The position numbers were made by a program, and so were the translations under genes. From a virus (Duplodnaviria; Caudoviricetes), in IMG/VR virus record IMGVR_UViG_3300028228_000176, positions 637 to 64,636 of that record: 64,000 bases of DNA; one strand, 5' to 3'. Numbering within the stretch: position 1 is the first letter of the stretch; every line of letters begins with the position of its first letter. The notes under the pieces were generated by a model. The model saw nothing but the letters and a program-made list of their open reading frames with translations, was not told the origin of the DNA and did no database searches. Below are positions 1 through 64,000 of the stretch, one piece after another.

Positions 1-884
1 AAGCAAAAGAATCGTTATTTAATTTAACAAGAATATATCAGCAAATAGACCACAATGAGTCTATGGCATCAAGCTCATTGGTAACTAAAGGAAACTTTCA
101 GTGGGAGAACGGAATTAAAGACACAAGAGTTATGTTTATGCCACACAAAGATGGTAGATTTCATATTTCTTGGATTCCGCCTTTAGGTATGCAAAATAGA
201 GTTGTACCAAAAAATGGTATACTTTATCCAGGGAATGAACACCTTGGGGCTTTCGGTTGTGATAGTTATGACATATCAGGAACAGTGGACAAAAGGGGTT
301 CTAATGGTTCTCTTCATGGTTTGACAAAGTTTAGTATGGAGGACGCTCCTGCAAATCATTTCTTTTTGGAATATATTGCAAGACCTCAAACAGCAGAGAT
401 ATTTTTTGAGGATGTATTAATGGCTTGCGTGTTTTACGGTATGCCAATACTTGCAGAGAATAACAAACCAAGACTTCTGTATCATTTTAAAAGAAGAGGT
501 TATAGAGGGTTTTCTATGAATAGACCAGATAAGATATACAACAAGTTGTCAATAACGGAAAGAGATATTGGAGGAGTTCCTAACTCTAGCCAAGATATGA
601 TACAATCTCACGCTGCCGCAATAGAAACATATATAGAGGAACTTGTTGGAGTTTTAGGTGATGATGAGATGGGAGATGTTTACTTCCAAAGAACATTAGA
701 AGACTGGGCTAGATTTAATATAAACAATAGAACGAAGCACGATGCGTCTATTAGTTCAGGCCTTGCAATTATGGCCTGCAACAAAAATAGATACGCACCT
801 GTAAATAAGGTGGTAAGACAGAATATAAATTTAGGGTTGAAGAGATACGACAACTCTGGAAAGTTTTCAAAAATAATAAAGTAA
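1..884 (+). CDS. terL: Terminase large subunit, C-terminal nuclease part (gene continues from the window end)
   Basis: Frame is open from the window start. RNase H-like terminase motifs GCDSYD, ENNKP and HDASISSGLA. Lies directly upstream of the portal. Confidence 0.85.
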   Translation, partial: AKESLFNLTRIYQQIDHNESMASSSLVTKGNFQWENGIKDTRVMFMPHKDGRFHISWIPPLGMQNRVVPKNGILYPGNEHLGAFGCDSYDISGTVDKRGSNGSLHGLTKFSMEDAPANHFFLEYIARPQTAEIFFEDVLMACVFYGMPILAENNKPRLLYHFKRRGYRGFSMNRPDKIYNKLSITERDIGGVPNSSQDMIQSHAAAIETYIEELVGVLGDDEMGDVYFQRTLEDWARFNINNRTKHDASISSGLAIMACNKNRYAPVNKVVRQNINLGLKRYDNSGKFSKIIK

Positions 885-3290
885 ATGAACGTAGGCGCAA
901 ATCCAAACAGTGTATTTCCTAGCCAAGTGGTTAGTGACACAGAAAAATCAAGCTACGAGTACGGTGTACAAGTTGGCAGGGCTATCGAGGCTGAGTGGTT
1001 CCAACAAGGAGGTAGCGGTAATAGATTTGCAACCAATCACAATAGCTTTCACACACTTAGACTTTATGCAAGAGGTGAGCAGCCAGTGCAGAAATACAAA
1101 GATGAATTAGCTATTAATGGAGATTTATCTTATTTAAATTTGGATTGGAAACCAGTACCCGTTATATCTAAGTTTGTAGATATAGTATCAAATGGTATTA
1201 CAGAAAAAGAATACGAAATAAAAGCTTACGCACAAGACCCTAAAGCATTAAAAGAAAGAACGGACTACGCAATGAGTCTAATGGAGGACATGGTTGCTAA
1301 GGAAGAGATGATGCAGCTAGAGGCAGCTATTGGAGTAAATGGATTTAATACTGACAATCCTCAAGACTTACCTCAAGATGAAAAAGAGCTTTCTTTACAT
1401 ATGCAACTTGACTATAAGCAATCAATCGAAATAGCAGAAGAAGAGGCTATTAACCAAGTGCTTGCAAAGAATAAGTTTACAGAAATAAGAAAAAGATTTA
1501 ATTACGATTTAACCGTATTAGGTATTGGTTCAGTAAAAACAACTTGGAATAAAGCAGAGGGAGTTGTGACAGAATATTGTGACCCAGCAAGAATGGTGTA
1601 TTCTTACACCGACGACCCTAACTTTGAAGATATATACTATGTTGGAGAAGTAAAAGCTGTTTCTATTCCAGAATTGAAAAAGCAATTTCCCAATATAACA
1701 ACAGAGGAATTAAAGAAAATAGAAGAAATGCCTGGCAATCGGGAAAACATCACTGGTTGGAATGGCTACGATAAAAATACAGTTCAAGTTTTATATTTTG
1801 AATACAAGACTTACAACAATCAAGTTTGGAAAATTAAAGAAGGAGTTAATGGCTTAGAAAAGGCTTTGCAAAAAAGCGATGAATTTAATCCACCAGAAAA
1901 CGATACATTTAAAAAGGTATCAAGAACGATAGAGGTTTTGTATAGTGGGGCAAAAATACTAGGTAACAATCAAATGTTACAATGGGAGCTTGGAAAAAAT
2001 ATGACAAGACCTTTTGCCGATACCACTAAGGTAGAAATGAATTATGTTATTTGTGCACCTAGAATGTACAATGGTAAGATTGATTCTATTGTAAATAAGA
2101 TTACAGGATTTGCTGATATGATTCAGCTAACGCACCTTAAATTACAACAAGTAATGTCAAGAATGGTTCCTGACGGTGTGTTTTTAGATGTTGACGGACT
2201 AGCGGAAGTTGACCTAGGTAATGGAACGAGTTATAACCCAGCAGAAGCATTAAATATGTATTTCCAAACGGGTAGTGTTCTTGGTCGTTCTTTGACACAA
2301 GACGGGGACATTAACAGAGGTAAAGTTCCAATTCAAGAGTTATCTACATCAAGCGGTGGGGCCAAAATTGCCTCCTTGATTCAGACGTATCAGTACTACT
2401 TACAAATGATAAGAGACGTTACGGGACTTAACGAAGCTAGGGATGGGTCTACTCCATCTAAAGATGCACTCGTAGGACTTCAAAAGATGGCCGCTAATCA
2501 ATCTAATGTAGCAACTCGACACATACTTCAAGCTAGTTGTTATTTATCTCTTAGGGCTTGCGAAAACATCTCAAGAAGAATTGCTGATTCATTAGAGTTT
2601 GCTTTGACTGCAAATTCATTAAAGAGTAGTATTAGTGAATACAACGTTGCAACATTAAATGAGATTAAAGACTTAAGCCTTCACGATTTTGGTATCTTCT
2701 TGGAGTTAGAGCCTGATGATGAAATAAAGGCTCAGTTAGAGCAAAACATTCAAGTAGCTCTGCAAACTGGAGGGATTGATTTAGAGGACGCAATTGATAT
2801 TAGGCAAATTAAGAATCTTCAATTAGCAAATGAAATGCTAAAAAATAGAAGAAAGAAAAAGCAAATAGCAGAGCAAAAAGCGCAACAAGAAAATATGCAA
2901 GCGCAAGCAAACGCAAATGCAGAAGCTTCAGAAAGAGCTGCTATGGCAGAAGTTCAAAAGCAACAAGCACTTACTTCTGAAAAAGTTAGTATAGAGCAGT
3001 CTAAATCTCAATTTGAAATAGAGAGAATGCAAATGGAGGCTGAGATTAAAAGAGGGTTAATGGCTGAAGAGTTTAAATACCAAATGCAGTTAGCTCAAGC
3101 TAGAATAAAATCAGAGGCAGATAGAGAACGTCAAAACGAAGATAGAAAAGATAACAGAACAAAAATAGCTGGAACTCAACAATCGGAAATGATTGACCAA
3201 AGAGCAAATAATTTATTACCAAAGAACTTTGAGTCTAAAGGTAACGACAACTTAGAAGGGTTTGGAACAGAACAGTTCGGCCCAAGATAA
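885..3290 (+). CDS. Portal protein
   Basis: 801 aa, follows TerL. Contains LDWKPVPVISKFVDIV and DVTGLNEARDGS motifs and a Q/E-rich coiled-coil C-terminus typical of podoviral portals. Confidence 0.8.
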   Translation: MNVGANPNSVFPSQVVSDTEKSSYEYGVQVGRAIEAEWFQQGGSGNRFATNHNSFHTLRLYARGEQPVQKYKDELAINGDLSYLNLDWKPVPVISKFVDIVSNGITEKEYEIKAYAQDPKALKERTDYAMSLMEDMVAKEEMMQLEAAIGVNGFNTDNPQDLPQDEKELSLHMQLDYKQSIEIAEEEAINQVLAKNKFTEIRKRFNYDLTVLGIGSVKTTWNKAEGVVTEYCDPARMVYSYTDDPNFEDIYYVGEVKAVSIPELKKQFPNITTEELKKIEEMPGNRENITGWNGYDKNTVQVLYFEYKTYNNQVWKIKEGVNGLEKALQKSDEFNPPENDTFKKVSRTIEVLYSGAKILGNNQMLQWELGKNMTRPFADTTKVEMNYVICAPRMYNGKIDSIVNKITGFADMIQLTHLKLQQVMSRMVPDGVFLDVDGLAEVDLGNGTSYNPAEALNMYFQTGSVLGRSLTQDGDINRGKVPIQELSTSSGGAKIASLIQTYQYYLQMIRDVTGLNEARDGSTPSKDALVGLQKMAANQSNVATRHILQASCYLSLRACENISRRIADSLEFALTANSLKSSISEYNVATLNEIKDLSLHDFGIFLELEPDDEIKAQLEQNIQVALQTGGIDLEDAIDIRQIKNLQLANEMLKNRRKKKQIAEQKAQQENMQAQANANAEASERAAMAEVQKQQALTSEKVSIEQSKSQFEIERMQMEAEIKRGLMAEEFKYQMQLAQARIKSEADRERQNEDRKDNRTKIAGTQQSEMIDQRANNLLPKNFESKGNDNLEGFGTEQFGPR

Positions 3291-3318
3291 TTTTTTTTAA
3301 TTTATATTATATTATATT

Positions 3319-4482
3319 ATGTCAGAAGAAGCAACAAAAGAAGAAGGTAGTTTCAAAATAAAGAAAAAGCCTACAATGAAGAAGTTAGGGAAACCAAACG
3401 AAGTAACAAAAATCAATTTACCAAGCAAACCTCCAGTAGTGGAAACAGAAGCGACAAAGGTTGTAATACCTTCAGTGAAGGTTGAGGATAAAAAACCAGA
3501 TGCAGTCGAATCGGAGGCTATTGTTGAAGATAAAAAAGAAGAAATAGTAGAAGAAGAGCAATTTACTCAAATTCAAGAAATAACAGAAGATGAGGAAGAG
3601 GAAGTAAAAAAGGTTTCTCAAGAAATCAAAGAAGCTATAAGAGACGAACGTGTTTCTGGAAAGCCATTGCCTGAGAATGTTGAGAAGCTAATTTCTTTTA
3701 TGGAAGAAGTAGGTGGAACTGTGGAAGATTATGTAAGATTAAATGCAGACTACTCTAAGGTTGATAACAACACTCTATTAAAAGAGTATTATAAAAAGAA
3801 AAAACCTCATTTAGATGAGGAGGAAATAAATTTCCTTTTAGATGATAACTTTTCGTTTGACGAAGATTTAGATGAAGAAAGAGAAGTGCGCAAGAAAAAA
3901 CTTGCGTTCAAAGAAGAGGTTGCAGAAGCAAAGAGTTTTTTAGAAGACTTAAAGGGTAGATATTACGATGAGATTAAGTTAAGACCAGGCGTATCCCAAG
4001 AGCAGAAAAAAGCGACAGACTTTTTCAACCGACACAATGAAGAGCAAAACTTATCAAAGCAGCGAAAAGACAGGTTTAAAAAAGCCACGTCTGAACTTTT
4101 AAACGATAATTTCAAAGGTTTTGAATATAACATCGGAGAAAAGAAATTCAGATATGGCGTTAACAACCCAACTAAAATTGCAGAGCAACAGTCAGATATG
4201 TCTAACTTTATTGGGAAGTTTCTCAATGACAAAGGAGAGGTGTCAGACCAACAAGGCTATCACAAGGCAATGTACGCTGCGGAGAATATGGACAAGATTG
4301 CAAGTCATTTTTACGAACAAGGTAAAGCAGATGCAGTTAAGGATGTTGTAAATAGTTCAAAGAACATATCAGACACCCCAAGACAAACATCAAGCGACAG
4401 TGTTTTCATTAATGGGCTTAAAGTTAAATCTGTAAACGGTATGGATTCTTCAAAATTAAAAATTAAAAAATCACGATTTTAA
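3319..4482 (+). CDS. Putative capsid scaffolding protein
   Basis: Acidic, E/K-rich helical protein located between portal and capsid. Confidence 0.6.
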   Translation: MSEEATKEEGSFKIKKKPTMKKLGKPNEVTKINLPSKPPVVETEATKVVIPSVKVEDKKPDAVESEAIVEDKKEEIVEEEQFTQIQEITEDEEEEVKKVSQEIKEAIRDERVSGKPLPENVEKLISFMEEVGGTVEDYVRLNADYSKVDNNTLLKEYYKKKKPHLDEEEINFLLDDNFSFDEDLDEEREVRKKKLAFKEEVAEAKSFLEDLKGRYYDEIKLRPGVSQEQKKATDFFNRHNEEQNLSKQRKDRFKKATSELLNDNFKGFEYNIGEKKFRYGVNNPTKIAEQQSDMSNFIGKFLNDKGEVSDQQGYHKAMYAAENMDKIASHFYEQGKADAVKDVVNSSKNISDTPRQTSSDSVFINGLKVKSVNGMDSSKLKIKKSRF

Positions 4483-4502
4483 CAATTAACAAAAACAAAA
4501 AA

Positions 4503-5978
4503 ATGGGACAATTCGGAACGGGCGACCCGCTAGGCGCTTTTAGCCTACAGCCAATGCCAACGAAAACAACGTTGACAGAAAATTATTTAAACTTTGCTGA
4601 TGGAAGCGGAAACGACTTTGCACAGCAGTATTTACCAGAGCTTTACGAAGCTGAGGTAGAGCGATACGGAAACAGAACTTTATCTGGATTTCTAAGAATG
4701 GTTGGTGCTGAGATGCCAATGACATCTGACCAAGTAGTTTGGTCTGAGCAAAATAGGTTGCACATTGGATACGAAGATGGTGCTGGAAATCTTTCTGTAG
4801 ATTTGACTGGAGCAGCTACTGCTGGTGGTTCAACAATCACATTAGGTTCTGACCACCTCATGTCTATTAGAGTAGGTAACACAATCGTTGTTGCGGATGC
4901 CGCTACTGGACTTGTAACTTTAAAATGTTACGTTTCTGCAATAAATCAAGCAGCTAGGTCTTTTACAGTATTATCTTACACCACTGCTGATTTAACTAGC
5001 ATTGGAAACGTTGCTGTAAACTTATTTGTTTATGGTTCAGAGTTTGGTAAAGGTACTGCTGGTATGGTAGGTTCTTTAGAAGCTTCTTTTACTCAGTACA
5101 ACAACAAGCCAATTATTATCAAAGACACTTATGAAGTTAGTGGTTCTGATGCATCTCAAATTGGTTGGGTTGAAGTTGCTACTGAAGATGGAGCAAGTGG
5201 ATACTTATGGTATTTGAAGTCTGAAGGAGAAACAAGATTACGTTTCCAAGACTATTTAGAGATGGCTTCTGTTGAAGGAGAAACTGCAACTGCTGCATCT
5301 GGAGTTGTTGTAAACACTGCTTTAGGTACTGGCATTACAACTGCTGGAACTCAAGGTTTGTTTTCTGCTATTACGGAAAGAGGTAATGTATACCAAAACT
5401 ACGCAAACGGGACTGGAACTGGCGGTGCTGGAAACAGAAGTGCTTTAGCTGATTTTGATTTTATTTTACAAAATCTTGACAAGCAAGGAGCAATTGAAGA
5501 GAATATGTTGTTTTTAGATAGAGCTACATCTTTAGACTTTGATGATATGTTGGCTGCTCAGAACTCTTATGGTGCTGGTGGTACTTCTTATGGAGTCTTT
5601 GAAAACTCTGCTGAAATGGCATTGAACTTAGGTTTTGATGGATTTAGAAGAGGCTCTTACGATTTCTACAAGACTGATTGGAAATATTTAAATGATGCCA
5701 CTACTAGAGGTATGATTGACAATATCAAAGGTGTTATGGTTCCTGCTGGAACAAGTACAGTTTACGACCAGCAATTAGGTACTAACATTAGACGACCATT
5801 CTTACACGTCCGATACAGAGCTTCTGAAGCTGATGACAGACGAATGAAGTCTTGGATTACTGGCTCTGTTGGAGGTGCTCAAACTTCTACTTTTGACAAA
5901 ATGGAAGTTAGCTTCTTGTCTGAGAGATGTTTAGTTACTCAAGCTGCTAATAACTTCGTGTTGTTTACGGCTGCATAG
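4503..5978 (+). CDS. Major capsid protein
   Basis: 491 aa, follows the scaffold. Biased codon usage and a downstream terminator. Resembles capsids of Bacteroidota podoviruses. Confidence 0.75.
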   Translation: MGQFGTGDPLGAFSLQPMPTKTTLTENYLNFADGSGNDFAQQYLPELYEAEVERYGNRTLSGFLRMVGAEMPMTSDQVVWSEQNRLHIGYEDGAGNLSVDLTGAATAGGSTITLGSDHLMSIRVGNTIVVADAATGLVTLKCYVSAINQAARSFTVLSYTTADLTSIGNVAVNLFVYGSEFGKGTAGMVGSLEASFTQYNNKPIIIKDTYEVSGSDASQIGWVEVATEDGASGYLWYLKSEGETRLRFQDYLEMASVEGETATAASGVVVNTALGTGITTAGTQGLFSAITERGNVYQNYANGTGTGGAGNRSALADFDFILQNLDKQGAIEENMLFLDRATSLDFDDMLAAQNSYGAGGTSYGVFENSAEMALNLGFDGFRRGSYDFYKTDWKYLNDATTRGMIDNIKGVMVPAGTSTVYDQQLGTNIRRPFLHVRYRASEADDRRMKSWITGSVGGAQTSTFDKMEVSFLSERCLVTQAANNFVLFTAA

Positions 5979-5994
5979 TATCAATTATTGTGAT

Positions 5995-6024
5995 AATTAC
6001 CCTCGTTATTCAGACGGGGGTAGT
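5995..6024 (+). terminator. Intrinsic terminator after the capsid gene
   Basis: Hairpin attaccctcgt/acgggggtagt followed by a T-rich tract. Confidence 0.55.
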
Positions 6025-6065
6025 TGTTACTCTTATTATTTATTTTATTTTATTTTATATTTATT

Positions 6066-6827
6066 ATGGCAACAAAAGAAAAAACAAAAGAAACTTGGGA
6101 AGTTAAAGATAGAAGATATTTTCTAGCTAACGGCAACACCCCATTAACAATGACACTAGCAAGCAAGCATTCAAATTTGCATCCGCTAATGTATTTTGAT
6201 GAAGAAAGACTTGAAGAAAGAGAGCTTAGATATGCTACGAATCAAACATCTCCGTTTGTTGATGAGCAGAAAGGCCCAGTAACAATAGCGCACATCGTGT
6301 TTAAAGATGGTGTTCTAATGGTTCCTAAGACAAAACAGTCTTTACAGAAGTTATTATCGTTATATCATCCACAAAGAAATATAACATTTAAAGAGATTGA
6401 CCAAGTTAAGGATGCAGTTGACCAATTGGATTTGATTAACTTAGAAAGAGAGGCTTTAAATTTAGCTCACGAATTAGATTTAGACCACGCAGAAGCAATC
6501 TTGAGAACAGAAATTGGAAGTGTTGTAGCTACAATGACAAGCAAGGAACTTAAAAGAGATTTGATGTTATTGGCTAAAAACAATCCAGCTTTATTTATTA
6601 GTTTAGCGCACGATGAAAATGTAGAACTTAGAAGTTTTGGTATTAAAGCTGCTGAAAACAACATCATTAAGTTGTCGCAAGACCAAAAAACAATATCTTG
6701 GGCTGCTAATGGAAAGAAACTTATGACAGTTCCTTTTGACGAGCATCCATATTCAGCATTAGCAAGTTGGTTTAAGACTGACGAAGGTATGCTGGCATAC
6801 AAAAGTATAGAGAAAAAATTCTCTTAA
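6066..6827 (+). CDS. Conserved phage protein in the head module (probable start MATKEK)
   Basis: ATG at 6066 follows an AT-rich leader; lies in structural synteny. Confidence 0.6.
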   Translation: MATKEKTKETWEVKDRRYFLANGNTPLTMTLASKHSNLHPLMYFDEERLEERELRYATNQTSPFVDEQKGPVTIAHIVFKDGVLMVPKTKQSLQKLLSLYHPQRNITFKEIDQVKDAVDQLDLINLEREALNLAHELDLDHAEAILRTEIGSVVATMTSKELKRDLMLLAKNNPALFISLAHDENVELRSFGIKAAENNIIKLSQDQKTISWAANGKKLMTVPFDEHPYSALASWFKTDEGMLAYKSIEKKFS

Positions 6828-6901
6828 CAAGTAACTATATTTATGAGGGGGTAAGTCAGTAATAATCTGACCTACTCCCTATAAATAAAATAAAAATTAC
6901 T

Positions 6902-7977
6902 ATGGCAATAAATATAGATACGGCTTATAAAACCGTACTGTTAATACTTAACAAAGAGGAAAGGGGTTATGTTACTCCAGACGAGTTTAATAAAATTGCT
7001 AATCAAGTTCAACTAGAAATATTTGAACAGTATAGTGATGACTTAAACCAGCAACTAAGAGTTCCTCAGTCAGATACTGACTATGCCAATAGAATTGAAA
7101 ACATTGACGAAAAACTTTCTATATTAAAATCATTTTCAACAACAAACTACAACGCTAACGACCCTAACGATATTCATTTTGAATTAAAGAATAACGTAAG
7201 CGTTTCTCTACCAATTTACAGATTAGGGACTGTAACATACAAAGAAGAAGTCGAACTACAAAGGCTTCAAAGAATGGAATTTTATAACATACAAAGGTCT
7301 CCATTAACAAAATCCACAGAATCTTTTCCAACATACTTACTTGAGAACAACAAACTCTACGTTAAACCTAATAGCATAACTACGTCTATTGGTGTAAGTT
7401 ATTTAAGAATACCAACTCAACCAAGATGGGGATACTCGATTGGTACGGTAGGTCAATTGCAATACGATGCAAGTGTTTATAGCCCAACTTCTTTAAATGT
7501 CGGTAATGGGACTTTAACGGACGGAATTGGGTATGCTGTAACTGAAGATGCATGGACTGATGGAACTTATACTGGTGATGTAGATAAGGTACTTAATCCA
7601 ACAAATCCTTGGACATCTAACTCAGCTCAAGGTTCTGGATTAGAAATGTCTTTAACAATTCTAGGTGGAATACCAATTTCCGCAAGCGTTATAAAAGCAG
7701 GGGAAAATTATTTGTCAGGAGACGTAATAACTATTGATAGCACAGCGTTTCAGACCTCTATTAACATTAATTTAAATGTAACCGTAACTCTTCAAGATGT
7801 TATGTTTAATGCCAATAGCACTTATGGCTCAACAGCTATGGAGCTTGATGTAACAGAGCAAACTAGTTTTGTCATTAAAACATTATTCTATTTTTGGAGT
7901 TGTGGTAAAAGACCCTCAAATTATACAAGTTGCAGCAAGACAAATTCTACAAGAAGAAAATAACAAAAAAGCTAATA
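6902..7977 (+). CDS. Virion structural protein, head-tail adaptor-like; C-terminus apparently frameshifted
   Basis: 353-aa ORF. The out-of-frame continuation GVVVKDPQIIQVAA suggests an indel in the T-run near 7891. Confidence 0.55.
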
Positions 7978-7981
7978 AGAT

Positions 7982-9142
7982 ATGCCAAATCCAAACGGAG
8001 GTTTAATAACCGAGAACAACGCCCAATACTACTCTGGACAACAAGGGTTTTTAGGAGATGGTGTAACAAAATCTTTTTCGTGTAGCTTTAATACAGATTT
8101 AGTTAGTGCCATATCTGGTGCTGTTAATTCTAATTTTTCAGTGAAAGTAAATGCAGTCACTGTAACTTCTTACACAATGAGTGGGAATATCGTAACATTT
8201 ACGACTGCTCCAATAGCAAACTCAACCGTATTAGTTACTTTAAACTCTGACGCTCTTATGTCAAACTACGGAGGCTATCAGTACATTAGCCTTGTAGATG
8301 TCATAAATAACTTTATAGTGGCTTACGTCGGTGCTGGTAAGCTAATACCTAGTGTAAAAAGAACAGATGTTATCTTTCATGCAAAAAGAGGTATGCAAGA
8401 GTTTAGCTACGATACTTTAAGGAGTGTGAAATCTCAAGAACTTAATATATCGCCAAGCCTTACTGCAATTATTCCACAAGATTATGTAAATTATATTAGA
8501 GTATTGTCAATAGATAGTCTAGGTGTTAAAAGAATAATTTACCCAAATAACAATTTAACAATAAATCCTAACGAAGTTAATATACAAGATATTGATGGAG
8601 TTCCAATCCAAGGTGGTTTTGGAGAAAATATTGAAAGCGCTCCTGCAAGAACTGTAGATAGATGGAGAGGCGCTGACACATCAAAGATAACTGGTGGTTA
8701 TACAACTGACCAATTAAACGATGGAGTAGACTCTTTTGAAAATGGATTTGACTCTGGATATTGGGGCGGAATTGATGGACAAAGATACGGACTTGAGCCA
8801 CAATATACACAAGTAAATGGATTTTTTGGTATAGATGATAGGAGAGGTGTGTTTACATTCTCTAGTAACTTGAAAGGTCGCTTAGTAGTCATTGAGTACA
8901 TCTCAGACGGGCTATCTTACGATTTGGACACAAGAGTGCCAAAGATGATAGAAGAGGCTATGTACGCTCACATAATCCACGCTATACTTTCAGGTAGAAT
9001 AAACCAACCAGAGTATGTTGTAAATAGATTAAAAAAAGAAAGAAGCGCAAAACTTAGGAATGCTAAGATAAGATTATCTAACATAAAAATTGAGGAGATA
9101 ACTCAAGTTATGAGAGGAAAATCTAAATGGATAAAATCGTAA
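7982..9142 (+). CDS. Virion structural protein (tail/adaptor)
   Basis: 386 aa within the structural operon. Confidence 0.55.
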   Translation: MPNPNGGLITENNAQYYSGQQGFLGDGVTKSFSCSFNTDLVSAISGAVNSNFSVKVNAVTVTSYTMSGNIVTFTTAPIANSTVLVTLNSDALMSNYGGYQYISLVDVINNFIVAYVGAGKLIPSVKRTDVIFHAKRGMQEFSYDTLRSVKSQELNISPSLTAIIPQDYVNYIRVLSIDSLGVKRIIYPNNNLTINPNEVNIQDIDGVPIQGGFGENIESAPARTVDRWRGADTSKITGGYTTDQLNDGVDSFENGFDSGYWGGIDGQRYGLEPQYTQVNGFFGIDDRRGVFTFSSNLKGRLVVIEYISDGLSYDLDTRVPKMIEEAMYAHIIHAILSGRINQPEYVVNRLKKERSAKLRNAKIRLSNIKIEEITQVMRGKSKWIKS

Positions 9143-9145
9143 AAT

Positions 9146-12100
9146 ATGGCTGAGGTTAAAAATATTTTTGTGGGGGCTAAGATGAACAAAGACCTTAACC
9201 CAAGACTTATATCAAATAACGAATACATAGATGCAAGAAATGCTTCTATAATTAACTCGGAAGGTAGCGATTCTGGAATGGTTCAAAACGTTAGTGGTAA
9301 CGCATTGCTTACAGATTTTAAATTAACTGGAGTGAACTTAGAAATAATTGGATTTTATGCAGACACTATGAATAATAGATTGTTTGCTTTTATTACCGAT
9401 TGGAACGACAGCTCCCCTAACAATATGTCAAACTTTGCAGCACCTCAGTCTCATCACTACATTTGTATGTACGATGTTCAGACTGAAACAGGTACTACTT
9501 TAGTTTCGGGAAACTTTTTAAACTTTTCTAAAACTCACGCAGTATTAGGTATAGATTTAATTGAGGAGCTTTTATTTTTTACCGACAATAGAAATCAACC
9601 TAGAAAGATAAATGTAGAAACAGCTACATCTAATAAGGATTATTACTCCGAAGAGTCAGATATTTCTGTTGCTAAATATTACCCTTGGAAAGCACCTAGG
9701 TTATCTAAAAACAATTCTTTAGGCAAGCTTCAACCTAATTCCCTACTACAGCAAGATGTTATTTTAGAAGACACTTTTGGTGGAACAAGTCCTTACATTA
9801 TAGAAACTTCTCAATACACAGTTAGCCCTGCTGGTGGCTCAAACGCTACATTTAAAGTTTACACTTCGGAAGGTTGGGTTACAAAAGTAGAAGTTGTTGA
9901 TGCAGGAAGCGGATATAGCGAAGGGGATGTAATTTCTATTGACCCAGTTAATGGTCTTAGCCCCCAAGAAAACCCATTATTGTGTACGTTAACGGCAGAT
10001 AATTTTCAAAAGGAATCTACAATGTTAGATGTAACTTCTGAAAACTTGCCTTTGACTCAAACCTTGCTCGTTTCTAACGATTCTGCTGCTTCTCTAACTC
10101 AGTTTAGTACACTAACTGCTGTCAACTCTAATTGGGTTGGGACTATACTTACTGTTAAAAGCACAGATGGCGTTTCTCAAATAACTTCAGATAGGAAAAT
10201 AAAAGTAACTGCCGTTGGCTCAACTAGCCCTTATTTAATTACGCACACAGAAGTATCTACTCCAATTGTAGAATCAGATATCGTAACTCTTGGTGCTAAT
10301 CCTAACTACAATTCATCGTTTATAGGAGATACAAATTTTTTATCAGATAAGTTTGTAAGATTTAGTTATAGGTTTAAATATGACGACAACGAATACTCTT
10401 TAACTGCACCATTTACTCAGATAGCTTTTATCCCAAAACAAGATGGATATTTTTTAGAGGACAAAGTTCCTACTAACATTAACGATGATGATGCTAACTC
10501 TGATGAGAATAACGCTGTTAAAAGCACAATTATAAATTTCTTTGAAAACAAAGTAAACCAAGCTGAAATAATAATTCCAATGCCAGAAGGCGTTTCCTCA
10601 GTCAACGAATTGCAATCAAAATTAAAGGTTTCCGAGATAGAGGTGTTGTACAAGGAATCCGATAAAGTAGCAATACAATCATTAGGGTTTATTTCAAGTT
10701 CTGATTTAGAAGCAGAAACTGGTTCTGAGTATGTATACAGATATTCTTCTCAATCTCCAATTAAAACGTTACCAGAAAAAGAGACAACAAGGACTTCGGA
10801 TAAAGTTCCAATAAGGGCTAAGGCTCAAGAAATCACTGGCAATAGAGTTATATATGGAAACTACTTAGTAAGAACTACTAGACCTCCTGAATTATCTTAC
10901 ACTTCGTTTATTAGTGAGAAATCACAACAAGGACAGTTAAACTCTGTAAATGAAATAGAATATCCTAATCACGTTTTAAAACAAAACAGGTCTTATAGAA
11001 CTGGGATTGTATTGGTTGATAAATTTGGAAGACAATCAGACGTAATAACATCGAAAAACTCTACGGTGTATTGCCCTTACAACGAAGCTACTGGTAGCTT
11101 TATAAGAGACGAGGATGTTTATAGAGGTAGTTCTTTAAAAATCTTATTTAATAGCAGAATACCTTCTGAGTTAGATATTCCAGGATATGCAGGATTGTAT
11201 AGCGAAACAAACCCTAACGGTTGGTATAGTTATAAAGTTGTTGTTCAACAAAAAGAACAAGACTACTACAATGTTTTTTTACCAACAGCTTTAAATAACT
11301 ATCCTAAGTATACTCCTACTGGAGCTGGAGTGGTATCTCAAAGCACTGCTTTTATAACTTTGTTTTCGGACAACGTAAATAAAGTTCCTAGAGATTTAAA
11401 AGAAGTTGGTGCTCAAGATTTGCAGTTTTCAAGTTCCGCTAACTTATATGGTAGGGTATTTAACACAACATTTGAGGATGATACCCCAACAAATTCTCAA
11501 TTTATTCCTAGCACTACTCCAGACAAGGTTGTATCAATAGGCCTAAGGGACGAAATTGGAATGAATCGAGATGCGGATGGAGTATTCTACGCAACGTCTC
11601 CTTTTTATAGTATCCCTAGTGTATTTCGAGAGACTCCAGAAGAAGCGGATACTAATAATACTGGAAGCAATCCTTATATTGCAAAAGTTGCTACTAAAAA
11701 AGCTATTGGTTCTGTTGGTGGAAACTTACATACAATTACAGCGTCTAAGGAGCAAGTTACGTTTAAAAATGTAAGGCTTAATGTATACGAAACAGAACCT
11801 TTTAATTCTAACTTAGATATATTCTACGAAACAAGTACTTCTGGATTAATTTCGGAGTTAAACGACCAGATAAATATAGGTACTGGAGATTCAGTTCCTT
11901 TTGCAATTAGCGGTTGGTCTTTTAGTTTGAGTGAATCAGATGAGCCTGAGTCTTATGTTACGACTGCACCATTTGACATATTAAATGCTCAAGGACAATC
12001 TTTGACTTTGCAAATAGCTGGTCTACCTGAACCTAATATTACTGCAAGGATACTTTCAGTAAAAACAAGGGATGGTCAAAATATTATTCAATCAGGTAGC

Positions 12101-13000
12101 TTAAACCCTGTTTTTATATTAGAGCAGAATACTTCGTATAGAACTTGGAGTATAAAAACAACTGCATCTCAATATTTTACATATACTTGGGGTAGCGTTA
12201 GTAGAGGCAAAGATGTTTTCCAATTCGAATTTGAGTTTACAAATACAGTTTCAGAGGATGGAGTTGATGTAGAGTATGTTTCAATAATTGACCAAAAGGA
12301 TTTGTCAAATTCATTAACAAACGAAGAACCAATAGAGACCACTGTTTTTTACAGAGGCCCTAATAAAACATTGCCTTTCCCCAAAAAAACTTTGCCGTTG
12401 TTCCCTTATTATGGACAAACCTCAATTAACCAACCAAGAGAATGGATAGGGTTTGAGTCTGGTAAAACAGAATTAAGTTGGGGGATGGTATCAAAAAATA
12501 AAAACAATAATAACCTATACACTGTTGACCAAGGCTGGAGAGATTTGCATGGTTTTAATTTCGAGAATGGCTCAATAAATCCATTAAGCTCAATAAGGAA
12601 GTATGGATTAGAGTTAGAAATAACAGATGTATGGATTTGGAATGAAAAAATTGATATTCCATTTATACAAGGAACAAATTATTCTAAATGGGTTTCCCTA
12701 AAGTATGAGCAATACCTTTATGAATATTATATTTATGTTGGCCCAATGGATAATTTATTTAGACTAAGAAATAATTCTACAACAAATTTTAATGAAATTT
12801 TGCAAATTAATCTTGACAATATTAGATATATTAAAACAAACAGTCAAGGGCCAGGAACTATACAAGCGCCTCTCGATGACGCAACCAAGTACAAAGTATT
12901 TATGAACGTAAAAGATGCTAATCAAGGTCAAGGATTTAAGCAAATCAGGACATTCTCTATTGACGTTAGCTTAACCAATGTATTAAATATAGATAATTAA
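9146..13000 (+). CDS. Large tail protein, N-terminal part of a stabilization/nozzle-like protein
   Basis: 1284 aa. N-terminal KMNKDLNPRL..EYIDARN and LFFTDNRNQPRKIN motifs resemble crAss-like stabilization proteins. Confidence 0.6.
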   Translation: MAEVKNIFVGAKMNKDLNPRLISNNEYIDARNASIINSEGSDSGMVQNVSGNALLTDFKLTGVNLEIIGFYADTMNNRLFAFITDWNDSSPNNMSNFAAPQSHHYICMYDVQTETGTTLVSGNFLNFSKTHAVLGIDLIEELLFFTDNRNQPRKINVETATSNKDYYSEESDISVAKYYPWKAPRLSKNNSLGKLQPNSLLQQDVILEDTFGGTSPYIIETSQYTVSPAGGSNATFKVYTSEGWVTKVEVVDAGSGYSEGDVISIDPVNGLSPQENPLLCTLTADNFQKESTMLDVTSENLPLTQTLLVSNDSAASLTQFSTLTAVNSNWVGTILTVKSTDGVSQITSDRKIKVTAVGSTSPYLITHTEVSTPIVESDIVTLGANPNYNSSFIGDTNFLSDKFVRFSYRFKYDDNEYSLTAPFTQIAFIPKQDGYFLEDKVPTNINDDDANSDENNAVKSTIINFFENKVNQAEIIIPMPEGVSSVNELQSKLKVSEIEVLYKESDKVAIQSLGFISSSDLEAETGSEYVYRYSSQSPIKTLPEKETTRTSDKVPIRAKAQEITGNRVIYGNYLVRTTRPPELSYTSFISEKSQQGQLNSVNEIEYPNHVLKQNRSYRTGIVLVDKFGRQSDVITSKNSTVYCPYNEATGSFIRDEDVYRGSSLKILFNSRIPSELDIPGYAGLYSETNPNGWYSYKVVVQQKEQDYYNVFLPTALNNYPKYTPTGAGVVSQSTAFITLFSDNVNKVPRDLKEVGAQDLQFSSSANLYGRVFNTTFEDDTPTNSQFIPSTTPDKVVSIGLRDEIGMNRDADGVFYATSPFYSIPSVFRETPEEADTNNTGSNPYIAKVATKKAIGSVGGNLHTITASKEQVTFKNVRLNVYETEPFNSNLDIFYETSTSGLISELNDQINIGTGDSVPFAISGWSFSLSESDEPESYVTTAPFDILNAQGQSLTLQIAGLPEPNITARILSVKTRDGQNIIQSGSLNPVFILEQNTSYRTWSIKTTASQYFTYTWGSVSRGKDVFQFEFEFTNTVSEDGVDVEYVSIIDQKDLSNSLTNEEPIETTVFYRGPNKTLPFPKKTLPLFPYYGQTSINQPREWIGFESGKTELSWGMVSKNKNNNNLYTVDQGWRDLHGFNFENGSINPLSSIRKYGLELEITDVWIWNEKIDIPFIQGTNYSKWVSLKYEQYLYEYYIYVGPMDNLFRLRNNSTTNFNEILQINLDNIRYIKTNSQGPGTIQAPLDDATKYKVFMNVKDANQGQGFKQIRTFSIDVSLTNVLNIDN

Positions 13001-13005
13001 TTAAA

Positions 13006-14721
13006 ATGGCTGTAACTAAAGAAATAACATATTTCAACTCTTTTCTAGTAAAGAAGGTTATTCAAAAAACTGGAGCATCTACTGGGTATCCTACTGTTAG
13101 TGACAAAGCAGCAACTTGGCCAGCTCTGCCTTGGAATCCAGAGGGGTATCCGTTGTTCCCTCTACTTGCTGACACTGATACTAGTGCAAACTCTTCTTGT
13201 TGGTACATAGAAGAATCAAGAATTAGAGGTGGGTATAATAACAAACAAATAGATTTTGGAGTAAAAGCCTACTTAACAGAAGATGAAGACAAGGCTTTGA
13301 CATTGATTAATGGTTTAATATATTCGGGGCTTTATAATCTTAGAACTGGGATAAACCAAACAAACGTATTTTCTACGGGAGAGAATATAACGAAAGAACT
13401 AGACCCTAGTTACGGAGCCATTCAAAAACTATTTGCATCGGATACAAACTTAATAATATTCCAAGAAGACAAAGTAAGTAACGCTTTAATTGACAAAGAT
13501 GCAATCTACACAGCAGATGGCAATCCTTCTCTTACAGCAACGCAACTTGTTTTAGGACAGATAAGTCAGTATTCAGGAGAATATGGCATTAGCGACAACC
13601 CAGAGTCGTTTGCTTTCAAAGGATATAGAATGTATTTCACCGACAAAAATAGAGGTGCTGTAATGAGGTTATCTAGAGATGGTCTTACCGAGATTAGTTC
13701 TTATGGAATGAGGGATTATTTTAGAGATAAAATGTCTGACATTTCAAAAACCCCTCAAGCAACAGAGATAGAATTGAATTTAGCAGAGCCTCAAAACCAA
13801 GTATTAGGAAATGTGTTAAGTTTGTTAGATTCTACTTCAAACTTATTTAGTGATATAGAATATGGTATGACTATTTTTGGTGGGGCAATTAGCCCTAACG
13901 GTTTGTACGTTATTGATATAAATTCAAGCAATAGTACTGTAACATTAAATGCAGACATTGTTAGCTTTAACAATTCTCCCACTACAACTCAACTTTACAA
14001 GTCTAAGATAGATAGAATAGTAGGGTCTTACGACAATTACAATGATAAGTACGTAGTGTCAATGCAGAATGTTAATGCTTCTGAATACAACACATTATCT
14101 TTTAATGAATCAAATAATGGATGGACTAGCTTTTGGGACTACGACCCAAGTTTTGGTGGTACTTTAAATAACACATACTACACTTGTAAGTTAGACGGAA
14201 TATGGAAACATTACGAAGAATCAGTGATTAATAATAATAGAGGGAATTTCTATGGTACTTACTACCCAACATTGGTTCAATTGTCTTTCAATCCAAACGT
14301 TTCTTTTTCTAAAAACTTCCAAACAGTGAACTACGAAGGAAGTAACGGATGGCAAGTAGATTCATTCCTATCAGACCCAACGGGAGCTTTGCTACCAAGC
14401 AGTTTGAATAATAGCTACAAAGACTCAACATCTTCTGTTTTAAGTTACAACGAAGGGGCTTATATTGAAGCAGGAACTACTTATAGAGCTGGCTTTAACT
14501 TGAGAGAAAATAAATACTATGCTAATTTAGTTAATGTTGGAACAACAGCAAATGGGGATGGGTTAATTTTACAAGGTATGCCAGGACAAGTGCTCCCAAA
14601 TACTAGCGTTAGCGGAATAAAAGGATTCTTTGCGACAGTAACAATAAGCACTGACAAAACGACAGATATAGGTGGGCAGAAAACATTGTTTGCAGTGTCA
14701 TCAAATTACACAAAATCTTAA
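13006..14721 (+). CDS. Tail stabilization/nozzle-like protein (beta-propeller)
   Basis: Contains YGISDNPESFA, YFTDKNRGAVMRLS and GWTSFWDY motifs. Confidence 0.6.
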   Translation: MAVTKEITYFNSFLVKKVIQKTGASTGYPTVSDKAATWPALPWNPEGYPLFPLLADTDTSANSSCWYIEESRIRGGYNNKQIDFGVKAYLTEDEDKALTLINGLIYSGLYNLRTGINQTNVFSTGENITKELDPSYGAIQKLFASDTNLIIFQEDKVSNALIDKDAIYTADGNPSLTATQLVLGQISQYSGEYGISDNPESFAFKGYRMYFTDKNRGAVMRLSRDGLTEISSYGMRDYFRDKMSDISKTPQATEIELNLAEPQNQVLGNVLSLLDSTSNLFSDIEYGMTIFGGAISPNGLYVIDINSSNSTVTLNADIVSFNNSPTTTQLYKSKIDRIVGSYDNYNDKYVVSMQNVNASEYNTLSFNESNNGWTSFWDYDPSFGGTLNNTYYTCKLDGIWKHYEESVINNNRGNFYGTYYPTLVQLSFNPNVSFSKNFQTVNYEGSNGWQVDSFLSDPTGALLPSSLNNSYKDSTSSVLSYNEGAYIEAGTTYRAGFNLRENKYYANLVNVGTTANGDGLILQGMPGQVLPNTSVSGIKGFFATVTISTDKTTDIGGQKTLFAVSSNYTKS

Positions 14722-14731
14722 AAAATAAAAC

Positions 14732-15412
14732 ATGATAGGAGCAATTCTGCAGGTAGGTGCAATTGGAATGAAGGTGGTTGGAGCAGTAAAAAGTTACAAC
14801 GCATTAAAAGACCAAGCACAGAAAGATAAATTCAATATGAATAGGCAACAAGATTTGCTTAGAGACCTTGAAAACTCAAGACAAACATTGACAAACCCTT
14901 ACGCTAATTTAGGTGTTGCTACACAAGCAGCCGAAATGGAAATAGAGCAAGCAGATATTGCGTTGGCAAACACCCTTGATACTATTAGAGCTACTGGTGG
15001 AGCAGCAGGTGGTGCTACGGCATTGGCTCAAGCAGCGTTGCAAAGCAAAAAAGGTGTTGCAGCTAGCATTGAAAAGCAAGAGGCTAACAATCAGCAAATG
15101 CAAGCTAGAGGAAAAGAAAGAATGCTTATTATGCAAGAAGATAGAGAGAACATGGGTCTTGACAGACAAGCGGCATTAGCTGACCAAGCTGCGAATCAAA
15201 GTAGGGCTTCTGATACTAACCAAATATTAGCACAGCAAGCGTTGTTTGACTTAGGTGGAGATGCACTACAAGCTGGTGCTTACGCAGCAAGTTTAGGTGG
15301 TGGAACTCAGACTAACCCTTACGATGGTTCGGCAACAGTAGGAGGCGTAGGCGATTCAAGTACAGGTTTTGGAAGCGGAAATATTTCCAAAGGCTTTGGA
15401 GGTAAAGGTTAG
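14732..15412 (+). CDS. Putative internal virion (ejection) protein
   Basis: A/Q/G-rich helical protein following the tail genes, as in podoviral synteny. Confidence 0.5.
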   Translation: MIGAILQVGAIGMKVVGAVKSYNALKDQAQKDKFNMNRQQDLLRDLENSRQTLTNPYANLGVATQAAEMEIEQADIALANTLDTIRATGGAAGGATALAQAALQSKKGVAASIEKQEANNQQMQARGKERMLIMQEDRENMGLDRQAALADQAANQSRASDTNQILAQQALFDLGGDALQAGAYAASLGGGTQTNPYDGSATVGGVGDSSTGFGSGNISKGFGGKG

Positions 15413-15428
15413 TAAATAAAATAAAAAC

Positions 15429-17443
15429 ATGAGTTATAGAAACCCAAGAGTAGTTATAGATAATAGATTAGGTGAAGCTTTCATTCAAAATACTAAAGAT
15501 TTTGGAGAGAGTTTGACAACAAGTGCTATTAGTGTAGGAAAGCAAGTTCAAGCCCGTAGAGAAATTAACGCAAAGATTGTTAATGATATAAATAATTATC
15601 AATCAAAAGTAGATGATAACTTAGTAAAAGTTGCAATCGAAAACAAGACCGATGTTAATAGTTTTATTAATGGGACAAAAGACATGGCTAAGTTATTTAA
15701 GCAAGCAAAGTTTAGAAAACTAAAGAACCAAGGGTCTTATGAGGGGATGGATGAAGATGAGGACTTAATTAGGTCTTATAGTACATACGTTCAATCTGCT
15801 GGTAGTTATATGGCTGCAATGTCTTCTGCAAGCGAAGAGTATTCTACCACATTGGATTCTAAAGGAATGGGTAAAGCTCCAGGACAAATAAGTTCAGATA
15901 GCGACTCTAGGTGGATTATTGCTAATAACTTAGCTAGGAGTGGTAATAATTCTTCTGGCAAAATAGAATACAAAACCGTTTATGGCGGGCCTGCTTCTGG
16001 AGTACAATTAATGATGGTTGTCTCTGGAGAATCTATCAAGAAAGCTAATGAAGAGTTAGCGGAAAGAACTGGAGACAGTAGTTATCTTGAATCTGGAGAC
16101 ACTTACACATTGTCTGCAAATGATTTGGCAAGCAGAAACACTGGAAGTAACGCTAGTCCTTTTTCTAAAGGGCCTTATTCTATTAACCCAGACATGATTG
16201 GTTCAGGAGAAGAAGGTTCTACTGGAGTTTTAAAAGATTTTATTGCAAATAAAGTTATAGGTAAAAATAGGAATTTGACAGATGAGTATATGTCTCAACC
16301 AGAAACTGTTATTAGAAGTGTTATAATTGATGGTCAAACAAAAAAATATTATGTGGACGGCAAGACTCCAAACACAAAGAAAATCGAAGAAGACATTAAG
16401 TCAAGCACAAATAGTTACATTAATTCTACAGCTAGACTAGGTGGAAATGCGATGAATAATTTGTTAAATGGTATAGCTAAATCAAGAAAAACTGCGAGTG
16501 GAGAAGTAGAGCTTTATTACAATCCTGCATTAAGAAACGAAGATGGACAGCCACAGAGAGATGAAAGCGGTAAGGTTTTGTTTGGCCCTGAAGTAATACT
16601 TAGTGACGATGGGACTTTAGAAACAGATTACAACGATGAAACATCGGGTACATTTGGGTACACTCCAGAGGTTATGAATAAATTAAAAGATTTTGCTCTT
16701 CATTTTGCTGTTGAGAATGTTGGTGGATTTAACGACCCTACTGAAACAGAAAACACAAAGAAACAATTTATTAAAGAAGAAAACCAGAGAAACCAGACAC
16801 TCCTCGTACTTTAACTTCAGGAGAAAGAAGAGATGTTTCCACTACTAATCTAATAGATACAAACCTATTAAAAATATCTACTAAAATAAAAGACGGATTG
16901 CTTTCAGAAATAGACTTATCTGGATTAGATGGACTAAAAAGCGGGTATCAGTTTATTAGCGACCCTGACGATATGGGATGGGTTACAGCTCAAGGCCCAA
17001 AAACTGCGAAAGGGGATGCTGGAGAAAAAGTTAGACTAGATTTTAGAACAGAATCAGCAACAGAAGAATCAAGACAAAAACTTTACAACTTACTTCTTTC
17101 CGAAACCAAGGTAGTACCTCAAAACGAAAAGCAGAGCGAAAATCCAGATATGGAACCATTGATTCAGACAATAAGCAGAATGAGTGATGGGATTGAAGAT
17201 GATGAATTTATCGGTCTTTTAGAAAAGCAAAATTATGGAGGAAAGTCCTATAAGGAATTTTTAAGCCAATACGGAATAGAATTGAATTATAGTGCGTTTG
17301 ATGGTAAAGATATATTAGATGTAACGAGTGGAGGGAAAACGTATGCTGTAAATTTAAAGGATGCTAACTGGAAGAAAAACCTTAGTAACATATTTAAAAA
17401 AGCCGTTGGGAATAAGACGTTTTTGGAAGTCCAACATAATTAA
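15429..17443 (+). CDS. Putative internal virion protein (ORFs 15429-16814 and 16898-17443, probably one gene)
   Basis: Coding-like sequence continues across the break, and the second ORF has no ATG. Confidence 0.45.
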
Positions 17444-17469
17444 TAAGAAACATTTGTAATAAATAAAAT

Positions 17470-20400
17470 ATGGAATCAGGCGATAAAGACGTTAAAATCT
17501 AAGTTATATAAGCAATACTTAGATGCCAACATAATAGGAAAGGCTACTACTAAGGAAATGTTCTACTCAATGAATGATGAGCAAGCTGAGGTTTTATTTA
17601 AACAAGGTAGAGATGCTAAAATCATAGGCGATGCCACAGATTTAAATATGTTTATTGGAGGAGTGAGGGGTGACACTTCGGGAAAGCAAAGTGCTGTTGT
17701 GGAACAAAAGGTTGCAAGCACAACAGCAGATGTTTCTCAGGCAGCAGATACGGAATTGTCATTGGAAGACACTTCTTTGGAATCATTAGAAGTCTCTAGC
17801 AAAGAAAAACCTACGTTGGTTGAAAGAGCTTTTGGAAAGAATGAAGTAACTGATTTTTTTGGCGATATATATAGAGCAGGTTCTCAAGGTTACTTGCAAT
17901 CAGAATTAGTTGACCCTAGCATTGATGTTTTGAACTCAGGAGCAGAATCTTCTGACCAAGAAATATTAAGATTTATAGAGACGCAAAGTAAAATATCAGA
18001 AAACAGTTCTCAATCTGACGAGATGAAATCTTTTGATAAAGCTTATGACGAAGAAGGTGGTGGGTTTTTTGGTTTATTGCAGGAGTTATTGAAAGTCCAA
18101 CAGTTTTGCCTAGCTTGCTTGTTAGTTCTTTATCTACCCAAGTAGGTTCTCTCAGGTCTGATGAAGTAGTTACCGCTACGGCTGTTGGTGCAGGTGGAGG
18201 AGCAGTAATTGGTAGTGTTGTCCCAGGAATAGGTACTGCTACTGGAGCTATTTCTGGAGCGTTTGCTGCTGGAGCCGCAACGATGGAAGCTGGTTTAACA
18301 TTTGCCGAATTACTACAAGAGAAAATACAAGGAGAGATGACTATTGAGTCAGTTAGGGCTATTCTTGATAGTCCAGAAGAAGTGGAAGATTTAAAGAATA
18401 AAGCTATCAGTAGAGGAGTTGCTATTGGACTTGTAGAAGGTCTTACTGCTGGCCTTGCAAAAGGGGCTACTGGGGCTATTTCTAAGACCGTTAAGACATC
18501 AAAGACCGTAGCTGGCAGAACTGCTAGCAAAGTTGCAGCAGGTGCAGCAGGTGGAGCCATAGAGGTTGTAGGTGGTGGTGGTGGAGAAGTCGCTGGAAGG
18601 TTAGCTGCTGGACAAGAAATGGACGCTAAGGAGATAGGATTTGAGGCGGTGGTTGGGTTATCAACAGCACCCGTAACTGTTTTACCAACGTTAGCTAAAA
18701 TAAAGACAGTTAGCGAAAGAGTTAAGTTGACTAATGAAGCAAAGAGAGGTGGATATAATACAGTTCATTCTGCATTCAAGCCCGATAGCAAGATTGACGA
18801 AACTACTTTAGACTTGGCTTCATCAAAAAACTCGTCTAACCTTGTTGATGAGCAAGTGGAAATAGAGGTTGCTAATAAAAGAATGAGTCAAGAAGAAGCT
18901 GACGCAATTAAGATTACGTTTAGAGAAACTCAGTCAGCTGTCAATACGGTAAACAAACAAGATAGACTTAAAGGGGATTCTAAAATTGAAGCCGTAGAAC
19001 TTTTAAAAGAAGGTGATAGATTAGAAAAGAAAATAAAAGATATCGACAATAGCAGTTTAAGTGCTACTGAATCAAATAGACTTGCCGAAATAAAAATAAA
19101 ATTAGAGTCTTTGGTAAATGGGGAGACAATAGCTGAGACAGAAAAACCATCCCCAATTGTTAGTGAAGATAATATATTTACAGACCCCACTGACGAACAA
19201 TACGCTAGTATTAACAGAAACGATGGAAAGGGAAACCAAACAATATCTAAAGCTGAATACGATGCTATTATTATTGAACAAGAATCTAATAACACAAATG
19301 ATTCCGAAGTGGTTTCCGAAGAAGCTATTTCGGATGGTTCTGTAGTTGAAGAAGATGCCGAACAAGAGTTGGGGTCATTGAAAGATTCAAACCCTAAGAA
19401 AAGTCAAATCTATTTAGACAGGAAGATTAAAGTTCAGGAGAAGTTTAAAAATTAATAGCGATAGCTAAAAGAAAGTATTCGTCTAATAAGAACTCTACTG
19501 CCGTAAGCGATTTAGAGCAAAAACGAGATGAAGCCTTGGCTGATTTAAGTAATAAAGAAGACGCTGAGAGTAATAAATCTAAAGGAAAGGTTGAGAAATT
19601 GACAAATACGCCTCTTGTTGAGGAAGATAATGACGACATAAACCAAGACGATTTAGATGATTTAGATATATCTATCAACGAGATGGAGGATTCAAGACCT
19701 GAATTAGTTGGTAAAAACACCATTGATGACGGGGGGAGACTTTCGAGATATTTTCTATTCAGAAGAAAAAAGACGGCACCTACGTAGTGAAAGCTAAGCA
19801 ACGTCTGACTACTTCTCAGCAAAATAAAAGAGGTAAAGGTAAATCTGGAACCATAAAGAGATATAGTGGTCAAGATGCAGAAAGAATAGTAAAGGACTCT
19901 CAGTTAGGGGTCTTTTCTGAGAGAGCTCGGCCCGCAGGGAAAGAAAAAGTAAAGACTAAAGGGAAGTCTAAACCTTTAGCTCCATCAAGCAAGACAACTT
20001 ATCCTTCAAGGGAAAAGCCTACAATTGTTGTAAAGTCTGGAGAGGAGATAGAGTCAGAATTAGAGGCAGAGATAGCTAAAATAGAAGCCGAAGTTGTTGG
20101 ATTTGAAGAAGCCGTAGTTGATGAGTTAGCTTCTAAGGATGCTACTAGAGATTTAGTTACGTTTAATGGCAATATATACCAAGTAACAGAAAAACCTAAT
20201 GGGGAATTTGCAGTATCAAAGATGCGCTCTCCTGACGGGAAACTCGTAAACTTAGGAAAAGATACTATCGAGAGAAAAAAAGCAATATCTCAATACAAAA
20301 GAAAAAAAACAATCAAGTCTAAGGAGTCAATGACTGAAGCCGAGCAGCTACTTGATGATTACAAAAAACAAAGTACAAGACCGAATTGAGAAAGCCTTAG

Positions 20401-23400
20401 ATAACGCTATTGAGGCTCTGGCTTTAGGGAAACTTAGAGGCAGATGAACGACGTAACCACTGTGTTGGGTACAGTTGTGGCTAATGGTCTATTAAGGGCT
20501 GTTAGGGTTAGTTATAAATTAGGAATGACCCTCGTTCAAGCTGTTGACTACCATTACGTCACAATTAAAGACTCTGGAGTATCTAAAAAGGAGTTTTTAT
20601 AGGTTCGTAAAAAGATTCAATAAATTCTTACTCAGCAAAAAACAAAGTAAATGATACCTCAAAATCTAGTAAGGGTAACGTTGAAGAATCGGCTGTTGTT
20701 AGCAAGCCCACTGTAGATACGGTAAAGGGTATGAAGAAAAAGCCAGCTCCAAAAGACGTAAAAACAGAAACGGAAGGGCTGACTCTTTCCGAGCAAGTTA
20801 ATCAAGGGTTGGAAGAATTGCTCGCAGCGAATAAAGAAAAGAATCAAGTAAAAAAAGCTGCTGCAATTGAAAAGTCTAAAGCTAATTTAGAAAAAGCCAA
20901 AAAATCATTAAAAGCAAGAATAAGTAAGCTTAAAAACAACAACGAAGCTAGGAAAATATTATCTACTGAAGCTAAAAAATAATTAAAGAGTCTAAGCTTA
21001 GTGAATTTTCTAAGGGTACTATTAATAAAATAATTACAAACGTAAACAAAGCCAATACTAGCAACTTGCTAAAGATGGTGGACGAGATTGCGGATGTTGT
21101 TAATAGAGACATAAGTAGAAAAGATAGGCTTAAAAGAATCAAAGATAGAGGTAGGGCTATTAAGAACATAAGAAATCTTGGGGACATTAGAAAGGTGCTA
21201 AAAGACGATATAAAAACTTTACTGGGTTAAATCATAAGTATTTATCTCCTGATGCTTTAATTAAATACGATGAAGTAATATCTAACTTAGTCCCTAAAGG
21301 CAAGGTTCTTTCTAATGAAAATTATCAGAGTTAATTAAGGAAGTTAATTCCTCTTTTAAAAGCGACTTGCTAGATGCAGAGGCTTTAATAGATAGGATAG
21401 AAATAGACGAAAGCAAATCATTTACAGAAAACTTAAAGGCTTTTATTAAAAAACAAAGAAATAAAAAAAGAGCAATACGATTTACTTCTTAGGTTCAAAG
21501 ACTTAATGTTAGACACAAAAGAAGACCCTACTGACGGTATGACCAAAGAGGAGATTGATGCCATCAAAGGAGAGAAAGATGCCGCTAAAAAGGAAAGCTG
21601 CTGAAGATGATTTTTCTGAGGCAATGTTTGAAACCAAAAACCCAATAAGAGAACCAAACGAAAATGAAAAGATTGCAATAAAAACAGCAAAGTCTTTAAC
21701 TTTAGTGGATACCGAAGGTATGAATATATCTCAATTGAGGAAGCTAAATTCAGGACTGGAACTACTAAATAGCGGAATGGTGGGTAGTGATTTGTTTGAG
21801 TCTTTAGAAATTGTATACGGGTTAAGGGACAAAAGGTCTATTCCAACAACCGAAATATCGGAATCAGGTGTTATTGATAAAACTTTATCTAAAGTTAGAA
21901 GTGGTGTTAAAAACATATTTATATCTGATAAAAACAAAAAAGAAATATCTATTAAAAATAGACTAAGGTCTGCTCCTATTATAAACATAGAGCAAGTGTT
22001 AAAGACCCAATCTAAGAAGTTTAAGTCAACTAATATCTACCAAGCTTTATTTAGACCTAGTGCGGTTGCATTTGCTAACGTGGAGGACAAGCTTAACGAC
22101 AACGAAAAAACTCTTAAAGCAGCAGAATCTTTATTATCTAGCAATCAAAAACAAAAAGTTTTGAACAAAAAGTCTAGAATTATGATTTTTCAAATACAAA
22201 AAGAATTTGAAAGCAATCCAGACAATAAGGAAGTAACACCAGCCGCTGCTTGGATTAATTTTACAATAAAATCTAAAGAAAGTATTTATGACGAAAGCGA
22301 GTTGGCTATATTGCAAGAAATACTAGACAAGTACTCGGTGGATGGAGAAATTGATTTGGCTTCAATAGAAAATAGCTTTACGGATAAAGAAAATAAATCT
22401 AAAAAATTAATAAGAAATGTATATTTAGGTTTTCAGGATTTAGCAAAAATGGATGCAGAAAGACAAGGCTTGCCCTTTGTTTTAAGGGAGAATTATGTCC
22501 ACTTGCCAGAAGATAGTAACAAAAGAAATGAAGTTACTGAGTCTTTGGATGATTTAAAAACTTCATTTACAAAGCCCTCTGTAAAAAGCAAGTTGTTAAT
22601 ACAACGTAATGGGAAAGCACACTTAATATCTTTTGACCCAATACAAAACGCATACTCTGCTTCAAGAAAGACTATAACTAGCTTTTATATGTCCCCAGTC
22701 ATAAAGAGGGCAAAGGTCGCTTTTCGGGCGTTAAAAAAAGAAGTGGAAGGAACTAAAAATTCGGATTTAGTTCAATCATTAGAAGAAGTGTATGATGACA
22801 TACTAAGGTTTGAATACCAAAACGTAACCAAAAACAAAGCTCTAATAGAGTCTGTAATAGACGTAATTGGCAAAGCAGGGTACATCGCTCAGTTGGCTGG
22901 CCCAGTAAAGGCAAGTTTTGAGCTTGCTTCTAACGCAACGCATGCAGTACTCTCAAGACCTCTTGCCTTTATTTCAGGGGTAAATGCTTTATCTGATTCA
23001 AATGTTAGTAGAGCTGAATACGACAGAGCCATAAAGGCTTTGCCTACAACTCAAAAAGCAAGAATATCTGGAGATGCAGACTTGTCCAGCAAGGAAGTTG
23101 AGTCAAGACTTACTTCGGAGAAGAACTTATTTAAATCAGGAAAAACCACTTCGGAAGGAAGAGCTTTCTTGAAACAAGGACTTAGTTTTCTATCAAAACC
23201 TCTAAAGGCTTCTTATAAGTTTAACGAAAGTTTGATTGCAAGGCCAGATACTACAATTGCAAGACCATTATTTGTTGGCGCTTTTAATGAATCTTTTAAA
23301 AAATATACAGGCAAAAACCCAGATTGGAAGAAATTATCTTCAGACGCTTCGTATAGAGATGAATTTAGCGAAGCTATCGAACAAGCAACGCTTAGTGGAG

Positions 23401-24215
23401 ATAGAGCTGTGACAGATTCCGTTGCTTCCAATAATCCATTTGAAGGTATCTCGAAAAACATTAAGGACAAAGATGCTTCGTCCATAAGACAAGCCATACA
23501 GATGGCAAATAGATACATGACTAGGTTTAGGGTTTTTGAATACTATTCTGCTGTAAAGGGAGTTGAAAACTTACTTGGGAAAGGAGAAATATCAAGGGTT
23601 GAAGCTGGAATGCTACTAACTGCAACCGTTGCTCGTATGACTATGTATAAAATGGGTATTGATATAACTATGTCATTAATTTACCAAGCTATGGGTATTG
23701 ATGACGAAGAGGATGAAATAGATTTAGACAAAGACCTCACTAAGTCAGTCCTTTCTGCTATAGTTACATTGTCAATGGGTAGAAACATTGGAAACTTAGC
23801 TCAAATGCCTTTTAATTACGGTGTAGAATGGCTGAATAAGTCTTATGGAGATGGGTTTACTAGAGAAGGAGAGTACAATTCTTTCAAGGATGGTGTTGTG
23901 TGGAATAAAATACCTTTAGACGACAACATTCAAGACGACATTTTGTCTGATATGTTAATATCTTCTTTAGGGCCATTCAATCCTATGGCTAAGACTATTT
24001 TTAGAGGCTCCACTTTGGCTGGAAGAACCGTAAAGTCAAAGAAAGAAGAAACACGAGAAAGAAATATGAACGAGCTTCTTACTAGAATACCTTTCGAGGT
24101 TGTTGGGAATTTAGGGATTATTCCAGCTTATAAGGATTTAAGAAAGATATACTTGAAGTCTTTGTTTAACGATAGGGACAAGAAGGATAATAAAAAAATC
24201 TACATCCAAAGGTAG
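17470..24215 (+). CDS. Giant internal virion/ejection protein (about 2200 aa), broken by several frameshifts
   Basis: Abutting or overlapping + ORFs (17558, 18106, 19536, 19787, 20731, 21555) with no intergenic leaders. Has a G/A-rich hydrophobic segment and a helical C-terminal domain. Confidence 0.55.
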
Positions 24216-24817
24216 CTTGATGGGAGATTAATTAACATAAAACAATAAACATGAAGTATAAAATGAATGGTTTCCCTCAAATGGGAAACGGAATGGAAAC
24301 GGAAACGGAAATGAAGAAGAAGAGCAATCTCAAGGAATGAGAGACTTAAATTCGTTAAGAGATTCAAGGACAATCGACACCACTGCCAATTCTTCTAGTT
24401 TAGTTATGTTTGATGAAAATTTAGATGGAGGAGAATGGTATTATCCAGCTAGGGCGACTCCAGCCGCACCTACAGTTGAGCCGTCAAGTTCTGCTACAAA
24501 ACGCATTTCAAAAAACCTATGCGTAAATCAATGGATAAGATGGAATCTAAAGATTATAATTTAAAAAGTAAAAAACAACATCTTCGATAAAGACTCCACC
24601 AAAAGCAAAAGTTAAATACAATTTATATTCTTCTGCAAGTCAACTTGGTAAACAAGGCAAATCGGTTGGGTACACAGAGACTTCTGTGCCTGGAGCAAAG
24701 AAAGTGTTAAGGCAAAATATGTCAATGGCCACATACGAAAATAGGTTGAAATAAAAATAGTTAAACAAAGGGACACGACAAATAGGCGTACCATACCTAA
24801 AGTTCCTGCAACCAAAG

Positions 24818-24853
24818 AACGCCAGTAATTAATTTTACTGGCGTTTTTTATTT
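24818..24853. terminator. Probable bidirectional terminator at the junction of the convergent arms
   Basis: aacgccagtaa-ttaatt-ttactggcgtt followed by a T-tract, located where the + and - arms meet. Confidence 0.75.
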
Positions 24854-25059
24854 TACTTTTCTATTTTCTTAACCAGCTTTTTCATAGCTGCAAATTGTCC
24901 CCAAGTTAATTGAAACCTTGCATTTAATTTACTTACTATTTCAACATCAAACCCTTCTCCGTTTTTCCAGTCAGTGACTTCTATGAAGTCGTGTTCGTCA
25001 GCGAGATGGTCGTTATTTTTTAAATTGCTAAACACTGCTTTTCTATTGTACTTATCCAT
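24853..25059 (-). CDS. Hypothetical protein
   Basis: 68-aa ORF with an AT-rich leader. Confidence 0.55.
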   Translation of the reverse strand: MDKYNRKAVFSNLKNNDHLADEHDFIEVTDWKNGEGFDVEIVSKLNARFQLTWGQFAAMKKLVKKIEK

Positions 25060-25095
25060 AATTTTTATTTTTATTTATTTAACCAACGCTTAAAA

Positions 25096-25218
25096 TATAA
25101 AATGAATAGCCCCAGACACAAGCGGTTTACACATTCGATTGTGAACCATTAAACTTAAACCAAGTGCTTGCTTGCGGTCTGTTCCGCTTGGGCTACTCAT
25201 CTTATACAATTGTTATGT
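25096..25218 (+). repeat. Degenerate attC-like hairpin
   Basis: tataaaatgaatagccc pairs with gggctactcatcttata; inner caagcgg/ccgcttg; ends in TATACnnnnGTTATGT. The left AAC box is eroded. Confidence 0.55.
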
Positions 25219-25262
25219 GGCATTTGTTTCAATCTTCCAATACATACTGCAATAATCAGAGA

Positions 25263-25298
25263 AGTTATTCCCTCAGTTATTCCCTCAGTTATTCCCTC
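25263..25298. repeat. 12-bp tandem repeat, 3 copies (AGTTATTCCCTC)
   Basis: Read directly from the sequence. Confidence 0.9.
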
Positions 25299-25320
25299 AT
25301 TGTATCGGAAATCCATTACG

Positions 25321-25581
25321 TTATATGTGGTTAAAAAAGTTATTTATAACTTCTTCTCGTTCTTCATCATTACAATTAACTGCTACACTTTCTTCATCAA
25401 AGTACTTCCACCACTTCTTTAACAGTTCACGTTGTTGGCTAACATCGGGTATAGTTAATAAATCTAATTCGTTTACATAATCAAGCAGTTTGTAATATTC
25501 ATTAAGTGCTAACGAGCGTTGGTAGGTGTTTAATTTTACACCCATCATTTGATGTTTTAAGTTTTCTATTTGTATTTTCAT
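25321..25581 (-). CDS. Hypothetical cassette-type protein that starts inside an attC-like site
   Basis: Stop codon lies in a GTTA box at 25320. The IPDVSQQRELL segment is read across GGCTAAC at 25437. Confidence 0.55.
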   Translation of the reverse strand: MKIQIENLKHQMMGVKLNTYQRSLALNEYYKLLDYVNELDLLTIPDVSQQRELLKKWWKYFDEESVAVNCNDEEREEVINNFFNHI

Positions 25582-25636
25582 TTTAATAATATTTTATCGT
25601 TATTAAATCTCACTAACCATATACTCAACGTTATGC
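25437..25636 (+). repeat. Long attC-like site (about 200 bp)
   Basis: GGCTAAC-atcg-GGTATAGTTA ... TAACCATATAC-tcaac-GTTATGC, the same architecture as the sites at 42-47 kb. Confidence 0.65.
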
Positions 25637-25862
25637 CTCATTATACTCATTCGGAAACCCATCTTCTAAAAGAATAGGCTTATTAGCGCACTCTTTCATT
25701 TTTTCTAACACCCAATATATACCTTCTATACTTTCAGCCCCTACGCTCACCCCATTTGCAGTGTAACCATTTGGTTTACCTTTTTATCATAGTAAACTTC
25801 GTGTATCTGAAAAACATTTCATCCCCATCTTTGTGCGCTAATACTCTGTGATTCCATTTCAT
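25631..25862 (-). CDS. Hypothetical cassette protein (MKWNHRVLAH...), one frameshift
   Basis: Translated by hand. The TAA stop lies in the GTTATGC core at 25630. Confidence 0.5.
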
Positions 25863-25906
25863 TTTCTATATATGTTTTTAAAACGTGTATACTTAATTCT
25901 TTATAT

Positions 25907-26019
25907 CTATACATAAGCAATAGGGCGGGCTGCAAATGAACTTGGATACCTCCCAAGAGCGATACTCGTTCGTCAACTTTCTCGGATTGCGTGTAACATT
26001 CCCTACCACTCGTGTATAG
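25907..26019 (+). repeat. Degenerate attC-like hairpin
   Basis: ctatacataagcaataggg / ccctaccactcgtgtatag imperfect inverted repeat; the core boxes are eroded. Confidence 0.5.
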
Positions 26020-26025
26020 CATAAC

Positions 26026-26962
26026 TTATTGATTAAAGATTATCCCTTTAAATATATGCTCAATTACATCTACTGTCCAGCCGTTTCCAAGCATTTTATA
26101 ACGTTGGCTATTGCTTACGTGGTTTGTGTAATTGTCTGGCACAGTTTGCAACCTCTCGCATTCAATAGGCGATAATTTTCTAAATCCATTTATAAAAACT
26201 GCGTAATTATCTTTTTGAACAGTTGTGATAGTGTTTGTTTTGCCATCGTATCTAATTTCTATTCTTTGTTTTGTTAAGCCTTTAGTTTTCATTTTTCCGT
26301 CTTGTCTTTTGCCAGCAACAATATAACGCCCACGCATTGCACCGCAAAAAACCAATTGCCTTCTACTTTTTTAAAGTATTGGTTAAGGTTTCCTCCTTTC
26401 GCATAATTAGCATCTATGCAATAAGACTTATTTCGGTCAACAATGCCGTTTTCAATAATATCTGCTAAATAAATTTCTTTATTTTTGGTGGTATTACGCT
26501 TGGTATGTTAGTCCAATAAAGCCTAACTCTATTTTGAGCAGAAACCAAAGAACTATTTATAATTACAGGTTCGCAACCTAAATAACTGCTAATAACATCT
26601 TGGTATTCCTTTTTCATTTTTACATTCTCCATAAGGAAATACTTTGGTTTCAATTCGTTTTTAAGCCTAACAAACTCAAAAAACAATTTACTTCTTTCAT
26701 CTTGGAAGTTCAGTTGTTTCCCTGCAAAACTAAACCCTTGACATGGGCTACCCCCAATTAGCAAATCAATTTCGTGGTTAAGCATTCCCTTGTTTACAAA
26801 CTCAACGCTTCCTAATTGTATAGTATTTGGATAGTTTTCCATAGTTACCTTTATTGCGTATTTATCTATCTCGCTTGCAAAATACTTATCTACTTTAATC
26901 CCTAATTTATCTAGGGCAATTTGTCCGCAACTCATTCCATCGAATAAACTTAATACATTCAT
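26026..26962 (-). CDS. C5-cytosine DNA methyltransferase (frameshifted; ORFs 26465-26962 and 26026-26355)
   Basis: Motifs LSLFDGMSCG, GGSPCQGFS, ENV, QNRVR and C-terminal YKMLGNGW. Confidence 0.85.
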
Positions 26963-27025
26963 AATTATTATTTTTTATAAGCATCCAGCCTTATAAGTGT
27001 ACAATATAAGATTACTGCCTTATTA

Positions 27026-27235
27026 TTAATCGCACTCGTCATCTATTAATACATAATTAACTTCGTACTTTGCTATTTTATATTTCTCCTTGTCATCAAA
27101 CATTCCATGGCAATTAGCTTTTCTGGCGCTATCGACGCTACTAAAATCGTATTCGTTATGGCAGGCTCTGCTGTAACTCCCTACGGCATCGTTTGTGCTT
27201 CTGTCTATTATTCTATAAACTTCTTTCTTACTCAT
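27026..27235 (-). CDS. Hypothetical protein
   Basis: 69-aa ORF with an AT-rich leader. Confidence 0.5.
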   Translation of the reverse strand: MSKKEVYRIIDRSTNDAVGSYSRACHNEYDFSSVDSARKANCHGMFDDKEKYKIAKYEVNYVLIDDECD

Positions 27236-27374
27236 AATTTAAATTTTTAAAATAACAGTGCTGGTTGCTGAGTTTTTAGCTATGTATAAGATAAGGCGGC
27301 ATCATGCTGATTCCCTATCGCGCTAGTACGAACACTGTTATTTATTTACATTAAAAATCAAATATAAGCATTAT

Positions 27375-30143
27375 TTATTTAACTTCACAAGAGCCACCTC
27401 CTCCACAAGCAATCTCTCCTGCTAAATTAGTATCGTCATCCACCTCTATTATGTTAATCAAATCAACATCAACTAAATGCTTCATTCTTTCGTGATAGTC
27501 AGCTTCCGAGATGTCCTCAAATGGGGCTTGGATATAAGTTCCTCCATCATAAGGAAGTACAGACAACCCATTGTAATGGTTTCTGTTAGCCCACATCCAC
27601 TCGCCTGCTCTATCCCATTCGTCTGCTTTCAAAGAAACAGTGGCTGAAACATTATGTGTATTAGAACCTTTCCTATGTCCTGGAACCACCCACTCTTGAG
27701 CAACTTTTTTAATTCTTTCTAACAAATCAAAAGGAGACTCATCTCTCAAGATAGAACCTTTAGGCGCTTTTTGAGGTATACTAATTACAGCCGTATCGTG
27801 TGGTCTGAAATATTCGTCTTCGACTAACTCTGGATGATTTTTACTCAAGTACTGGTACATTGATTCATTCTTCCCTACACGTATTCTACGGATGTAATAA
27901 TCGTTATGCCAAGCGTGAATACCAGAAGAAGTTCCAAGAGCAAGAGAGGTCGTCCCAGCAGGCTTTACTGTTGTTGTTCTAGCCGCTGCATTAATGCCGA
28001 TTAATTTTGCAACTCTAGAGTTCTCTTTGTTCACAACCTCGGCTGCTTCTGTCATATCGTAATTAAGGACTGCTCCAGAACCAATCCCAGTCATTGATAC
28101 ACCAATTAAAGCGTCTTTCTCAGTAGTTTCTCTCCATATGCTTCTTAGGTAATGGAACTCTGTATATCCCGCTTGTAATGTACCTATGAATGCAGCGTGT
28201 TTAACTCTGTTATTTAGGTCTTCTTGAGACTCAATGTTAGATGCGTTTACTTCGCATAGGTTACAAAACTGAAAAGGTCTTAAAGCAATTTCGCAGTTAT
28301 GAACAAGAACTCCGCTAGAGTTAAGATAGTTGTCGTCGTCTGTCTTAGTTAGTATATAAAAGTTTTCGTTATCTTCAACGGTGAGGTCATAAACATCTTC
28401 TTTTTCTCCAGTGTAAACTAATTCCGTAACATAAACAGCTTCTGATAAATCAACGTTTATATCTTCTTTAGCATACGAGTCGTATTCTTCTTTGTGTTTG
28501 CGGTTCCAATCAATTAGAGTTTTTTCTATTTTGTCGGTACTCCAACCCCATCTTTTCCCGTTTGCCGCTATACTATTCCTAGACCCTATCAATTGACGGT
28601 GTCTCTTGTTTAGTTTGTGAACTGGATTTCCCATCCCATTCATATTCAATGCCCTCTTTTTTAAGTTGTCCTTCGCTAGTATCAACTCAAGATTTTCTAG
28701 TTTATCATTTGTTGAGTCTTCGTCAATATGGTCTATGTTTCTGCTGTTGTTATAACTTCCATTGTGAAACTCCCACATCATTCTATACTGCTTAGAATAG
28801 CCATTGGATTTAGAGTTTATATGTCGGTATGACTTTTTATTATTCTTGTTGCTAAAAGAAAAGAATTTCTCCAGCTCCAATCCTACAGAATCTTTTGCTT
28901 CAACCCAACCTCCTGAAGGTAATGCTAACCTATGGTCGTCAGTACACTTAAACTTTGATCCATCCGAAAGACAAACCTCAACAGTTTCTTTGTAACCATT
29001 GTGATAAGCAACCGCTTGTTTTATCTCTGACTTCCAACCTTGGAATTTATTGTCATAAACAAATATTTTATTCGTATATTTTTCTCTTGCTGAATAAACA
29101 GGAAACGACTCCTTCCCTTGAGACTCTTCCGCCAACTGAGCTATTGTAACTCCGTTTCTTCCATCAGCAGTAGCGACTATTGTATCTCCTGAAAAACAAC
29201 AAGGATTTGTTCCCCAATCTTTGTCGTTGTTAAAATAAATTCCTGGCTCCCCAGCATTGCTAAGTTCAACACGTTTCCATAAATTCATAAAGAACTCTTC
29301 AGTAACTTTGTGTCTCATTAATACAGCAGAGTTGTTTGCTCTACCTCTTTGCGGATTTGATTCCCACCAACTGCCAGACTTACAACTAATCATATCATCA
29401 TCATCAGCAGAAAACAAAGCAATTAATGCAGCTCTTCTTATGCCTCCAGCTAAGACTGCATCGGCAATATGACAAACAATATCGTGAGTTTCTACGGTAG
29501 TTAAATTCTCTCCATCTTTTTTAGAGTCAAGAACTGCTGTGATATTGAACACGCATTCTTTTAATGGCTGAGGGCCTGGAGCTTTGCCGCCTGACGTAAC
29601 TAGCTGTGCACCCTTTGGTCTAATGTCTGAGTAATCAAAGTCAACTTTAGAGTTTCTTTTGTCACCCATATAAGACTTCATTAATACTTTTATGGCATCG
29701 GCCCAGCCTTCAATTGAATCTCCAATTAAAAACCTTTTAGTTCTTTTAGAATGAGGTTTGCTTATAGAAGGTAGTTGGCTAACGTGATGATTTTGCACTG
29801 AGTACCCTACTCCAGTTCCACCAAGAAGTAGAAACATAATCTCATTGAAGGAATCGACACTATCAATAGGTAGGTATGCGCAATTATAAACTCTGTTAGG
29901 AGATATCTCTATCGACTTACCTCCAAATTGTAACGACCTCATTGAAGGTAGAATTTTTTTGTCGTATACTAACTCGTAAGCTTCGTCAATTTGTTTTTCT
30001 AATTTTGGGTACTTCTTAACGTGCATTGCTTTGTTGCGGTCAACAAGTTCTGACCACGTTTCTCTTCTGTTTAACTCTGGCACAAATTTAGCATATTTCA
30101 TGTATACTGTAATATCTGACAGGATTTTATTTGATTTCTCCAT
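27375..30143 (-). CDS. nrdJ: Class II (adenosylcobalamin-dependent) ribonucleotide reductase containing an intein
   Basis: Motifs PSMRSLQFGG, NPC/CEI, TTVKPAGT and C-terminal ACGGGGSCE. No beta subunit gene is present. Confidence 0.85.
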   Translation of the reverse strand: MEKSNKILSDITVYMKYAKFVPELNRRETWSELVDRNKAMHVKKYPKLEKQIDEAYELVYDKKILPSMRSLQFGGKSIEISPNRVYNCAYLPIDSVDSFNEIMFLLLGGTGVGYSVQNHHVSQLPSISKPHSKRTKRFLIGDSIEGWADAIKVLMKSYMGDKRNSKVDFDYSDIRPKGAQLVTSGGKAPGPQPLKECVFNITAVLDSKKDGENLTTVETHDIVCHIADAVLAGGIRRAALIALFSADDDDMISCKSGSWWESNPQRGRANNSAVLMRHKVTEEFFMNLWKRVELSNAGEPGIYFNNDKDWGTNPCCFSGDTIVATADGRNGVTIAQLAEESQGKESFPVYSAREKYTNKIFVYDNKFQGWKSEIKQAVAYHNGYKETVEVCLSDGSKFKCTDDHRLALPSGGWVEAKDSVGLELEKFFSFSNKNNKKSYRHINSKSNGYSKQYRMMWEFHNGSYNNSRNIDHIDEDSTNDKLENLELILAKDNLKKRALNMNGMGNPVHKLNKRHRQLIGSRNSIAANGKRWGWSTDKIEKTLIDWNRKHKEEYDSYAKEDINVDLSEAVYVTELVYTGEKEDVYDLTVEDNENFYILTKTDDDNYLNSSGVLVHNCEIALRPFQFCNLCEVNASNIESQEDLNNRVKHAAFIGTLQAGYTEFHYLRSIWRETTEKDALIGVSMTGIGSGAVLNYDMTEAAEVVNKENSRVAKLIGINAAARTTTVKPAGTTSLALGTSSGIHAWHNDYYIRRIRVGKNESMYQYLSKNHPELVEDEYFRPHDTAVISIPQKAPKGSILRDESPFDLLERIKKVAQEWVVPGHRKGSNTHNVSATVSLKADEWDRAGEWMWANRNHYNGLSVLPYDGGTYIQAPFEDISEADYHERMKHLVDVDLINIIEVDDDTNLAGEIACGGGGSCEVK
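28296..29198 (-). mobile_element. Intein (301 aa) with an HNH homing endonuclease
   Basis: Begins CFSGDT after GTNPC, has CTDDHR (block B) and IDHIDEDSTNDKLENL (HNH), and ends VYDLTVED...VLVHN before Cys. Confidence 0.9.
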
Positions 30144-30281
30144 TATGTTCTTTGTGTTATCTCTTTAGTTATTTCTTTAATATTATCTTTAATCTCTTTT
30201 CTAAAAGTAAGGAATGTGATTAGTAAACCTACAATAGCTATTAGTGATGTACTAGCTATCAATATAAGTAAGTCGTACATT

Positions 30282-30749
30282 TTATTTTATAACAAATTCG
30301 TGACCTATTAAATTAACTAATTCTTTGTGCGTGTATGTTGGTGTATTTATAACCCAATCCCCGTTATCAAATAGAAATTTTAGGGATAAACTTTCCAAAC
30401 TATAAGAAGCACCTTTAAGAACTCCTCCGATATAAAAATAATTATTAAAATCAAACCCTCTTCTTTTTGCTTCCTTAACTAGGGCTTCTTTTACTTCCGA
30501 TGTAGTTGCTAATTCCCAATCAAACCATGGTTTACTTATTCTTATTGTTTTGCAATCCCCATTGTAAAATCCTCGGCATAATCCGTAACCTGCACCCAAG
30601 CCATTTTTTAAAACATCTTTAATATACCACAGAGTATCTATTTCATTACATTTATACCAAGAATTAACTATTATCTCAGCTTTTACATTTGCTAAACGTT
30701 TCTGCCATTTATCTATTTCACTTTCGCATTCTGATTTTAAATATTTCAT
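30282..30749 (-). CDS. Hypothetical protein
   Basis: 155-aa ORF in the - operon. Confidence 0.55.
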   Translation of the reverse strand: MKYLKSECESEIDKWQKRLANVKAEIIVNSWYKCNEIDTLWYIKDVLKNGLGAGYGLCRGFYNGDCKTIRISKPWFDWELATTSEVKEALVKEAKRRGFDFNNYFYIGGVLKGASYSLESLSLKFLFDNGDWVINTPTYTHKELVNLIGHEFVIK

Positions 30750-30750
30750 T

Positions 30751-30999
30751 TTATTTAGTATTATCGTTATCAGTCTCCCAAGACTTATCTTTACTTTCTT
30801 TTTGTTCTTCTTTTTCTAAGTTCGCTTTAAGCTTCTCTAGTGCTAAATCATATCCTGGCATTAGCTTAATTGTTTCAAAGGTTCCAATTGACAAGTCCTT
30901 CATATTGCCAATCTCATCCATCAATCCTTGTATAACATTAACTAATGCTTTAATCTTTTTCTCTACGAGGTCTACCCTACTTGCTTTTTGTGATTTCAT
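30751..30999 (-). CDS. Hypothetical protein
   Basis: 82-aa ORF in the - operon. Confidence 0.55.
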   Translation of the reverse strand: MKSQKASRVDLVEKKIKALVNVIQGLMDEIGNMKDLSIGTFETIKLMPGYDLALEKLKANLEKEEQKESKDKSWETDNDNTK

Positions 31000-31281
31000 A
31001 TTTTTTATTTATTAGTGTAAATTGATAATCCTATTTCTATAAATGGTATATATAGAACGTGCATTAAGTGACTGTCTTGGTCGTAAGTTCTAAACCCTAG
31101 AAGTATTCCAGGATACAATCCCAACTCCAAAGTCCAAGTTTTTTATTTTTTTCATAATCTTTGTTTATTAAATTAAATTCTTTTTGTTTTGTCAGTATAT
31201 CTTTAAATAAGACTTGTCCAGTATTAGTGATACTCCATTTAACCCACTTGTCAAACTGCCTCTCACCGTATCTCTTTCTTG

Positions 31282-31773
31282 CTACATCTTTCTGGAATCG
31301 AGTATCAACTCTATTGTCTGGTCGCATTGTTTTTGATTTTCTAAAATTAGCTGAACTGTCTCATCACACTCGGCTCTATTTTGTGGTTTATATAATGTTA
31401 TAGATGGTTCTGTCATTGATAACAACGCCTTAAACAACTTGTATCTCAAAGGAAAAGAATCGTTAGCTCTACCTTTTGTTTCAATAATGAAATCAGAACC
31501 TTCAAAGTCAGGCGTATATTTTATACCTAAAACTTTCTTGTTGCCTCTATCTTTGTAATCTCCTTTGCCGTTGGCTTGTCTTTCGTAGGACGCTTGATTG
31601 AACTCGAACGAAGGTAGTAACTGAAAAGTTCTAAACTCATATCCAAACTCTATGTCTGCTTTCTGAAGTGCAATATACATATATTTTTCCAAACCAGATG
31701 CAAAATTAACACCATCGTATGTAACTTTTTTAGATTGCACTGGGCCTTTTTTTCTCTTAAATGTTTTCTTCAT
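31282..31773 (-). CDS. T7 endonuclease I-like PD-(D/E)xK nuclease (putative Holliday junction resolvase)
   Basis: Motifs ASGLEK, KYTPDF and IIETKG. Confidence 0.7.
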   Translation of the reverse strand: MKKTFKRKKGPVQSKKVTYDGVNFASGLEKYMYIALQKADIEFGYEFRTFQLLPSFEFNQASYERQANGKGDYKDRGNKKVLGIKYTPDFEGSDFIIETKGRANDSFPLRYKLFKALLSMTEPSITLYKPQNRAECDETVQLILENQKQCDQTIELILDSRKM

Positions 31774-32014
31774 TTTATTTATTAAGGGGTTCTATTATAC
31801 TCACTTGTTTTTGTAATTAGATACATAATTATTTATATTTTACAACTACGTTTTTTAATTTTAAATCTTTTTCCAAAGTGTACAACAAGCTATCTAAGGT
31901 GTAGAATATGTCAACAAGCTCTCCATTAAGGAGGTATTCTATTGAATCTAATCTGCCATCCCAAGCGTAGTTGTGTGTTACTTCTACTATATTCTCTTCT
32001 ATTGTTTCCATAAT

Positions 32015-33201
32015 TTAAAAAAAATGAGTTAATCTCGCTACTTGACCTTCTGTTTTGCTATGTATAAATCCCTCAACAGCCGCCTTGTTTACATAGCCGT
32101 TTCGGTGATGCCAAGAATCTGCTGGACTAGGGCTTCTTAGGCTCTCGACTGTCACAGAAATGTAATCTTTTGCAGTCTTATGATGAACGTGGTGAGTATA
32201 GAAATACCTATGCTCCGATGTAGCCCAATACTCTTTTGCTTCAATAGACATTAGCTGCCCTAAATCAACTTGCTTTGCTCCATCTCCATGAGTTGTTCCG
32301 ATTATAGAGTTTCCGTACACAGAGTACTTACGGTGAGCAATGCTAGTGTTAAACGTAATGTTTTTAGACAATCTAAAATGGGTTTTAACAACGTCAGCTA
32401 ACATAAAACCAGTCATGTAGTCGTGATTAGAAGGGTTAAAAACAAATTCAACATCCGCAATACTTATCAACATTTCCAATATATCTACATAAAGCTTTTT
32501 AGCAGTTAGAAAGTTTTCGTACCACATACCGTCAGTGTCTTGTGGAGTTCCAGAGGTTGTTTTTCTGGAAGGCACGTCTGTGTGAAGTATGTCGTTACCG
32601 CCAATGAATATAATTTTATCAATATTAAACCCACTTGCTTTGTTAAGTATTCCTTGAACACCTTCTTTAACACGCATAACTGCTATTTGGGAATCGTAAT
32701 CAACCCCAGTTTCAAATGATGTACAAAGTTTACCAATATGGATATCTGCTGGGTCTAAAACCAAGCAATACCCATCTGACAATGTACTTCTTGTTAGCTT
32801 TGGATAGCTTGGAGAATACGCTTTCAAGTCTTGAACTATATTGTCTTTAAACTTCTCGTACATATCGAAGTCGTTGACTTTTTTCTTAGCGTATTGAACC
32901 CACTGCTGACCAGTTGTTTTAGAAGTTGAAACTTTAATTATCTCAAAATCTTCAGGGACTTCTATTGGTTCAGATTGTAACTTCTCAATAGTAGAAATAA
33001 CGTCACCTGCTTTGTCGTACTTTTTTGTATCTCAACAAACTTTCTTTCTTTTGATTCGCTCCGACTTACTTGTATGTTATCCCAATCTTTGTGAGTAACT
33101 GAGTACCTAGCTTTTCTTCTAAATTTCTCGGGAGCCTTTAAATCAAAACCCAATATTAAAGCTTCGTCCTCAGACAAATATCTTGTTTTAGTATTTTTCA
33201 T
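32015..33201 (-). CDS. Calcineurin-like metallophosphoesterase (N-terminus frameshifted, includes 32962-33201)
   Basis: Motifs DIHIG, GNDILH, SNHD, HGD and HHVHH. Confidence 0.75.
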
Positions 33202-33202
33202 T

Positions 33203-33562
33203 TTATTTATTATTAGTTTCTAAATGAACTTGAAGCGCAGCTAATGCCCTCCAAGCTACTTTTGCTAAATGCAATTCATCGTCTTCGTCATAATAGGATA
33301 CCGAGTGGTCTATAAGATGCCTTGATAGAGCGTCCAGGTGGTCGTTTGATTTGTCTCTATCCCAATGCATCTCTTTGTCTGGGTGATGCTGCTGAGTCGC
33401 TTTATACGACACCTTAGATACTTCCTTTATTGCGTCAGGGAAGAAAGATAATACTCCTTTAAATACTGGTGTTTGTTTTCTTGTCGATAAGAAAGATTCT
33501 ATAGGTGTAAAAGGGTATTCTCTTAAATAATCATCGTACTCTTCTTTTCTTGTTCTGCACAT
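33203..33562 (-). CDS. dATP/dGTP diphosphohydrolase-domain (DUF5664-like) protein
   Basis: DALSRHL...HLAKVAWRALA pattern. Confidence 0.6.
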   Translation of the reverse strand: MCRTRKEEYDDYLREYPFTPIESFLSTRKQTPVFKGVLSFFPDAIKEVSKVSYKATQQHHPDKEMHWDRDKSNDHLDALSRHLIDHSVSYYDEDDELHLAKVAWRALAALQVHLETNNK

Positions 33563-33590
33563 TTTATTTAGTTTTTGTAAATATAAGTAT

Positions 33591-34089
33591 TTAAACGGAT
33601 GTGTTTTTTCTAACTAAATTTATCATCTGTTCAGCATCAGATTTTTCTTTTATAGCCATGCTTCCAAAATCAAAAATCTCAATACACCAATCATCGGCAT
33701 CGTTATTTTCGCCACTAATAAAACAAATATCTCCAATATCTAATGTGTAGTAATACCAATCTTTATCGCATCCTGAGCTTTCTGCTGTTTCTTGTTGTTT
33801 CTTGAATTTTAAATCTACTAAGTCTTGTTCTTTCATAATTTTATTTTTTATCGTAATAATATCGGTAATACTCGTGTAACTTTTGCCAAACAATATTCTT
33901 TGGATATATGTGAGGCGACCTATGTACGTTACCATTTATGTCAATTTCTAACCACCACTGTCCAACTGACTTAGCTACTGGATAAACAGTTATGCTGTTC
34001 TTCAAGCACCAAGCGGAAGCTAAGTAATCTTTAGGGGTAACGTAATACACTCCCATATCCCAAGGGTCTTTGCTTTTAATGTTAGGCAA
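33591..34089 (-). CDS. Two small hypothetical proteins (33591 to about 33836, and 33841-34089)
   Basis: Tandem - ORFs. Confidence 0.45.
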
Positions 34090-34304
34090 ACTAAGCGTCT
34101 ATCATTTTAATTAAAATTTCATTAACGGAAGCTCTGTACTCTTTCAGAACTTCGTTTCGACCCCACCCAGTTTTTTGTTGAAGTTTTTTCTCAAACAATT
34201 TATCTATTTTTTAAGCATTTTAACTTTTTTACTATTTCCCATAATATTTATTATTTATTAATTATTTAAAGTGGTGTAATTCGACCACTTTGGATTTGTA
34301 TTTA

Positions 34305-36022
34305 TTATTCCCAAGGCATTTTTTCATCCTTCATTGTGTCTGCAACGTGAGGTATATAACAACCAGAGTTTGGCTCCCAAGTAAAGTGAGATTCAGCCCC
34401 ATTGTCTCCAAGGTTTTGGAACTTAACCTTCAGTACTTTAACCTTTACAGTTCTTTCCTCGTAGTTTCTATGAACCAGCAAGCCATGATAACTTGCATCG
34501 TACCATTCTCCACCACCTTTAATGTTATACATTGTAGGTTCCTCTGTCTTTCCGCTATTGTCTTTATACATCTTAGTTGGATGCGCCACAATAAAAACAA
34601 GGACATCGTACTTCTTAGCAAACACCTCTATCTTCATAAGGTACTCCATTGTATACCTATTTACATCGTCACTATTGCAGTCTACATCTCTAACTTTATT
34701 AAATGGGTCAATTACTAAACACTTAATACCTTTTCGTTTCACTAATTCTGCACCTTTACGAAGAACCGATTCAAGTGTGTAGCGCTCCATATCTATGTGG
34801 TAGTAATTGCTATTGCAATGTTCCGCTATGGTGTTCCACTTTTCTCCGCCAATATCCTCCTTGGATGGCATACCCTCCCAAGTCTTACGCATTAGCTTAT
34901 GTGCATGCAGATAAGTTGGTGCATTCTCAGGCGAAGAAAATGCTGTTTTCCAACCATAGTTTTTATTGTATCCAACAACCATTTGGTCAACAAAATCCGA
35001 CTTGCCACTTGAAGGGATGCCAGTAACAGTAATAAACTGACCAGTATAAGTTGAGAATATGTTGTCAAAGTTATCAAGACCAATCTGAAATCCCTTTTTA
35101 AAACCATTGCGAACGAAATCTGTAATGTCGTCTTCAATATCTCTAAATGTAACAACATTTTCGAGTGGTACGGGTTTTGCGTTTTTAATTCTTGATGCAA
35201 GTTTTTCTTTGCCATGCTTTATTAGATATTCATTAGCATCTTTGCAGTCCTCGAATGTAGCTAAAAAGCAAACCTCTGAACCAAGCCTTCTAATCAACTC
35301 CGCTTGCAACGCTTGCCCTGCATCGTCAGAGTCAACTGCTAAAATTATTTTTTCTTTGTCCTCGAAATAGTCAATGCAATTATCTAAGTAATCCAGATTG
35401 TTGCTATTAAGAGTTGCTCCATTAGGTACAGAAACAACGTTCTTAACACCTGCTTCGTGAAATGCTAAGACATCCATCTCTCCTTCAACAATAATGCAGT
35501 GGTCGTATCCTACTGTGCTATTTATGTTGTAAAACACTTTTTCAGCACCCTTGAATAACTTAAAATTCTTTCGTCCATCACGATACTTTACATTGACAAG
35601 AGTGTCACCCATAAAGTAATTAAATTGTATTGTATTTTCTTCTTTGCGTGTTTGAGGCATCCACTCAACGCCCTCAGATATTCTCATATCCGTCAAGGTA
35701 TCTTTAGATATACCCCTGGTCATAAACCAATCCTCTACTTTAGTATTGTTTACCACTACAACTTCTTGCAATTCAGGTCTAACGTAAACCTTCTCCGAAT
35801 TACCTTTTCTTTTGTATGTATGCAACTGAAAACTATTGCTACAGTTGTGACAAGTGCCTATCCCTCGCTCCCAATCATAAGAAGCGCAGTTGGTTTTTTA
35901 TTCTCTTGTTTCCTATCGGAAGAACACAAGGGACAAGTCCCCTGCGTTTTACCTTCTGATAGGCCATATTGATTAAACTCATCTATTAAGAATCCGTTTA
36001 TTTCTGATTTCTCTACGTTCAT
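34305..36022 (-). CDS. Bifunctional primase-helicase (T7 gp4/Twinkle-like); the zinc-binding N-terminus is frameshifted
   Basis: CPLCS zinc finger upstream; TOPRIM motifs VEGEMD and DSDDAG; Walker A GIPSSGKS; IDP and VAHP. Confidence 0.9.
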
Positions 36023-36044
36023 AGGTTATGTGTTTGCGTGTTAC

Positions 36045-36355
36045 TTAAAAAGGGAGGTCATCGGCAGGCTGTTTCTGCTTATTTGGGGCTTGCTGTTGCT
36101 GACCATCTTTTGGTGCTGCTGCTACATTGTCCCCATTAGTCCATACAACCTTTATATTACCTAAGTAAACCTTCGTTGCTTTGCTATCTCTCTCTTCTTT
36201 TGATTGAGTTAACGTCACTGGGCCTTGATTCCCGAACTGGTCTGTCTCGTCGTTAATCACGATTGTAATAGGTAGGTACTTACCTTTTTACCTTGAATAA
36301 TTTTTGTCTTATCAATACTGTCAAGATTGATACTTGTGTTAATAATTGATGCCAT
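36045..36355 (-). CDS. Putative single-stranded DNA-binding protein (frameshifted)
   Basis: Acidic DDLPF C-terminus; adjacent to recombination genes. Confidence 0.55.
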
Positions 36356-36374
36356 AATTAATTGTTTTTGTGTA

Positions 36375-37106
36375 CTATAATGTACGGTTTATAAAAAATT
36401 GTTTAGAATTAAAACCTTCTGTCTTGTAAAACATATCGTATATCTCTGTTGCCTTCTTGACTTTATCTGCGCCTCTATCGTAGAACTCCTCTGAGCAGTC
36501 GAATAAGCCTATCTGCTGCGTTCCTTTATCTATAACTACGAATAGCATATCGTATCCAAACATCTTGCGGTATATGTAAGCTTGACTGTCGTAATTATAT
36601 TTCTTAGCAGAAAAGTTAAAACCGTTTATATCGGATGTTGTTTTCAAGTCAACTATAAGTTTCTTGTCGTGATTGATAATATCCGCTTTACCCTTCCACA
36701 TATTACCCTCAAGTCCAACTATATTTGGAACCTCGTATTCTACGTTACCTCCATTAATCAAGTCGCTGCAAGTGTCGTTTTCCAATAGAGTCTTTACGAG
36801 GTCATCAACTTTATCTGCTTCGTGTTTAAGCAAGCACATTTCTTCTCCCGACTCTTCTCGGTAAATTTTAGTGTTACGAGTTGAGGCATCCACCACCTTG
36901 AAGTTTTTTAACTTTTCTGGCTCCAGTATTGCTGTATGAAAGTAACCACCTACAATCATTGCTGAGGTTGGCTCTGTCTTTTCTTTTAGCATCAAAGGAT
37001 TGCTGAATAGCGTACCTATATTTGAATTGCTTAGGTATTGTTGACCAAACTCTCCATAGTAGTCTTCATCAATTTTTAATCTCTCTAGTATTTCTTTCTT
37101 GTCCAT
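36375..37106 (-). CDS. PD-(D/E)xK exonuclease (RecE/DUF3799-like)
   Basis: Motifs FHTAILEP, KGKAD, VDLKTT and YDSQAYIY. Confidence 0.8.
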   Translation of the reverse strand: MDKKEILERLKIDEDYYGEFGQQYLSNSNIGTLFSNPLMLKEKTEPTSAMIVGGYFHTAILEPEKLKNFKVVDASTRNTKIYREESGEEMCLLKHEADKVDDLVKTLLENDTCSDLINGGNVEYEVPNIVGLEGNMWKGKADIINHDKKLIVDLKTTSDINGFNFSAKKYNYDSQAYIYRKMFGYDMLFVVIDKGTQQIGLFDCSEEFYDRGADKVKKATEIYDMFYKTEGFNSKQFFINRTL

Positions 37107-37109
37107 ATC

Positions 37110-37649
37110 TTAAAGTGTTGTTAATTTAGTTTCTACGTCTTTCGTTAAGGTATACTTTCCTTTGATGTCATCAATACTACCACCTTTTTTAATATACTCT
37201 TTAGCTTTGTTGAAGCTATCGCTATCTGACACTAAGGCTTTCTTAGGGGTTGATTTGTCGTGGGTGTTACTTGCGTCGCTGTCTGCTGTGTCGTCTATTA
37301 AAAATAGATTCCCAAGAGCATACTTCTTACCGTAACTTGAAGAGGAACCAAACTTCTGTGGCATCTGCATACCCTTTTGCTCAAGGTCAACGCCAACTAT
37401 ACTATTTGCGTGTATAGCATTCTCTCCATCTGAGATAGTGGCAGTCATTTCCATAATAGGGAATGGCTCTGTACTTAATAGCTTCTCTTTCACTGTAACT
37501 GTTACTCCTAATTCAATGAGGAAAGGCTTGGTAGCTTCTAGGATATCTTCTGCACTACGGAAGTAGTACTTACCGAAGGCGTTGAACCTACTCTTTTTTG
37601 ATTTGAATTGTGTCTGGATTATTGCCAGCTTGTCGTTAATTGTTTTCAT
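37110..37649 (-). CDS. ERF-family single-strand annealing protein
   Basis: Motifs FGKYYFRSAEDIL and GSSSSYGKKYALGNLFLIDD. Confidence 0.85.
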   Translation of the reverse strand: MKTINDKLAIIQTQFKSKKSRFNAFGKYYFRSAEDILEATKPFLIELGVTVTVKEKLLSTEPFPIMEMTATISDGENAIHANSIVGVDLEQKGMQMPQKFGSSSSYGKKYALGNLFLIDDTADSDASNTHDKSTPKKALVSDSDSFNKAKEYIKKGGSIDDIKGKYTLTKDVETKLTTL

Positions 37650-37662
37650 AGTGTTTATTTAT

Positions 37663-37693
37663 TTGTCACAAATATAGGTTTAATTTGTGACAA
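37663..37693 (-). promoter_or_regulatory. Promoter -7 box (TATATTTG on the - strand) inside an 11-bp inverted repeat
   Basis: ttgtcacaaat-N9-atttgtgacaa; matches the Bacteroidota TAnnTTTG consensus upstream of erf. Confidence 0.5.
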
Positions 37694-37717
37694 TTGTTGT
37701 TTAAAATAATAAATTAA

Positions 37718-37775
37718 TGGTTCAATTTTTTGAATGTTTCTTATAACATTGTTAGGTTTAATATTTTAAAAAAGC
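37718..37775 (+). other. attI-like recombination site, copy 1 (apparently empty)
   Basis: TGGTTCAATTTTTTGAATGTTTCTTATAAC-att-GTTAGGT; the 30 bp are identical to 41983-42012. Confidence 0.65.
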
Positions 37776-37796
37776 CCACCACTGTTATGTGCTTAC

Positions 37797-38766
37797 TCAT
37801 TCTCCACAATCTGAAAAAACTTCACAACTCTCTGTTTCGTCAAAAAGAGATTCTTGAAAATTAGTATCAATACTATCGTCTTTAACTATTTTATCAAACC
37901 CTTTACTCATTTCAATCATTTCTTTTACACTTACAAAGTTCCTAAAAAACACATTTTTATATTCTTCTGTTGGTACTTTTTCCATTTCATATCCTGTAAT
38001 AGTTTCTCCAAATTCATCTTTATATTCGTAATAAACTTTTTCAGGAACTCTACCATTAGGATTTCCGTATTTATTTTCAAGGTAATCTAAAAATTCAAAA
38101 TAATTAATATCATCTTTTACCATTTGCATCAACTTATTGTTACTCTTCTTATAACAAGCACCACAATTACCCTGATACCCTTTTAAAATCAATCTAAATT
38201 TTTGTTGATCCCAACCTAAAAATTTATATGCTTTTTTTGTCATTGGTTGCATATTTTTTTGAATTAAAGGGTAAACTAATCTTAATTCGTCTTTTTTTAG
38301 CGTTCATCCTATCTATTTCGTCAATTCTAATACCTAATGCTAAATAATATTTTTCCTTACCCCAAATACTTTTTGCATAGTTTTTAATAGGATTCATTTT
38401 TAATTCCCTTGTACAATGTAAACGAGAATGATTTGGTATTCCATACTTCTTTACAACTTCTTCAAAAGGTGTATCTGTTGTATTTTTCCAATCTGTATTT
38501 CTTGTAGCAGAATTATAATCAACTATTTTAAAACCTGTACTTTTTCTTTGATTATGGTAAACTTTGGCTTCAATCCATTTAATGTCCAACCCAAATTCTT
38601 TTTCGCATTTATGTACAAACTCTAAAGTTTCGTTACTTTCAACACCTGTGTTAGCAAAAACAAAAAGCATCTCATATTCGTTTTGCATTTTTTTATTTAA
38701 CCAATTCCCCATAAAAGCAGAAGTTTCTCCTCCGCTAAATGTAACTAATAATTTTTTCTTACTCAT
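37797..38766 (-). CDS. PAPS-reductase-family (PP-loop) protein, frameshifted into two ORFs
   Basis: Motifs FSGGETS, FANTG, CTRELK, LGIRIDE and GNCGAC. Confidence 0.75.
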
Positions 38767-38780
38767 ATCTTATATCTTTG

Positions 38781-38820
38781 TTCGTGCCTCACAACGCTGT
38801 TTATAGCCAAACCATTAGCT
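38781..38820 (+). repeat. Right half of a decayed attC-like site
   Basis: ttcgtgcctca...atagccaaaccATTAG resembles 46899-46936 (ttcgttcctca...atagccaaaccGTTAG). Confidence 0.5.
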
Positions 38821-38846
38821 ACAATGGGGCGAACCCGCATTTTTAT

Positions 38847-39602
38847 TTACAAATAATCTAATACTTGGTTGCTGTCTACATTTTCTACTAATGTATCTAC
38901 TGCTTGTTTCTTCAACTCCGAAACTCTAACGTGCCTACTCACACCTTGTATATCCATTATATCGGCTATCTGCAAGGCTGAGTGTTTATCACAATCCAAT
39001 CCATAAGACAACCTCAAGACTTCATACTCTCTATTATCAAGGTGCTTACTCATTAACCCTTTTAAATAAGCGTTAAGGAAAGCTATGTTATAAGGCTCAG
39101 AGTTGTCAATAATCTGCTGATACATTGTTTCTCCATCTTCATCTTGAGCTACATTATCGAGAGACAAGAATATAGAATTAAAAAACAACTGCACCATTTT
39201 TTTGTCATCAGGATTCTTTCGCATCTTATTTCGTTTCTCTTCAGGTATTCTCATAGAGCCACTATTCATATCAATCCTTCGTCTAATAGCACCCTTGATT
39301 CTTTTACTAAGAAAAGATTTTAAAGTTTTGTCGATGTCTTCTGACTCATATAATCTAACAAAGTCTACTCTATCTACTGCTCTAACTAAAGCCTCAGCAC
39401 CTATCTGTATGAGGTCGTTGATTGTTAGTATCCCAATAGCTTGTTCTGAACTTGCAAACTTCCTGGATAAGTTCTCCACTAACGGGAGGAATCTAACTAT
39501 TAATTCATCCCTACTATATTCAGCGTATGGCTTATCTTCTGGCATAGATGATTTAACATCATTCTTATACCGAACGTAACTCTCTACATTATACTTTTTC
39601 AT
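38847..39602 (-). CDS. Sigma70-family RNA polymerase sigma factor
   Basis: Region 2 (DLIQIGAEALVRAVD, RIKGAI) and region 4 (LDNREYEVLRLSYGL..IAD..VSELK). Confidence 0.8.
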   Translation of the reverse strand: MKKYNVESYVRYKNDVKSSMPEDKPYAEYSRDELIVRFLPLVENLSRKFASSEQAIGILTINDLIQIGAEALVRAVDRVDFVRLYESEDIDKTLKSFLSKRIKGAIRRRIDMNSGSMRIPEEKRNKMRKNPDDKKMVQLFFNSIFLSLDNVAQDEDGETMYQQIIDNSEPYNIAFLNAYLKGLMSKHLDNREYEVLRLSYGLDCDKHSALQIADIMDIQGVSRHVRVSELKKQAVDTLVENVDSNQVLDYL

Positions 39603-39629
39603 ATTTCATTGGTTAAATTACCAATGTGT

Positions 39630-40250
39630 TCATATTACATCATTGAGAGTGTCAATCTCATTCTTCAATTCATCTCCGATATTCCTTGCAATAGTTTTTC
39701 TGTTGCAAGATAGCATCGTGGCTATTCTCGTAATCGTTATCTTTTCATTCCCTTCGTTAATAGACAACATACAATCGTATATGTTATCTTTTGTTACCAC
39801 TGTACTTCTACCTATCACCGAGCCAACTATCCTTAGTTTTTCTACTTTAGTAAGGCCACACATTGGCTTAAATATTACTTTCCTAGACTTGTTTGGCGGC
39901 TGAGTTGTCATCTCTCGGTTCCCGATGTCTTCAATTGTAAACTCTATTAACGAACTTCTTAGGGCAAAGGTAGTAAAACCATTTGACTTATTACAGATAA
40001 ACTTTGCAATTGTATCAAATTTTTCTTGACCCATATTTTTATTTAAGTATCTAAGGACAAACAAGTGCCATCTAAGAGACTTTAGTGTATTGATTTTATT
40101 AGGGGTTGCAAATAGCTGGAAGCATTGCATCGTACCATCTTTATAGTACCATCCCCATTCATAAGATTGTGTCGGCTCATCTGTTGTTGGCAAGCTCCTA
40201 TATATAACTTGCCTTTTGTGCAAGTATTCTATTTTTCTTTCGTGCGACAT
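39630..40250 (-). CDS. DNA-binding protein with a C-terminal HTH (possible replication initiator or regulator); probable start MSHERK
   Basis: ITITRIATMLSCNRKTIARN helix-turn-helix. Confidence 0.55.
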   Translation of the reverse strand: MSHERKIEYLHKRQVIYRSLPTTDEPTQSYEWGWYYKDGTMQCFQLFATPNKINTLKSLRWHLFVLRYLNKNMGQEKFDTIAKFICNKSNGFTTFALRSSLIEFTIEDIGNREMTTQPPNKSRKVIFKPMCGLTKVEKLRIVGSVIGRSTVVTKDNIYDCMLSINEGNEKITITRIATMLSCNRKTIARNIGDELKNEIDTLNDVI

Positions 40251-40289
40251 TAGCTTGTTAATTAATATACTTAATAGCCTAATGTCACA
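40242..40289. promoter_or_regulatory. Dyad element, copy 1 (GTGCGACATTAG-N25-CTAATGTCAC)
   Basis: Also found at 48723 (inverted) and at 52468. Confidence 0.65.
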
Positions 40290-40432
40290 TCCGCAACAAG
40301 TGAAGCCGTTTGCTATATTTTTTAAATAAAAAAATGTTTGTTTCATTTACATTTAAATCAAGGGCATCGTTAAGTATGTTGTACTTCAAAAAGTATATCA
40401 TACTAGCGGTGTACCTTATGTGCCTTATAACT

Positions 40433-41039
40433 CTAAAAGTCTTCATCTATTCTACGTTTTAGTTCTTCAATAGTTTTCTTTAATGTGTCAGCCACTTCGT
40501 AATGCTCCAAGTCTTCTTGATGAAACAATTCCTTTTGCAAGTCTTTTATTTTCTGCAAGTAAATCTCTTTTTGAGATGGCTTCTCTGTTTCTTCTATTTC
40601 TTCTGGATGGAATACCACTTGTATCATATCCTCTTTTTCATGCTCTGACATTTGCTTAATAAAGGCATCGTCAATTTCCTGCTGTCTAAATAATAGTCTT
40701 TCCACTATCGACTCTAATAGTCTTCCCGCTATCATCTCTGTTAGCACTTCCATTTCTTTTTTTGTCATAGTTTTATTTATTAAAATTAGCATCTATTATT
40801 CTATGCAACTTGCCCGTCAGCTCTCTACTTCTCCTTAATGTTGGGTGCTTTAACGGATACCCTTCTCTATCTAGCAACAGGTCGTGTAATGCTTCTATTG
40901 TGGCTATATCTGAATCCAATATTGTAATATCGTCCAACCTCTCCGTTAAGTTCCTTCTACGTTCTGCATCACTGTGGCTACATACTATCTTTTTAAACGT
41001 ATATCGGTCTATTCTTTGTATAAATTCCAGTGCTGTCAT
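40433..41039 (-). CDS. Two hypothetical proteins (40433 to about 40768, and 40773-41039)
   Basis: Tandem - ORFs. The first has a UvrB/C-like coiled motif (EHYEVADTLKK). Confidence 0.5.
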
Positions 41040-41076
41040 ATCTTTAGTGCTTTGTTATTATTTAATTGTAATCTTT

Positions 41077-41730
41077 TTATTTTCTTATTGATACATAAGC
41101 TGCATCTATTAAATTCATTAGTGAACTCTTAAAAGCTATTGACGAAGACTTACCTCCAATACTCCATACATTCAACTCGCTAATAGTATACTCCCTATCG
41201 TAAGTTTTCCAATCGTATATCGTGTAGTAATAATCCCCAAATCTTACAATCCATTCAACGCTACTCTTCTCTCCTTCCTCAAACGTCTGCGTGGGCTGTC
41301 CTAGCGCCTCTACTAACTCAAAATACTTAACACCTCTTAGTGTATCAACCTTGCTGCTACCCTTCCACATATCGCTTGTAATTTCGTCCTGTAATATAGT
41401 CTTTATATTGAAAATATAATTATTGATATTACATAGCTCAGGGTTCGTTTCTACAATGGTTTCAATATCGTGTCTCATCTCTCTATCTGTCTCACACAAG
41501 TCTTTCATTTTTGAAATGTTATTTATCACTGAAGAATGGTTCCTACTAAGGTAAACACCCATCATTTTTAATGTTGACCTTGTGTATGTTCTTGCTAAGG
41601 TACAAAACATTTGCCTGGCTGTAACTAATTCTCTACTTCTGTTTGGCGATAGTACTTCGTTTTTATTAAGACCGTAGTATTTACATACTATTGTCATTAT
41701 GCTGTCTAATGATTCTAATTCTCTACTCAT
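41077..41730 (-). CDS. Protein with a DnaA C-terminal HTH-like domain fused to an unknown domain
   Basis: SRELVTARQMFCTLAR...LSRNHSSVI resembles DnaA domain IV. Confidence 0.65.
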   Translation of the reverse strand: MSRELESLDSIMTIVCKYYGLNKNEVLSPNRSRELVTARQMFCTLARTYTRSTLKMMGVYLSRNHSSVINNISKMKDLCETDREMRHDIETIVETNPELCNINNYIFNIKTILQDEITSDMWKGSSKVDTLRGVKYFELVEALGQPTQTFEEGEKSSVEWIVRFGDYYYTIYDWKTYDREYTISELNVWSIGGKSSSIAFKSSLMNLIDAAYVSIRK

Positions 41731-41745
41731 AATTTTGTTTTTATT

Positions 41746-41982
41746 TTAAAAAGGTAATTTGTTTTTCGTGTATCCATCATAATGAATCTTTATCCCGCAG
41801 AATAGGAAGTGATGCCTATTGTTTTTAGCTCCATTGAAAGATATAGAATGATGCTTTGCATATTTAGATGTTGTTTTTAATTCTAATTCTTGTTCAATTA
41901 AATGAACTAAGTTTTCTAATTCTCTAGGTGTTGGTTTGTGGTTACAAATGTCTATAATCACCGCCTTTATTGATTCTGTCAT
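41746..41982 (-). CDS. Hypothetical protein
   Basis: 78 aa; its ATG abuts the attI-like site. Confidence 0.45.
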   Translation of the reverse strand: MTESIKAVIIDICNHKPTPRELENLVHLIEQELELKTTSKYAKHHSISFNGAKNNRHHFLFCGIKIHYDGYTKNKLPF

Positions 41983-42022
41983 TGGTTCAATTTTTTGAAT
42001 GTTTCTTATAACGTTGTTACAG
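41983..42022 (+). other. attI-like site, copy 2, heading the seven-cassette array
   Basis: 30-bp motif followed by gtt and the core GTTACAG (predicted crossover G^TT at 42016/42017). Confidence 0.7.
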
Positions 42023-42028
42023 GCAATA

Positions 42029-42931
42029 CTACATTAGTCCTCCGAAAATGTGAGCAATTACATTTACAGTCCATCCATTGCCGAGCATCTTATACCTATC
42101 TGTATTTGATACTCCTTCTGTATATTTATCAGGTACGGTTTGTAATCTCTCACATTCAACAACTGTAAGTCTATGTATATTTTCATCTCTGTCTTTTGTG
42201 AAAGTAGATTTTTGTCCTTTGTGCATATTTGAAGTTAAGCAACTTGCTTTTCCATCAGCATACCACAACTGTTCTAATCTTGTTTTATTTCCAAATTTAC
42301 CAAGCAACCAGTTTGGGTAATTATTATGAAACATAGGTGTTTGTAAAATATCATATACTACTGTTTTATTCTCTTTTGGTAATTCATTTAAAGGAATATT
42401 AGTCCAATAAATTCTCGGTCTGTTGTGTGCTGAAAATAGATTTGAGTTTATTCGTATTGGCTCAACTCCCAACGCTTCTGTAATAATATCTTCCCACTCT
42501 TTTTTCATTACTACATTTTCAAGTAAAAAGTATCTTGGTTTTACTTCATTCAGAACTCTTACAAATTCCCAAAACAAACCACTTTTACCATCAAATCCTT
42601 TCCCATTTCCAAAAGAACTAAAACTTTGGCAAGGACTACCACCGAAAAGCAAATCTATTTTTGGCAAATCACTACCTTTTAATTCCGTAACGTTTCCAAT
42701 TTGTTTTGTGTTTGGAAAGTTTTTTTGTGTTATAAAAATTGCTTTCTCATCAATCTCCGAAGCAAAGTAGTTATTCACCTTTAACCCTGCTTTCTGCAAA
42801 GCTAATTGTCCACAACTCATCCCATCAAAAAGGGATAGTGCGTTAATCCCGTACTGCCTGTAACACGTGCTATAATCAATAGCGGATTCTGTACTATCCG
42901 AAAGTTTCTGCTGTTTATTATCTTTTGTCAT
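42029..42931 (-). CDS. Cassette 1: C5-cytosine DNA methyltransferase (probable start MTKDNK, inside the attC)
   Basis: Motifs LSLFDGMSCG, GGSPCQ, ENV and YKMLGNGW. Confidence 0.85.
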   Translation of the reverse strand: MTKDNKQQKLSDSTESAIDYSTCYRQYGINALSLFDGMSCGQLALQKAGLKVNNYFASEIDEKAIFITQKNFPNTKQIGNVTELKGSDLPKIDLLFGGSPCQSFSSFGNGKGFDGKSGLFWEFVRVLNEVKPRYFLLENVVMKKEWEDIITEALGVEPIRINSNLFSAHNRPRIYWTNIPLNELPKENKTVVYDILQTPMFHNNYPNWLLGKFGNKTRLEQLWYADGKASCLTSNMHKGQKSTFTKDRDENIHRLTVVECERLQTVPDKYTEGVSNTDRYKMLGNGWTVNVIAHIFGGLM

Positions 42932-42986
42932 AAATTTAAAGTTTTGTGTTATTAATCCGCTACTACTCATAGCACCATCGTTAGCG
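42858..42986 (+). repeat. attC-like site 1
   Basis: CTGTAAC-ac-GTGCTAT..TAGCGGATT ... AATCCGCTA..ATAGCAC-catc-GTTAGCG. Confidence 0.8.
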
Positions 42987-43316
42987 GTTATTAAGGTAGT
43001 CCCATAATTTACCACTATCAGAAAAATCAATATTCTTTCCTTTATCTGTAATCATTCCATCTTTATATTTTACTCCAAAATCCAATTCAAAACAAAAATA
43101 TTCAATCCAACTTTGACCGTGTTCGCAAAGTTCTAAGTCATTATTCTCAACTTGTAAAACTTTCATCAAAGCGTTATTTATAAGATGATTTTCGGGTAAT
43201 AAATTTGCTTCAAAAGCATTTGTAAATACTTCCGATAATTTTTTAGCAAATTCATTATCATATTCATATTGTTTTCTTAATGCTTCAATGCTTTCAATAA
43301 ATAATTCTCGTGTCAT
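42981..43316 (-). CDS. Cassette 2: hypothetical protein
   Basis: 111 aa; the TAA stop lies within the core GTTA. Confidence 0.7.
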   Translation of the reverse strand: MTRELFIESIEALRKQYEYDNEFAKKLSEVFTNAFEANLLPENHLINNALMKVLQVENNDLELCEHGQSWIEYFCFELDFGVKYKDGMITDKGKNIDFSDSGKLWDYLNNR

Positions 43317-43334
43317 AATTTTTAATTAAACAAC

Positions 43335-43430
43335 CGCTAACACACGGTATAGTTAAAAAGCCTATTAAAATTTGTATTTGAATTGCAAGGTAGTGGTTAG
43401 GCTTTCAAACCATACCGCAATTCGTTAGGT
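43335..43430 (+). repeat. attC-like site 2
   Basis: CGCTAAC-aca-CGGTAT..AAAGCCTA ... TAGGCTTT..ATACCG-caattc-GTTAGGT. Confidence 0.8.
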
Positions 43431-43985
43431 GTAATATTCACTAAGGCAAATGCTATTATCAACCTCATTGCCAAAAACCGCCCAGCCTTTTCGATCACGT
43501 CTTGCAAACATTTCCAGTCGGGGTTCTTCGCTTACCGTTTCAATTAAGTCTTGGAAAAATTCAGGCTTTTTGCTATGTCGTTTTTGCCTTTTGTGTTCCC
43601 ACCAAGTACTATCTATCCTTTTTACTTTCGGCATCTTACCACGCCTTGCAAGTATCAAAAACTCGGTCGTAGGGCAGTAAACCCCTCCTTGCCCTGTACC
43701 CATAGGTTTTTTGCACCAAGTTAATGTTTGGCAATACTTCAACCCCCACGCACTTAATACGGCAAAAGCATCAGGTAAATATTTTTGAGTAGTCCATAAG
43801 TAAACCTCACAGTTACCATCACAAAGGCTTTTTACTGGTAGTGCCTTTATATCTTCTACCGTCATCCATTCGTAAGGTAGTGGTGCAGGTTTATTTGCTT
43901 CTCCTTGCACCAAAGCCTTTTTACTTCCGCTACCCCAAATGCCGTATTTCCAAGGCGGGTCTATTACTATCGTTTTATATTTCAT
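43425..43985 (-). CDS. Cassette 3: MT-A70-family adenine methyltransferase
   Basis: Motifs IDPPW, YLWTT, HSKKP and LEMFAR..GW..FGNE. Confidence 0.85.
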   Translation of the reverse strand: MKYKTIVIDPPWKYGIWGSGSKKALVQGEANKPAPLPYEWMTVEDIKALPVKSLCDGNCEVYLWTTQKYLPDAFAVLSAWGLKYCQTLTWCKKPMGTGQGGVYCPTTEFLILARRGKMPKVKRIDSTWWEHKRQKRHSKKPEFFQDLIETVSEEPRLEMFARRDRKGWAVFGNEVDNSICLSEYYT

Positions 43986-44014
43986 CTTTCGTTATTTTAA
44001 TCCGTTCATACTAC

Positions 44015-44069
44015 ACCTAACACTGTATAAAAGCCATAGAAAAAACGGCTCATATACTAAACGTTAGTA
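44015..44069 (+). repeat. attC-like site 3
   Basis: ACCTAAC-act-GTATAaaAGCC..GGCTcaTATAC-taaac-GTTAGTA. Confidence 0.8.
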
Positions 44070-44817
44070 ACAATTATTTTTTTGCCCCACTCTTGCGTGA
44101 CCAATCTCTACGGCTTTTTCTGATATGTCGCAACCTATAAAATTTCTATTTAAGTCTTTGCAAACTTCTGCCGTTGTAAAAGAGCCACCGTAAAAATCAG
44201 CTACTAAATCACCTTTATTACTACTTGCTTTTATTATTCGTTCAAGTAGTGTTTTTGGCTTTTGTGTTGCGTATCCTGTATAGTCTTTGTGTTGTGAACT
44301 TAACATAGGTTTTAAATCATCCCACCAATCAATAGGTAAAGATTTGTCGTAATTATAAGTAACTCCGTTTAATACTTTTTATAAGAACCTCCGTTTTTGT
44401 TATCAATATAAAGCTCATCTAAATTAAATTTATACTCTTTAGTTTTAGAGTACCAAAATATATTGTCGTGCTTATTGCTAATACTTTTTTGCTTTTACCT
44501 CCGCTTCTGTAACACCAAATTATTTCATTCAAAATCTATCATAACCAAATACATCATCCAAAATACACCTTACCCAGTGGCTTATCTTTGTGTCCATTTG
44601 TAAATATATACTTCCAGTATCTTTTAAAATACGGTGCATTTCTTTTATTCTTGGTATGTAGTGTTCTTCTATTATTTCTCGTTTAGGTTTTAAAATCTTG
44701 GTAGTCTTTGAATTTTCTACCTGTTCCATAAAGTATATCGCAGTAAATTAAATCTACTGTACTATCTTTTATTTCTGCCATTAACTCTAAATTATCACTT
44801 AATCTTATATCAATCAT
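44064..44817 (-). CDS. Cassette 4: beta-class N6A/N4C DNA methyltransferase (frameshifted)
   Basis: Motifs VDLIYCDILY, LKDTGSIY, YATQKP and VADFYGGSFTT; the stop lies in the core GTTA. Confidence 0.75.
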
Positions 44818-44876
44818 CTTTATAAATATTTTAATTCGTACCTCATTAATTTGCCAACGCTCTGAAAAATAACAGT

Positions 44877-44932
44877 AACTAACAATGTATAAAAGCCATA
44901 GAAAAAACGGCTCTTATACCCAACCGTTAGCC
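44877..44932 (+). repeat. attC-like site 4 (interior nearly identical to site 3)
   Basis: AACTAAC-aat-GTATAAAAGCCATAGAAAAAACGGCTCTTATAC-ccaacc-GTTAGCC. Confidence 0.8.
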
Positions 44933-45571
44933 ACAAGCTGCTACATTATCGCTTTTAATGAAGTTTCCCCATTGTTCAGCCATAGCTTTTGCAATTCCGC
45001 TAAAAGTTTTACTGCTTTCCTTTTGGCTTATGTTCTTAAATTGATATTTCTGCCCTCGTTTTTTGCCCCCTGTATTACTTGGTAAGTACGGCTTATATTC
45101 GCTTACTATTTTGGTTGGGCTTAATAGTGGTAAATTTTTAATCCACAGCAGAGTTCTTTTACTATAAGGGTGTCCGTATTCATAAGGTTGCACCGCTTGG
45201 CTTTGTTTAGGCAATCCAACTACTTTTAACGATGTTGGGTTCTCAACAGCAATATAAGGTATAGGAGCGTTCAATAATTTCATAAACAAATCCTTCGCTT
45301 CCATTGCTTTATTAAATCTTTCTTGGCTTAAATTTCCTGCTGTTGGGTACATCCATCTTGCACCAGCTCTACTAATATAAGTGCAAGGTGGGTGCGCTAT
45401 CATAAGGTCATATTTACCACTATACGCTTCTACAACTGCATCACCTACAATATGCCATTCAGGTTTACCACGACTACATTCTTGCATATCGCAACTATAA
45501 GCCTCAAATCCTATTTCTCGGAAAGCCTTACAAACTTCTTGGCTCTCCTCACAAGCTATTAATATTTTCAT
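44927..45571 (-). CDS. Cassette 5: short cytosine-methyltransferase-like protein
   Basis: Motifs ILIACEES, AHPPCT, VENP, KRTLLW and GIAKAMAEQW; the stop lies in the core GTTA. Confidence 0.7.
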   Translation of the reverse strand: MKILIACEESQEVCKAFREIGFEAYSCDMQECSRGKPEWHIVGDAVVEAYSGKYDLMIAHPPCTYISRAGARWMYPTAGNLSQERFNKAMEAKDLFMKLLNAPIPYIAVENPTSLKVVGLPKQSQAVQPYEYGHPYSKRTLLWIKNLPLLSPTKIVSEYKPYLPSNTGGKKRGQKYQFKNISQKESSKTFSGIAKAMAEQWGNFIKSDNVAACG

Positions 45572-45609
45572 TCTATTTAATTTTAGTTCTTAATTTACCA
45601 CAGCCAGAT

Positions 45610-45672
45610 GGCTAACACGGTATATAAAACAGCTTCCTATCGTCAGCCGATTTCATATACAAACCGTTAGGC
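45610..45672 (+). repeat. attC-like site 5
   Basis: GGCTAAC-acg-GTATATAAAA ... TTTCATATAC-aaacc-GTTAGGC. Confidence 0.8.
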
Positions 45673-45712
45673 ACAATATTTTATTAATTTTTGCCAACGC
45701 TCTTTTGGTTTT

Positions 45713-46513
45713 TCAAACCAATTGTGGTATTTGCTCTCGTAAGAATAAATAAACCTCTTCCTGTGTTATATAAGGTGTAGAAATCACATTGCTTCTATCC
45801 CCGTAATAATCTTCAAATTTATCATTGAATATTTGTTTTATTGTTGGGATTAAAGTTTTATCTTCAATTACTATCTTATAGTTTCTTAATGTTTGTTTTT
45901 CATTAAGCACCTTCCACACCTTGCTCCCCATCCTGCATATCCTAAAATCTTCTTGCAATGGTAAATATTTTTTACTCCTTTTATCATCCGCAACAACTAA
46001 AATGCTATTTAATTTAAACTGTTTTCTTTTATTTAGCTTGCCACTTACTGGTCTTTTGTAAATATTCAAACAGCATCGTAATTCCCTGTCAGTATATACT
46101 CTATTCCCCAAATCTTCACTATGTATTAAATCAAACTTAAATAAAGAGCGTGTTTTGTTTAGTAGTTTTATGCTCCCAATAAAAGCTATGTAATCTCCTT
46201 GCTCAACTGCTTTATTGTAAAAACTTCTGAATAAGTTGCCACTATCACCAAATGGGGGGTTTCCAATAACACACCTACCTTTAAAGTATGGCAAATCTAA
46301 TTCAAGGTAGTTCTTTTGTTCAATGTTTTCTGCTTCTGGTTCAATATCAAATGCAAGGTAGTTGTTATCTAAATATGGTAAAAACACTCCTGCTCCTGCA
46401 CTTGGTTCAAGCCATTCAGTTATGTTTTCAACTCCAATTACTTCTTTTGTTTTCTTTACACAATACTCTGCTAAATCAGAAGGTGTGTAGTATTTGTCTA
46501 AATTTATTTTCAT
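45713..46513 (-). CDS. Cassette 6: gamma-class N6-adenine DNA methyltransferase
   Basis: Motifs YYTP, LEPSAGAG and GNPPF. Confidence 0.8.
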   Translation of the reverse strand: MKINLDKYYTPSDLAEYCVKKTKEVIGVENITEWLEPSAGAGVFLPYLDNNYLAFDIEPEAENIEQKNYLELDLPYFKGRCVIGNPPFGDSGNLFRSFYNKAVEQGDYIAFIGSIKLLNKTRSLFKFDLIHSEDLGNRVYTDRELRCCLNIYKRPVSGKLNKRKQFKLNSILVVADDKRSKKYLPLQEDFRICRMGSKVWKVLNEKQTLRNYKIVIEDKTLIPTIKQIFNDKFEDYYGDRSNVISTPYITQEEVYLFLREQIPQLV

Positions 46514-46568
46514 ATTCTTATATTATTAAATTAAAAAAATCCCTCCCTAAAAATTAAAAAATACAGAT

Positions 46569-46632
46569 GCCTAACACTGTGTCATACGTAAGTTTGTGAA
46601 AAACAAACCAACGCATACACTTAACGTTATGC
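46569..46632 (+). repeat. attC-like site 6
   Basis: GCCTAAC-act-GTGT..CGT..GTTTG/CAAAC..ACG..ACAC-ttaac-GTTATGC. Confidence 0.75.
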
Positions 46633-46636
46633 ACCA

Positions 46637-46846
46637 TTAAAGTGCTTCGAACTCAATTTTGTGGTTAAATGAATCACCATTACCGCTTGCATGAATTGCC
46701 CATAAATTACCTTGTTTATCCATACCTTCGGCATAAGTTCCGTCAGTTAGTGTAATATCAAGTTCACAATATTCATGTAACCACTCTTGCATAGTCTGCT
46801 CATTATCGTTGTGAGCATATTCTGTATTCCAAATAAATGTTTCCAT
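46637..46846 (-). CDS. Cassette 7: hypothetical protein (probable start METFIW)
   Basis: Acidic 69-aa ORF between terminal inverted repeats that match at 14 of 15 bp. Confidence 0.65.
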   Translation of the reverse strand: METFIWNTEYAHNDNEQTMQEWLHEYCELDITLTDGTYAEGMDKQGNLWAIHASGNGDSFNHKIEFEAL

Positions 46847-46871
46847 AGTTAAATTAATTAAAATTAACGGT

Positions 46872-46938
46872 GCATAACAACACCTATAAATCATATTTTT
46901 CGTTCCTCAAAATCCGCTTCATAGCCAAACCGTTAGGT
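46872..46938 (+). repeat. attC-like site 7 (end of the array)
   Basis: GCATAAC-aacac-CTATAAA ... TTCATAG-ccaaacc-GTTAGGT. Confidence 0.7.
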
Positions 46939-46996
46939 GTAATATTAAAAAAGGCACTGTGCTGTGCCAAATAATACCTTGTTTTGTGTTTATTTA

Positions 46997-47308
46997 TTAA
47001 TATTTGTTTCCAAGTTGAACCATTGATTCATCCCTTCCATGTAAGCCCTTTCTTTTCTCTCCCGTATACATCAAGTCTCCATTGTGAACCAAGTTCGTTA
47101 AAGCTCTCCTAATGGATGTTATTGGTGTTTTTAGGAACGCATCAAGAGTTCCTAAGACAGACGCAGATGTAGTAAACATTTTCCCCTTTGTTGTTAAAGC
47201 CGATTGAGCGTAATTCATAGCTTCCATTATCACCTGCTTTTGAGTTAATGCTTTCTTTTTGTATTCCTTTAACTTTTCTCCGCTTTCGTTTGTTGTGTTA
47301 TAATACAT
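46997..47308 (-). CDS. Putative winged-helix DNA-binding protein
   Basis: PITSIRRALTNLV helix followed by a beta-wing. Confidence 0.5.
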   Translation of the reverse strand: MYYNTTNESGEKLKEYKKKALTQKQVIMEAMNYAQSALTTKGKMFTTSASVLGTLDAFLKTPITSIRRALTNLVHNGDLMYTGEKRKGLHGRDESMVQLGNKY

Positions 47309-47476
47309 AGTTATATATTTTTAATTTGTTTAATTGCTTCAGACCTTAATTCGTCTGCTGAAGTTTTACCGTTTAATTTTTCATAAGAGTGTATCCAATC
47401 CAGGACTTTAAAAACTTGGTCGTGACTTTCACAAATTCTTATCTTATTAACGATGTTGTTGTATTCTATTTGATTC

Positions 47477-47734
47477 CTACCTCTTCGCATTGTCTATGTT
47501 TTCGTTAATAACTTCCGTTAGTTCTTCGTAATTAACGCAAGACAAAAAAGACTTTGCGTACAATTCAACTAAATCAAAATCCTCAGTTTTGTTTTTAAAA
47601 AGAGATTCTCTAGTAATTTGCTGAATGTCGTTTGAATTTACTTTGTCTTTAAATTCTCGAAACCTTAGTATGTCAGTCCATACGCACCACGTTTCGTAAT
47701 TAAGGTGCTCGATGTTAGCTCTTACTTCTTCCAT
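47477..47734 (-). CDS. Hypothetical protein
   Basis: 85-aa ORF. Confidence 0.5.
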   Translation of the reverse strand: MEEVRANIEHLNYETWCVWTDILRFREFKDKVNSNDIQQITRESLFKNKTEDFDLVELYAKSFLSCVNYEELTEVINENIDNAKR

Positions 47735-47837
47735 AATGTTTATTTATTAGGTTTTAATGTGTTTATCTTTGGTAAATGTAAGCATTTTATATTAAATAAG
47801 ATGTATATATTTACATTAATGTGTTCATAGTGTTATT

Positions 47838-48056
47838 TTAAACTCGGCAGCCTTTATTGGTTGTCGGGTTTTTTTGTGGTTTAATTTTTTGAATGTTTCT
47901 TATAACATTGTTGTATTCCATAATAATTTTTTTCGCCTTCAACACGTGCTCACTTAATACGTCTTGTATGTAGTTTTTTAAGTCTTTATTTGCTTTAACC
48001 GCTAATATCTTTAACGGTTGCACATCTTCTATTTTTATATCTATAAGTTTTTTCAT
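47838..48056 (-). CDS. Small ribbon-helix-helix-like protein that reads through attI-like copy 3
   Basis: MKKLIDI strand followed by LKILAVK..LKNYIQDVL helices. Confidence 0.45.
   Translation of the reverse strand: MKKLIDIKIEDVQPLKILAVKANKDLKNYIQDVLSEHVLKAKKIIMEYNNVIRNIQKIKPQKNPTTNKGCRV
47841..47876 (+). terminator. + strand terminator-like hairpin directly before attI-like copy 3
   Basis: aactcggcagcc/ggttgtcgggtt (G-U pairs form on the + RNA) followed by a T-tract. Confidence 0.5.
47877..47916 (+). other. attI-like site, copy 3
   Basis: 29/30 identity to the motif, followed by att-GTTGTAT. Confidence 0.6.
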
Positions 48057-48307
48057 AATCTAAAGTTTAATCCTAATCTTAAATCTTCGTTTGCTTTTTT
48101 AATATCTTCTAATTGTGCTTTTTTTGTTTTGTAAACTTTTACTAATGCACCAAAAACTTTTACAACTTTATTTTTTAATAAGAACTTATTTTTTAATTCG
48201 TATGCTTCATCTTCGTTTTTAGTTACTAATAAAACTTTTTTATAAGTGTTGTTTACTACTATTGTAAAACCTTCTTTTCTTAAATCTTGTGCTTCTTGAA
48301 TTGTCAT
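48053..48307 (-). CDS. Hypothetical protein (probable start MTIQEA) with its own TATATTTG promoter box near 48340
   Basis: Overlaps the next gene; caaatata lies upstream on the + strand. Confidence 0.5.
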   Translation of the reverse strand: MTIQEAQDLRKEGFTIVVNNTYKKVLLVTKNEDEAYELKNKFLLKNKVVKVFGALVKVYKTKKAQLEDIKKANEDLRLGLNFRL

Positions 48308-48421
48308 AATTTCTAACGCTTTAATTATTATACTGCAAATATACATTGTATATATTATATACACAAGTATTATATAATAATAATTATAAATGTTTTGTTT
48401 TTATTTATACGTGTACAGCAT

Positions 48422-51400
48422 TCAGTTTAATACTTGTAAGTAAAGATACGACACTTTGTTAAACTCAGTGTTAAATACCCTAAAGTCCTTCATGCTTGCA
48501 ATAGCACTTGATACGCTATCAAATCCCAGGTCTTTAGCAAACCTTAGTTTTCTCATATAGTAGCTGAATGCTATAATATCTTTTAGTTGTTTAGACTTGT
48601 GGTCATAGTTGTCGATCCCTTCGTCTCTTTTGTTTGTCTTTTTCATAATAGTTTCTTATTTGGTAGCCTTGTGTTTCCTTTAGGGCTGTATTAATTTTTT
48701 ATAAAAAAATAAAGGTTTTCCAATAGTGGGACAATAGGGTATTAAGTTATATAATTAACAAGCTAATGTCGCACTATTTTTACAATGATATTAGCATCGT
48801 AAAAAGGAGGTATTTTATTTTTTAAGTTTAACGACAAAGGAATTAAACCCCCTTGCTATAAATGTTTCTTCTTCCATCGAAAGTAACTTAACTCTAAATA
48901 CTTCGTCATTTAGATAGCTTACTTCGTCAATTTTTGGGTATTTTTTCGTGGTATCCCATTCCGCACCTATTGGTATAGTTCCGCTTCCGTCTCTTTTTAT
49001 GAAACTTATAAAATCTAATTTTTTGCCTTTCTTTTTCATGTTATTTGTCAATTAATATAAAACCATACTTTTCTTTGTAATCATCCTGGTCATGCTCACC
49101 GTAAAATTCTTTAGTAACGCCACCAAAGGAAACGTCTGACGAGCTTTCGACTTCTATTGATAGTGTTCCCTCAAAGCAGCCTCTGTACTTCGTTAGATGA
49201 CACGTATCGACATTAATTATTTTATTGTGGTATAGTATTTCGTCGGTTATTTTTATATGTACCATAATTGTATTTGTTAAGTTTTTTTAATAAAGTTCAT
49301 CAATCATTTTTAAATACTTTTTCGGCAACTTGTCGTAAGATATAATTGACTGGGTGCTTCTCTGGCTGTTAATATAAACTTCTTTTATTACAAAGTTGTT
49401 TAAAGTATTGCTTGCATCGAATAAAATTAAATCGCCTAGAGTTAAAACGCCTTCCCTTAGCAAAAGAAACTCACCTCCTTTACTTATGTATCTTTGTATT
49501 AATTCGTCTAATTTTGAACAACTTATTGTTTTCATAATTTCTATTTTTTAAGTGTTAATAAGCTGAAAATTGATGCGTTTCAAAATGTAGGTCTTGATAT
49601 TTGTCTTTTAGTTCGTGGTATTCGTTTTCTATAAAATCCTCAAAATCGTGAAAATATTCGTTCCAGTCTAGACCGTTTCTTTTTTCCCATTCGTTAAACT
49701 CTTGTTTTTTAGCTTCAGAATTTACTACTGCTAACCAGTCTTTATGGATTGTCACTAATTTGTTAATTCCTTTAATTAAGCTATCTAAATTTTGATAGTT
49801 TACGGCATTTTTAACGCTTTCAATTTTCTTTTTGTATTCGCTTTGGATGTTTAAATTTTTCATTTTCTTAGTTTTTATTTTTGTGTTTTGTGTTTTAGTT
49901 TTTTCTGTCATGTTTAGCCTTTTTGACTATGTTATCAATATTGGCGTTAAAAACATCTTTTGCACTTTGGATTTTGCTGTTAAGAGACTCTTCAAATTGC
50001 TTTTTTATGCCTTCTTTTGTTAATTGGTAGTCCCTTAGATTGCAGCTAACTTCCAACAATAAGCAGTCAAAAGAATAGCTATCCAGTATAGCTTGTGAGG
50101 TTTCGTAATTACTATTTAAATTTACGTTTGAATAATCCATCTTTTTAGTTTTTAGTGTTTGTGTTTGTGTTTGTGTTTGTGTTTTTAAATTATGTTTATC
50201 GCTCCTGAATTATCGCTTTTAACTAAACCGTTTTCCTTCATACCTGCTTCGCTGCTTGCCGTCTTGAAAATTGCCGCTTTAAGCTCCTCATTTTCTTCTT
50301 TGCTTAGTTGTATTGTTACTAATTTATCAAAGCTCAGGTGCATGAAGTAAGAACCTCCTGGGCGACTTTTGCTCAATTCGATTAAACCGATTTCGGGGTT
50401 GAAAATTCCTATTCTTTTACTGCTTTGAATTTTTACGGTTTTGTCTTCTTTGCTTATTGGATAGCAGACAAAATTTTGCTCACCTCTATGTCCTTTCGCT
50501 TTTAAGTCAAATTGAATGGTTCCCATTATTGACTTTTTTATATTTGTAATTATTTCCATGTTTCTAGTTTTTAGTGTTACTTCTTTCGTACATTCCTATT
50601 CCTTTTATGGTCAAATCATCATCGTATAAATTTATCCAATGCCAGGCAACATTTACTGAATTAATACTTGCTTCCTTCCATTGTCCATTTTGGATTGTAA
50701 AGAATTTTTTATTTTAGTTTCTTTTTCATCTTTTTATTTTTATTGTTATCAATTGTAATCATTTTTTAAAAGTTTATTTAGTTTGTTTTCAAATGGTGTG
50801 AATGATTTTGATATATGTACAATTTCACCGTTCAGCCATATTTTAAAAGTTAGTAAGTATTCACCTGGATACCTGCCAAATTCGACTAATAAAATTCTGT
50901 TTTCGTTACTAAAGTCGATGTTTTCCCCTTTAATTAGTCTGTTTTTTAAATCTTTCATTTTGTTTAGTTTTTAAAAGTTTTGTTTTATGGATTCTTCAAA
51001 ATTGAAGTTGTATACTTCTTCTTCATTAGCTTCATTTTCTAGTTCTGTTAAGTCTGAATCATTCCAGTAGAAAACAGTAATACTATTAAAAAACTCAATA
51101 AAAGATTCTGTTTTTTCACCTTGAAATTCACTCATAATGCATTCTATTATATTTTCAAGTTCGTAAATTGTAGAAACCTCTAATGCGTGGCAATAGTTAC
51201 CGTTTCTGCTTTCTAATATTTTATTTAAAATTACGTTTTTCATCTTTTTAGTTTTTAAATTATGACTTTGTCAATATTATAGTTATTGTAATTATATCGA
51301 ATATAATTATTGATAAAAATAATGTTTTTAATATCTTAAATGTTAATTTTTTCATCTTTTCAACTTGTTATTGTTCCATTTACATTAATTGTCACGCTGA

Positions 51401-51533
51401 AGTCTCCATCTTTATCACTGCATATAACCCCAATAGATTTGTCAGAATAAAAACCATAATCCCCAACTTTTAAAAGGCAAAAATTGTTTTTTAAATTATA
51501 CAAGGCTTCTATTTGTTTTGAATTTAATTTCAT
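48422..51533 (-). other. Cluster of about 12 short hypothetical early genes
   Basis: Tandem - ORFs (48422, 48815, 49041, 49287, 49555, 49895, 50185, 50749, 50971 and others) with AAAAACTAAAA-type leaders. A TATCTTTG box near 51573-51580 heads the cluster. Confidence 0.6.
48723..48777. promoter_or_regulatory. Dyad element, copy 2 (inverted relative to copy 1)
   Basis: atagtgggacaatag-N25-ctaatgtcgcactat. Confidence 0.65.
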
Positions 51534-52221
51534 AATTTTTTAAATTTAATTTTATACTTTTTTTGTTCGAGGCAAAGATAGTACAAAAGAAATGTAATTG
51601 ATTCAATTATTAGACTAACGGCTAAATATCTTCGACCAATGATATAATTTTGTCGACAAACGACGTTTTGGTCCTTCGTTAGTAAATTATAGTACTATGT
51701 AATGCACAGTAATGACAAACGTAATGGAATGGAGTATTACCTGCATTGGGGCCTTCATAAAGTATATTAAAGTGAATTAATATAACATAAACAGAAAATA
51801 CAACTTGTATAAACATACCAAGGTAGACGTTTGGGCTGTTATTATAACAAGGCAAACAAGACATAAAACAATAGACATGCTAGCCAGGGAATGAAGCAGC
51901 CCGGAAACTTAGATATGTTAACAGGTTTTACAACTTCAGTAACAGTAAAAAGTGCTGGTTAATTAGTAGGGTTAAAAGTTAGTCAGGAAGGTAGTTTGAG
52001 TATCCCCTCCCTCAGCCCTGTCATACCGTACGTTACAAAGCATCACTTAAAGTATTACTTTAGGTAAAAGGTAGATAGTATGGAGGAAAAAGGTGAATAT
52101 ATTGGTGTAATATATAAAAAGGTAAAAATAATATTCCTTTTTTTGTAAAACACTATGGGGGGTTTGATTTGGAAAACGTTTTCGGTTTTAGTTTGCGTAT
52201 TGTTTAGCGTAGTATAACCCC

Positions 52222-52281
52222 CAATCCCTATATATCTAACACAATCCCTATATATCTAACACAACCCCTATATATCTGACG
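52222..52281. repeat. 20-bp tandem repeat, 3 copies (CAATCCCTATATATCTAACA), in the divergent non-coding region
   Basis: Read directly; the third copy is degenerate. Confidence 0.85.
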
Positions 52282-52467
52282 TAATCTGTAAATATATCAC
52301 ATAATCCATACATATATGGAAAGAGTTTCTATAAAGGCTACCCCATGTTGTTTTAGGGGGGTATCTTATGACGATGCTTAGTGTGTGGTGTTATGCATTA
52401 GGGGGTATAAATTTTTTATTAAAAATAAATAGTGGATAAATCAGTGTTATATGCCACTGCATTTCAA

Positions 52468-52519
52468 ATAGTGCGACATTAGCCTATTTAGATTATATTG
52501 CACAACCTAATGTCCCACT
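52468..52519. promoter_or_regulatory. Dyad element, copy 3
   Basis: atagtgcgacattag-N24-ctaatgtcccact. Confidence 0.65.
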
Positions 52520-52589
52520 TTATGAGTTTGATATTAGGTGTTAGTTTTACAACTTGGATTACATTGTATTTTGGTAATTAATTAGTATT

Positions 52590-53068
52590 ATGTGTAAGTA
52601 TATAAGTAGTAATATCGACATTAAAATAGTATGTATGCGTAAACAGAAACTAAGTGCTGAGGCATCGGCAAAGAAAGCTACTCGTGACCTTGCTATTGCT
52701 AAGACACCTGCAAGAAGGGAGAAGAAGAGGGAGAATCAGGTTAAGCGTAGAGAAGTTATAAAAGAAAGGGGTAAGTTGTTTTTAGTTGGTAAGGACTATG
52801 ACCACAAGGATGGTAAGTTTAAGTCTGTTAAAGCAAATAGAGGGAATGATGGGAATGGTACTAAGAAAGAAAAGAAATAGTTATGAAGGGAGTTGCACAC
52901 TATAAGAAAGATGGTACGATTTACAAAGGTAAGGGTACACATAAAGACGCTAAAGGTAAGTTAATGTCTGGTAAGAAACACGCAGCGTCTAGTAAGTTCT
53001 TGTTTCATATGGAGGAGTTACCAAAGGCTGTGCAAGCAAAAACTAAAAAAGAAATAAAACAAACATAA
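52590..53068 (+). CDS. Two small basic proteins (52590-52880 with an HNH-like DYDHKDG remnant, and 52883-53068)
   Basis: K/R-rich ORFs at the start of the + arm. Confidence 0.5.
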
Positions 53069-53069
53069 A

Positions 53070-53942
53070 ATGGCATTAAATTATACATATCCAGTAAAGG
53101 GTACACCATCGTCAAATGATGAGATATTAATTATAGATAGTCAATCACCAAACATTAACGCAACTAAGAAAGTTAGTGTTGCAAGTGTATTGGCTCTTGG
53201 TACTGGAGAAGACCCAGGAGTTCAGACATTCCAAGCTACAAATAGTACCTTTATTACATACACACCTAATACAGCATCGACAGGTTCTGTTACATTAACT
53301 GGTGCTCTTTCAGCTACTGGTACAGCAGGTGCTACAACGTTCCTTAGAGGGGATAATACTTGGTCTACTGCTATTACCGCAGTTAGTGCTTCCATAGGCT
53401 CACCTATTAGTGTATCTACTACAAGTGGAGTTGCTACAGTAGGGTTTACTGGAGCGTTGGCTATTGCTAATGGTGGTACAGCTTTAACAAGTGTAGGTAC
53501 AAGTGGTCAAGTACTTGTTTCTAACGGTACTGCATTGGCTTATGGCACACCAACAGATACTACTAAGCTACCTTTAGCTGGTGGAGCAATGACTGGTGCT
53601 GTTACAGGTAATCAGGCAGTGACTGCGTTTAGACCATATGCAACTATTGCTGGAACATCTGTTACATTGACAGACGCAGAGATAGGTAAATTACTTATTA
53701 CATCTAGTTCAAGTACTGTAACATTGACAATACCAGCAGATGCAGCATCAACAACATTCCCTTTAGGTACTGAGATGGATTTCTTTCAGAATGGTTCAGG
53801 TACAGTTAGTGTAGTAGGTGCAGCAGGTGTTTCTATTAATGGAGTTACCGCAGGAGTTGGTGTAACAATAACAGCCAGATATGGTGGATTATCAATAAAA
53901 ACTATAGCAGCCAATACTTGGATTGCAGTAGGTAAGATATAA
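53070..53942 (+). CDS. Tail fibre-like structural protein
   Basis: T/G/A/S-rich; motifs TFLRGDNTW, LAIANGGT and LPLAGGAMTG. Confidence 0.65.
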   Translation: MALNYTYPVKGTPSSNDEILIIDSQSPNINATKKVSVASVLALGTGEDPGVQTFQATNSTFITYTPNTASTGSVTLTGALSATGTAGATTFLRGDNTWSTAITAVSASIGSPISVSTTSGVATVGFTGALAIANGGTALTSVGTSGQVLVSNGTALAYGTPTDTTKLPLAGGAMTGAVTGNQAVTAFRPYATIAGTSVTLTDAEIGKLLITSSSSTVTLTIPADAASTTFPLGTEMDFFQNGSGTVSVVGAAGVSINGVTAGVGVTITARYGGLSIKTIAANTWIAVGKI

Positions 53943-53952
53943 ATATAAATAT

Positions 53953-54728
53953 ATGTTTGGAGCAGGATTTGGAAATGCAGCAAGTGGTACGCCTATAAAT
54001 GCCATACTTGCTTACAGCCCACACAACGTTTGGGATTCAGAACACATAACACAAGGTGGTGGAGTATTTGAACTTAGTGACTACAATATCGTAGGTACTA
54101 AGATTAACTTGAAAGCAGATACAGCTTTAAGTATACCAGAAATTAGTAACTGGGCAGCAAAGTCTGGTGTGCCATCTGTTATATTTAATGGTACTGGAAA
54201 CATGGTGTATAATACAGGTATTGAGGCAGCAGAGTTTAGAGAAAGCGATAGCACTGGTGTATATGTTTCTGTATTTAAAAGATTAGATACAGGTACAAAT
54301 AGAAATTTATTTTTATTAACATCGACAAATGGAGACATCACCAATAAATCAATAAACCAAACAATAAACGCATCTTCTGATTCATTTGAGCAGCAGTTTA
54401 AAGATGCTTCTGCTAGTAGAGATAACGTTTCTTTTGGTTCGTCTACGGTAGTAAAAATGATGCAAATGTTTTCGCTGTTTCCTTTGACGGAGATGGAGTC
54501 TACAAGTTTAATGTAAATGGTTCTAATGATACACCTATAACAGTTACTACTGAGTCAAGATGGTTTAATTCAGTTTTAGATAAGAATAACGTAGCGATTG
54601 GTGGATTGATTGGTTCATCTAATTTATATGCAAATATAGAATGGTGCTTTACAGGGTACTTTCCTTATGTAAGCGATGACACTACATTAGAAATAATATC
54701 AGTATTAAAAAGCAAATACGGAGTTTAA
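53953..54728 (+). CDS. Putative virion beta-sandwich protein (frameshifted near 54455)
   Basis: Paralogue of 55094-55872; ends LKSKYGV. Confidence 0.5.
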
Positions 54729-54794
54729 GGTAAAGAACTATTTGCGGTTGTTTATTCTGAAAATTAAAAACAAAAAACAAATAAATAAATAAAA

Positions 54795-55094
54795 ATGGCA
54801 AACTCAAGCAAGGGTGTAAACCCTAGTAGATTAATCGGTATATTTGGTTCTAAATATCTAAATGTAGCAGAACACACGTCAGTAAATGCTTACGCTTTTA
54901 TTGCTCAAGAAGACACTGAGTTAAGCGTACTTCTTGGTGGTGATGCAAGTACTGCAATAGCAACAGATGATTACTTAACAGCAATGTCGCTAGGTAGTGT
55001 TACGTTAAAACAAGGGGCGTTAATACAAGCGCCACAAGGGGAATTGTTCCAGTCTATTACAATAGATTATGGAGCGTTAATCGTTTATAAATAA
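54795..55094 (+). CDS. Hypothetical virion protein
   Basis: 99-aa ORF. Confidence 0.5.
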   Translation: MANSSKGVNPSRLIGIFGSKYLNVAEHTSVNAYAFIAQEDTELSVLLGGDASTAIATDDYLTAMSLGSVTLKQGALIQAPQGELFQSITIDYGALIVYK

Positions 55095-55872
55095 TGCCGT
55101 TTATATCAGCATCGGCAATAACCCCATATAACAGTATAAGGGGAGGAGCCGCAGGAGAAGCACTTGACCCTATACTTGCATACTCCCCTTATAATGTTTG
55201 GGATTCCGAACACGTTACGATAGATGGGGATGTTACAACTGTATTAGATTACAATAATGTCGGGGCAAAATTAAATATGGTTAACCCTTCCGCTGCAACT
55301 CAGCCCGAACTCATAACAAACGATTCGTCTTTTAATAATAAACCATTTTTAAGGTTTAGTGGAACTGATTATTTAGAAAATTCAATCATTAATTATAGAA
55401 GTTCTGACAGTACTGGTATTGTTGCAGGAGTAATGAGAGTGAATAGCGGTTCTGGCATTTACCCATTAACAAGCAGTTCATCCACAGTATCAAACGCATA
55501 TTGGGGTAGAACAATAAAAACCTCCAATAAATTTTCGGTTTTAGCATACAACACAATATCTGAGAGGTCTTACGTTCAAGACAATGAAATTATACCCAAT
55601 GGTGTTTTTCTTTTTGCTATGGTGTGGATGGCTCTGATACATTTATTATACTAAACGCAATAAATAATGGTGTTACTTATATTCAAGAAATACCATCAGG
55701 AAATACATCTGCTTGGTTAGATAGTGTAGATGCAAGAGATGACCTTAAAATTGGGGCATTAGGCACTGATGGAAGTAATGTAGACATAGCAAATGTAGGG
55801 TATTACCCATACACAAGCATTGCTGACGCTATAAGTTTATCTAATGTTTTAAAAACCAAATACGGAATATGA
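55094..55872 (+). CDS. Putative virion beta-sandwich protein (frameshifted near 55610)
   Basis: Shares ILAYSPxNVWDSEH and DSTG with 53953; ends LKTKYGI. Confidence 0.5.
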
Positions 55873-56729
55873 TGAATAAAATTAACGGTTGGATATTACC
55901 AACAATAGAAAAGTACGAAGAAAAGCAGTTGGAGTTGGGTTTGCGTTATAATATTAACTCAGCAAGATATGCGGGAAGGCTAATCAATGGAGCAACAGTT
56001 CCAGATGTTGAATTAGTAAAAGGTGGGTTTTTTATGCGAGATATTAGAAACTTAGGAACTGACGATATTTTATTATCAGATATAAAGCAATCGCCAGAGT
56101 AAATATAAAAACAATCTATCTAATCTAATTTACTCTATGACATAACTAAAAAAACACACATGGATAGCGAAAACATTATATTAGTAGTAGTTGGATTAGC
56201 TAGTGCGTTTGGAATTAAAGAAATTTGGAGTATTGTAAAAAAGAAAATGGATATAAACCATTCTATTTCGTCAAGCCAAAGTAATTACAAGCAGAAAAGA
56301 ATTGAGGAATTAGAAGACGAGCTGAAAGAGGCGAATAAAACTATACTTGAATTAACGGTTAGGGTATCTAAATTAGAAGAAAGAATGCTTCACGTTGCAA
56401 AGAATAGAGTAAAAAACAGTTCTAACGAGTAATAATAATATAAACAACGAAACAAACAAAAACAATTAAAAATGGGTAACGAGGTAATTAATTTAAAAAC
56501 GGTATTTAGTGGTTTCAATTCTGGAACTGACCTACAACCAAAGAATACAAGAACAAACAACCAAGGAGTGAAAGTTGAAGATATTGCAGGATTTATTAAA
56601 ATTGTAGCAACAGTGCCAGAAGTTTCAACTTTAATAAAAGGAGATATGTTCTTAGCATTAGATACTAATAGATTAACAATATGCACAGTATCGGCAGAGA
56701 CAGTAATACAATTTAGCAAAGACGCATAA
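55869..56729 (+). CDS. Three small proteins (55869-56102; 56160-56432 with a TM segment and coiled coil; 56472-56729)
   Basis: Tandem + ORFs. Confidence 0.5.
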
Positions 56730-56784
56730 ATCCTTTCTCTAGGCTAAAAGAGTAACATTATAATCTAATTAAATTTAATACAGT

Positions 56785-58323
56785 ATGTCTAACGGAATCG
56801 TTAAGAATCTAAACTTCGGAGACGAAGGTAAAAATAAAGTGTTTGAGGGTATCTCAAAGTTAACACAAGCCGTTAGTTCCACATTAGGAGCTAGCGGTAA
56901 GTGTGTAATGCTAGAGGACGGCTCAGGCAAACCATTAATTACAAAGGATGGTGTAACAGTGGCTAATGCAGTTATACTCTTAGACCCAGTAGAAAATATG
57001 GGTGCAACGCTGTTAAAAGAAGCGGCAAGGCAAACAGTTATTGAAGCAGGCGACGGAACAACAACAGCTACGGTATTAGCACACGCAATACTAGAAGAGG
57101 CTTTTAAAAACAAAAACTATAACTCAAGAGAGATTCGCAATGGTATAAATTCTGCCGTTGACAAAGTAGTTACATACTTAGAAAGTATCTCACATAGCGT
57201 CACTGGTTCTATGTTAACTGAAGTTGCTACAATATCATCTAACAATGACGTAGAGCTTGGAGCTTTAATTGCTAAGGCTTTTGAAGACGTTGGCGAGAAT
57301 GGTGTAGTTAGTATGGAAATATCTAACGACGAAGAAACATCAGTAGACATTGTAGATGGCGCTTCTATTGATAAGGGGTTAAAGAATGACCACTTTATTA
57401 ATAACAAAGAAAAAGGTACTTGCGAACTTAACAATCCACTTGTATTAATTGTAGAAAGCAAAATACCTAATGTAAGAAAAGTTCAAGGAATTTTAGAATA
57501 CGTTATTAAGAATAACAAAGAATTACTTATTATTGGAGAAGCAGATGAACAGTTAGTGACTGCTTTATCAATGAATGTAAATAAAGGTAACATCAAAGCC
57601 AATATTATTGATTCCCCAGACTTTGGAATTAATAGGAAAGAAACGCTTCAAGATTTTGCTGCCTTAACTGGCGCTACAGTGATTAACGAAGACTTGGGTG
57701 ACGATATAGACCTAATTGATGTTAGCCACTTAGGTACGTGCTTAAAAGCCGTTACAACAAGAGAAGATACTGTCATTCAAGTTGAAGGCACTAACGATGC
57801 TGTTGTTGGTTTAATTAAGCAAATAAAAAAGCAGATTAAAGAAACAAAGATTAACGGAAAGAAGCACCAATTAGAAAGAAGGCTATCAAGGCTTGCTGGA
57901 AAGGTTGGTGTAATAAAAGTTGGGGCTAATTCAGAGGTTGAACTCAAAGAAAAAAGCGATAGAGTTGAAGATGCAATATGTGCAACTAAAGCAGCTATAA
58001 AAGAAGGTATTGTTCCAGGAGGAGGAATTGCTTTACTCAACGCTAGTACGATTGTTTTAGGCTTAAATGCAGGTGAAGACATTTTGCTAAAAGCTATTCA
58101 GTCTCCATTCAATGTTATTATGAAAAATGCAGGGATGGAAGACTTTGAAAAACCAACCGAAGAAGGTGTAGGATATGATGTAGTAACAGGTAAAATGGTG
58201 GAGATGATTAAGTTTGGAATTATAGACCCACTACTCGTAACTAAAAGTGCTTTGAAGAATGCTGCATCTGTAGCCAATACTATTCTTGCAACTGATTGTG
58301 TAATTAATAATCTAAGAGCATGA
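56785..58323 (+). CDS. groEL: Chaperonin GroEL
   Basis: Motifs ITKDGVTVA, AGDGTTTATVLA, GIVPGGG and GIIDP. Confidence 0.95.
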   Translation: MSNGIVKNLNFGDEGKNKVFEGISKLTQAVSSTLGASGKCVMLEDGSGKPLITKDGVTVANAVILLDPVENMGATLLKEAARQTVIEAGDGTTTATVLAHAILEEAFKNKNYNSREIRNGINSAVDKVVTYLESISHSVTGSMLTEVATISSNNDVELGALIAKAFEDVGENGVVSMEISNDEETSVDIVDGASIDKGLKNDHFINNKEKGTCELNNPLVLIVESKIPNVRKVQGILEYVIKNNKELLIIGEADEQLVTALSMNVNKGNIKANIIDSPDFGINRKETLQDFAALTGATVINEDLGDDIDLIDVSHLGTCLKAVTTREDTVIQVEGTNDAVVGLIKQIKKQIKETKINGKKHQLERRLSRLAGKVGVIKVGANSEVELKEKSDRVEDAICATKAAIKEGIVPGGGIALLNASTIVLGLNAGEDILLKAIQSPFNVIMKNAGMEDFEKPTEEGVGYDVVTGKMVEMIKFGIIDPLLVTKSALKNAASVANTILATDCVINNLRA

Positions 58324-58580
58324 AAGCAGTAGGGAAATACATATTAATAGAGCCTGCGAAGGAGAAGGAGTTTTCTACCAAAGGTGGGTTAATTTTAGGT
58401 GAGAACCATAGAGAAGATATAAGGTACAGAGAAGCCACCGTAAAGACAATTGGTACTATGGTAGCTGGAGTTAAAGACGAAGATGTTATCTATTACGATA
58501 GACACGCAGGGTTTGATATGGAAGTAGACAAAGTGATATATAAGGTAATAAAAGAATCAGACGTTGTAGTTGTTTTATGA
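58320..58580 (+). CDS. groES: Co-chaperonin GroES
   Basis: TKGGLIL mobile loop; overlaps the groEL stop codon. Confidence 0.85.
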   Translation: MKAVGKYILIEPAKEKEFSTKGGLILGENHREDIRYREATVKTIGTMVAGVKDEDVIYYDRHAGFDMEVDKVIYKVIKESDVVVVL

Positions 58581-59024
58581 AACGTTTTAGAAGCCGATGA
58601 CATAAAGGATTTAAGTCTACTAAAGCACTATAGGATAATACGCCAATGGGCTTGCAAAAACAATGGACTAACTAACGCAGATTTAGAGTTATTAATTTAC
58701 CTAGACTGCATCGGCCTCTTTAACCGACTTGATTTTATAGATGGAGTTTACTCATATAGCTGGGATACCAGAAGGTGGTCTAAGCTAAGAGATAATGATT
58801 GGATAACGGTATTTGCTAAAAGAAATAAAACTACAACAAAGAGCAATGTGTACAAAGTTTCATTTAAAGGGAAACACTTAATTAAAAGAATGTACAAGAT
58901 AATGCTTGGAGAGGAGGATATACCTACTAGTGAAAAAAGAAACGTTATAATGAAGGGGGGTAGTTACTCTCACAAAGTTTTATCAAAATCAATTAAGAAC
59001 GTAAATAACGACAAAACAATATAA
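58577..59024 (+). CDS. Winged-helix-like phage protein (absent from the ORF track; frameshift right after the start)
   Basis: Manual translation gives LLKHYRIIRQWACKNNGLTNADLELLIYLD...YKVSFKG. Confidence 0.55.
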
Positions 59025-59027
59025 ATT

Positions 59028-59957
59028 ATGTACAATAATAAAAAATCGCCTTTCTCTATGAAGGGAAGTTATGCTTCTGCACCTAAAATGGTTTCTCCAA
59101 ACACAAAAGTTCCTATGGAACCTATGGAGGAAACAGAACAAGATAGGGCTGACAAAGAAGTTATGTCTAGAGGAAAAGATGCTTTTGAAAAAGCTAGGAC
59201 TAGAGGAGATATAGCTAAAGAAGTTAGCTTTGACTTAACAACCGCTACTTCTAAAGGAGATATGATGGGTGCTACTATTGCAAACTTGGTAAATAAATCA
59301 AGAGCAGTTAGTGCAGCAATGCCAAAAGAAACAGAAGAATCAGTTACGGGAGAATCTTCTCTTGTAAATCTTAATAAAAAGGATAACAAAAAATCTTTTA
59401 GTTCAGGAAGAATGAACAAATCTAACTTAGTAAAATCAGATGTAAAGGTTGGTGATTTTAAAAAATTATAAAATAATTATGAAGAACATATTAAATCAAT
59501 TAGGCTCAACTCCATTCAATGATGCTATCGACCCAATTACTGGTGCGTCAAATAAAGCAATTGGAGCAATAGAGCCAATTCAAAGACAAGTTGCAGACCC
59601 AACTGTTTCATTAGGAGAAGGTGGTTTACCAATAGAAAACCCAACTGACCTGAACTTTAACAACGGAGCAAGAGAAATGGGTGTTATGATGTATGGTGGA
59701 AATAAAGCAAGAGGAATAAAATAAAAACTATAACTATGAAAAGCAATAAAATGGTGAAAACCAAAAGAATGTATGCTCCACAATCAGGACAAAATGCAAT
59801 ATGGGATGGCCCATTAAATGTAGATATTATGCCAAGAGGGTATGGTTCTAGTAGTGGATGCAAAGGTATTCAGTTGTTAGCTAAGAATATGCCAGCTTAT
59901 ATTCCAGGCCCTATCTCGCAGATAGCAAAAGGGAAGTACGGTGAAGGGATGGATTAA
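59028..59957 (+). CDS. Three hypothetical proteins (59028-59471, about 59479-59724, 59736-59957)
   Basis: Tandem + ORFs. Confidence 0.5.
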
Positions 59958-60126
59958 CCCAATGGAGGACTTGAAACTTTACATTACCAATGGATTGGTA
60001 GTAATGGTAACTATGTCGGACATAGAGGTCATTTTAAAAATACTTCTATTAATAGTAACGATAGGTTACACTGCTTTTAAGTGGTATTCCTTGTTAAAAA
60101 AATATAGAAATGAAAAACATAAGTAA
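59941..60126 (+). CDS. Putative holin
   Basis: Small hydrophobic protein with a basic C-terminus, overlapping the endolysin gene. Confidence 0.5.
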   Translation: MKGWINPMEDLKLYITNGLVVMVTMSDIEVILKILLLIVTIGYTAFKWYSLLKKYRNEKHK

Positions 60127-60571
60127 ACATTTATCTCACAAAGAAGGTGTTCGCAGTTCAACCGCAGCAAGATTAAACATAGATAACGAGCCACAAGAGA
60201 CTGAATTGGAAAATATGCGTACCATATCCGAAAAGATATTTGAGCCTCTTAGAGTGCACGTGAATGGCCCTATAAGAGTTAATAGCTTCTTTAGAAGTGT
60301 CGAGTTAAACAAAGCAGTTGGTGGGAGTTCTACTTCTCAGCATTGCAAAGGTCAAGCTTTTGATTTAGATGACTCATACGGTAACGCTACAAATGCCGAG
60401 ATGTTTGCTTTTATTAGAGAGAACTTAGACTTTGACCAAATGATTTGGGAGTTTGGGGACAATAAAAATCCTAATTGGGTTCACGTTTCGTATGTGTCTC
60501 CTAATAAGAATAGAGGTAGATGCTTAAAAGCTTACAAGGAGCATGGTAGAACTAGGTACACGATAATATAA
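60110..60571 (+). CDS. Endolysin, peptidase M15A family
   Basis: Motifs SFFRSVELN, SQHCKGQAFD and WVHVS. Confidence 0.85.
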   Translation: MKNISKHLSHKEGVRSSTAARLNIDNEPQETELENMRTISEKIFEPLRVHVNGPIRVNSFFRSVELNKAVGGSSTSQHCKGQAFDLDDSYGNATNAEMFAFIRENLDFDQMIWEFGDNKNPNWVHVSYVSPNKNRGRCLKAYKEHGRTRYTII

Positions 60572-61039
60572 TGGCATACACGCAATTTAATTCTCCATTC
60601 TTAATGACTTCTAACGAGAAGAAATCAGGAATGACATCTGCCGAGAAAGCTAAGTATAAAAGGGAAACTGGAGGGACTTTGAAGAGACCTCAGCCAGAAG
60701 GTGGCGCTAGAAAAAAATCTTATTGTGCAAGGTCGGCAGGAATTAAAAAATGCAAAACCCCAGACGAGAAAGGTATGTGTCCTAATGACTACTCAAGAAG
60801 AAAATGGAAATGTTAACAGTAATAAATAAGAAATGAAAAAATCAGAAAAGTACGATATTAAAGAAGCAAGCAACCAAGACTTAACTGCTTCTGCTAGAAA
60901 AAATTATTCAGAGAACGCTGAGGCTGGCTTGAAAATGATGGGTGGAACTTCAATGGGTTCTAGCTTAAAACCTATGATGAATAGTGGTTTAAAAATGTGC
61001 GGAAGTCAAGTTAGTAAACACATGAAAGCTAGCAAATAA
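60571..61039 (+). CDS. Two small basic proteins (60571-60816 and 60833-61039)
   Basis: Tandem + ORFs; RKKSYCARS motif in the first. Confidence 0.5.
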
Positions 61040-61040
61040 A

Positions 61041-61391
61041 ATGCCTTTTAAGTTAAATAGTGCGCCATATAATAAAGATGCTACACCTATATATGAATCA
61101 GACTTAGGGGCAGGTATTCTTGGTCAAAGCAATAACAATGGAACTATCTTAATAAACAATAAGTTAGACCCAAAGTTTCACGATGAGGTTATTAAACACG
61201 AAGAAGTTCATATTAATCAAATGTCAAGAGGAGACTTAGACTACGACGAAAAAAATATTTACTGGAAAGGAAAGGCTTACTCAAAAAGTAATGCTAAGAT
61301 AGCAATGGCTAGTCCTAAAACATCTCCTTGGGAAGCTGAGGCGTATAAGAAATCAGGTACTAAATATAAAGATAAAAAATACAATGTCTAA
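61041..61391 (+). CDS. Putative zinc metallopeptidase-like protein
   Basis: HEEVH (HExxH) motif and downstream PWEAEAY. Confidence 0.55.
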   Translation: MPFKLNSAPYNKDATPIYESDLGAGILGQSNNNGTILINNKLDPKFHDEVIKHEEVHINQMSRGDLDYDEKNIYWKGKAYSKSNAKIAMASPKTSPWEAEAYKKSGTKYKDKKYNV

Positions 61392-61829
61392 GAAATTTAA
61401 AGATACAAAGCTAGGTGTTTTTCTAGGTAAGACGGCTCCTCATATTTTAACAATAGCAGGTGATTTATTACCCGATGCAGGAGTTCTAGGAATAGTTAAA
61501 AACTTAATTGAAACAGACAAGACTATTAGCCCTAAAGATAAAGCCGAAGCACTTAGCCAAGCTAAAGAGATGTATCAGTTAGAAATAGCGGATAGGGACT
61601 CTGCAAGAAGCAGAGAGGTTGAAGTAAAAAAGCAGGTAGCAAAGATATTATGATGGTAGCTACTGGTCTTGTAGGTTTGTTATCTTTTATTTTTATTATC
61701 TATGCCGTAGTGTACGAACCTTCGGTTATGGAAAATGATTTATTTGTTCACTTAATGGGTATGATAGAAGGTGTTGTTATCAGCAACATATTTGCTTATT
61801 ACTATGGCACAAGTTCGGACAAACAATAA
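61384..61829 (+). CDS. Holin-like membrane protein (frameshift near 61630)
   Basis: DRDSARSRE motif followed by two transmembrane segments and YYYGTS in the shifted frame. Confidence 0.5.
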
Positions 61830-61876
61830 AACATAGGTAATAATATTAGTAAGATAATCTAATCAAATTTAATGCA

Positions 61877-62349
61877 ATGAGAATAACTGACGAGGAACTA
61901 GAAGAAATCAGAGAGCAGCAAACTAAAATATCCCAAATTAAACAGGATTTAGGAACGCTAGAGATAAGAAAACACGAAATAATGGGTGTGTTAATGAATA
62001 TTGACAAAGAAGTTGAAGAAACCAAAACTATCCTTGAGGACAAGTATGGTCGTGTTAACATCAATCTTGACGACGGTTCTTATACGGACGTTGAGGGTGA
62101 GGAATTAAAATCTAAGTAATGAGTAGTGTTATAAGAAAAATCAGCATAGGTTCTGATTACAAAAATGATGCAATGCACTACGCTGTAAGTCAGCAAGTGT
62201 ACGGAGGTCACGAAATATCTAACATTCTCTTTGATGAGAAAGATAATTCTTATAACATCTACATCATAAAAAACGATGAGGTTCTTCCTTGGAAAAAGTT
62301 TAATAGCAATATGGCGGTGTCCATAGAGTACGATTTGCAGTATAGGTAG
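61877..62349 (+). CDS. Two conserved hypothetical proteins (61877-62119 and 62119-62349)
   Basis: Translationally coupled ORFs. Confidence 0.55.
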
Positions 62350-62352
62350 CGT

Positions 62353-62949
62353 ATGAAGAGTGTTTATGATTTTATTGTAAAACCAGTCAACGGAAGATAC
62401 GACAACGTTAAGAAAGTTGGAGATGTTGACCTTATAGTAAATACTAGAATTGAAGAATATAAAAGCATTAGCAAAGTTGCAGAAGTTGTAGCTTTGCCAA
62501 TGTCTATTAAGACAGATATAAAAGTTGGAGATATTGTTGTTATACATCACAACATATTTAGAAGGTTTTACGATATAAGGGGTAATGAAAAAAATAGTAG
62601 AGCTTTTATTAAAGAAGATATGTACGCTTGCCCTCCAGAACAGATTTATATGTACGGAGACAATATACCTCATTTGGATTATTGTTTTGTTAAGCCTTTA
62701 GTAAGCCACGATATATTTTCAATTGACAAAGAAAAGCCTCTTGTTGGCATATTGAAGTTTGGAAACAAACAACTATCAAAATTAGGTATAGAAAAAGAAG
62801 ATTTAGTTTCGTTTAGACCAACATCAGAATTTGAGTTTGTTATTGACGAAGAACTATTATATTGTATGAAATTAATTAACATTGTTGCGAAACATGGACG
62901 TAAAGGAAACGAAGAGGAATATAATCCTAGCTGGGCAAGCAGCAGTTGA
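62353..62949 (+). CDS. GroES-like fold protein, possibly two tandem domains
   Basis: FIVKP...AEVVALP...IKVGDIVV, then CFVKP...GILKFG...EDLVSF. Confidence 0.5.
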   Translation: MKSVYDFIVKPVNGRYDNVKKVGDVDLIVNTRIEEYKSISKVAEVVALPMSIKTDIKVGDIVVIHHNIFRRFYDIRGNEKNSRAFIKEDMYACPPEQIYMYGDNIPHLDYCFVKPLVSHDIFSIDKEKPLVGILKFGNKQLSKLGIEKEDLVSFRPTSEFEFVIDEELLYCMKLINIVAKHGRKGNEEEYNPSWASSS

Positions 62950-63178
62950 GGAATTAATAAAAGTAGCTAAAGAGCCTATTCTCGATGAAGAAGATGACTT
63001 AACAGCAGACAAGTTGAAGAATGCAGCAGCCACAAAGAAACTAGCTATATTCGACGCTTTTGAAATTCTAAATAGAATTAAGGAAGAAGAGGATATGTTG
63101 GATGACAAACCAAAAGAAGAGACTGACAAGAAAAGTAATTTCAAGGGTTTTGCTGAAGGTAGGGCTAAATTTAATTAA
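62894..63178 (+). CDS. Putative terminase small subunit
   Basis: Short helical protein directly upstream of terL. Confidence 0.45.
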   Translation: MDVKETKRNIILAGQAAVEELIKVAKEPILDEEDDLTADKLKNAAATKKLAIFDAFEILNRIKEEEDMLDDKPKEETDKKSNFKGFAEGRAKFN

Positions 63179-63179
63179 T

Positions 63180-64000
63180 ATGTACGAACAAACTTTATAC
63201 AAAGTTCTCGACAATTACATTAAGGCAGCTACAATAAAAAAGAAGAACAGACACAAAACGTGGAAGTATGGTTACGATGCTGACCACGATATGGTTGTTA
63301 TAAGTAAAACAGGTAAGATAGGAGAGATTTACGAAATACAAAATCTTAAAATAGCATTACCTGCTGAATCTAAGATTCATAACTTTAAAGACAAAAAATG
63401 GAGTAGCATAGCCTACCCTAAAGAATTAAGTAGAATAAAAACAATCTTTGATTGGGGGCAATATCCCGATGAGTTTAAGGAGCAATGGTACGATTACATT
63501 GAGAAGGAGTTTGAAAGGAGAGAGCAAGGATTTTGGTTTAATAATAAAGGTGGTAGCACTTACATTACTGGGACTCATTATATGTATTTGCAATGGTCAA
63601 AAATTGATATTGGAGCACCAGACTTTAGGGAAGCAAATAGATTGTTTTATATATTCTGGGAAGCCTGCAAAGCCGATTACAGATGCTTTGGAATGGACTA
63701 TCTTAAAAACAGACGGAGTGGATTTTCATTTATGTCATCTGGAGAAGTTGTTAATCTCGCAACCATGTCTACTGATTCTCGATACGGCATACTTTCAAAG
63801 TCAGGGCCTGATGCTAAGAAAATGTTTACCGACAAGGTTGTACCAATATCAATCAATTATCCTTTCTTCTTCAAGCCAATCCAAGATGGTATGGATAGAC
63901 CGAAAACAGAATTGGCATATAGAGTACCTGCTTCAAAGCTTACAAGAAGGAAGCTTGACTCTAATGAAAAACCAGAAGATATCAAAGGATTGGATACTAC
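63180..64000 (+). CDS. terL: Terminase large subunit, N-terminal ATPase part (truncated by the window end)
   Basis: Open from ATG 63180; motifs YITGTHYMYLQW and the Walker A-like LKNRRSGFSF. Confidence 0.85.
   Translation, partial: MYEQTLYKVLDNYIKAATIKKKNRHKTWKYGYDADHDMVVISKTGKIGEIYEIQNLKIALPAESKIHNFKDKKWSSIAYPKELSRIKTIFDWGQYPDEFKEQWYDYIEKEFERREQGFWFNNKGGSTYITGTHYMYLQWSKIDIGAPDFREANRLFYIFWEACKADYRCFGMDYLKNRRSGFSFMSSGEVVNLATMSTDSRYGILSKSGPDAKKMFTDKVVPISINYPFFFKPIQDGMDRPKTELAYRVPASKLTRRKLDSNEKPEDIKGLDT

What the first reader, a model, noticed from the sequence alone, without database searches (positions are those of the whole stretch)
37718..47916. A 30-bp attI-like landing site in three copies, one matching the reconstructed empty site
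Seen: TGGTTCAATTTTTTGAATGTTTCTTATAAC-(a/g)tt-GTT occurs at 37718 and 41983 (identical) and 47877 (29/30). Identity stops just after GTT, as expected at a crossover. The AAC-nnn-GTT geometry resembles the attI1 simple site (AAC-AAA-GTT). Deleting all seven cassettes (joining 42016 to 46933) gives ...ATAACgttGTTAGGTGTAATATTAAAAAAGGC. This closely resembles the 37718 copy, ...ATAACattGTTAGGTTTAATATTTTAAAAAAGC. Inference: the genome carries several insertion platforms, one filled, one empty and one with a different insert.
Basis: partly seen in the sequence, partly recalled or inferred. Interest (0 to 1): 0.85.

Follow-up and report, generated by a model that had tools for sequence, protein, structure and literature searches.

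The report
Phage docking sites for swappable gene cassettes
A 30-base sequence repeated three times in this phage genome marks the exact spots where small gene cassettes, mostly DNA methyltransferases, are swapped in and out between closely related phages, much as at an integron's landing site, although the phage has no recombinase gene of its own.

Summary
The 30-mer occurs three times, twice exactly and once with one mismatch, and nowhere else in the complete 64.6-kb phage genome. Identity ends after AAC-NTT-GTT.

Sixteen instances of the motif were read in the window and nine metagenome contigs. All are followed by NTT-GTT, then by 12 different continuations.

- The window's "empty" copy 1 holds a 740-bp or a 583-bp cassette in two relatives. 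Each ends in an attC-like hairpin and rejoins within the shared GTTAGG.
- Cassettes that follow an attC in one genome follow the 30-mer in another.
- Contigs of single metagenome runs carry several site-2 alleles side by side.

The attC type is widespread in Bacteroidota, where it lies downstream of IntI-like recombinase genes. The phage encodes no tyrosine, serine or Y1 recombinase.

Caveats:
- The enzyme is inferred.
- Whether the 30-mer's left part is needed is untested.
- Some exchanges look like homologous or illegitimate recombination.
- A promoter role is not excluded.
- Integrase-less attC clusters with methyltransferases in phages are already published (PMC9892861). The multi-copy docking site and its allelic series appear to be new.

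The parts
37718..37757 (+). Docking site 1: 30-mer (37718-37747), spacer ATT, R-box-like GTTAGGT. It is unoccupied in this genome.
   Evidence: Relatives G002/L019 and L018 carry 740-bp and 583-bp cassettes exactly here. L026 is empty like the window.
41983..42018 (+). Docking site 2: 30-mer, spacer GTT, GTT at the crossover. It heads the cassette array and directly abuts the start codon (41982) of a 78-aa ORF on the - strand.
   Evidence: There are 7 different continuations after GTT in 8 contigs. Joints 42015 to 44926 and 42015 to 45666 appear in runs X2/X12.
47877..47912 (+). Docking site 3: 30-mer with one change (TGGTTT), spacer ATT, GTT. It is followed by a non-attC insert.
   Evidence: L024 has a methyltransferase gene in place of 47913-48423. 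L025 and runs X1, X2 and X12 lack 47879-48401, including the 30-mer.
42017..43424 (-). Cassette unit 1: C5 DNA methyltransferase (42029..43030) plus a 111-aa ORF (42981..43316), closed by a long attC-like hairpin at 43335-43430.
   Evidence: Pfam PF00145 E=1.7e-44; phrog_28377; hairpin fold -29 kcal/mol. Model R1 did not report this attC.
43425..44063 (-). Cassette unit 2: MT-A70 methyltransferase (43425..43985) plus attC 44015-44069 (top strand is +).
   Evidence: PF05063 E=4.5e-22; R1 56.3 bits (this site was in the training set).
44064..44926 (-). Cassette unit 3: N6/N4 methyltransferase in two pieces (44064..44306 and 44529..44729) plus attC 44877-44932.
   Evidence: PF01555 on both pieces; R1 47.3 bits. 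Homologous cassettes are present in L020, L021 and L024; I did not translate them to check that the gene is whole.
44927..45666 (-). Cassette unit 4: 214-aa methyltransferase (phrog_757) plus attC 45610-45672.
   Evidence: R1 51.5 bits. In L018 this unit follows the 30-mer of site 2 directly (100% identity over 107 nt).
45667..46626 (-). Cassette unit 5: 266-aa methyltransferase-like gene (45713..46513) plus attC 46569-46632.
   Evidence: phrog_5172 and phrog_799; R1 32.1 bits. In G002 and L023 its first 122 nt follow the 30-mer of site 2 directly (99.2% identity).
46627..46938 (-). Cassette unit 6: 85-aa ORF (46637..46894) plus a short attC-like site at 46875-46938. Its GTTAGGT (46932-46938) is the right half of the original site 2.
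   Evidence: R1 24.7 bits, E=0.0039, not in the training set. The arrays of the window, G002/L023 and L025 all end in this GTTAGGTGTAAT.
47913..48423 (-). Variable insert behind site 3: a 72-aa ORF (47838..48056, whose last codons run into the 30-mer) and a 97-aa ORF (48053..48346). There is no attC at its far end.
   Evidence: no family. It is replaced in L024 and absent in L025.
37751..38840 (-). Block behind site 1: a 151-aa ORF, a PAPS-reductase-like ORF, and an eroded attC-like half site near 38781-38820.
   Evidence: PF01507; intergenic sequence. In run X12 a contig at depth 126.8 joins 37699 to 38840, so this block is skipped together with the 30-mer.
41746..41982 (-). 78-aa ORF (phrog_18952, function unknown) starting at the base next to the 30-mer. 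Its first 60 nt travel with the 30-mer into the otherwise dissimilar phage G001, where the frame stops after 20 codons.
38847..39602 (-). Phage sigma-factor-like gene. It is relevant only to the rival reading in which the 30-mer is a phage-specific promoter.
   Evidence: phrog_351 E=1.5e-18; weak Sigma70_r2 match.
36375..37649 (-). ERF single-strand annealing protein (37110..37649) and a PD-(D/E)XK exonuclease-like gene (36375..37106). They are candidates for the homology-driven exchanges that use the 30-mer as an anchor.
   Evidence: PF04404 E=2.8e-27; PF12684 E=3.2e-23.

Best explanation
The 30-mer with its 3' core (TTATAAC, a 3-nt spacer, G|TTAGG) is a double-stranded docking site. Circular cassettes that carry an attC hairpin are inserted and removed there by integron-type site-specific recombination, with the crossover in the GTT next to the 30-mer. 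Shown: the junctions are precise, they recur with many different cassettes, and they match attC x attC junctions elsewhere in the same arrays. The attC bottom strand is the window's - strand, so the 30-mer sits where attI sits at the head of an array. Inferred: the recombinase acts in trans. It is most likely an IntI-like tyrosine recombinase of the Bacteroidota host, whose own chromosomal arrays use the same attC type, and it would act on replicating phage DNA that is rich in single strands. Inferred: the left part of the 30-mer, which holds the palindrome TTCAA-N4-TTGAA, helps recognition. Inferred: the benefit is fast turnover of anti-restriction methyltransferases. Shown as well: the 30-mer copies act as portable homology, so whole blocks of 30-mer plus cargo are exchanged or lost by other routes. 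Cassette genes all run opposite to the canonical integron direction. They read towards the 30-mer and on into the phage backbone genes.
For: 1. Empty versus filled. Site 1 is empty in the window and in L026. It is filled in G002/L019 (740 bp, methyltransferase) and in L018 (583 bp). Both inserts end in an attC-like hairpin and rejoin at GTTAGGTTTAAT.
2. The same cassette lies behind an attC in one genome and behind the 30-mer in another. Window unit 4 does so in L018 (100% over 107 nt). Window unit 5 does so in G002/L023 (99.2% over 122 nt). The cassette at G002's fourth site lies behind an attC in L020. The first site-2 cassette of L021 sits at site 3 in L024.
3. All 16 of 16 motif instances are followed by NTT-GTT, with 12 different continuations.
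4. Contigs of single runs carry several alleles. Joints 42015 to 44926, 42015 to 45666 and 44061 to 46931 appear in X2/X12. Backbone depth there is 64-120, against 5-16 over units 1-2.
5. The attCs fold with an R stem, an asymmetric unpaired spacer and a bulged L stem. They belong to a family with compensatory changes in 5 of 12 pairs. Model R1 scores them 25-56 bits on the + strand against at most 12 bits on the - strand.
6. The same attC type gave at least 120 hits in bacterial genomes. About 77 of the 80 titles shown name Bacteroidota taxa. Twenty of 64 loci searched hold two or more attCs on the same strand.
7. In 4 of 5 genomes checked, attCs lie 2-15 kb downstream of a co-oriented IntI-like gene on the same strand.
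8. By eye, 7 of 11 loci read TATA..AC, 2-4 nt, then GTT downstream of those IntI-like genes. This resembles the 30-mer's 3' end.
9. The phage genome gave no hit at E up to 10 for PF00589, TIGR02249, PF00239 or PF01797.
10. Apart from three short stretches, the 30-mer region (134 bp, 91% identity, 30-mer 30/30) is the only DNA shared with phage G001. G001 also has an attC-like array behind it.
Against: 1. No recombinase has been linked to these sites. The host is unknown. The 27-nt core of the motif was not found, at up to 3 mismatches, in any of 401 Flavobacteriaceae genomes, so mimicry of a host attI is unsupported.
2. The bacterial IntI-like genes score below the TIGR02249 cut-off (177-221 against 265 bits), and the family 'rings' in all 14 control genomes.
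3. Integrases can use any GWT site (attG; preprint 10.1101/2022.09.11.507474, passages read). The 30-mer might therefore be a bystander, and selection for harmless intergenic spots could explain the reuse.
4. Some events are not site-specific. In L024 the spacer changes from ATT to GTT while the site-3 variant of the 30-mer is kept, and the far end has no attC. L025 and three runs lack the 30-mer plus 523 nt, with 3 filler letters at the join. The fourth copy in G002 lies in an 1887-bp indel flanked by a 13-nt direct repeat.
5. R1 did not report the attC of L018 or of unit 1; these were judged by eye and by fold.
6. Cassette ORFs are reversed relative to bacterial arrays: 4 of 4 in the phage, against 85 of 97 upstream and 76 of 97 downstream ORFs forward in bacteria. 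The cassettes are therefore not simply borrowed host cassettes.
7. All laid runs are contigs, and most joints are marked 'between: not known'.
Confidence: 0.62

Rival explanations
1. The 30-mer is a transcription signal, either a promoter or operator read by the phage's own sigma factor or a binding site for a phage regulator at the palindrome TTCAA-N4-TTGAA. Cassettes land beside it only because the adjacent GTTAGG is an R-box remnant or an attG-like site in a harmless intergenic spot.
For: All three copies are intergenic or at a gene end. They share one orientation, upstream of - strand genes and behind terminator-like hairpins. The phage encodes a sigma-factor-like protein (phrog_351, E=1.5e-18). 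Copy 1 is followed by a separate operator-like palindrome. Integrases can use minimal GWT sites.
Against: Conservation ends exactly at the crossover in 16 of 16 instances. At copy 2 the 30-mer abuts the ATG, leaving no room for an untranslated leader. No sigma-70-type match is shared by the three copies, and such matches are not enriched in the region (42 found against 50.1 expected). The strand lacks the Bacteroidota -33/-7 consensus as I recall it. Three or four separate loci being reused with many cassettes is hard to explain without a role for the shared sequence. No RNA run was available.
Confidence: 0.2
2. The 30-mer is a homology linker. Phage ERF and exonuclease, or host RecA, recombine between the 30-36-bp copies, and between similar attC hairpins, to shuffle modules. 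This is the way repeated early-promoter stem-loops are thought to shuffle genes in T4-type phages (recalled, not checked here). No site-specific enzyme would be needed.
For: ERF and a PD-(D/E)XK exonuclease are encoded next to site 1. In L024 the crossover seems to lie inside the 30-mer. Blocks of 30-mer plus cargo are present or absent as units in G002, L025 and runs X1, X2 and X12. attCs 44015-44069 and 44877-44932 are about 90% alike, and a joint 44040 to 44902 exists in X12.
Against: Junctions between the 30-mer and a cassette share only GTT(A), 3-7 nt, with the attC they came from. Yet they are exact for at least 5 different cassettes. Homology cannot explain insertion of a circular unit that ends precisely in an attC at the empty site 1.
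Confidence: 0.1
3. The array is a fossil. It was picked up once from a bacterial integron and is no longer recombining, and the 30-mer repeats are unrelated duplications.
For: There is no integrase in the phage. One methyltransferase cassette is broken. Eroded attC-like sites lie near 38781-38820 and 46875-46938.
Against: There are twelve continuations at four sites among phages that are 96-99.8% identical elsewhere, and several alleles within single runs. Cassette ORFs are reversed relative to bacterial arrays.
Confidence: 0.03

Closest known systems
Integron attI sites (for example attI1 of class 1 integrons)
   Same: It sits at the head of an array of attC-bounded cassettes. It has an R box that begins with the GTT of the crossover, and an inverted L-box-like heptamer (TTATAAC) 3 nt away. 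It recombines with attC sites, so the cassette's own attC ends up distal to it. The G|TTRRRY junction rule is as quoted in PMC9892861 (section 3.4).
   Different: No intI gene lies next to it or anywhere in the genome. It occurs in three copies here and four in a relative, spread over 10 kb. It lies in a phage that shows no integrase gene. Cassette genes read towards it, not away from it. No sequence likeness to any attI was tested beyond the by-eye TATA..AC-N-GTT resemblance to Bacteroidota loci.
Clusters of attC sites lacking an integrase (CALINs) in virulent phages, notably Polaribacter phage P12002L (Qi et al. 2023, PMC9892861; outline, search passages and section 3.4 read)
   Same: These are Flavobacteriia phages with attC-bounded DNA methyltransferase cassettes and no integrase. 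Model R1 finds attCs flanking methyltransferase genes in the sister phage P12002S and in Cellulophaga phage phi12:1, on the strand opposite to the genes. That paper showed IntI1 can recombine such phage attCs.
   Different: In the parts I read, that paper describes no docking site for the CALINs of virulent phages and no allelic series. The 30-mer is absent at the head of the P12002S array. It occurs in only 2 other IMG/VR contigs.
CALIN with its own attI in Shewanella prophage M16-3 (same paper, passage seen)
   Same: An attI-type site heads an integrase-less array inside a phage genome.
   Different: That prophage also carries a complete integron with intI and the same attI. Here there is none.
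attG secondary insertion sites of integron integrases (bioRxiv 10.1101/2022.09.11.507474; passages read)
   Same: A double-stranded target outside an integron, cut once at a GWT, with the integrase supplied in trans.
   Different: attG sites share only GWT plus weak flanking motifs and are scattered. Here one conserved 30-mer marks every site.
Repeated promoter/stem-loop linkers that mediate module shuffling in T4-type phages (recalled from memory; no paper opened)
   Same: Short conserved intergenic repeats bound variable accessory genes in a phage's early region. Some exchanges here use the repeat as homology.
   Different: Most junctions here are exact at one nucleotide and involve attC hairpins.

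Membership tests
Integron attI site | Lies next to an integron-integrase gene, between intI and the first cassette | tested here: not met
   No match to PF00589 or TIGR02249 at E up to 10 in the complete 64,636-bp genome. The neighbour at site 2 is a 78-aa ORF of unknown function.
Integron attI site | Crossover at G|TT of an R box, with an inverted L box close by | tested here: met
   Empty and filled alleles place the crossover inside the shared GTTAGG at site 1. Joints at 42015/42016 share 4 letters (GTTA). TTATAAC lies 3 nt upstream as an imperfect inverted copy.
Integron attI site | Recombines with attC sites of mobile cassettes | tested here: met
   This rests on comparison only. Four cassettes are found behind an attC or a 30-mer in one contig and behind another 30-mer site in another contig. 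Two independent attC-terminated inserts sit at site 1.
Integron attI site | Bound and cut by its cognate IntI, often with accessory binding sites upstream of the L box | not testable with these tools
   This needs a binding assay and a recombination assay. The host and its enzyme are unknown.
attC cassette recombination sites | Imperfect palindrome with an inverse core ending in AAC and a core beginning with GTT, an unpaired central spacer, and an L stem with an extra-helical base | tested here: met
   Folds of 7 sites. Consensus structure with one bulged column and compensatory changes in 5 of 12 pairs. The invariant columns were partly imposed by the search pattern. The published attC models (IntegronFinder, HattCI) were not available.
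CALIN (cluster of attC sites lacking an integrase) | Two or more attC sites in an array with no integrase nearby | tested here: met
   Model R1 finds five sites on one strand between 44015 and 46938, and one long site at 43335-43430 is seen by fold. There is no integrase.
Promoter or operator | Conserved elements at a fixed distance from a transcription start, or bound by a regulator | tested here: inconclusive
   No sigma-70-type match is common to the three copies. No RNA run holds the stretch. The promoter type of the phage sigma factor is unknown.
Integron integrase (the bacterial IntI-like genes found beside the same attC type) | Scores above the curated cut-off of TIGR02249 and carries the IntI-specific extra domain | tested here: not met
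   177-221 bits against a cut-off of 265. One of three proteins passes NF040815, 'site-specific tyrosine recombinase/integron integrase' (244 against 220 bits). The extra domain was not examined.

The most novel reading that the evidence does not exclude
This phage lineage keeps several copies of a dedicated integrase-less docking site. The site borrows a host Bacteroidota IntI-like recombinase during infection to trade reversed-orientation cassettes, mainly anti-restriction methyltransferases, within a cassette pool shared among co-circulating phages. In effect it is a phage-owned integron platform run by a host enzyme, and the platform itself moves between unrelated phages.
Probability: 0.45. 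Interest if true: 0.85.

Novelty: new variant of a known kind. Interest (0 to 1): 0.72.

Why it matters
Phage-borne attC clusters have been reported, but as static oddities. Here near-identical phages from many samples show an allelic series at defined nucleotides. That makes it directly testable whether, and how, a phage without a recombinase uses integron chemistry to change its anti-restriction repertoire quickly.

It also points to a large attC family in Bacteroidota, with co-oriented IntI-like genes. In the passages I saw of a published survey (PMC9024848), complete integrons were found only rarely in this phylum.

If the docking site works in trans with a host enzyme, it would be a compact, portable landing pad. 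It would also be a new route of gene flow between phages, and between phages and bacteria.

Tried and rejected
**Searches that gave nothing**
- Rfam and tRNA scans gave no match.
- A near-identity search of the phage database hit only a 380-nt methyltransferase piece.
- The sigma-70 promoter scan showed no enrichment and no match shared by the three copies.
- An Atlas look-up of the 78-aa ORF gave only viral hypothetical proteins.
- tblastn of 11 phage proteins against the bacterial loci I held gave only four weak C5-methyltransferase hits. It gave no evidence of cassettes shared with bacteria.
- The 27-nt motif core was not found in the 401 Flavobacteriaceae genomes searched. Other families were not searched.
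- No RNA holder was listed for the stretch.

**Readings I dropped or could not support**
- The joint 42020 to 46931 in run X12 first looked like an empty site 2. It is marked 'between: not known' and fits the L025-type allele, so I do not count it.
- My first naive regex-plus-fold scan for attCs was too noisy and was dropped.
- I first fetched the upstream side of the bacterial IntI-like genes and found attCs in only 1 of 6 stretches. A whole-genome model search then showed the arrays lie downstream.
- Model R1 found nothing in 24000-27000, where another first-stage note places a second array. By eye, 25071-25217 does look like a long attC-like hairpin.

**Limits**
- Supplementary tables of PMC9892861 (attC sequences, CALIN boundaries) were not seen. 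They may bear on whether a docking site was noted there.

Full report
**What the window is.** The window is bases 637-64636 of a 64,636-bp virus record with direct terminal repeats, rated 100% complete. Genes from about 26 to 52 kb all lie on the - strand. The only near-identical DNA in the phage database is a 380-nt methyltransferase piece shared with Cellulophaga, Flavobacterium and Polaribacter phages. There are no tRNAs and no Rfam matches.

**The observation.** The 30-mer is at 37718 and 41983 (exact) and at 47877 (one change). No shuffle gave a match, and the rest of the genome holds no further copy. Each copy is followed by (A/G)TT-GTT, and likeness then stops. On the gene-sense (- strand) side the motif is intergenic.
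- Copy 1 lies in a 147-nt gap upstream of an ERF gene.
- Copy 2 lies in a 46-nt gap and touches the ATG of a 78-aa ORF.
- Copy 3 overlaps the last codons of a 72-aa ORF and is followed by a hairpin.

**The cassettes.** Between 42017 and 46932 lie six units. Each has - strand gene(s) and, at its high-coordinate end, an imperfect palindrome that begins ...TAAC and ends GTTAG.... Five of the genes are DNA methyltransferases of different families, and one of them is broken. When the - strand is folded, each palindrome shows a short R stem, an asymmetric unpaired spacer, an L stem with a bulge and a variable loop.

**Natural alleles.** The exact 30-mer occurs in two other IMG/VR contigs and nine metagenome contigs. 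One metagenome contig has the same length as G002 and is taken to be the same contig. G002 is 96-99.8% identical to the window where they align. Counting the window, there are 16 instances, and all 16 are followed by NTT-GTT.

| Site | Contigs with the site | Different continuations after GTT |
|---|---|---|
| 1 | 4 | 3 |
| 2 | 8 | 7 |
| 3 | 3 | 2 |
| 4 (G002 only) | 1 | 1 |

One continuation occurs at both site 2 and site 3, so there are 12 different continuations in all.

Site 1 is empty in the window and in L026. G002 has a 740-bp insert there, and L018 has a 583-bp insert. Each starts TTAG..., carries a - strand gene, ends in an attC-like hairpin and rejoins at GTTAGGTTTAAT. The crossover therefore lies inside the shared GTTAGG, on the side expected if the 30-mer plays the attI part and the + strand is the attC top strand.

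Four cassettes are seen in two contexts:
- Window unit 4 follows an attC in the window and follows the 30-mer in L018.
- Window unit 5 follows the 30-mer in G002 and L023.
- The cassette at G002's site 4 follows an attC in L020.
- The first site-2 cassette of L021 sits at site 3 in L024.

**Within-sample variation.** Twenty listed runs from 19 studies hold half or more of the stretch's sampled words; most are labelled salt lake metagenomes. Contigs of four runs were laid on 36900-48700. They show joints 42015 to 44926 (X12), 42015 to 45666 (X2, X12), 44061 to 46931 (X2, X12), 47878 to 48402 (X1, X2, X12) and 37699 to 38840 (X12). In X2 and X12 the backbone bins have depth 64-120, while units 1-2 have 5-16. 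These are contigs, and most joints are marked 'between: not known'. They show which forms exist, not how frequent each form is.

**Where the attC type comes from.** About 77 of the 80 titles listed name Bacteroidota taxa, by my own reading of the names.
- An alignment of 6 phage and 45 bacterial sites gives a consensus hairpin with compensatory changes in 5 of 12 pairs. The invariant columns partly reflect the search pattern.
- The covariance model built from it finds the window's sites on the + strand only. It also finds sites beside methyltransferase genes in Polaribacter phage P12002S and Cellulophaga phage phi12:1.
- Twenty of 64 bacterial loci hold two or more same-strand sites.
- In bacteria the flanking ORFs run with the attC top strand: 85 of 97 upstream and 76 of 97 downstream. 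In the phage they run against it, 4 of 4.

**The enzyme.** The phage has no match to tyrosine recombinase, integron integrase, resolvase or Y1 transposase models at E up to 10.

All 25 bacterial genomes tested have TIGR02249 matches. That family also rings in all controls, and none of the matches passes the cut-off. The best matches are ORFs of 380-390 aa whose top NCBIfam hits are NF040815 and TIGR02249. In 4 of 5 genomes examined, attCs lie 2-15 kb downstream of such a gene on the same strand.

Behind the stop of these genes there is usually a palindrome, a few bases and then GTT, followed by a cassette-like start. In 7 of 11 loci this reads TATA..AC, 2-4 nt, GTT. This is judged by eye, but it is like the 30-mer's TTATAAC-NTT-GTT. 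The motif core itself was not found in the 401 Flavobacteriaceae genomes searched.

**Complications.** Not every event is site-specific.
- In L024 the insert at site 3 lacks a distal attC. The spacer is GTT, as at site 2, while the 30-mer keeps its site-3 variant. This suggests a crossover inside the 30-mer.
- L025 and three runs lack the 30-mer of site 3 plus 523 nt, with three filler letters at the join.
- The fourth copy in G002 heads an 1887-bp indel flanked by a 13-nt direct repeat.
- A variant in X12 lacks site 1 together with its neighbouring block.
- In phage G001, which is otherwise dissimilar, 134 bp around site 2 are 91% identical. The adjoining ORF stops after 20 codons there, so the platform was moved as DNA. 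G001 also has attC-like sites behind it.

The phage encodes ERF and a PD-(D/E)XK exonuclease, which could drive such homology-based exchange. It also encodes a sigma-factor-like protein, so a promoter role for the 30-mer cannot be excluded. A sigma-70 scan found nothing shared by the three copies.

**Comparison with what is known.** Qi et al. 2023 (PMC9892861; abstract, search passages and section 3.4 read) reported 17 CALINs in phages. They include virulent Polaribacter phage P12002L with two methyltransferases, and the paper showed IntI1-mediated recombination of phage attCs. An attI is mentioned only for a Shewanella prophage that also has intI.
- A full-text search for papers holding attI, attC, 'phage genome', methyltransferase and cassette, from 2022 on, returned only that paper.
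- IntegronFinder 2.0 (PMC9024848, passages only) reports a complete integron in one Bacteroidetes genome.
- The attG preprint shows that integrases can use minimal GWT sites. That is the main reason to keep open whether the 30-mer's left part is needed.

**Verdict.** The reading as a multi-copy attI-like docking site is supported by junction genetics, not by enzymology. It is a new variant of a known kind: integron components in phages.

Noticed in passing
Bacterial loci L027-L146; G017:C28, G021, G023, G025: A highly conserved attC-type hairpin family gave at least 120 pattern hits, almost all in Bacteroidota. In 4 of 5 genomes checked it lies downstream of co-oriented 380-390-aa IntI-like tyrosine recombinase genes that score below the TIGR02249 cut-off. 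This suggests a Bacteroidota integron type that standard thresholds may under-call.
   Followed up: partly
window 42017-46932 and phage loci L015, L016: All phage cassette genes run opposite to the attC top strand, the reverse of the bacterial arrays. The attC therefore lies on the 5' side of each gene, and phage transcripts would carry the bottom-strand sequence.
   Followed up: partly
window 25071-25217: A long imperfect hairpin ends in ...CTTATACAATT-GTTATG. It is 95% identical to a stretch of the otherwise dissimilar phage G001. It folds better than all but 1 of 200 shuffles (z = -2.4). Model R1 did not report it.
   Followed up: partly
window 38214-38292: Contigs of all four laid runs lack one base at each of 38214, 38217, 38232 and 38292 relative to the window. 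This falls in the overlap of ORFs 37797..38252 and 38224..38766. The PAPS-reductase-like gene may be one longer gene elsewhere, or the window may carry frameshifts (table 4).
   Followed up: no
window 27375-30143 (-): A 922-aa ribonucleotide reductase-like ORF with matches to an intein splicing domain and an HNH endonuclease inside it.
   Followed up: no
window 56785-58323 (+): A phage-encoded Cpn60/GroEL-type chaperonin (PF00118, E=7e-53).
   Followed up: no
window 40242-40289 and 48727-48774: A 48-nt inverted repeat pair, 85% complementary and 8.4 kb apart. The same element appears in relatives. Its function was not examined.
   Followed up: no
window 49525-49561 and 41069-41082: Indels relative to G002 (about 490 bp and 1887 bp) are flanked by direct repeats made of gene-start sequence. 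This is a second, non-attC route of gene gain and loss in the same region.
   Followed up: partly
window 44064-44729: The N6/N4 methyltransferase of cassette unit 3 is split into two ORF pieces with a non-coding gap. Homologous cassettes at 74-85% DNA identity occur in L020, L021 and L024.
   Followed up: partly

What the first reader, a model, noticed from the sequence alone, without database searches (positions are those of the whole stretch)
41983..46938. Phage-borne integron-like array of seven single-gene cassettes
Seen in sequence: seven imperfect hairpins of 55-129 bp (starting 42858, 43335, 44015, 44877, 45610, 46569, 46872), each ..TAAC-[stem with unpaired bases]-..CGTTA, separate single genes. 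Each cassette's closing box is the reverse complement of the sequence at its own start rather than of the box across the hairpin: C1 GTTACAGGCAaTAC/GTAcTGCCTGTAAC; C2 GTTAGCGGTT/AACCGCTAAC; C3 GTTAGGTGTA/TACACCTAAC; C4 GTTAGTaAC/GTaACTAAC; C5 GTTAGCCA/TGGCTAAC; C6 GTTAGGCA/TGCCTAAC; C7 GTTATGCACCaTTAA/TTAAcGGTGCATAAC. Established: this is the signature of integron cassettes, which circularise and integrate at G^TT so that R'' and R' pair only in the circle. Inference: the phage gains, loses and reorders accessory genes as cassettes. attC-like sites in phages have been noted computationally before. A full array with attI-like sites and antisense phage genes may be undescribed, but this needs a literature check.
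Basis: partly seen in the sequence, partly recalled or inferred. Interest (0 to 1): 0.95.

Follow-up and report, generated by a model that had tools for sequence, protein, structure and literature searches.

The report
Phage methyltransferase gene-cassette array
A virulent salt-lake phage keeps seven small genes, five of them DNA methyltransferases that probably shield it from host restriction enzymes, as swappable integron-style cassettes that wild relatives gain and lose at one four-base site, although the phage has no recombinase of its own.

Summary
All seven hairpins exist, all on the + strand. Each cassette's closing box pairs with its own start, not with the box across the hairpin.

The integron-like reading is supported by natural variation. 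A 99%-identical phage contig lacks cassettes 1-5, with the junction inside GTTA. It also carries one extra cassette inserted exactly at GTTA of a second copy of a 37-nt dock. Cassette 5 plus its hairpin is 99.6% identical in an otherwise unrelated phage locus. Contigs of salt-lake metagenomes show further junctions at the same boxes.

Genes are antisense to the site's top strand in 7 of 7 cassettes. The complete phage genome encodes no tyrosine recombinase. The same hairpin family lies beside a 280-aa Xer-like recombinase that lacks the IntI insert, both in Bacteroidota chromosomes and in other phages.

The kind is already in print: Qi et al. 2023 described phage attC clusters, including two methyltransferase cassettes in Polaribacter phage P12002L, and one of its two tested sites recombined with attI1 under IntI1. 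This scan has also reported the same system before on other DNA. I class this array as a new variant of a known kind.

The parts
37718..37768 (+). Dock A, an attI-like 37-nt motif ending ..TTCTTATAACATT|GTTAGG. It holds no cassette in the window.
   Evidence: Motif copy found. L004 has a roughly 740-bp cassette (218-aa methyltransferase plus hairpin) inserted exactly at GTTAGG here. Contigs of runs X8 and X17 diverge into other cassettes right after 37756/37762.
41983..42019 (+). Dock B, the attI-like motif at the head of the array, with crossover core GTTA at 42016-42019.
   Evidence: L004 and contigs of X2 and X17 join 42015 to 45666. Contigs of X2 (2) and X8 (1) continue with other sequence right after 42019. 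L109 has the same dock (91% identical) followed by different cassettes. Its geometry, an 8-nt box ending AAC, 3 nt, then G|TTAGG, resembles the attI1 simple site read from R100.
42017..42980 (+). Cassette C1. The gene lies on the - strand (42029-42930 or -42969) and encodes a C5 cytosine DNA methyltransferase. Hairpin hp1 spans 42855-42987.
   Evidence: PF00145 at 1.3e-44; phrog_116. Own-box match 9 of 10. hp1 scores 22 bits and was not in any training set. There is no ATG, GTG or TTG between the closing box and the catalytic motif, so the start codon lies inside hp1 (read).
42981..43424 (+). Cassette C2. The gene is 42981-43316 on the - strand, 111 aa, function unknown. Hairpin hp2 spans 43332-43433.
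   Evidence: phrog_28377 only; no Pfam family. Own-box match 8 of 10. The stop codon TAA is the complement of the TTA in the core.
43425..44063 (+). Cassette C3. The gene is 43425-43985 on the - strand and encodes an MT-A70 adenine methyltransferase. Hairpin hp3 spans 44012-44072.
   Evidence: PF05063 at 4.5e-22; phrog_359. Own-box match 9 of 10. Contigs of X2, X8 and X17 join 44061 directly to 46931, which leaves out C4-C7.
44064..44926 (+). Cassette C4. It holds an N6/N4 methyltransferase gene on the - strand that is broken into three ORF pieces (44064-44306, 44529-44729, 44683-44817). Hairpin hp4 spans 44874-44935.
   Evidence: PF01555 pieces. An intact homologue sits in Cellulophaga phage phi12:1, flanked by a different but again self-complementary box pair and a hairpin at its 5' side. 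Contigs show indel variants at 44076 and 44692.
44927..45666 (+). Cassette C5. The gene is 44927-45571 on the - strand, 214 aa, a methyltransferase by PHROG. Hairpin hp5 spans 45607-45675.
   Evidence: phrog_757 at 2.3e-50. Window 44921-45677 is 99.6% identical to L005, and nothing else of that 20.6-kb locus matches the window. In L005-L009 the left break is at G|TTAGCCAC in 5 of 5 loci.
45667..46626 (+). Cassette C6. The gene is 45713-46513 on the - strand, 266 aa, with an N-terminal methyltransferase domain. Hairpin hp6 spans 46566-46633.
   Evidence: phrog_5172 and phrog_799 over residues 1-121. The first 122 nt (45666-45787) are shared with a different 117-aa gene in L004.
46627..46932 (+). 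Cassette C7. It holds a small gene at 46637-46846 on the - strand, 69 aa, function unknown. Hairpin hp7 spans 46869-46941.
   Evidence: No family found. Own-box match 9 of 10. hp7 scores 48 bits.
46932..46968 (+). Right half of the original dock: GTTAGGTGTAATATT followed by the intrinsic terminator of the upstream - strand gene.
   Evidence: Terminator-like site at 46968-46953 on the - strand. It has the same layout as the right side of empty dock A. Its first 15 nt equal the start of C3.
47877..47912 (+). Dock C, a third copy of the motif, ending GTTG, with no cassette. It lies inside a 72-aa ORF.

Best explanation
This is an integron-like gene-cassette array in a virulent phage of Bacteroidota. 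Each cassette is one gene plus a folding recombination site that lies at the gene's 5' side.

Shown: cassettes differ between wild genomes by whole units, and the breaks fall inside GTTA.

Inferred: a cassette leaves as a circle in which its closing box pairs with its own first bases. It re-enters at G|TT of a 37-nt dock or of another cassette's site. The reaction is site-specific and is carried out by a tyrosine recombinase supplied in trans by the host or a co-infecting phage. The most likely enzyme is the 280-aa Xer-like recombinase without the IntI insert that heads arrays of the same site family elsewhere.

The genes are antisense to the site's top strand, so they read with the phage's early genes towards the dock. 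Five of the seven encode DNA methyltransferases, one of them broken. By inference from those families, the array is a changeable kit against host restriction.
For: - Precise unit-wise differences between genomes. L004 lacks C1-C5 and has a single cassette inserted at dock A, both with junctions inside GTTA/GTTAGG. C5 plus hp5 is 99.6% identical in the otherwise unrelated locus L005. Contig joints 42015>45666 and 44061>46931 share only 4 and 6 nt, and other cassettes follow 42019 and 37756/37762.
- Own-box complementarity far above chance, and better folding of the circle form in 7 of 7 cassettes.
- Stem covariation. A homologous gene in phi12:1 has both end boxes changed together.
- Orientation. 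The spacer asymmetry is the same as in aadA1 attC, and the dock resembles the attI1 simple site. R2 hits aadA1 attC on its top strand only.
- Link between recombinase and site family. R2 sites lie within 10 kb of 14 of 20 recombinase loci in Bacteroidota genomes, against 0 of 15 control loci and 0 of 20 loci of TIGR02249-type integrases. In 80 viral loci that encode the recombinase there are 109 sites in 35 loci, all on the strand opposite to the recombinase gene and 108 of 109 upstream of it.
- The recombinase lacks 44 residues where IntI1 has its insert.
- Published: one of the two tested P12002L sites recombined with attI1 under IntI1 (PMC9892861, section 3.4 read).
Against: - No recombinase is encoded in the complete genome, nor in the records of 5 close cassette-sharing loci (0 of 5), so the enzyme and the timing are inferred.
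- No circle junction was seen. Only contigs could be laid, and most joints have short sides of 24-30 nt at 92% likeness, a class the tool warns about.
- Folding z-scores of the single sites are weak.
- Strict RYYYAAC and GTTRRRY cores are met by only 2 of 7 and 3 of 8 boxes (read).
- In L007 the C5 gene carries a different hairpin, and in L008 none. Strict gene-plus-site inheritance does not predict either.
- The host is unknown, so it is not shown that it has the recombinase.
- Methyltransferase activity and protection are untested, and C4 is broken.
Confidence: 0.72

Rival explanations
1. It is a true integron attC cluster (CALIN) served by a classical integron integrase with the IntI insert, supplied by the host.
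For: IntI1 recombined one of the two tested attC sites of the related phage P12002L with attI1 (PMC9892861, section 3.4). Ninety of 301 sampled Bacteroidota genomes have a match over the curated cut-off of TIGR02249. The site layout and the dock resemble aadA1 attC and attI1.
Against: None of 20 such integrase loci has a site of this family within 10 kb, against 14 of 20 loci of the Xer-like recombinase. R2 may miss other attC types, since it scores aadA1 attC at only 16 bits. In viral contigs the arrays are headed by the insert-less recombinase.
Confidence: 0.15
2. The hairpins are regulatory stem-loops (terminators, RNA-processing sites, or promoter-carrying modules like those recalled from T4-type phages). 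Genes are shuffled by the phage's own Erf/exonuclease recombination at short homologies.
For: The phage encodes an Erf-like annealing protein and an exonuclease next to dock A, and a Holliday-junction resolvase. All genes are co-transcribed on the strand that would carry the hairpins as RNA. hp4 passes a terminator-like scan. hp3, hp4 and the L004 hairpin are near-identical and could serve as homology.
Against: Only 1 of the 7 hairpins is terminator-like. Junctions share only 4-6 nt, and annealing proteins need longer homology (general knowledge). Own-box complementarity, and boxes that change together at both ends of a gene, are not explained. The same sites sit at the head of arrays beside a tyrosine recombinase.
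Confidence: 0.08
3. The pattern is due to chance, or to assembly chimeras at repeats.
For: The records are metagenome assemblies. Docks and some hairpins are repeats at which assemblers break, and joints have short sides.
Against: L004 and L005 are separate assemblies that span the junctions with kilobases on both sides. The box statistics are against chance. The same architecture is present in isolated, sequenced phages: phi12:1, P12002L and mumin6-1.
Confidence: 0.02

Closest known systems
Clusters of attC sites lacking an integrase (CALINs) in virulent phages, especially Polaribacter phage P12002L (Qi et al. 2023, Front Microbiol, PMC9892861; abstract, section 3.4 and passages read)
   Same: Both are virulent phages of a marine Bacteroidota host with methyltransferase genes separated by attC-type hairpins and no integrase. 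My model finds three sites of the same family in that phage's methyltransferase region (L002). One P12002L site was active with IntI1.
   Different: That paper reports two sites there, said to point in divergent directions. In the text I read it describes no dock in these virulent phages, no antisense rule and no natural cassette turnover. Here there are seven cassettes, three dock copies and unit-wise differences between wild genomes. The coordinates of the tested sites are in supplements I could not see, so their identity with my hits is inferred.
Classical integrons and sedentary chromosomal integrons (IntI, attI, attC cassettes); example read here: In2 of plasmid R100
   Same: Single-gene cassettes; a crossover in G|TT; a closing box that pairs with the cassette's own start; a hairpin with unequal spacers; an attI-like simple site; stop codons inside the core.
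   Different: There is no IntI. Genes are antisense to the site in 7 of 7 cassettes here and 47 of 49 intervals in other phage arrays, against 26 of 26 sense in Bacteroidota chromosomal arrays. There are several docks in one genome, the cores are relaxed, and the associated recombinase lacks the IntI insert.
Promoter-early stem-loop (PeSL) modules of T4-type phages
   Same: Small accessory genes in hyperplastic phage regions are bounded by repeated stem-loops and shuffled as units.
   Different: Those are recalled as promoter-plus-terminator modules recombined through sequence homology. Here the shared sequence at junctions is 4-6 nt, the boxes are cassette-specific, and a tyrosine recombinase family goes with the sites.
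Orphan DNA methyltransferases of phages (cited in PMC9892861: Murphy et al. 2013; not read)
   Same: Methyltransferases without a partner endonuclease, thought to protect phage DNA from host restriction.
   Different: Here they are packaged as mobile cassettes and stacked: five in this array, and four more in the relative L004 (labelled methyltransferases from motifs read by eye, no family search run).

Membership tests
integron attC site | Inverted core boxes R'' (RYYYAAC) and R' (GTTRRRY) | tested here: inconclusive
   AAC and GTT are kept in 35-36 of 36 distinct sites. The strict 7-mers are met by only 2 of 7 R'' boxes and 3 of 8 R' boxes (read). The working core is YTAAC / GTTAG.
integron attC site | Imperfect hairpin with inner L boxes, an unpaired spacer and unequal arms that set the strand | tested here: met
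   The fold pattern is TAAC, 3 nt, stem, loop, stem, 5-6 nt, GTTA. The inner stem covaries. The 3' spacer is longer than the 5' spacer, as in aadA1 attC read from R100.
integron attC site | Crossover at G|TT, so that the closing box matches the cassette's own first bases | tested here: met
   Own-box matches are 9, 8, 9, 7, 5, 4, 9 of 10 against a null mean of 2.73. Natural junctions lie inside GTTA. The exact phosphodiester bond cannot be resolved within the 4-6 shared bases.
integron attC site | Detected by an attC covariance model (IntegronFinder, HattCI) | not testable with these tools
   Rfam gave no match in the window, and I do not know whether it holds an attC model. In the reverse direction, my model hits aadA1 attC on its top strand at 16.1 bits, E 0.067 in 6 kb. 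The site in the relative P12002L was called by HattCI plus Infernal (PMC9892861).
integron attC site | Recombined by an integron integrase | not testable with these tools
   Published only for one site of P12002L with IntI1 (PMC9892861, section 3.4). Nothing has been tested for this phage.
complete integron | Adjacent intI gene with the IntI-specific insert | tested here: not met
   No PF00589 match and no match to recombinase profile A3 in the complete 64.6-kb genome.
complete integron | Cassette genes in sense to attC, read from a promoter at the attI end | tested here: not met
   Seven of 7 genes are antisense to the site's model strand.
CALIN (attC cluster without integrase) | Two or more attC sites close together and no intI in the replicon | tested here: met
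   Seven sites lie within 4.1 kb and there is no recombinase. This holds only if the sites are accepted as attC.
Insert-less Xer-like recombinase arrays of Bacteroidota and their phages (no published name found) | Sites of the R2 family in arrays headed by a roughly 280-aa recombinase lacking the IntI insert | tested here: inconclusive
   The site family is met, but the recombinase is absent here. The association elsewhere is 14 of 20 bacterial loci against 0 of 15 controls, and 35 of 80 viral loci with 108 of 109 sites upstream and all divergent.
intrinsic terminators | G+C-rich stem followed by a T run | tested here: not met
   Only hp4 of the 7 hairpins passes the scan. The clear terminator lies outside the array at 46953-46968.

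The most novel reading that the evidence does not exclude
Virulent phages of Bacteroidota share a common pool of mirror-image gene cassettes, mostly anti-restriction methyltransferases. These are exchanged at fixed docks during infection by an insert-less Xer-type recombinase supplied in trans. If so, folded-site cassette recombination does not need the IntI-specific domain, and integron-like evolution also operates in lytic viruses, on a cassette pool separate from the sense-oriented chromosomal pool of their hosts.
Probability: 0.45. Interest if true: 0.85.

Novelty: new variant of a known kind. Interest (0 to 1): 0.62.

Why it matters
Integrons are taken to be bacterial devices that depend on an integrase with a special insert. 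This array shows the same cassette logic working in nature inside a lytic phage: whole cassettes differ between near-identical genomes, and one cassette is shared almost unchanged with an unrelated phage.

The cargo is mostly DNA methyltransferases. The array therefore gives a concrete route by which phages could re-equip themselves against changing host restriction systems.

The link to a recombinase without the IntI insert, if confirmed at the bench, would question whether that insert is needed for folded-site recombination. The three docks, the seven sites and the natural variants found here provide ready substrates and predicted junctions for such a test.

Tried and rejected
- Rfam gave no family in the window at gathering thresholds.
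- Single-site folding z-scores were too weak to argue from.
hp2 appeared at 23 bits in a later R1 search, and both appeared with the second model, R2.
- The dock motif as an exact pattern found only L004's record and L109 in viral contigs, so docks of this sequence are rare. Whether the motif is also a promoter for the phage's sigma factor was not resolved; the sigma-70-type scan found no more promoter-like sites than shuffles (18 against 23.9).
- I considered whether the motif is conserved as coding sequence. It lies in an open frame at all three copies, but at different positions of different ORFs, so I read it as a DNA element.
- A scan of 151 Bacteroidota genomes with R2 found sites in only 5. 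Only 26 candidates per genome were scored, so this is no measure of prevalence.
- Tyrosine recombinases in records that carry homologues of the C5 gene: 0 of 5 and 7 of 48 (377-445 aa open frames). Two of the 50 loci sent were not held and were not searched, and I did not check the distance of the hits to any array.
- Reads: 20 runs from 18 studies hold the stretch, all as contigs. No raw reads were available, so circles, strand and ends could not be examined. Low depth over the cassettes relative to the flanks is suggestive only, because the depth is one figure per contig.
- Literature searches found no paper describing docks, antisense cassettes or an insert-less recombinase for this system. 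Supplements were closed, so the site coordinates in Qi et al. and the taxon tables in Cury et al. were not seen.
- Complex prediction, structure prediction, the search for homologous proteins and the atlas were not used.

Full report
WHAT IS THERE

The window is almost all of a complete 64.6-kb virus record with direct terminal repeats. Structural genes lie on the + strand in the first part. A long run of early and replication genes lies on the - strand.

Between 41983 and 46941, seven genes on the - strand are separated by seven imperfect hairpins. On the + strand each hairpin reads YTAAC, 3 nt, stem, loop, stem, 5-6 nt, (C)GTTAG.

Five of the seven genes encode DNA methyltransferases:
- C1: C5 cytosine methyltransferase, PF00145.
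- C3: MT-A70, PF05063.
- C4: N6/N4 methyltransferase, PF01555, broken into three ORF pieces.
- C5: phrog_757.
- C6: N-terminal methyltransferase domain.

C2 (111 aa) and C7 (69 aa) have no known function.

IS IT MORE THAN CHANCE?

I built a covariance model, R1, from 5 window sites and 6 sites of other phages. A second model, R2, was built from 37 hits of R1. With filters off, R2 recovers all seven sites, all on the + strand, at 22-65.6 bits. The best hit elsewhere in the 64 kb scores 20.3 bits. hp1 was in neither training set.

The inner stem covaries. Over 36 distinct sites, 91.3% of cells are paired against 79.8% in shuffles, and 40 cells changed on both sides against 15.1. Pairing falls to 19-45% when partners are slid. 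That alignment is fitted to the model.

In the 10 nt beyond GTTA, a cassette's start matches the reverse complement of its own closing box at 9, 8, 9, 7, 5, 4, 9 positions. It matches the box across the hairpin at only 3, 5, 3, 3, 3, 6, 2. The mean for 2037 other GTTA..TAAC pairs in the window is 2.73. When each site is joined in silico to its own cassette start, it folds better in 7 of 7 cases, by 1.6-8.4 kcal/mol.

NATURAL VARIATION

L004 is a 17.4-kb viral contig that is about 99% identical to the flanks. It differs from the window by whole cassettes.
- After dock B it runs straight into C6. The junction reads ..TTATAACGTT|GTTA|GGCAC, so C1-C5 are absent.
- At a second copy of the dock (window 37718-37768, empty in the window) it carries one extra cassette. 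This is a 218-aa methyltransferase gene closed by its own box and a hairpin, inserted exactly at GTTAGG.
- It replaces most of C6 and all of C7 by another small gene with a hairpin like hp3/hp4.
- It holds a fourth dock with two further methyltransferase cassettes in an extra 1.9 kb.

C5 together with hp5 (window 44921-45677) is 99.6% identical in L005, a 20.6-kb locus of a 73.7-kb phage record that shares nothing else with the window. Four more loci carry the same gene at 87-92% identity. In 5 of 5 loci the left break is at G|TTAGCCAC. Two of them do not fit neatly: L007 has a different hairpin after the closing box, and L008 has none.

Twenty public runs from 18 studies, mostly labelled salt-lake metagenomes, hold the stretch, all as contigs. 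I laid four of them on 37500-48200.
- Joint 42015>45666 appears in X2 and X17, with 4 shared bases.
- Joint 44061>46931 appears in X2, X8 and X17, with 6 shared bases.
- A form without C5 appears in X1.
- Other sequence follows directly behind 42019 and behind 37756/37762.

These joints have short sides (24-30 nt) at 92% likeness, so I treat them as agreeing with L004 rather than as independent proof.

The same architecture is present in isolated phages: Cellulophaga phage phi12:1, Polaribacter phage P12002L and Flavobacterium phage mumin6-1. In phi12:1 the homologue of the C4 gene is alignable up to the boxes, and both boxes differ together.

ORIENTATION

Box complementarity alone is symmetric and cannot tell which hairpin belongs to which gene. 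Four observations set the + strand as the top strand, with the hairpin belonging to the gene on its left.
- The single-cassette insert in L004 carries its hairpin on the right.
- hp5, not hp4, travels with the C5 gene.
- In aadA1 attC, read from plasmid R100, the 3' spacer (6 nt) is longer than the 5' spacer (5 nt). Here the figures are 5 and 3.
- R2 hits aadA1 attC only on its top strand, weakly at 16.1 bits, E 0.067.

The dock (..CTTATAAC, 3 nt, G|TTAGG) resembles the attI1 simple site of R100 (..CCCTAAAAC AAA G|TTAAAC).

It follows that the genes are antisense to their sites, and the hairpin lies at each gene's 5' side. For C1 the start codon lies inside hp1. In C2-C5 the stop codon TAA is the complement of the TTA of the core, so both signals move with the cassette.

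WHO RECOMBINES?

The phage has no tyrosine recombinase by Pfam or by a dedicated profile. It does encode an Erf-like annealing protein, an exonuclease, a resolvase and a sigma factor.

Earlier notes of this scan pointed to a Xer-like recombinase, and I tested that lead.

One exact hairpin match in a Saprospiraceae MAG gave a handle on the phylum. In genome G122 an array of at least 12 sites of the family, about 137 nt each, lies next to a divergent 280-aa recombinase. That recombinase scores below the cut-offs of XerA/integron-integrase (219 against 220 bits), TIGR02249 (203 against 265), XerD and XerC. It aligns with IntI1 at 28% identity, with a 44-residue gap where IntI1 has its insert.

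Homologues at E <= 1e-45 occur in 110 of 301 sampled Bacteroidota genomes. R2 sites lie within 10 kb as follows:

| Loci tested | Loci with R2 sites |
|---|---|
| Xer-like recombinase loci | 14 of 20 (33 sites) |
| Control loci 300 kb away | 0 of 15 |
| TIGR02249-type integrase loci | 0 of 20 |

Integrases that pass the TIGR02249 cut-off are present in 90 of 301 of these genomes.

In viral contigs, 439 stretches encode relatives of the recombinase. In the best 80 loci there are 109 R2 sites in 35 loci, all on the strand opposite to the recombinase gene, and 108 of 109 upstream of it.

Gene orientation splits cleanly. Genes are sense in 26 of 26 intervals in bacterial arrays. They are antisense in 47 of 49 intervals in phage arrays headed by the recombinase and in 7 of 7 here.

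WHAT IS KNOWN

Qi et al. 2023 (PMC9892861; abstract, section 3.4 and passages read) reported attC clusters without integrase in 17 phages. One of them is P12002L, with two methyltransferase cassettes, and one of its two tested sites recombined with attI1 under IntI1.

Cury et al. 2016 (PMC4889954, passages) argue that recombinases lacking the IntI C-terminal domain do not run integrons. Smyshlyaev et al. 2021 (PMC8138268, passage) note that the insert is not fully conserved in their integron-like subgroup.

My four searches found no description of docks in phage genomes, of the antisense rule, or of the insert-less recombinase with such arrays. Supplements were closed.

VERDICT

The kind, a phage attC cluster carrying methyltransferases, is published, and this scan has met the same system on other DNA.

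This window adds a clean natural experiment: cassette gain, loss and transfer at GTTA, three docks, and the mirror-image gene orientation. The enzyme, the circle intermediate and the protective function remain inferred.

Noticed in passing
window 25615-25640 and 26026-26962: A second C5 methyltransferase gene on the - strand is split into 109-aa and 165-aa ORFs (phrog_116 for the latter). About 400 bp to its left lies what looks like the right half of a hairpin site (..CATATAC TCAAC GTTATGCC) with no left half. It may be a decayed cassette outside the array.
   Followed up: partly
window 27375-30143: The 922-aa ribonucleotide reductase has HNH-endonuclease matches at residues 433-555. This suggests an inserted homing-endonuclease or intein-like segment.
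   Followed up: no
window 38214-38292: Contigs of all four runs laid lack single bases at 38214, 38217, 38232 and 38292 relative to the window. The overlapping ORFs 37797-38252 and 38224-38766 (PAPS-reductase-like) may be one gene broken by errors in this record.
   Followed up: no
window 44846-44858, 45691-45703; L001 about 2724: The motif TTGCCAACGCTCT recurs between the closing box and the start codon of the C4 gene, inside the 3' part of C6, and (as TTGCCTACGCTCT) upstream of the homologue in phi12:1. It overlaps the best promoter-like match, TTGGCA-18-TAAAAT on the - strand. It may be a promoter carried by the cassette.
   Followed up: partly
window 45666-45787 and L004 (reverse-complement coordinates 10938-11059): The first 122 nt of cassette C6 are 99% identical to the start of a different cassette in L004 whose 117-aa gene ends there. 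In the window the 266-aa gene stops at 45713. C6 looks chimeric.
   Followed up: partly
L004, reverse-complement coordinates 8102-9990, against window 41069-41082: An extra 1.9 kb with a fourth dock and two methyltransferase cassettes is bounded by a direct repeat of about 13 nt (TAATCTTTTTATTT), not by GTT boxes. Not all gene-content differences use the core.
   Followed up: partly
Bacteroidota genomes G055-G353 (sample of 301): Ninety of 301 genomes have a full-length match over the curated cut-off of the integron-integrase model TIGR02249, yet none of the 20 such loci examined has a site of the phage hairpin family within 10 kb. What sites these integrases serve was not examined.
   Followed up: partly
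window 56785-58323 and 38847-39602: The phage encodes a GroEL-like chaperonin (phrog_5725, 2e-133) and a sigma-factor-like protein (phrog_351).
   Followed up: no

Follow-up and report, generated by a model that had tools for sequence, protein, structure and literature searches.

A probable integron-type cassette array devoid of integrase in a flavobacterial phage, with genes inverted relative to the site polarity of Bacteroidota chromosomes

The present analysis identified, in the window (the whole stretch of 64,000 nucleotides of phage DNA that was analyzed), eight related sites that bound seven cassettes (Table 1). Five of these sites (S1 to S5), recognized by reading of the sequence and by a pattern search, lie within positions 42016-45666, to which the array was initially assigned, and S6 and S7 lie beyond this range. 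The - strand carries all the ORFs of 42016-45666, as it does the replication arm (25321-51243). The first-pass annotation was therefore right in describing an array of genes separated by hairpins and co-directional with this arm. However, the seven genes that it counted in this range amount to five cassette genes, one of which, encoding the N6_N4 methylase (44064-44817), is split into three ORFs. A sequence to the right of S7 looks like a remnant of the 3′ end of the MT-A70 gene.

Table 1. Positions and content of the array, of its sites and of its cassettes in the window.
Feature	Position	Strand	Content
Array of probable integron-type sites	42009-46935	+ (polarity)	Eight sites (nnnnTAACA-hairpin-CGTTAnnnn) bounding seven cassettes
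S0	42009-42023	+	Hairpin-less, TAAC-GTT-GTTA-CAGG; GTTA at 42016-42019; left end of the array
Cassette 1	42017-42980	-	C5 cytosine DNA methyltransferase (42029-42931, start ATG 42931) and its own site S1
S1	core 42861-42983		65-nt loop; hairpin arms 42867-42888 and 42954-42975
Cassette 2	42981-43424	-	111-aa protein (42981-43316) and site S2 (core 43338-43427, hairpin folded)
Cassette 3	43425-44063	-	MT-A70 family DNA methyltransferase (43425-43985) and site S3 (core 44018-44066)
Cassette 4	44064-44926	-	Broken N6_N4 DNA methyltransferase and site S4 (core 44880-44929)
Cassette 4 ORFs	44064-44306, 44529-44729, 44683-44817	-	PF01555 on two fragments
Cassette 5	44927-45666	-	214-aa DNA methyltransferase-like protein (44927-45571) and site S5 (core 45613-45669)
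Cassette 6	45667-46626	-	266-aa protein (45713-46513) with N-terminal adenine-methylase-like region, and site S6 (core 46572-46629)
S6	46572-46629	+	Beyond the range first given
Cassette 7	46627-46932	-	Small ORF (46637-46894, likely start ATG 46846) and site S7 (core 46875-46935)
S7	46875-46935	+	Beyond the range first given; right end of the array

Methyltransferases are the cargo of five of the seven window cassettes. The product of cassette 1 matches PF00145 (1.7e-44) and phrog_116, that of cassette 3 matches PF05063 (4.5e-22) and phrog_359, and that of cassette 5 belongs to phrog_757 (“DNA methyltransferase”, 2.3e-50). The broken methylase of cassette 4 shares 75.6% identity with gp6 of Cellulophaga phage phi12:1, and a contig from metagenome run X3 deviates from this cassette by five 1-nt indels. 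The other products belong to phrog_28377, a family of unknown function (cassette 2), or to phrog_5172 and phrog_799 (cassette 6), and the family search gave no family match for the small ORF of cassette 7. Among verified viral cassette proteins, 13 of 78 are DNA-modification enzymes. We propose that the window cargo, mainly orphan DNA methyltransferases, is a shuffled anti-restriction set.

The search of the site pattern in the window gave seven matches compared to 0.96 expected, a number reached by none of 100 shuffles; four of the seven are inside the array, all on the + strand. TAAC/GTTA outer boxes are present at all eight sites. The array is far beyond chance. The right and left boxes of successive sites are reverse-complementary: the right box of a site exactly pairs with the following left box over 8 nt for six of the seven cassettes and over 6 nt for the seventh. 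The cassette flanks are GTTAGCGG..CCGCTAAC (cassette 2), GTTAGGTG..CACCTAAC (cassette 3), GTTAGGCA..TGCCTAAC (cassette 6) and GTTATGCA..TGCATAAC (cassette 7). At the left end, GTTACAGG from S0 is reverse-complementary to CCTGTAAC, the left box of S1. S0 is either an attI-like site or a collapsed attC; the left end found in Polaribacter phage P12002L (CCGTTGTTAGGCACAAT) resembles it, and its motif CGTTGTTA was not found in the chromosomal attI regions of Bacteroidota arrays. Eight sites in 4.9 kb with no integrase correspond to a CALIN, and it is probable that the array is an integron-type, integrase-less element located in the early arm, transcribed leftward, of a virulent phage of flavobacteria.

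The same site pattern matches at least 120 stretches of viral contigs; for bacteria, mostly Bacteroidota, the number of matching stretches is also at least 120. These loci were gathered with one sub-pattern (GTATA/TATAC stems) and therefore the tallies describe that subfamily, in which the sites of one array are not mutually independent. Among the matches listed, a relaxed finder detected 274 sites in 1.06 Mb compared to 16.7 in shuffles. TAAC and GTTA are invariant in all of the 73 aligned sites, TAACA/CGTTA being fixed by the collecting pattern itself in 67 of them. Core lengths range from 49 to 123 nt in the window, and the median core is 57 nt long in viruses and 61 nt in bacteria; attC sites are roughly 57-141 nt long. 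In 84 of 141 pairs of consecutive sites, the 4 nt past GTTA and the 4 nt ahead of the following TAAC are reverse-complementary; the same holds for the two flanks of one site in 8 of 272 cases and for randomly formed pairs in 47 of 2000. In DNA folding, six of the seven hairpin sites of the window adopt the expected hairpin on one or both strands, S7 being weak. A spacer asymmetry (2 nt after TAACA, 4 nt before CGTTA) is conserved in 104 of the 274 sites. The examination of extrahelical bases located extra unpaired bases on the R′ side of the central spacer (3 x 5 nt), and bulged (canonical extrahelical) bases near L′′ were not evident in the site folds. The complement of TAACA..CGTTA folds better at 216 of 246 sites from viruses, including all seven hairpin sites of the window, and at 164 of 196 from bacteria; the difference has a median of -1.6 kcal/mol. 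Greater stability is ascribed to the recombined bottom strand in Nivina et al. 2016 (PMC5027507).

At four Bacteroidota chromosomal loci (L250, L251, L252 and L253), a tyrosine recombinase gene directly adjoins the array and is co-directional with TAACA..CGTTA. Two of these four places (L252 and L250) display G|TTA just past the recombinase stop codon, and immediately thereafter 6 nt (L252) or 5 nt (L250) are reverse-complementary to the left box of the first cassette. In all three integrase-adjacent chromosomal arrays with ORFs listed, the genes are sense. That the + strand of the window is the “top” strand, as initially assumed, is corroborated by integrase-adjacent arrays that read TAACA..CGTTA off attI, by breakpoints at CG|TTA and by the better folding of the complement. 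All seven window cassettes carry their gene antisense to the array and do not follow the canonical layout (top-strand gene with its site in 3′). Among the 120 matches listed in each case, viral loci are mostly antisense (107, versus four sense and nine ties) and bacterial loci mostly sense (87, versus 19 antisense and 14 ties). Likewise, among the matches listed, 75 of the 79 boundary-verified viral cassettes are antisense (three sense, one none) whereas 37 of the 41 bacterial ones are sense (four antisense). The antisense orientation noticed initially in the window thus extends to verified viral cassettes, and the comparison with repeats in chromosomes that had been suggested as a check reveals mostly sense genes in bacteria. 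Phage genes are inverted relative to the site polarity used in bacterial chromosomes; therefore, their better-folding, presumably recombined, strand is the coding strand. Phage CALINs with methylases have already been published (Qi et al. 2023, PMC9892861); no report of their systematic inversion was found.

Of 18 points at which homology between different contigs is interrupted, 13 fall at the right box and five at the left box, and none of these five is a left end. Because of these five left-box breakpoints, one gene can carry different hairpins, as exemplified by the methylases of the window and of phi12:1. The segment 44921-45677 of the window, which corresponds to cassette 5, is 99.6% identical to a segment of L083, a phage contig otherwise unrelated to the window, and other whole cassettes are shared box-to-box between unrelated loci (88.6% identity for L010 and L114, 90.8% for L084 and L106). 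In contigs from four metagenome runs, which constitute our population data, the depth is 44-75 for the flanks (three runs) and about 6-25 for the array. Joints link S0 to S4 (42015->44926) and to S5 (42015->45666), S0 to the position 46931 (42020->46931), and S3 to S7 (44061->46931, in three runs). They share only 4-6 letters at the junction and their short side is only 24-28 letters long, a type of joint that can also stem from repeats or other organisms. Flank complementarity, breakpoints, the shared cassette and the metagenome joints place the crossover at CG|TTA, and each hairpin therefore belongs to the left-hand gene and is located 5′ of it. The first-pass annotation had already assigned each hairpin to the gene on its left, in agreement with the 99.6% identical cassette, which carries a 5′ hairpin, and with breakpoints that favor the right box. 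Cassettes are mobile and the array varies within the population.

Four - strand ORFs stop at 42981, 43425, 44064 and 44927, each time on the TTA of a GTTA box, and the stop codon of the fifth intact gene (cassette 6, 45713-46513) is not in the box but 44 nt short of it. This is common in the wider family, in which 93 right-hand neighbours are antisense and 36 of them take their stop codon from the TTA of GTTA, so that the proposal of GTTA as a source of stop codons holds for the four window genes and for part of the family. The sites had also been proposed as start signals. No in-frame ATG, GTG or TTG was found in cassette 1 from the TAAC box (42861) to methylase motif I, the Pfam domain beginning at residue 63 of the ORF. 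The in-frame candidates are ATG 42931 and ATG 42970, both within S1, and TTG 43030, which is outside S1 and within the neighbouring gene. The start in the S1 loop is preceded by ACAAAACTTTAAATTT, a recurring motif common to L012 and L027. The start of cassette 1 inside its own site is supported. Such a start concerns one of the seven window cassettes and is rare in the family. The central interpretation of the first-pass annotation is supported but not its generalization of the sites as start signals. It also considered the array as devoid of Pc, a statement whose sole basis is that no TAnnTTTG (the Bacteroidota -7 motif) was found in any cassette leader.

No PF00589 (tyrosine recombinase) candidate was found in the complete 64,636-bp phage genome and a Pfam scan of 63 phage ORFs did not reveal any recombinase. 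The phage encodes an ERF protein and a PDDEXK exonuclease that could add recombination at repeats. The recombinases of L250 and L252 reach 212-237 bits with NF040815 (“tyrosine recombinase/integron integrase”), whose cut-off of 220 is exceeded by one of three proteins (237.5), and about 210-214 bits with TIGR02249, whose curated cut-off is 265. Considering both bacterial and phage-borne recombinases, TIGR02249 scores range from 155 to 214 bits, all below this cut-off. The TIGR02249 match is in two stretches and leaves unmatched the model positions from about 181 to 240, which we take to be the location of the IntI-specific insertion. A 169.7-kb viral contig carries within its own array a recombinase 42% identical to the chromosomal array-associated enzyme. 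The first-pass annotation suggested that new cassettes may land at the distal end of the transcript, which is compatible with the distal position of the integrase in the array of one phage contig and with S0 acting as a junction in three metagenome joints. Qi et al. 2023 (PMC9892861) showed that an attC of the related phage P12002L recombines with attI1 via IntI1, by the bottom strand only. A Xer/IntI-like enzyme from Bacteroidota or borne by a phage would act in trans on the window sites.

Could these sites be read in the ordinary polarity, in which the opposite strand would be recombined, the genes would be sense, and each hairpin would lie 3′ of its own gene with the stop codon in the R′′ box? 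The - strand does read gene, C-TAA-CG, hairpin and TGTTAG, like a canonical cassette with a stop in RYYYAAC; the boxes are near-symmetric, the across-gene complementarity is compatible with both polarities, and five of the 18 breakpoints are at the left box. However, the cassette shared at 99.6% identity has its hairpin 5′ of the gene and not at the stop, the 13 other breakpoints fall at the right box, the left box never coincides with a left end, integrase-adjacent arrays with sense genes read TAACA..CGTTA off a G|TTA attI, and a left-box crossover would split the gene of cassette 1. This polarity is therefore very improbable. Palindromes arising by chance, or a short transposable repeat of non-autonomous type (MITE/REP-like) inserted between genes, would account for short, AT-rich, palindromic and intergenic units but are refuted by the shuffles (0/100 match the observed count), by the finder counts (274 versus 16.7 among the matches listed) and by flanks that are complementary across the gene (84/141) and not around the site itself (8/272), the reverse of what is expected from target duplication; we give them almost no credence.

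A role of the hairpins as RNA or transcription elements (terminators, processing or stabilizing elements), with a shuffling by homologous or annealing recombination due to the ERF protein and exonuclease of the phage itself, is unlikely, although less so than the ordinary polarity. Gene shuffling by recombination at repeats has reportedly been proposed for the PeSL cassettes of T4-type phages. In the phages, the orientation is fixed relative to transcription, the hairpin directly follows the stop codon, and the transcribed strand folds better; the phage of the window encodes ERF and a PDDEXK exonuclease and has no site-specific recombinase. Nevertheless, bacterial sites adjoin a recombinase and have the opposite orientation relative to genes, the 4-6 variable nt that co-vary across the gene fit a fixed crossover point and not homology, junctions have only 4-6 nt in common and, according to Qi et al. 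2023 (PMC9892861), IntI1 uses the site of a related phage. An additional regulatory role of the hairpins is possible.

The array resembles integron arrays and CALINs, as defined by IntegronFinder and, for attC anatomy, presented in Nivina et al. 2016 (PMC5027507), by its one-gene cassettes in a single orientation and, like CALINs, it is an element without integrase. According to this source (PMC5027507), its sites resemble attC by being imperfect palindromes (49-123 nt here) with AAC/GTT outer boxes and a G|TT crossover, by the complementarity of the cassette start to its own inner box, and by the better folding of one strand. It differs from integron cassettes by a gene carried by the strand corresponding to the recombined “bottom” strand, so that the site is 5′ of its gene, and from canonical integrons by the lack of a recognizable Pc or attI, a virulent-phage carrier, and canonical extrahelical bases that are not evident. 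The P12002L CALIN, as described in the available part of Qi et al. 2023 (PMC9892861), has the same site family and cargo, with two methyltransferase cassettes; its N6_N4 methylase gene shares 84.7% DNA identity with its window counterpart, and its sequence, as read here, displays the same boxes and antisense genes. This part of the paper counts 17 CALINs in 10,705 phage genomes and, for P12002L, describes two sites “with divergent directions”; the systematic inversion, the link with Bacteroidota chromosomes and the scale in uncultivated phages are not among the findings reported therein. The chromosomal arrays L250-L253 share with the window an identical site type, the spacer asymmetry and the G|TTA crossover but differ by their own integrase and attI and by genes sense to the sites. 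“Inverted integrase” integrons are known in Treponema and others, and L250-L253 resemble them. Arbiol, Comeau, Krisch and colleagues reportedly described in 2010 promoter-early stem-loop (PeSL) cassettes in T4-type phages, which are said to contain a promoter and, presumably, to recombine through homologous sequences. As in the window, gene shuffling goes together with short stem-loop repeats on either side of small early genes, in regions of lytic phage genomes that are hypervariable; however, no promoter motif was found here, junctions are box-precise, and flanks are cassette-specific and complementary.

On the + strand, a cassette starts with the TTA of a CG|TTA box, ends with the CG of the following one and contains one - strand gene and, 5′ of it, its own folded site (nnnnTAACA - hairpin - CG). 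Cassettes would be gained, lost and exchanged via a site-specific crossover at G|TTA, the cleaved strand being presumably the better-folding one, by a Xer/IntI-like tyrosine recombinase probably supplied in trans by a Bacteroidota host or by a co-infecting phage encoding one. On the mRNA, the hairpin of cassette n+1 would directly follow the stop codon of the upstream neighbour of gene n+1, for which the invariant GTTA could provide TAA, and expression would probably result from read-through of the phage transcript and not from a Pc.

In integrons, strand-selective recombination sets promoterless genes sense behind Pc. A large natural set of cassettes consistently violates this sense rule in phages but not in the bacteria that share their sites. 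We tentatively suggest, as a reading that is plausible but somewhat less than an even chance, that Bacteroidota phages keep their own cassette pool, mirror-built compared to that of their hosts and using the same sites and recombinase family. The inversion would then place each site 5′ of its gene and make the recombinogenic strand the coding (non-template) one in an early operon with strong transcription, and a subclass of sites would act as a portable translation start (leader, ATG and about 25 codons in the loop). If this joint reading were true, anti-restriction genes would be shuffled at a high rate in phage populations, and cassettes passing between host and phage would arrive unexpressed, keeping defence and counter-defence libraries apart. 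If it holds, the violation of the sense rule would offer a testable case of the interplay of cassette orientation, transcription and strand folding, mean that lytic phages keep libraries of shuffled methyltransferases and unknown small early genes, which would be candidate anti-defence genes, and point to an under-described lineage of Bacteroidota integrons with a Xer-like integrase co-directional with the array. Since Cellulophaga phage phi12:1 and Polaribacter phage P12002L are cultured relatives, this system is experimentally tractable.

The virus record is complete (64,636 bp with terminal repeats), the window comprising all of it except 636 bases, and by DNA the closest cultured phages are those of Cellulophaga, Flavobacterium and Polaribacter. 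Our analysis identified eight related integron-type sites (S0 to S7, numbered from left to right) within 42009-46935, bounding seven cassettes that each carry one gene on the - strand. The first-pass annotation had placed seven genes in 42016-45666, all on the - strand; the strand was right and the number is five genes in five cassettes, the higher count having arisen because the N6_N4 methylase falls into three ORFs. This gene (44064-44817) differs by five 1-base indels from a contig of run X3 (44038-44863), so that strain-specific decay or homopolymer errors of assembly may account for its breaks. No site-specific recombinase was found in the surrounding arm nor elsewhere in the complete phage genome.

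Sites, cassettes, surrounding arm and phage-borne recombinase
Feature	Position	Strand	Description
S0	42009-42023		both boxes, separated by GTT alone
S1-S7		+	4 variable bases, TAACA, stem-loop, CGTTA, 4 variable bases; cores of 49-123 nt
Cassette 1			C5 methylase
Cassette 2			111-aa protein, function unknown
Cassette 3			MT-A70 methylase
Cassette 4			N6_N4 methylase, broken
Cassette 5			phrog_757 methylase
Cassette 6			protein with adenine-methylase-like N-terminus
Cassette 7			small ORF
Surrounding arm	25321-51243	-	replication/recombination genes: ribonucleotide reductase with intein, primase-helicase, ERF, PDDEXK exonuclease
Locus L257 of the 169.7-kb viral contig	G008:C1:114494-117961		array of at least 13 sites with a Xer/IntI-like recombinase gene inside it, on the strand of its antisense cassette genes

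On scanning with the site pattern, viral contigs yielded at least 120 matching stretches and bacterial genomes likewise at least 120, the listed bacterial matches being mostly from Bacteroidota (Saprospiraceae, Flavobacteriales, Cyclobacteriaceae, Pontibacter). A first site finder (TAAC/GTTA with a 6-bp stem, G-T pairs allowed) gave 1031 matches versus 552 in shuffles and was replaced as too unspecific. The relaxed finder detected 274 sites in 1.06 Mb (listed viral loci and window) versus 16.7 in shuffles, with a conserved asymmetry of the spacers (2 nt after TAACA, 4 nt before CGTTA). RNAalifold returned no base pairs for 73 aligned sites (model R1, left unused) because MAFFT misaligned the 3' arms, and an Rfam scan of 41500-47500 with E up to 1 gave no match. 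Among the listed loci, the variable bases following GTTA and those preceding the next TAAC, on the far side of the gene, are reverse complements of each other. This was so in 84 of 141 consecutive pairs, compared to 8 of 272 when both flanks belonged to a single site and 47 of 2000 when pairs were drawn at random; in the window, six cassettes show this complementarity over 8 nt and the remaining one over 6 nt. Such complementarity is the mark of cassettes passing through a circle in which a single site is reconstituted. On its own, it does not distinguish between a cut at the left and at the right box.

The polarity of the sites is fixed by three independent lines. Firstly, a tyrosine recombinase gene directly adjoins the array at four loci of Bacteroidota genomes (L250-L253), co-directional with TAACA..CGTTA. 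In two of these four, L252 and L250, a G|TTA lies just past the stop codon of the recombinase (5 and about 25 nt behind it, respectively), and the 6 nt that follow it in L252 (GTTACCACAC / GTGTGGTAAC) and the 5 nt in L250 (GTTATAGCC / GGCTATAAC) are the reverse complement of the left box of the first cassette. Therefore, these two arrays open with a hairpin-less attI and close each cassette with a site, as integrons do. Genes are sense, i.e. follow the TAACA..CGTTA polarity, in all three recombinase-side arrays with ORFs listed. The S0 motif CGTTGTTA is not a general attI signature, since the chromosomal arrays lack it at their attI regions. Secondly, of 18 breakpoints of homology between contigs of the listed loci, 13 fall at the right box and five at the left, the latter five all being right ends where the same gene has a different hairpin. 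Three cassettes are common, box to box, to loci that otherwise share nothing; in the best of these cases, window positions 44921-45677 are 99.6% identical over 758 nt to another phage contig (L083), a stretch that includes S5 (hairpin 5' of the gene) and excludes S4 (at its stop). Thirdly, the better-folding strand is the complement of TAACA..CGTTA in 216 of 246 viral and 164 of 196 bacterial sites of the listed loci and in 7/7 sites of the window. Nivina et al. 2016 (PMC5027507) tie strand selectivity to the recombined bottom strand being the more stable one, locate the cut in R' to the A/C step of AAC, and use extrahelical bases near L'' as a second strand criterion. The extrahelical bases by which the first-pass annotation proposed to assign the strand do not decide it here: the extra unpaired bases occupy the R' side of the central spacer rather than a position near L''.

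With this polarity, the main claim of that annotation, that the cassette genes run antisense to their array, holds well beyond the window. Among the 120 viral loci listed (of at least 120), 107 are antisense, four sense and nine tie, versus 87 sense, 19 antisense and 14 tie among the 120 bacterial loci listed (of at least 120). The same picture is given by the boundary-verified cassettes of the listed loci, either viral (n = 79: 75 antisense, three sense and one without ORF) or bacterial (n = 41: 37 sense, four antisense), and by the neighbours of integrase-side bacterial sites (23 sense and two antisense on the left, 20 sense and three antisense on the right). Among the antisense bacterial loci, many are short metagenome-bin contigs that could be phage DNA. 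Overall, the inversion characterises the phage family as a whole and not this phage only.

The four stop codons that had been located in site cores (42981, 43425, 44064 and 44927) were all confirmed, each being the TTA of a GTTA box. Such stops are common in the listed loci (36 of 93 antisense right-hand neighbours, 75 of 268 viral sites). It was also proposed that the methylase of cassette 1 starts inside its own site, and this agrees with the reading frame: it contains zero ATG, GTG or TTG from the TAAC box at 42861 to motif I, and its in-frame candidates are ATG 42931 and ATG 42970, both within S1, and TTG 43030, beyond S1 in the neighbour gene. ATG 42931 lies in the 65-nt loop of S1, immediately after the motif ACAAAACTTTAAATTT. 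The loop motif ACAAAACTTTAAATT followed by ATG recurs inside long-loop sites (42932-42956 in the window, 3685-3712 and 11287-11305 in the phage contigs L012 and L027); in the two latter, both precede unrelated genes and the frame runs through the hairpin arm and the box into the gene. A similar layout is found ahead of a methylase in a third phage locus. These long-loop sites themselves encode the opening 20-30 codons of unrelated proteins. The same loop motif and ATG occur in several loci, yet at most nine of 103 left-hand genes of the listed loci have a candidate start within a site; the in-site start is therefore a recurring but rare design.

The Bacteroidota -7 motif is absent from the cassette leaders of the window. 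It occurs 17 times on the - strand of the arm versus 12.2 +/- 3.4 in shuffles, and the nearest intergenic copies lie at the arm head (51580 and 51723). Motif-free leaders with the nearest motifs at the arm head are compatible with expression by read-through.

The array is present in twenty public DNA runs, with no RNA run among those listed as containing it. In contigs of four runs, the depth of the flanks is 44-75 (three runs) and that of the array about 6-25; array parts lacking contig cover in some runs were left out of the evidence. Metagenome contigs carry the joints S0 to S4 (42015 to 44926), S0 to S5 (42015 to 45666) and, in three runs, S3 to S7 (44061 to 46931), which share only 4-6 letters and whose short sides, of only 24-28 letters, are flagged as weak. 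A less clean S0 to S7 joint is also present, and loose contig ends show other cassette-like sequence after S0. The stretch right of S7 (46926-46956) matches the 3' end of the MT-A70 cassette (43418-43448), box included, at 84% identity, and has the appearance of a leftover from a former cassette at the right border of the array. The 14-mer TTTGCCAACGCTCT occurs twice in the window, in the leader of cassette 4 (44850-44863) and in the 3' untranslated tail of cassette 6 (45690-45703), with a near copy in the leader of gp6 of Cellulophaga phage phi12:1.

The array-adjacent enzymes of Bacteroidota are Xer/IntI-like (NF040815, 212-237 bits). They reach about 210 bits with TIGR02249, versus a cut-off of 265, in two stretches that leave model positions of about 181-240 unmatched, and were therefore not classed as integron integrases. 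In L250-L253 (Saprospiraceae, Rufibacter and others), they measure 402-589 aa. The IntegronFinder 2.0 paper counts just one complete integron in Bacteroidetes proper, and a 2021 review names Bacteroidota among the integron-bearing phyla. This lineage of array and co-directional recombinase seems little described. A PF00589 search of five large viral contigs was positive for one, absence from the other four being uninformative since their records are fragments. The positive 169.7-kb contig (L257/L258) encodes, within its own array, a homologue sharing 42% identity with the enzyme of L252 (E = 3e-65). Its gene directly follows a TAA|CG box, i.e. it lies at the end of the neighbouring cassette that is distal in the transcript, and this array may represent an entire integron, of inverted type, carried by a phage.

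Phage clusters of attC sites without integrase (CALINs) carrying methylases are already published: according to Qi et al. 2023 (PMC9892861), CALINs occur in 17 phages, including Polaribacter phage P12002L with two methylase cassettes, one site of which recombines with attI1 via IntI1 by the bottom strand only. Re-read here, P12002L shares the boxes of the window, its genes are antisense and its left end is S0-like. The systematic inversion, its contrast with same-site host arrays, the loop-borne start and the scale have no report in the literature searched, in its accessible parts, where Qi et al. was the sole work on phage CALINs to surface, and the supplements of Qi et al. may bear on the orientation in P12002L. 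This phage also carries a site-like unit of ~200 nt (5895-6104; TAACA..CGTTA, matching stems) whose loop holds a whole annotated 50-aa ORF, gp41. Phage phi12:1 has one full site right of gp6 (2752-2815), a gene that runs beyond its own GTTA box in another frame, and degenerate sites at 1380-1440 and 1890-1920 (a hairpin with GTTGG for GTTAG; a hairpin-less box pair). Outside its array, the phage studied here encodes a second C5 cytosine methyltransferase (26026-26962; N-terminal ORF 26465-26962, C-terminal ORF 26026-26355), a GroEL-type chaperonin (56785-58323) and a protein with a crAss-type muzzle domain (13006-14721), and the intein of its ribonucleotide reductase gene (27375-30143) contains an HNH endonuclease.

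Follow-up and report, generated by a model that had tools for sequence, protein, structure and literature searches.

A phage array of swappable DNA methyltransferase cassettes set apart by attC-like hairpins, with no phage-encoded tyrosine recombinase

The window analysed here covers 64,000 nt of a virus record that is complete (64,636 bp, direct terminal repeats). It contains seven small gene units at 42029-46940 (41984-46940 with the downstream landing site), all on the minus strand and set apart by one family of attC-like hairpins. Five of the seven encode DNA methyltransferases (MTases) of five types, namely C5, MT-A70, N6_N4, short C5-like, and NPPF amino-methyltransferase. Cassettes differ between near-identical phages, with integron-style hairpins between them, and the locus therefore resembles a gene-swapping system. 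Fairly likely, in our view, the locus is a cassette array that has no integrase of its own, is serviced by a recombinase of the host, and provides a changeable anti-restriction set. The phage is probably virulent, and its host probably belongs to marine or salt-lake Bacteroidota.

Genes of the array

The genes discussed below are as follows.

26026..26962, minus: sixth MTase, C5 type, paralogue of cassette 1 (PF00145 on both pieces)
36375..37649, minus: phage recombination genes, a PDDEXK exonuclease (DUF3799; PF12684, 3e-23) and an ERF single-strand annealing protein (PF04404, 2.8e-27)
42029..42931, minus: cassette 1, C5 cytosine DNA methyltransferase (PF00145, 1.7e-44; TIGR00675, 3.2e-41)
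42981..43316, minus: cassette 2, 111-aa protein of unknown function (phrog_28377, 1.7e-22)
43425..43985, minus: cassette 3, MT-A70 family methyltransferase (PF05063, 4.5e-22; phrog_359, 5e-43)
44064..44817, minus: cassette 4, N6_N4 (beta-class) DNA methyltransferase (PF01555 on pieces)
44927..45571, minus: cassette 5, short C5-type DNA methyltransferase (phrog_757, 2.3e-50)
45713..46513, minus: cassette 6, NPPF amino-methyltransferase with gamma-type motif order (EPSAGxG and GNPPFG invariant)
46637..46837, minus: cassette 7, small ORF of unknown function, 66-85 aa depending on the start chosen

The sequence-only reading had described five of the seven cassettes as MTases of different families, and this is confirmed by Pfam families for cassettes 1, 3, and 4 and by MTase folds with conserved motifs for cassettes 5 and 6. 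A TTG start for cassette 1 at 43030 was considered and judged unlikely. Cassette 5 returned no match in the Pfam search; its predicted structure (pLDDT 85) has DNA C5 MTases or DNMT2 as the best fold matches among those listed, the modelled fold resembling M.HaeIII, M.HhaI, and DNMT3, and its PPC and ENP motifs are invariant across 35 sequences. Cassette 6, also without a match in Pfam, gave a model (pLDDT 88) that folds like M.TaqI, M.BseCI, CamA, and a type I M subunit, and that also resembles the RNA methyltransferases Trm11/Trm14. Cassette 6 is probably an N6-adenine DNA MTase, an RNA target being possible in principle. The earlier suggestion that cassettes 2 and 7 are anti-defence candidates found no support: cassette 2 matched only a PHROG family of unknown function, with nothing from Pfam, NCBIfam, or atlas searches, and cassette 7 drew no match from Pfam, PHROG, NCBIfam, or atlas searches.

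Restriction enzyme families were absent among the 88 ORF translations scanned, in agreement with the claim that a cognate restriction enzyme is missing. In this respect the array genes are like orphan phage MTases; unlike those, each would here be packaged to move on its own, together with a recombination hairpin. The sixth MTase was correctly recognized as a paralogue of cassette 1 (59% identity over 165 aa); no significant match to the hairpin model R1 lies nearby, and the gene is not hairpin-flanked. Related phages of Flavobacterium and Cellulophaga likewise have annotated loci with several MTases.

Two of the MTase genes are frameshifted in the assembly. Cassette 4, whose DNA is approximately 75% identical to gp6 of Cellulophaga phage phi12:1, is broken into at least three ORFs in the window, with pieces in frames 2, 3, 1, and 3 relative to intact homologues. 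Five one-base indels (44076, 44375, 44479, 44530, and 44692) separate the window here from contigs of public runs X2 and X4 and explain every frame switch, and cassette 4 is thus intact in those runs. The sixth MTase is spread over three frames, with two frame changes, at A/T runs. Since one-base indels, mostly in A/T runs, also separate the window from a close relative elsewhere, both sets of frameshifts are probably homopolymer sequencing errors carried into the assembly.

Taken at face value, the frameshifts favour an account in which the array is real and mobile but its MTases are not mainly anti-restriction, serving rather as regulators of replication, packaging, or expression, or being selfish cargo, some of it inactive. 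Consistent with that account, the array appears to be a minority form, at a depth of 8-25 against 60-88 on the flanks, figures taken, like the joints below, from contigs and not raw reads. We regard it as improbable, given the likely origin of the frameshifts in sequencing error. Moreover, five specificity classes in a single array and differing sets in near-identical phages fit diversifying selection by varied restriction systems better than they fit a housekeeping role, and other work has established that orphan phage MTases give protection from restriction (review in Qi et al. 2023, PMC9892861).

Hairpins and landing sites

The hairpins, landing sites, and an adjoining terminator-like site are located as follows.

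37719..37766, minus: second landing-site copy, empty in the window (repeat search)
41984..42031, minus: landing site at the downstream array end, a TAAC-3 nt-GTTA mini-palindrome with a conserved tail of about 30 nt (repeat family D3)
42856..42988, minus: degenerate hairpin between cassettes 2 and 1 (R1 17.6 bits, E 0.066)
43333..43432, minus: attC-like hairpin, 100 nt (R1 59.5 bits; predicted fold)
44013..44071, minus: attC-like hairpin (R1 69.2 bits)
44875..44934, minus: attC-like hairpin (R1 65.2 bits)
45608..45674, minus: attC-like hairpin (R1 71.7 bits)
46567..46634, minus: attC-like hairpin (R1 70.4 bits)
46870..46940, minus: first hairpin, partly degenerate, at the upstream array end (R1 26.8 bits, E 3e-4)
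46953-46968: terminator-like hairpin adjoining the first array element (promoter/terminator-type site scan)
47878..47925, minus: third landing-site copy, inside the 3' part of a 72-aa ORF (repeat search)

A unit is made up of an attC-like hairpin followed by a short leader and a single ORF, with a CTAAC box in which the stop codon usually lies. Within the hairpin, the order on the gene strand is a CTAAC box, an unpaired 5-8-nt spacer, the conserved GTATA/TATAC helix, a variable loop, a further spacer of some 3 nt, and a GTTAG box. Model R1 matched the window six times, always on the gene strand and within 43.3-46.95 kb; the element at 46870..46940 is among the six and was left out of the training set. 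The degenerate element at 42856..42988 keeps its CTAAC box at the cassette 2 stop, the remainder being weak, and the X2 and X4 contigs break within it, at 42935-42941. Just upstream of the 45608..45674 hairpin in the sense of transcription (higher coordinates) lies a remnant like the leader and tail of a cassette-4-type unit.

The structural features of attC, that is RYYYAAC and GTTRRRY boxes, a second helix, spacers, and a variable loop, are all present, in elements of 51-100 nt. In alignment A1, 95.9% of cells pair, with compensatory change in 6 pairs, and in alignment A2, comprising 27 distinct viral copies and fitted to the R1 model, the corresponding figures are 92.9% and 10 of 14 pairs, values that none of 500 shuffles reached. 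A scan of Rfam returned no match to the hairpin elements. With six R1 elements within 3.7 kb in a single (minus) orientation and no PF00589 domain in the whole 64.6-kb record scanned, the locus has the composition of an integrase-less attC cluster (CALIN), and no tyrosine recombinase is encoded by the phage.

The landing-site repeat is 49 nt and occurs three times in the phage. It shares a 14-nt identity with the spacer just after the recombinase gene in a bacterial locus (L185), and we consider it a candidate attI-like site.

PeSL elements of T4-type phages are thought to act by homologous recombination and carry an early promoter. Like the present hairpins, they are short conserved stem-loops found beside small accessory genes in the variable parts of lytic phage genomes, where they coincide with the limits of indels that distinguish close relatives. 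The hairpins here might likewise be recombination hot spots and regulatory stem-loops with no site-specific recombinase involved. Cassettes would then move by homologous or microhomology recombination at the boxes, aided by the phage's own ERF protein and exonuclease, and the hairpin would act mainly at the RNA level, e.g., in termination, processing, or stabilization of MTase messages. We think this unlikely, although several observations speak for it. The recombination genes are present at 36375-37649; viral elements lie without exception on the gene strand (6/6 in the window and 30/30 across viral loci); and 21 of 27 viral copies retain a G-U pair, meaning that the sense strand folds best. 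Promoter-like sites, in contrast, were not in excess (19 found compared with 24.9 in shuffles, Bacteroidota promoter types lying outside the scan), a single sigma-70-like match occurring in the cassette-4 leader.

Turnover of cassettes between phages

A near-identical phage fragment (L002), 95-99.8% identical to the window, lacks the array, approximately 370 nt replacing its 4.9 kb, and carries three other MTase cassettes elsewhere. One of its inserts, a hairpin plus an N6_N4 MTase cassette (Pfam on the insert), occupies exactly the landing site that is empty in the window (37.7 kb), and six letters, CCTAAC, are duplicated there. Another is bounded by a 13-nt direct repeat and not by a box joint, which again fits recombination through homology.

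In four public runs, contigs show joints of the array at CTAAC boxes. Those from X2, X4, and X7 join 42015 to 45666, 42015 to 44926, and 44061 to 46931, with 4-6 letters common at each joint; the first two have one end in the landing site at 41984..42031, and the third, between the hairpins at 44013..44071 and 46870..46940, was found in all three runs. These natural joints map to the box equivalent to the integron R' box, between CTAA and C on the gene strand. The unit of cassette 5 and its hairpin (45677-44921, 758 nt) recurs at 99.6% identity in L013, a locus of 6.6 kb on a contig of 73.7 kb; nothing else in that locus matches the window. This and four further loci (L013-L017) all part from the window no more than one base after the CTAAC box at the cassette stop. 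Hence the proposal that the cassettes are swappable holds: the near-identical phage and public contigs carry other sets, joints lie at hairpin boxes, and one cassette recurs in a locus that otherwise does not match the window.

The same joints bear on recombination by homology. Locus L015 retains the GTTAG box and leader but has a different hairpin, which speaks for that route. Against it, the joints share only 4-6 letters, which is short for annealing-type recombination, and fall at the same box each time, as does the divergence of the five loci. Short joints, together with a family tied to a host-genome recombinase, also distinguish these hairpins from PeSL elements.

The seven-cassette order could in principle be a metagenome assembly chimera formed at repeated hairpins, given that contigs break at nearly every hairpin, that the window holds homopolymer errors, and that depth differs between array and flanks. 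We consider this very improbable, as two X1 contigs, one of 3600 nt over 41500-44481 and one of 2715 nt over 44834-47500, match the window without any difference, X2 and X4 contigs of 815 nt bridge the gap between them, and an X7 contig of 2049 nt covers cassettes 1-3. In addition, at least 56% of the array's sampled words are present in each of 20 runs from 18 studies.

Bacterial arrays, related systems, and proposed mechanism

The viral pattern also occurs in genome contigs (89 stretches), all but about three of the 80 listed being titled as Bacteroidota lineages, and several of these loci hold arrays of co-oriented elements. In all five genomes examined, the array starts downstream of an Xer/IntI-like recombinase gene that points toward it, the first element lying 0.6-2.3 kb from the gene's stop. 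Of 401 genomes sampled from the family to which an Aquimarina genome (G003) belongs, about 73, as counted by eye, have a close orthologue of the recombinase. Assignment as an integron integrase was rejected, the IntI-specific additional domain around patch III being missing: scores were 175 bits for TIGR02249 (cut-off 265) and 219.3 for NF040815 (cut-off 220), and alignment with VchIntIA skips residues 179-243 of the latter, whereas XerA (4a8e) aligns in one unbroken stretch over query residues 107-369. From its adjacency, we infer that this Xer-like enzyme acts on the hairpins.

Cargo and layout were compared using a gene-blind pattern scan of viral contigs, which gave 38 stretches. DNA MTases account for 20 of the 32 ORFs directly downstream of a viral element (duplicate loci are included), an MTase or Mom is encoded directly upstream in 4 of 25, and none of 40 genes in bacterial arrays is a DNA MTase. 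A co-directional ORF starts after the viral element in 27/35 and the opposite layout occurs in 1/35, while 54 of 65 bacterial elements follow the canonical integron layout, antisense to the gene. Bacterial elements are therefore not message elements there, which, along with the recombinase gene beside them in each genome examined, argues against a primarily RNA-level role. Phage cassettes depart from the integron arrangement of a top-strand ORF followed by its attC. The description of the array as a mirror image of integrons proved apt, in that its hairpin family is that of Bacteroidota integron-like arrays with the genes inverted.

Resemblance to bacterial integrons, among which are chromosomal arrays with anti-phage defence cassettes, extends to the RYYYAAC/GTTRRRY boxes, second helix, and variable loop, single-gene cassettes, crossover at the R'-equivalent box, a landing site at one array end, and, in the host phylum, arrays adjoining a tyrosine recombinase gene. 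In contrast to integrons, the recombinase beside these arrays is without the IntI additional domain, can be aligned end to end with enzymes of the XerA type, and has its gene directed toward the array; the phage ORF lies on the folded strand and the phage has no integrase. The spacer asymmetry also differs, the longer unpaired spacer being on the 5' arm of the folded strand, whereas classical attC sites have their extrahelical bases on the other arm.

MTase cassette arrays in virulent phages are already known, and the idea of a swappable anti-restriction set is not new. Qi et al. 2023 (PMC9892861; Front Microbiol 14:1091391) described, in Polaribacter phage P12002L, a cluster of attC sites that lacks an integrase and includes two MTases, and the anti-restriction idea was proposed there for a related Polaribacter phage. 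That CALIN likewise has co-oriented hairpins between small genes, no integrase, a virulent Flavobacteriia phage as carrier, and MTase cargo. P12002L holds three R1 elements, and its N6_N4 MTase has 84-87% DNA identity to cassette 4. The present array differs in having seven units with five MTase types, turnover within one phage lineage with joints mapped, three landing sites, and genes inverted relative to bacterial cassettes. One P12002L element, P12002L_attC1 (R1 match L093 3911-3969), is the only member of the hairpin family to have been bench-tested; of the six sites assayed in E. coli, it alone did not recombine with IntI1 (Qi et al. 2023, PMC9892861, section 3.4), a result that sits well with hairpins that are not recombinase sites. 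P12002L_attC1 was called by HattCI alone, and attC2, which worked and is outside the family, by HattCI and INFERNAL (Qi et al. 2023, PMC9892861).

In the mechanism that we favour, units would be gained and lost whole when a crossover, specific to structure or to site, takes place in the CTAAC box, which would correspond to the bottom-strand R' box of attC, with insertion at the attI-like landing site. Single-stranded DNA may be the recombination substrate. The enzyme would most likely come from the host, as the Xer-like tyrosine recombinase that adjoins arrays of the same hairpin in Bacteroidota chromosomes. For the phage, the payoff would be changeable DNA modifications, produced by presumably active MTases, that shield its genome from the varied restriction systems of its hosts and may thereby alter host range.

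Methyltransferase cassettes and their genome

An array on the minus strand at 41984-46940 of the window consists of seven cassettes. The sequence-only reading described these as seven units from 42029 onward with five methyltransferases (MTases) of different types, a description borne out by Pfam and PHROG matches, invariant motifs, and fold matches.

Cassettes of the array
42029-42931, minus strand: cassette 1, C5 MTase (PF00145, 1.7e-44)
42981-43316, minus strand: cassette 2, function unassigned (phrog_28377)
43425-43985, minus strand: cassette 3, MT-A70 (4.5e-22)
44064-44817, minus strand: cassette 4, N6_N4_Mtase, spread over several frames
44927-45571, minus strand: cassette 5, without a Pfam match (phrog_757, 2.3e-50), C5-MTase fold
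45713-46513, minus strand: cassette 6, without a Pfam match, NPPF amino-MTase fold
46637-46837, minus strand: cassette 7, no match

Fold searches settled the assignment of cassettes 5 and 6, where a PDB sequence search gave little (no match for cassette 5 and a weak match alone for cassette 6). In cassette 5, PPC and ENP were invariant in an alignment with 34 homologs, and the best fold matches listed for the predicted structure (pLDDT 85) were DNA cytosine-5 methyltransferases (M.HaeIII, M.HhaI, DNMT3, and DNMT1) or DNMT2. Cassette 6 had 2924 homologs, all lacking annotation, with EPSAGxG and GNPPFG invariant among those aligned, and its predicted structure (pLDDT 88) matched the folds of M.TaqI, M.BseCI, CamA, and a type I M subunit. 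Because this model also resembles RNA m2G enzymes in fold, DNA is the likely, rather than proven, target of cassette 6. Searches of Pfam, NCBIfam, and the protein atlas gave no match for cassettes 2 and 7. Outside the array, a sixth MTase of the C5 type (26026-26962) shared 59% identity with cassette 1, confirming the proposed paralogy. Restriction enzyme families were absent among the 88 ORF translations scanned, so within this set the earlier claim that no cognate restriction enzyme is encoded also held.

Relative to intact homologs, the pieces of cassette 4 fall in frames 2, 3, 1, and 3, while the sixth MTase requires frames 2, 1, and 0. In cassette 4, contigs of two public runs (X2 and X4) depart from the window at five one-base indels (44076, 44375, 44479, 44530, and 44692), which explain every frame switch. 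The window also differed by at least 14 one-base indels, mostly in A/T runs, from L002, a 17-kb viral fragment with 95 to 99.8% identity to it, the window generally being the copy one base short. At position 41737, X2, X4, and a further public run, X7, agreed with L002 and not with the window. Breaks in the sixth MTase likewise fall at A/T runs. Given these indels and the position of the breaks, the frameshifts in both genes are probable sequencing errors. A true pseudogene was ruled out for cassette 4, as the five homopolymer indels account for breaks that are absent in other runs. One-base differences between the window and L002 were found at 35893, 36284, 38217-38296, 41737, 48694, and other positions, most of them in A/T homopolymers. 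The PAPS-reductase-like gene is split into two ORFs in the window (37797-38252 and 38224-38766) and is a single 321-aa ORF in L002. From such comparisons, homopolymer errors are probably present in the window assembly.

The virus record is complete (64,636 bp, with direct terminal repeats), and the window covers all except 636 bases of it. Structural genes occupy the plus strand up to ~24.6 kb, including one with a crAss-type muzzle C-terminal domain (13006-14721), and early and replication genes occupy the minus strand from ~51 kb down to 25 kb. The hosts of the closest named phages are Cellulophaga, Polaribacter, and Flavobacterium, and the likeness to these phages is confined to methyltransferase genes. 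No tRNA was detected by a tRNA scan. Four tandem 20-nt repeats, one fewer in L002, lie at 52222-52321, where the minus- and plus-strand gene blocks switch, and are possibly iterons of a replication origin. Also encoded are a ribonucleotide-reductase-like protein of 922 aa (27375-30143), whose gene contains an intein with an HNH endonuclease, and a chaperonin pair (56785-58580) composed of GroEL-like (512 aa) and GroES-like (86 aa) proteins.

Hairpin elements and cassette turnover

In gene-strand order, the elements between the cassettes comprise a CTAAC box that frequently contains the stop codon, an unpaired spacer of 5 to 8 bases, a GTATA/TATAC helix and then a variable loop, a second unpaired spacer of ~3 bases, and a GTTAG box. 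A covariance model of this attC-like family, R1, was built from seven copies, five of the window, one of L002, and one of Cellulophaga phage phi12:1. The training alignment has 95.9% of its cells paired, and 6 of the pairs changed in a compensatory manner. Run on the window with filters off, R1 recovered the five training copies and one extra at 46870-46940 (E 3e-4); a weak element lies at 42856-42988. All R1 elements of the window were on the gene strand and within the array. Base pairing is kept in 92.9% of cells across 27 distinct copies drawn from other viral loci, and compensatory change is seen at 10 of 14 pairs, values matched by none of 500 shuffles, although these counts are biased toward structure by an alignment fitted to R1 itself. 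No Rfam family was found, either at the gathering threshold on the whole window or by E-value on the array. R1 was used instead of a naive hairpin scanner, which was rejected as no better than shuffles (85 matches vs. 44 to 67), and counts of the simple CTAAC...GTTAG pattern were weakly above chance. Promoter-like sites were not in excess in a promoter/terminator scan. An IS200/IS605-type or transposon explanation was ruled out, as the scanned ORFs included neither a transposase nor an HUH family.

Scanning viral contigs by pattern, with gene content ignored, returned 38 stretches. A DNA MTase was encoded by 20 of 32 ORFs lying directly downstream of an element on the same strand (19 identified through Pfam and one of the cassette 5 type), some from duplicate loci, compared to 4 of 25 ORFs directly upstream that encoded an MTase or Mom. 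This bias defines the unit as hairpin, leader, and gene. On viral contig L200 (726-2401), hairpins of the R1 family come after both a Mom-family DNA-modification gene and a gene for a 254-aa protein of unknown function, and DNA-modification cargo is thus wider than methyltransferases. Flavobacterium phage filifjonk9-1 (736-6936 of locus L094) has five annotated DNA MTases in ~6 kb but a single weak R1 match (14 bits); related phages have multi-MTase loci without clear R1 hairpins.

L002 replaces the 4.9-kb array by ~370 nt, in which a lone hairpin is accompanied by a small ExoX-like ORF and by the tail of cassette 6; this stretch directly abuts the downstream repeat. Elsewhere, L002 has two insertions, one of which carries two MTases (D12 and N6_N4) along with a hairpin. 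The other comprises a hairpin and then an N6_N4 MTase and occupies precisely a site at 37.7 kb that has no insert in the window; running from the hairpin to a terminal CCTAAC, it leaves that hexamer duplicated. This site is one copy of a 49-nt landing-site repeat that also closes the array at 41984-42031, and a third copy lies at 47878. On the opposite strand, 14 bases of the repeat are identical to the spacer just after a recombinase gene in one Aquimarina genome, a sequence match hinting that the repeat is an attI-like site.

At least 56% of the sampled words of the array were present in 20 runs of 18 studies. Contigs of four public runs placed on 41500-47500 revealed joints at 42015/45666 (X2 and X4), 42015/44926 (X7), and 44061/46931 (X2, X4, and X7), with four to six letters in common at each, and further joints that delete or replace cassettes 4, 5, or 6. 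Contig depth was 8 to 25 inside the array vs. 60 to 88 on the flanks and, on these contig means, the array looks like a minority form. Cassette order was backed by overlapping contigs of independent runs, which counts against a chimera. Cassette 5 with its hairpin (758 nt, 45677-44921) had 99.6% identity in L013, a 6.6-kb viral locus on a 73.7-kb contig whose sole match to the window is this unit, and cassette 5 recurred at 87 to 92% identity in four further loci. In all five loci, divergence from the window starts at most one base after the CTAAC box. Past the cassette 6 stop lies a short remnant (45676-45720) similar to the leader and tail of a cassette 4-type unit, and in L002 (5784-6107) the final ~120 nt of cassette 6 have been joined to the end of the small ExoX-like ORF; both look like scars of past cassette rearrangements.

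PeSL-like, homology-driven rearrangement would offer another route to such exchange. It is favored by the ERF protein and exonuclease encoded by the phage, by a 13-nt direct repeat that bounds one of the L002 insertions, and by the hairpin exchange, in which box and leader may remain while the hairpin is replaced, but we consider it improbable overall. Of the modular anti-restriction locus proposed from sequence alone, the modular part stands, as units swap in L002, in public contigs, and in L013; protection against restriction would be its putative benefit.

Bacterial arrays beside an Xer-like recombinase

Applied to one-genome-per-species contigs, the viral pattern returned 89 stretches and, among the 80 listed, titles named Bacteroidota lineages in all except about three. 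Several of these bacterial loci (among L095-L174) contained arrays of co-oriented elements. In five Bacteroidota genomes (regions L184-L188), the integron-integrase model best matched a tyrosine recombinase of 375 to 485 aa that scored under the integron-integrase cut-offs. The R1 array begins downstream of the recombinase in all five, with the gene oriented toward the array and the first element 0.6 to 2.3 kb past its stop. The Aquimarina locus L186 had 11 elements and L185 had 10. A whole-genome R1 search scored no more than 150 candidates per genome, so its counts are not copy numbers. Residues 107-369 of the recombinase align with XerA in one stretch, and it has no stretch matching VchIntIA residues 179-243, the IntI-specific domain. 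Close orthologs occurred in ~73 of 401 sampled genomes (counted by eye) in the family of the Aquimarina genome G003; cassette 5 homologs were scarce there (5 of 401). A single-protein query of viral contigs gave no close ortholog, with two loci at 41%, though orthologs may still be present there. The phage itself has no tyrosine recombinase.

Forty ORFs of bacterial cassette cargo had the usual integron content and no DNA MTase; among the cargo of the bacterial arrays (L184-L188 and L095-L174) were GrpB, ArsR, SnoaL, UDG, and a protein with a beta-lactamase fold. At 54 of 65 bacterial elements the ORF was on the opposite strand with its stop at the GTTAG side, a layout seen at 1 of 35 viral elements, where the ORF was instead co-directional and after the element in 27. 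If the R1 orientation equals the attC bottom strand, the layout of the bacterial arrays is the classical one, the crossover box of the phage (CTAA/C) is the bottom-strand R' box, and the phage cassettes are inverted.

Relation to published integrons and implications

The accessible text of Qi et al. 2023 (PMC9892861) describes 17 integrase-less attC clusters in phages, including Polaribacter phage P12002L with two MTases, and already proposes an anti-restriction benefit. Of six sites assayed there with IntI1, P12002L_attC1 was the single one to yield no verified recombinants. Its primer sequence (supplementary Table S3 of that study) is the R1 match in P12002L, a phage with three elements of the R1 hairpin family. 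Inactivity with IntI1 is predicted by homology-driven rearrangement too, though it also fits a need for another enzyme. Relative to the accessible text of that study, array size and variety, turnover in one lineage with mapped joints, landing sites, inverted genes, and the tie to an Xer-type recombinase without the IntI domain are new. A literature search for inverted phage cassettes or Xer-type Bacteroidota arrays found only Qi et al. 2023 relevant; subscription journals lay mostly outside this search, and prior work may exist. In the text accessible, the IntegronFinder 2.0 paper describes complete integrons as almost absent from Bacteroidetes, and two reviews count Bacteroidetes among phyla with integrons.

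We conclude that the phage most likely carries a cassette array that has no integrase of its own and whose attC sites are of a type specific to Bacteroidota. A host Xer-like recombinase would most likely service it during infection, presumably crossing over on a single-stranded substrate, and the MTases, if active, would be selected as cargo through protection against varied restriction systems. More broadly, and tentatively, there may be a second kind of integron common to Bacteroidota and their phages, with hairpin sites recombined by an Xer-like enzyme that never gained the IntI insertion and a phage pool of inverted, mostly DNA-modification cassettes loaded into scattered attI-like sites via the host enzyme, borrowed while infection proceeds.

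If true, this second kind of integron would represent a virus-side adaptive gene-capture system. Beyond acquiring methyltransferases by chance mosaicism, lytic phages would keep them in a plug-and-play array with natural turnover of its content inside one phage lineage, a concrete means of quickly tuning host range against restriction systems. A different cognate enzyme would account for the failure with IntI1 of P12002L_attC1, the sole R1-family hairpin assayed in print. A widespread integron-like system in Bacteroidota would also be indicated, one that may escape standard integron finders because its recombinase lacks the hallmark domain and, in the accessible text of Qi et al. 2023, P12002L_attC1 was not called by the INFERNAL step.
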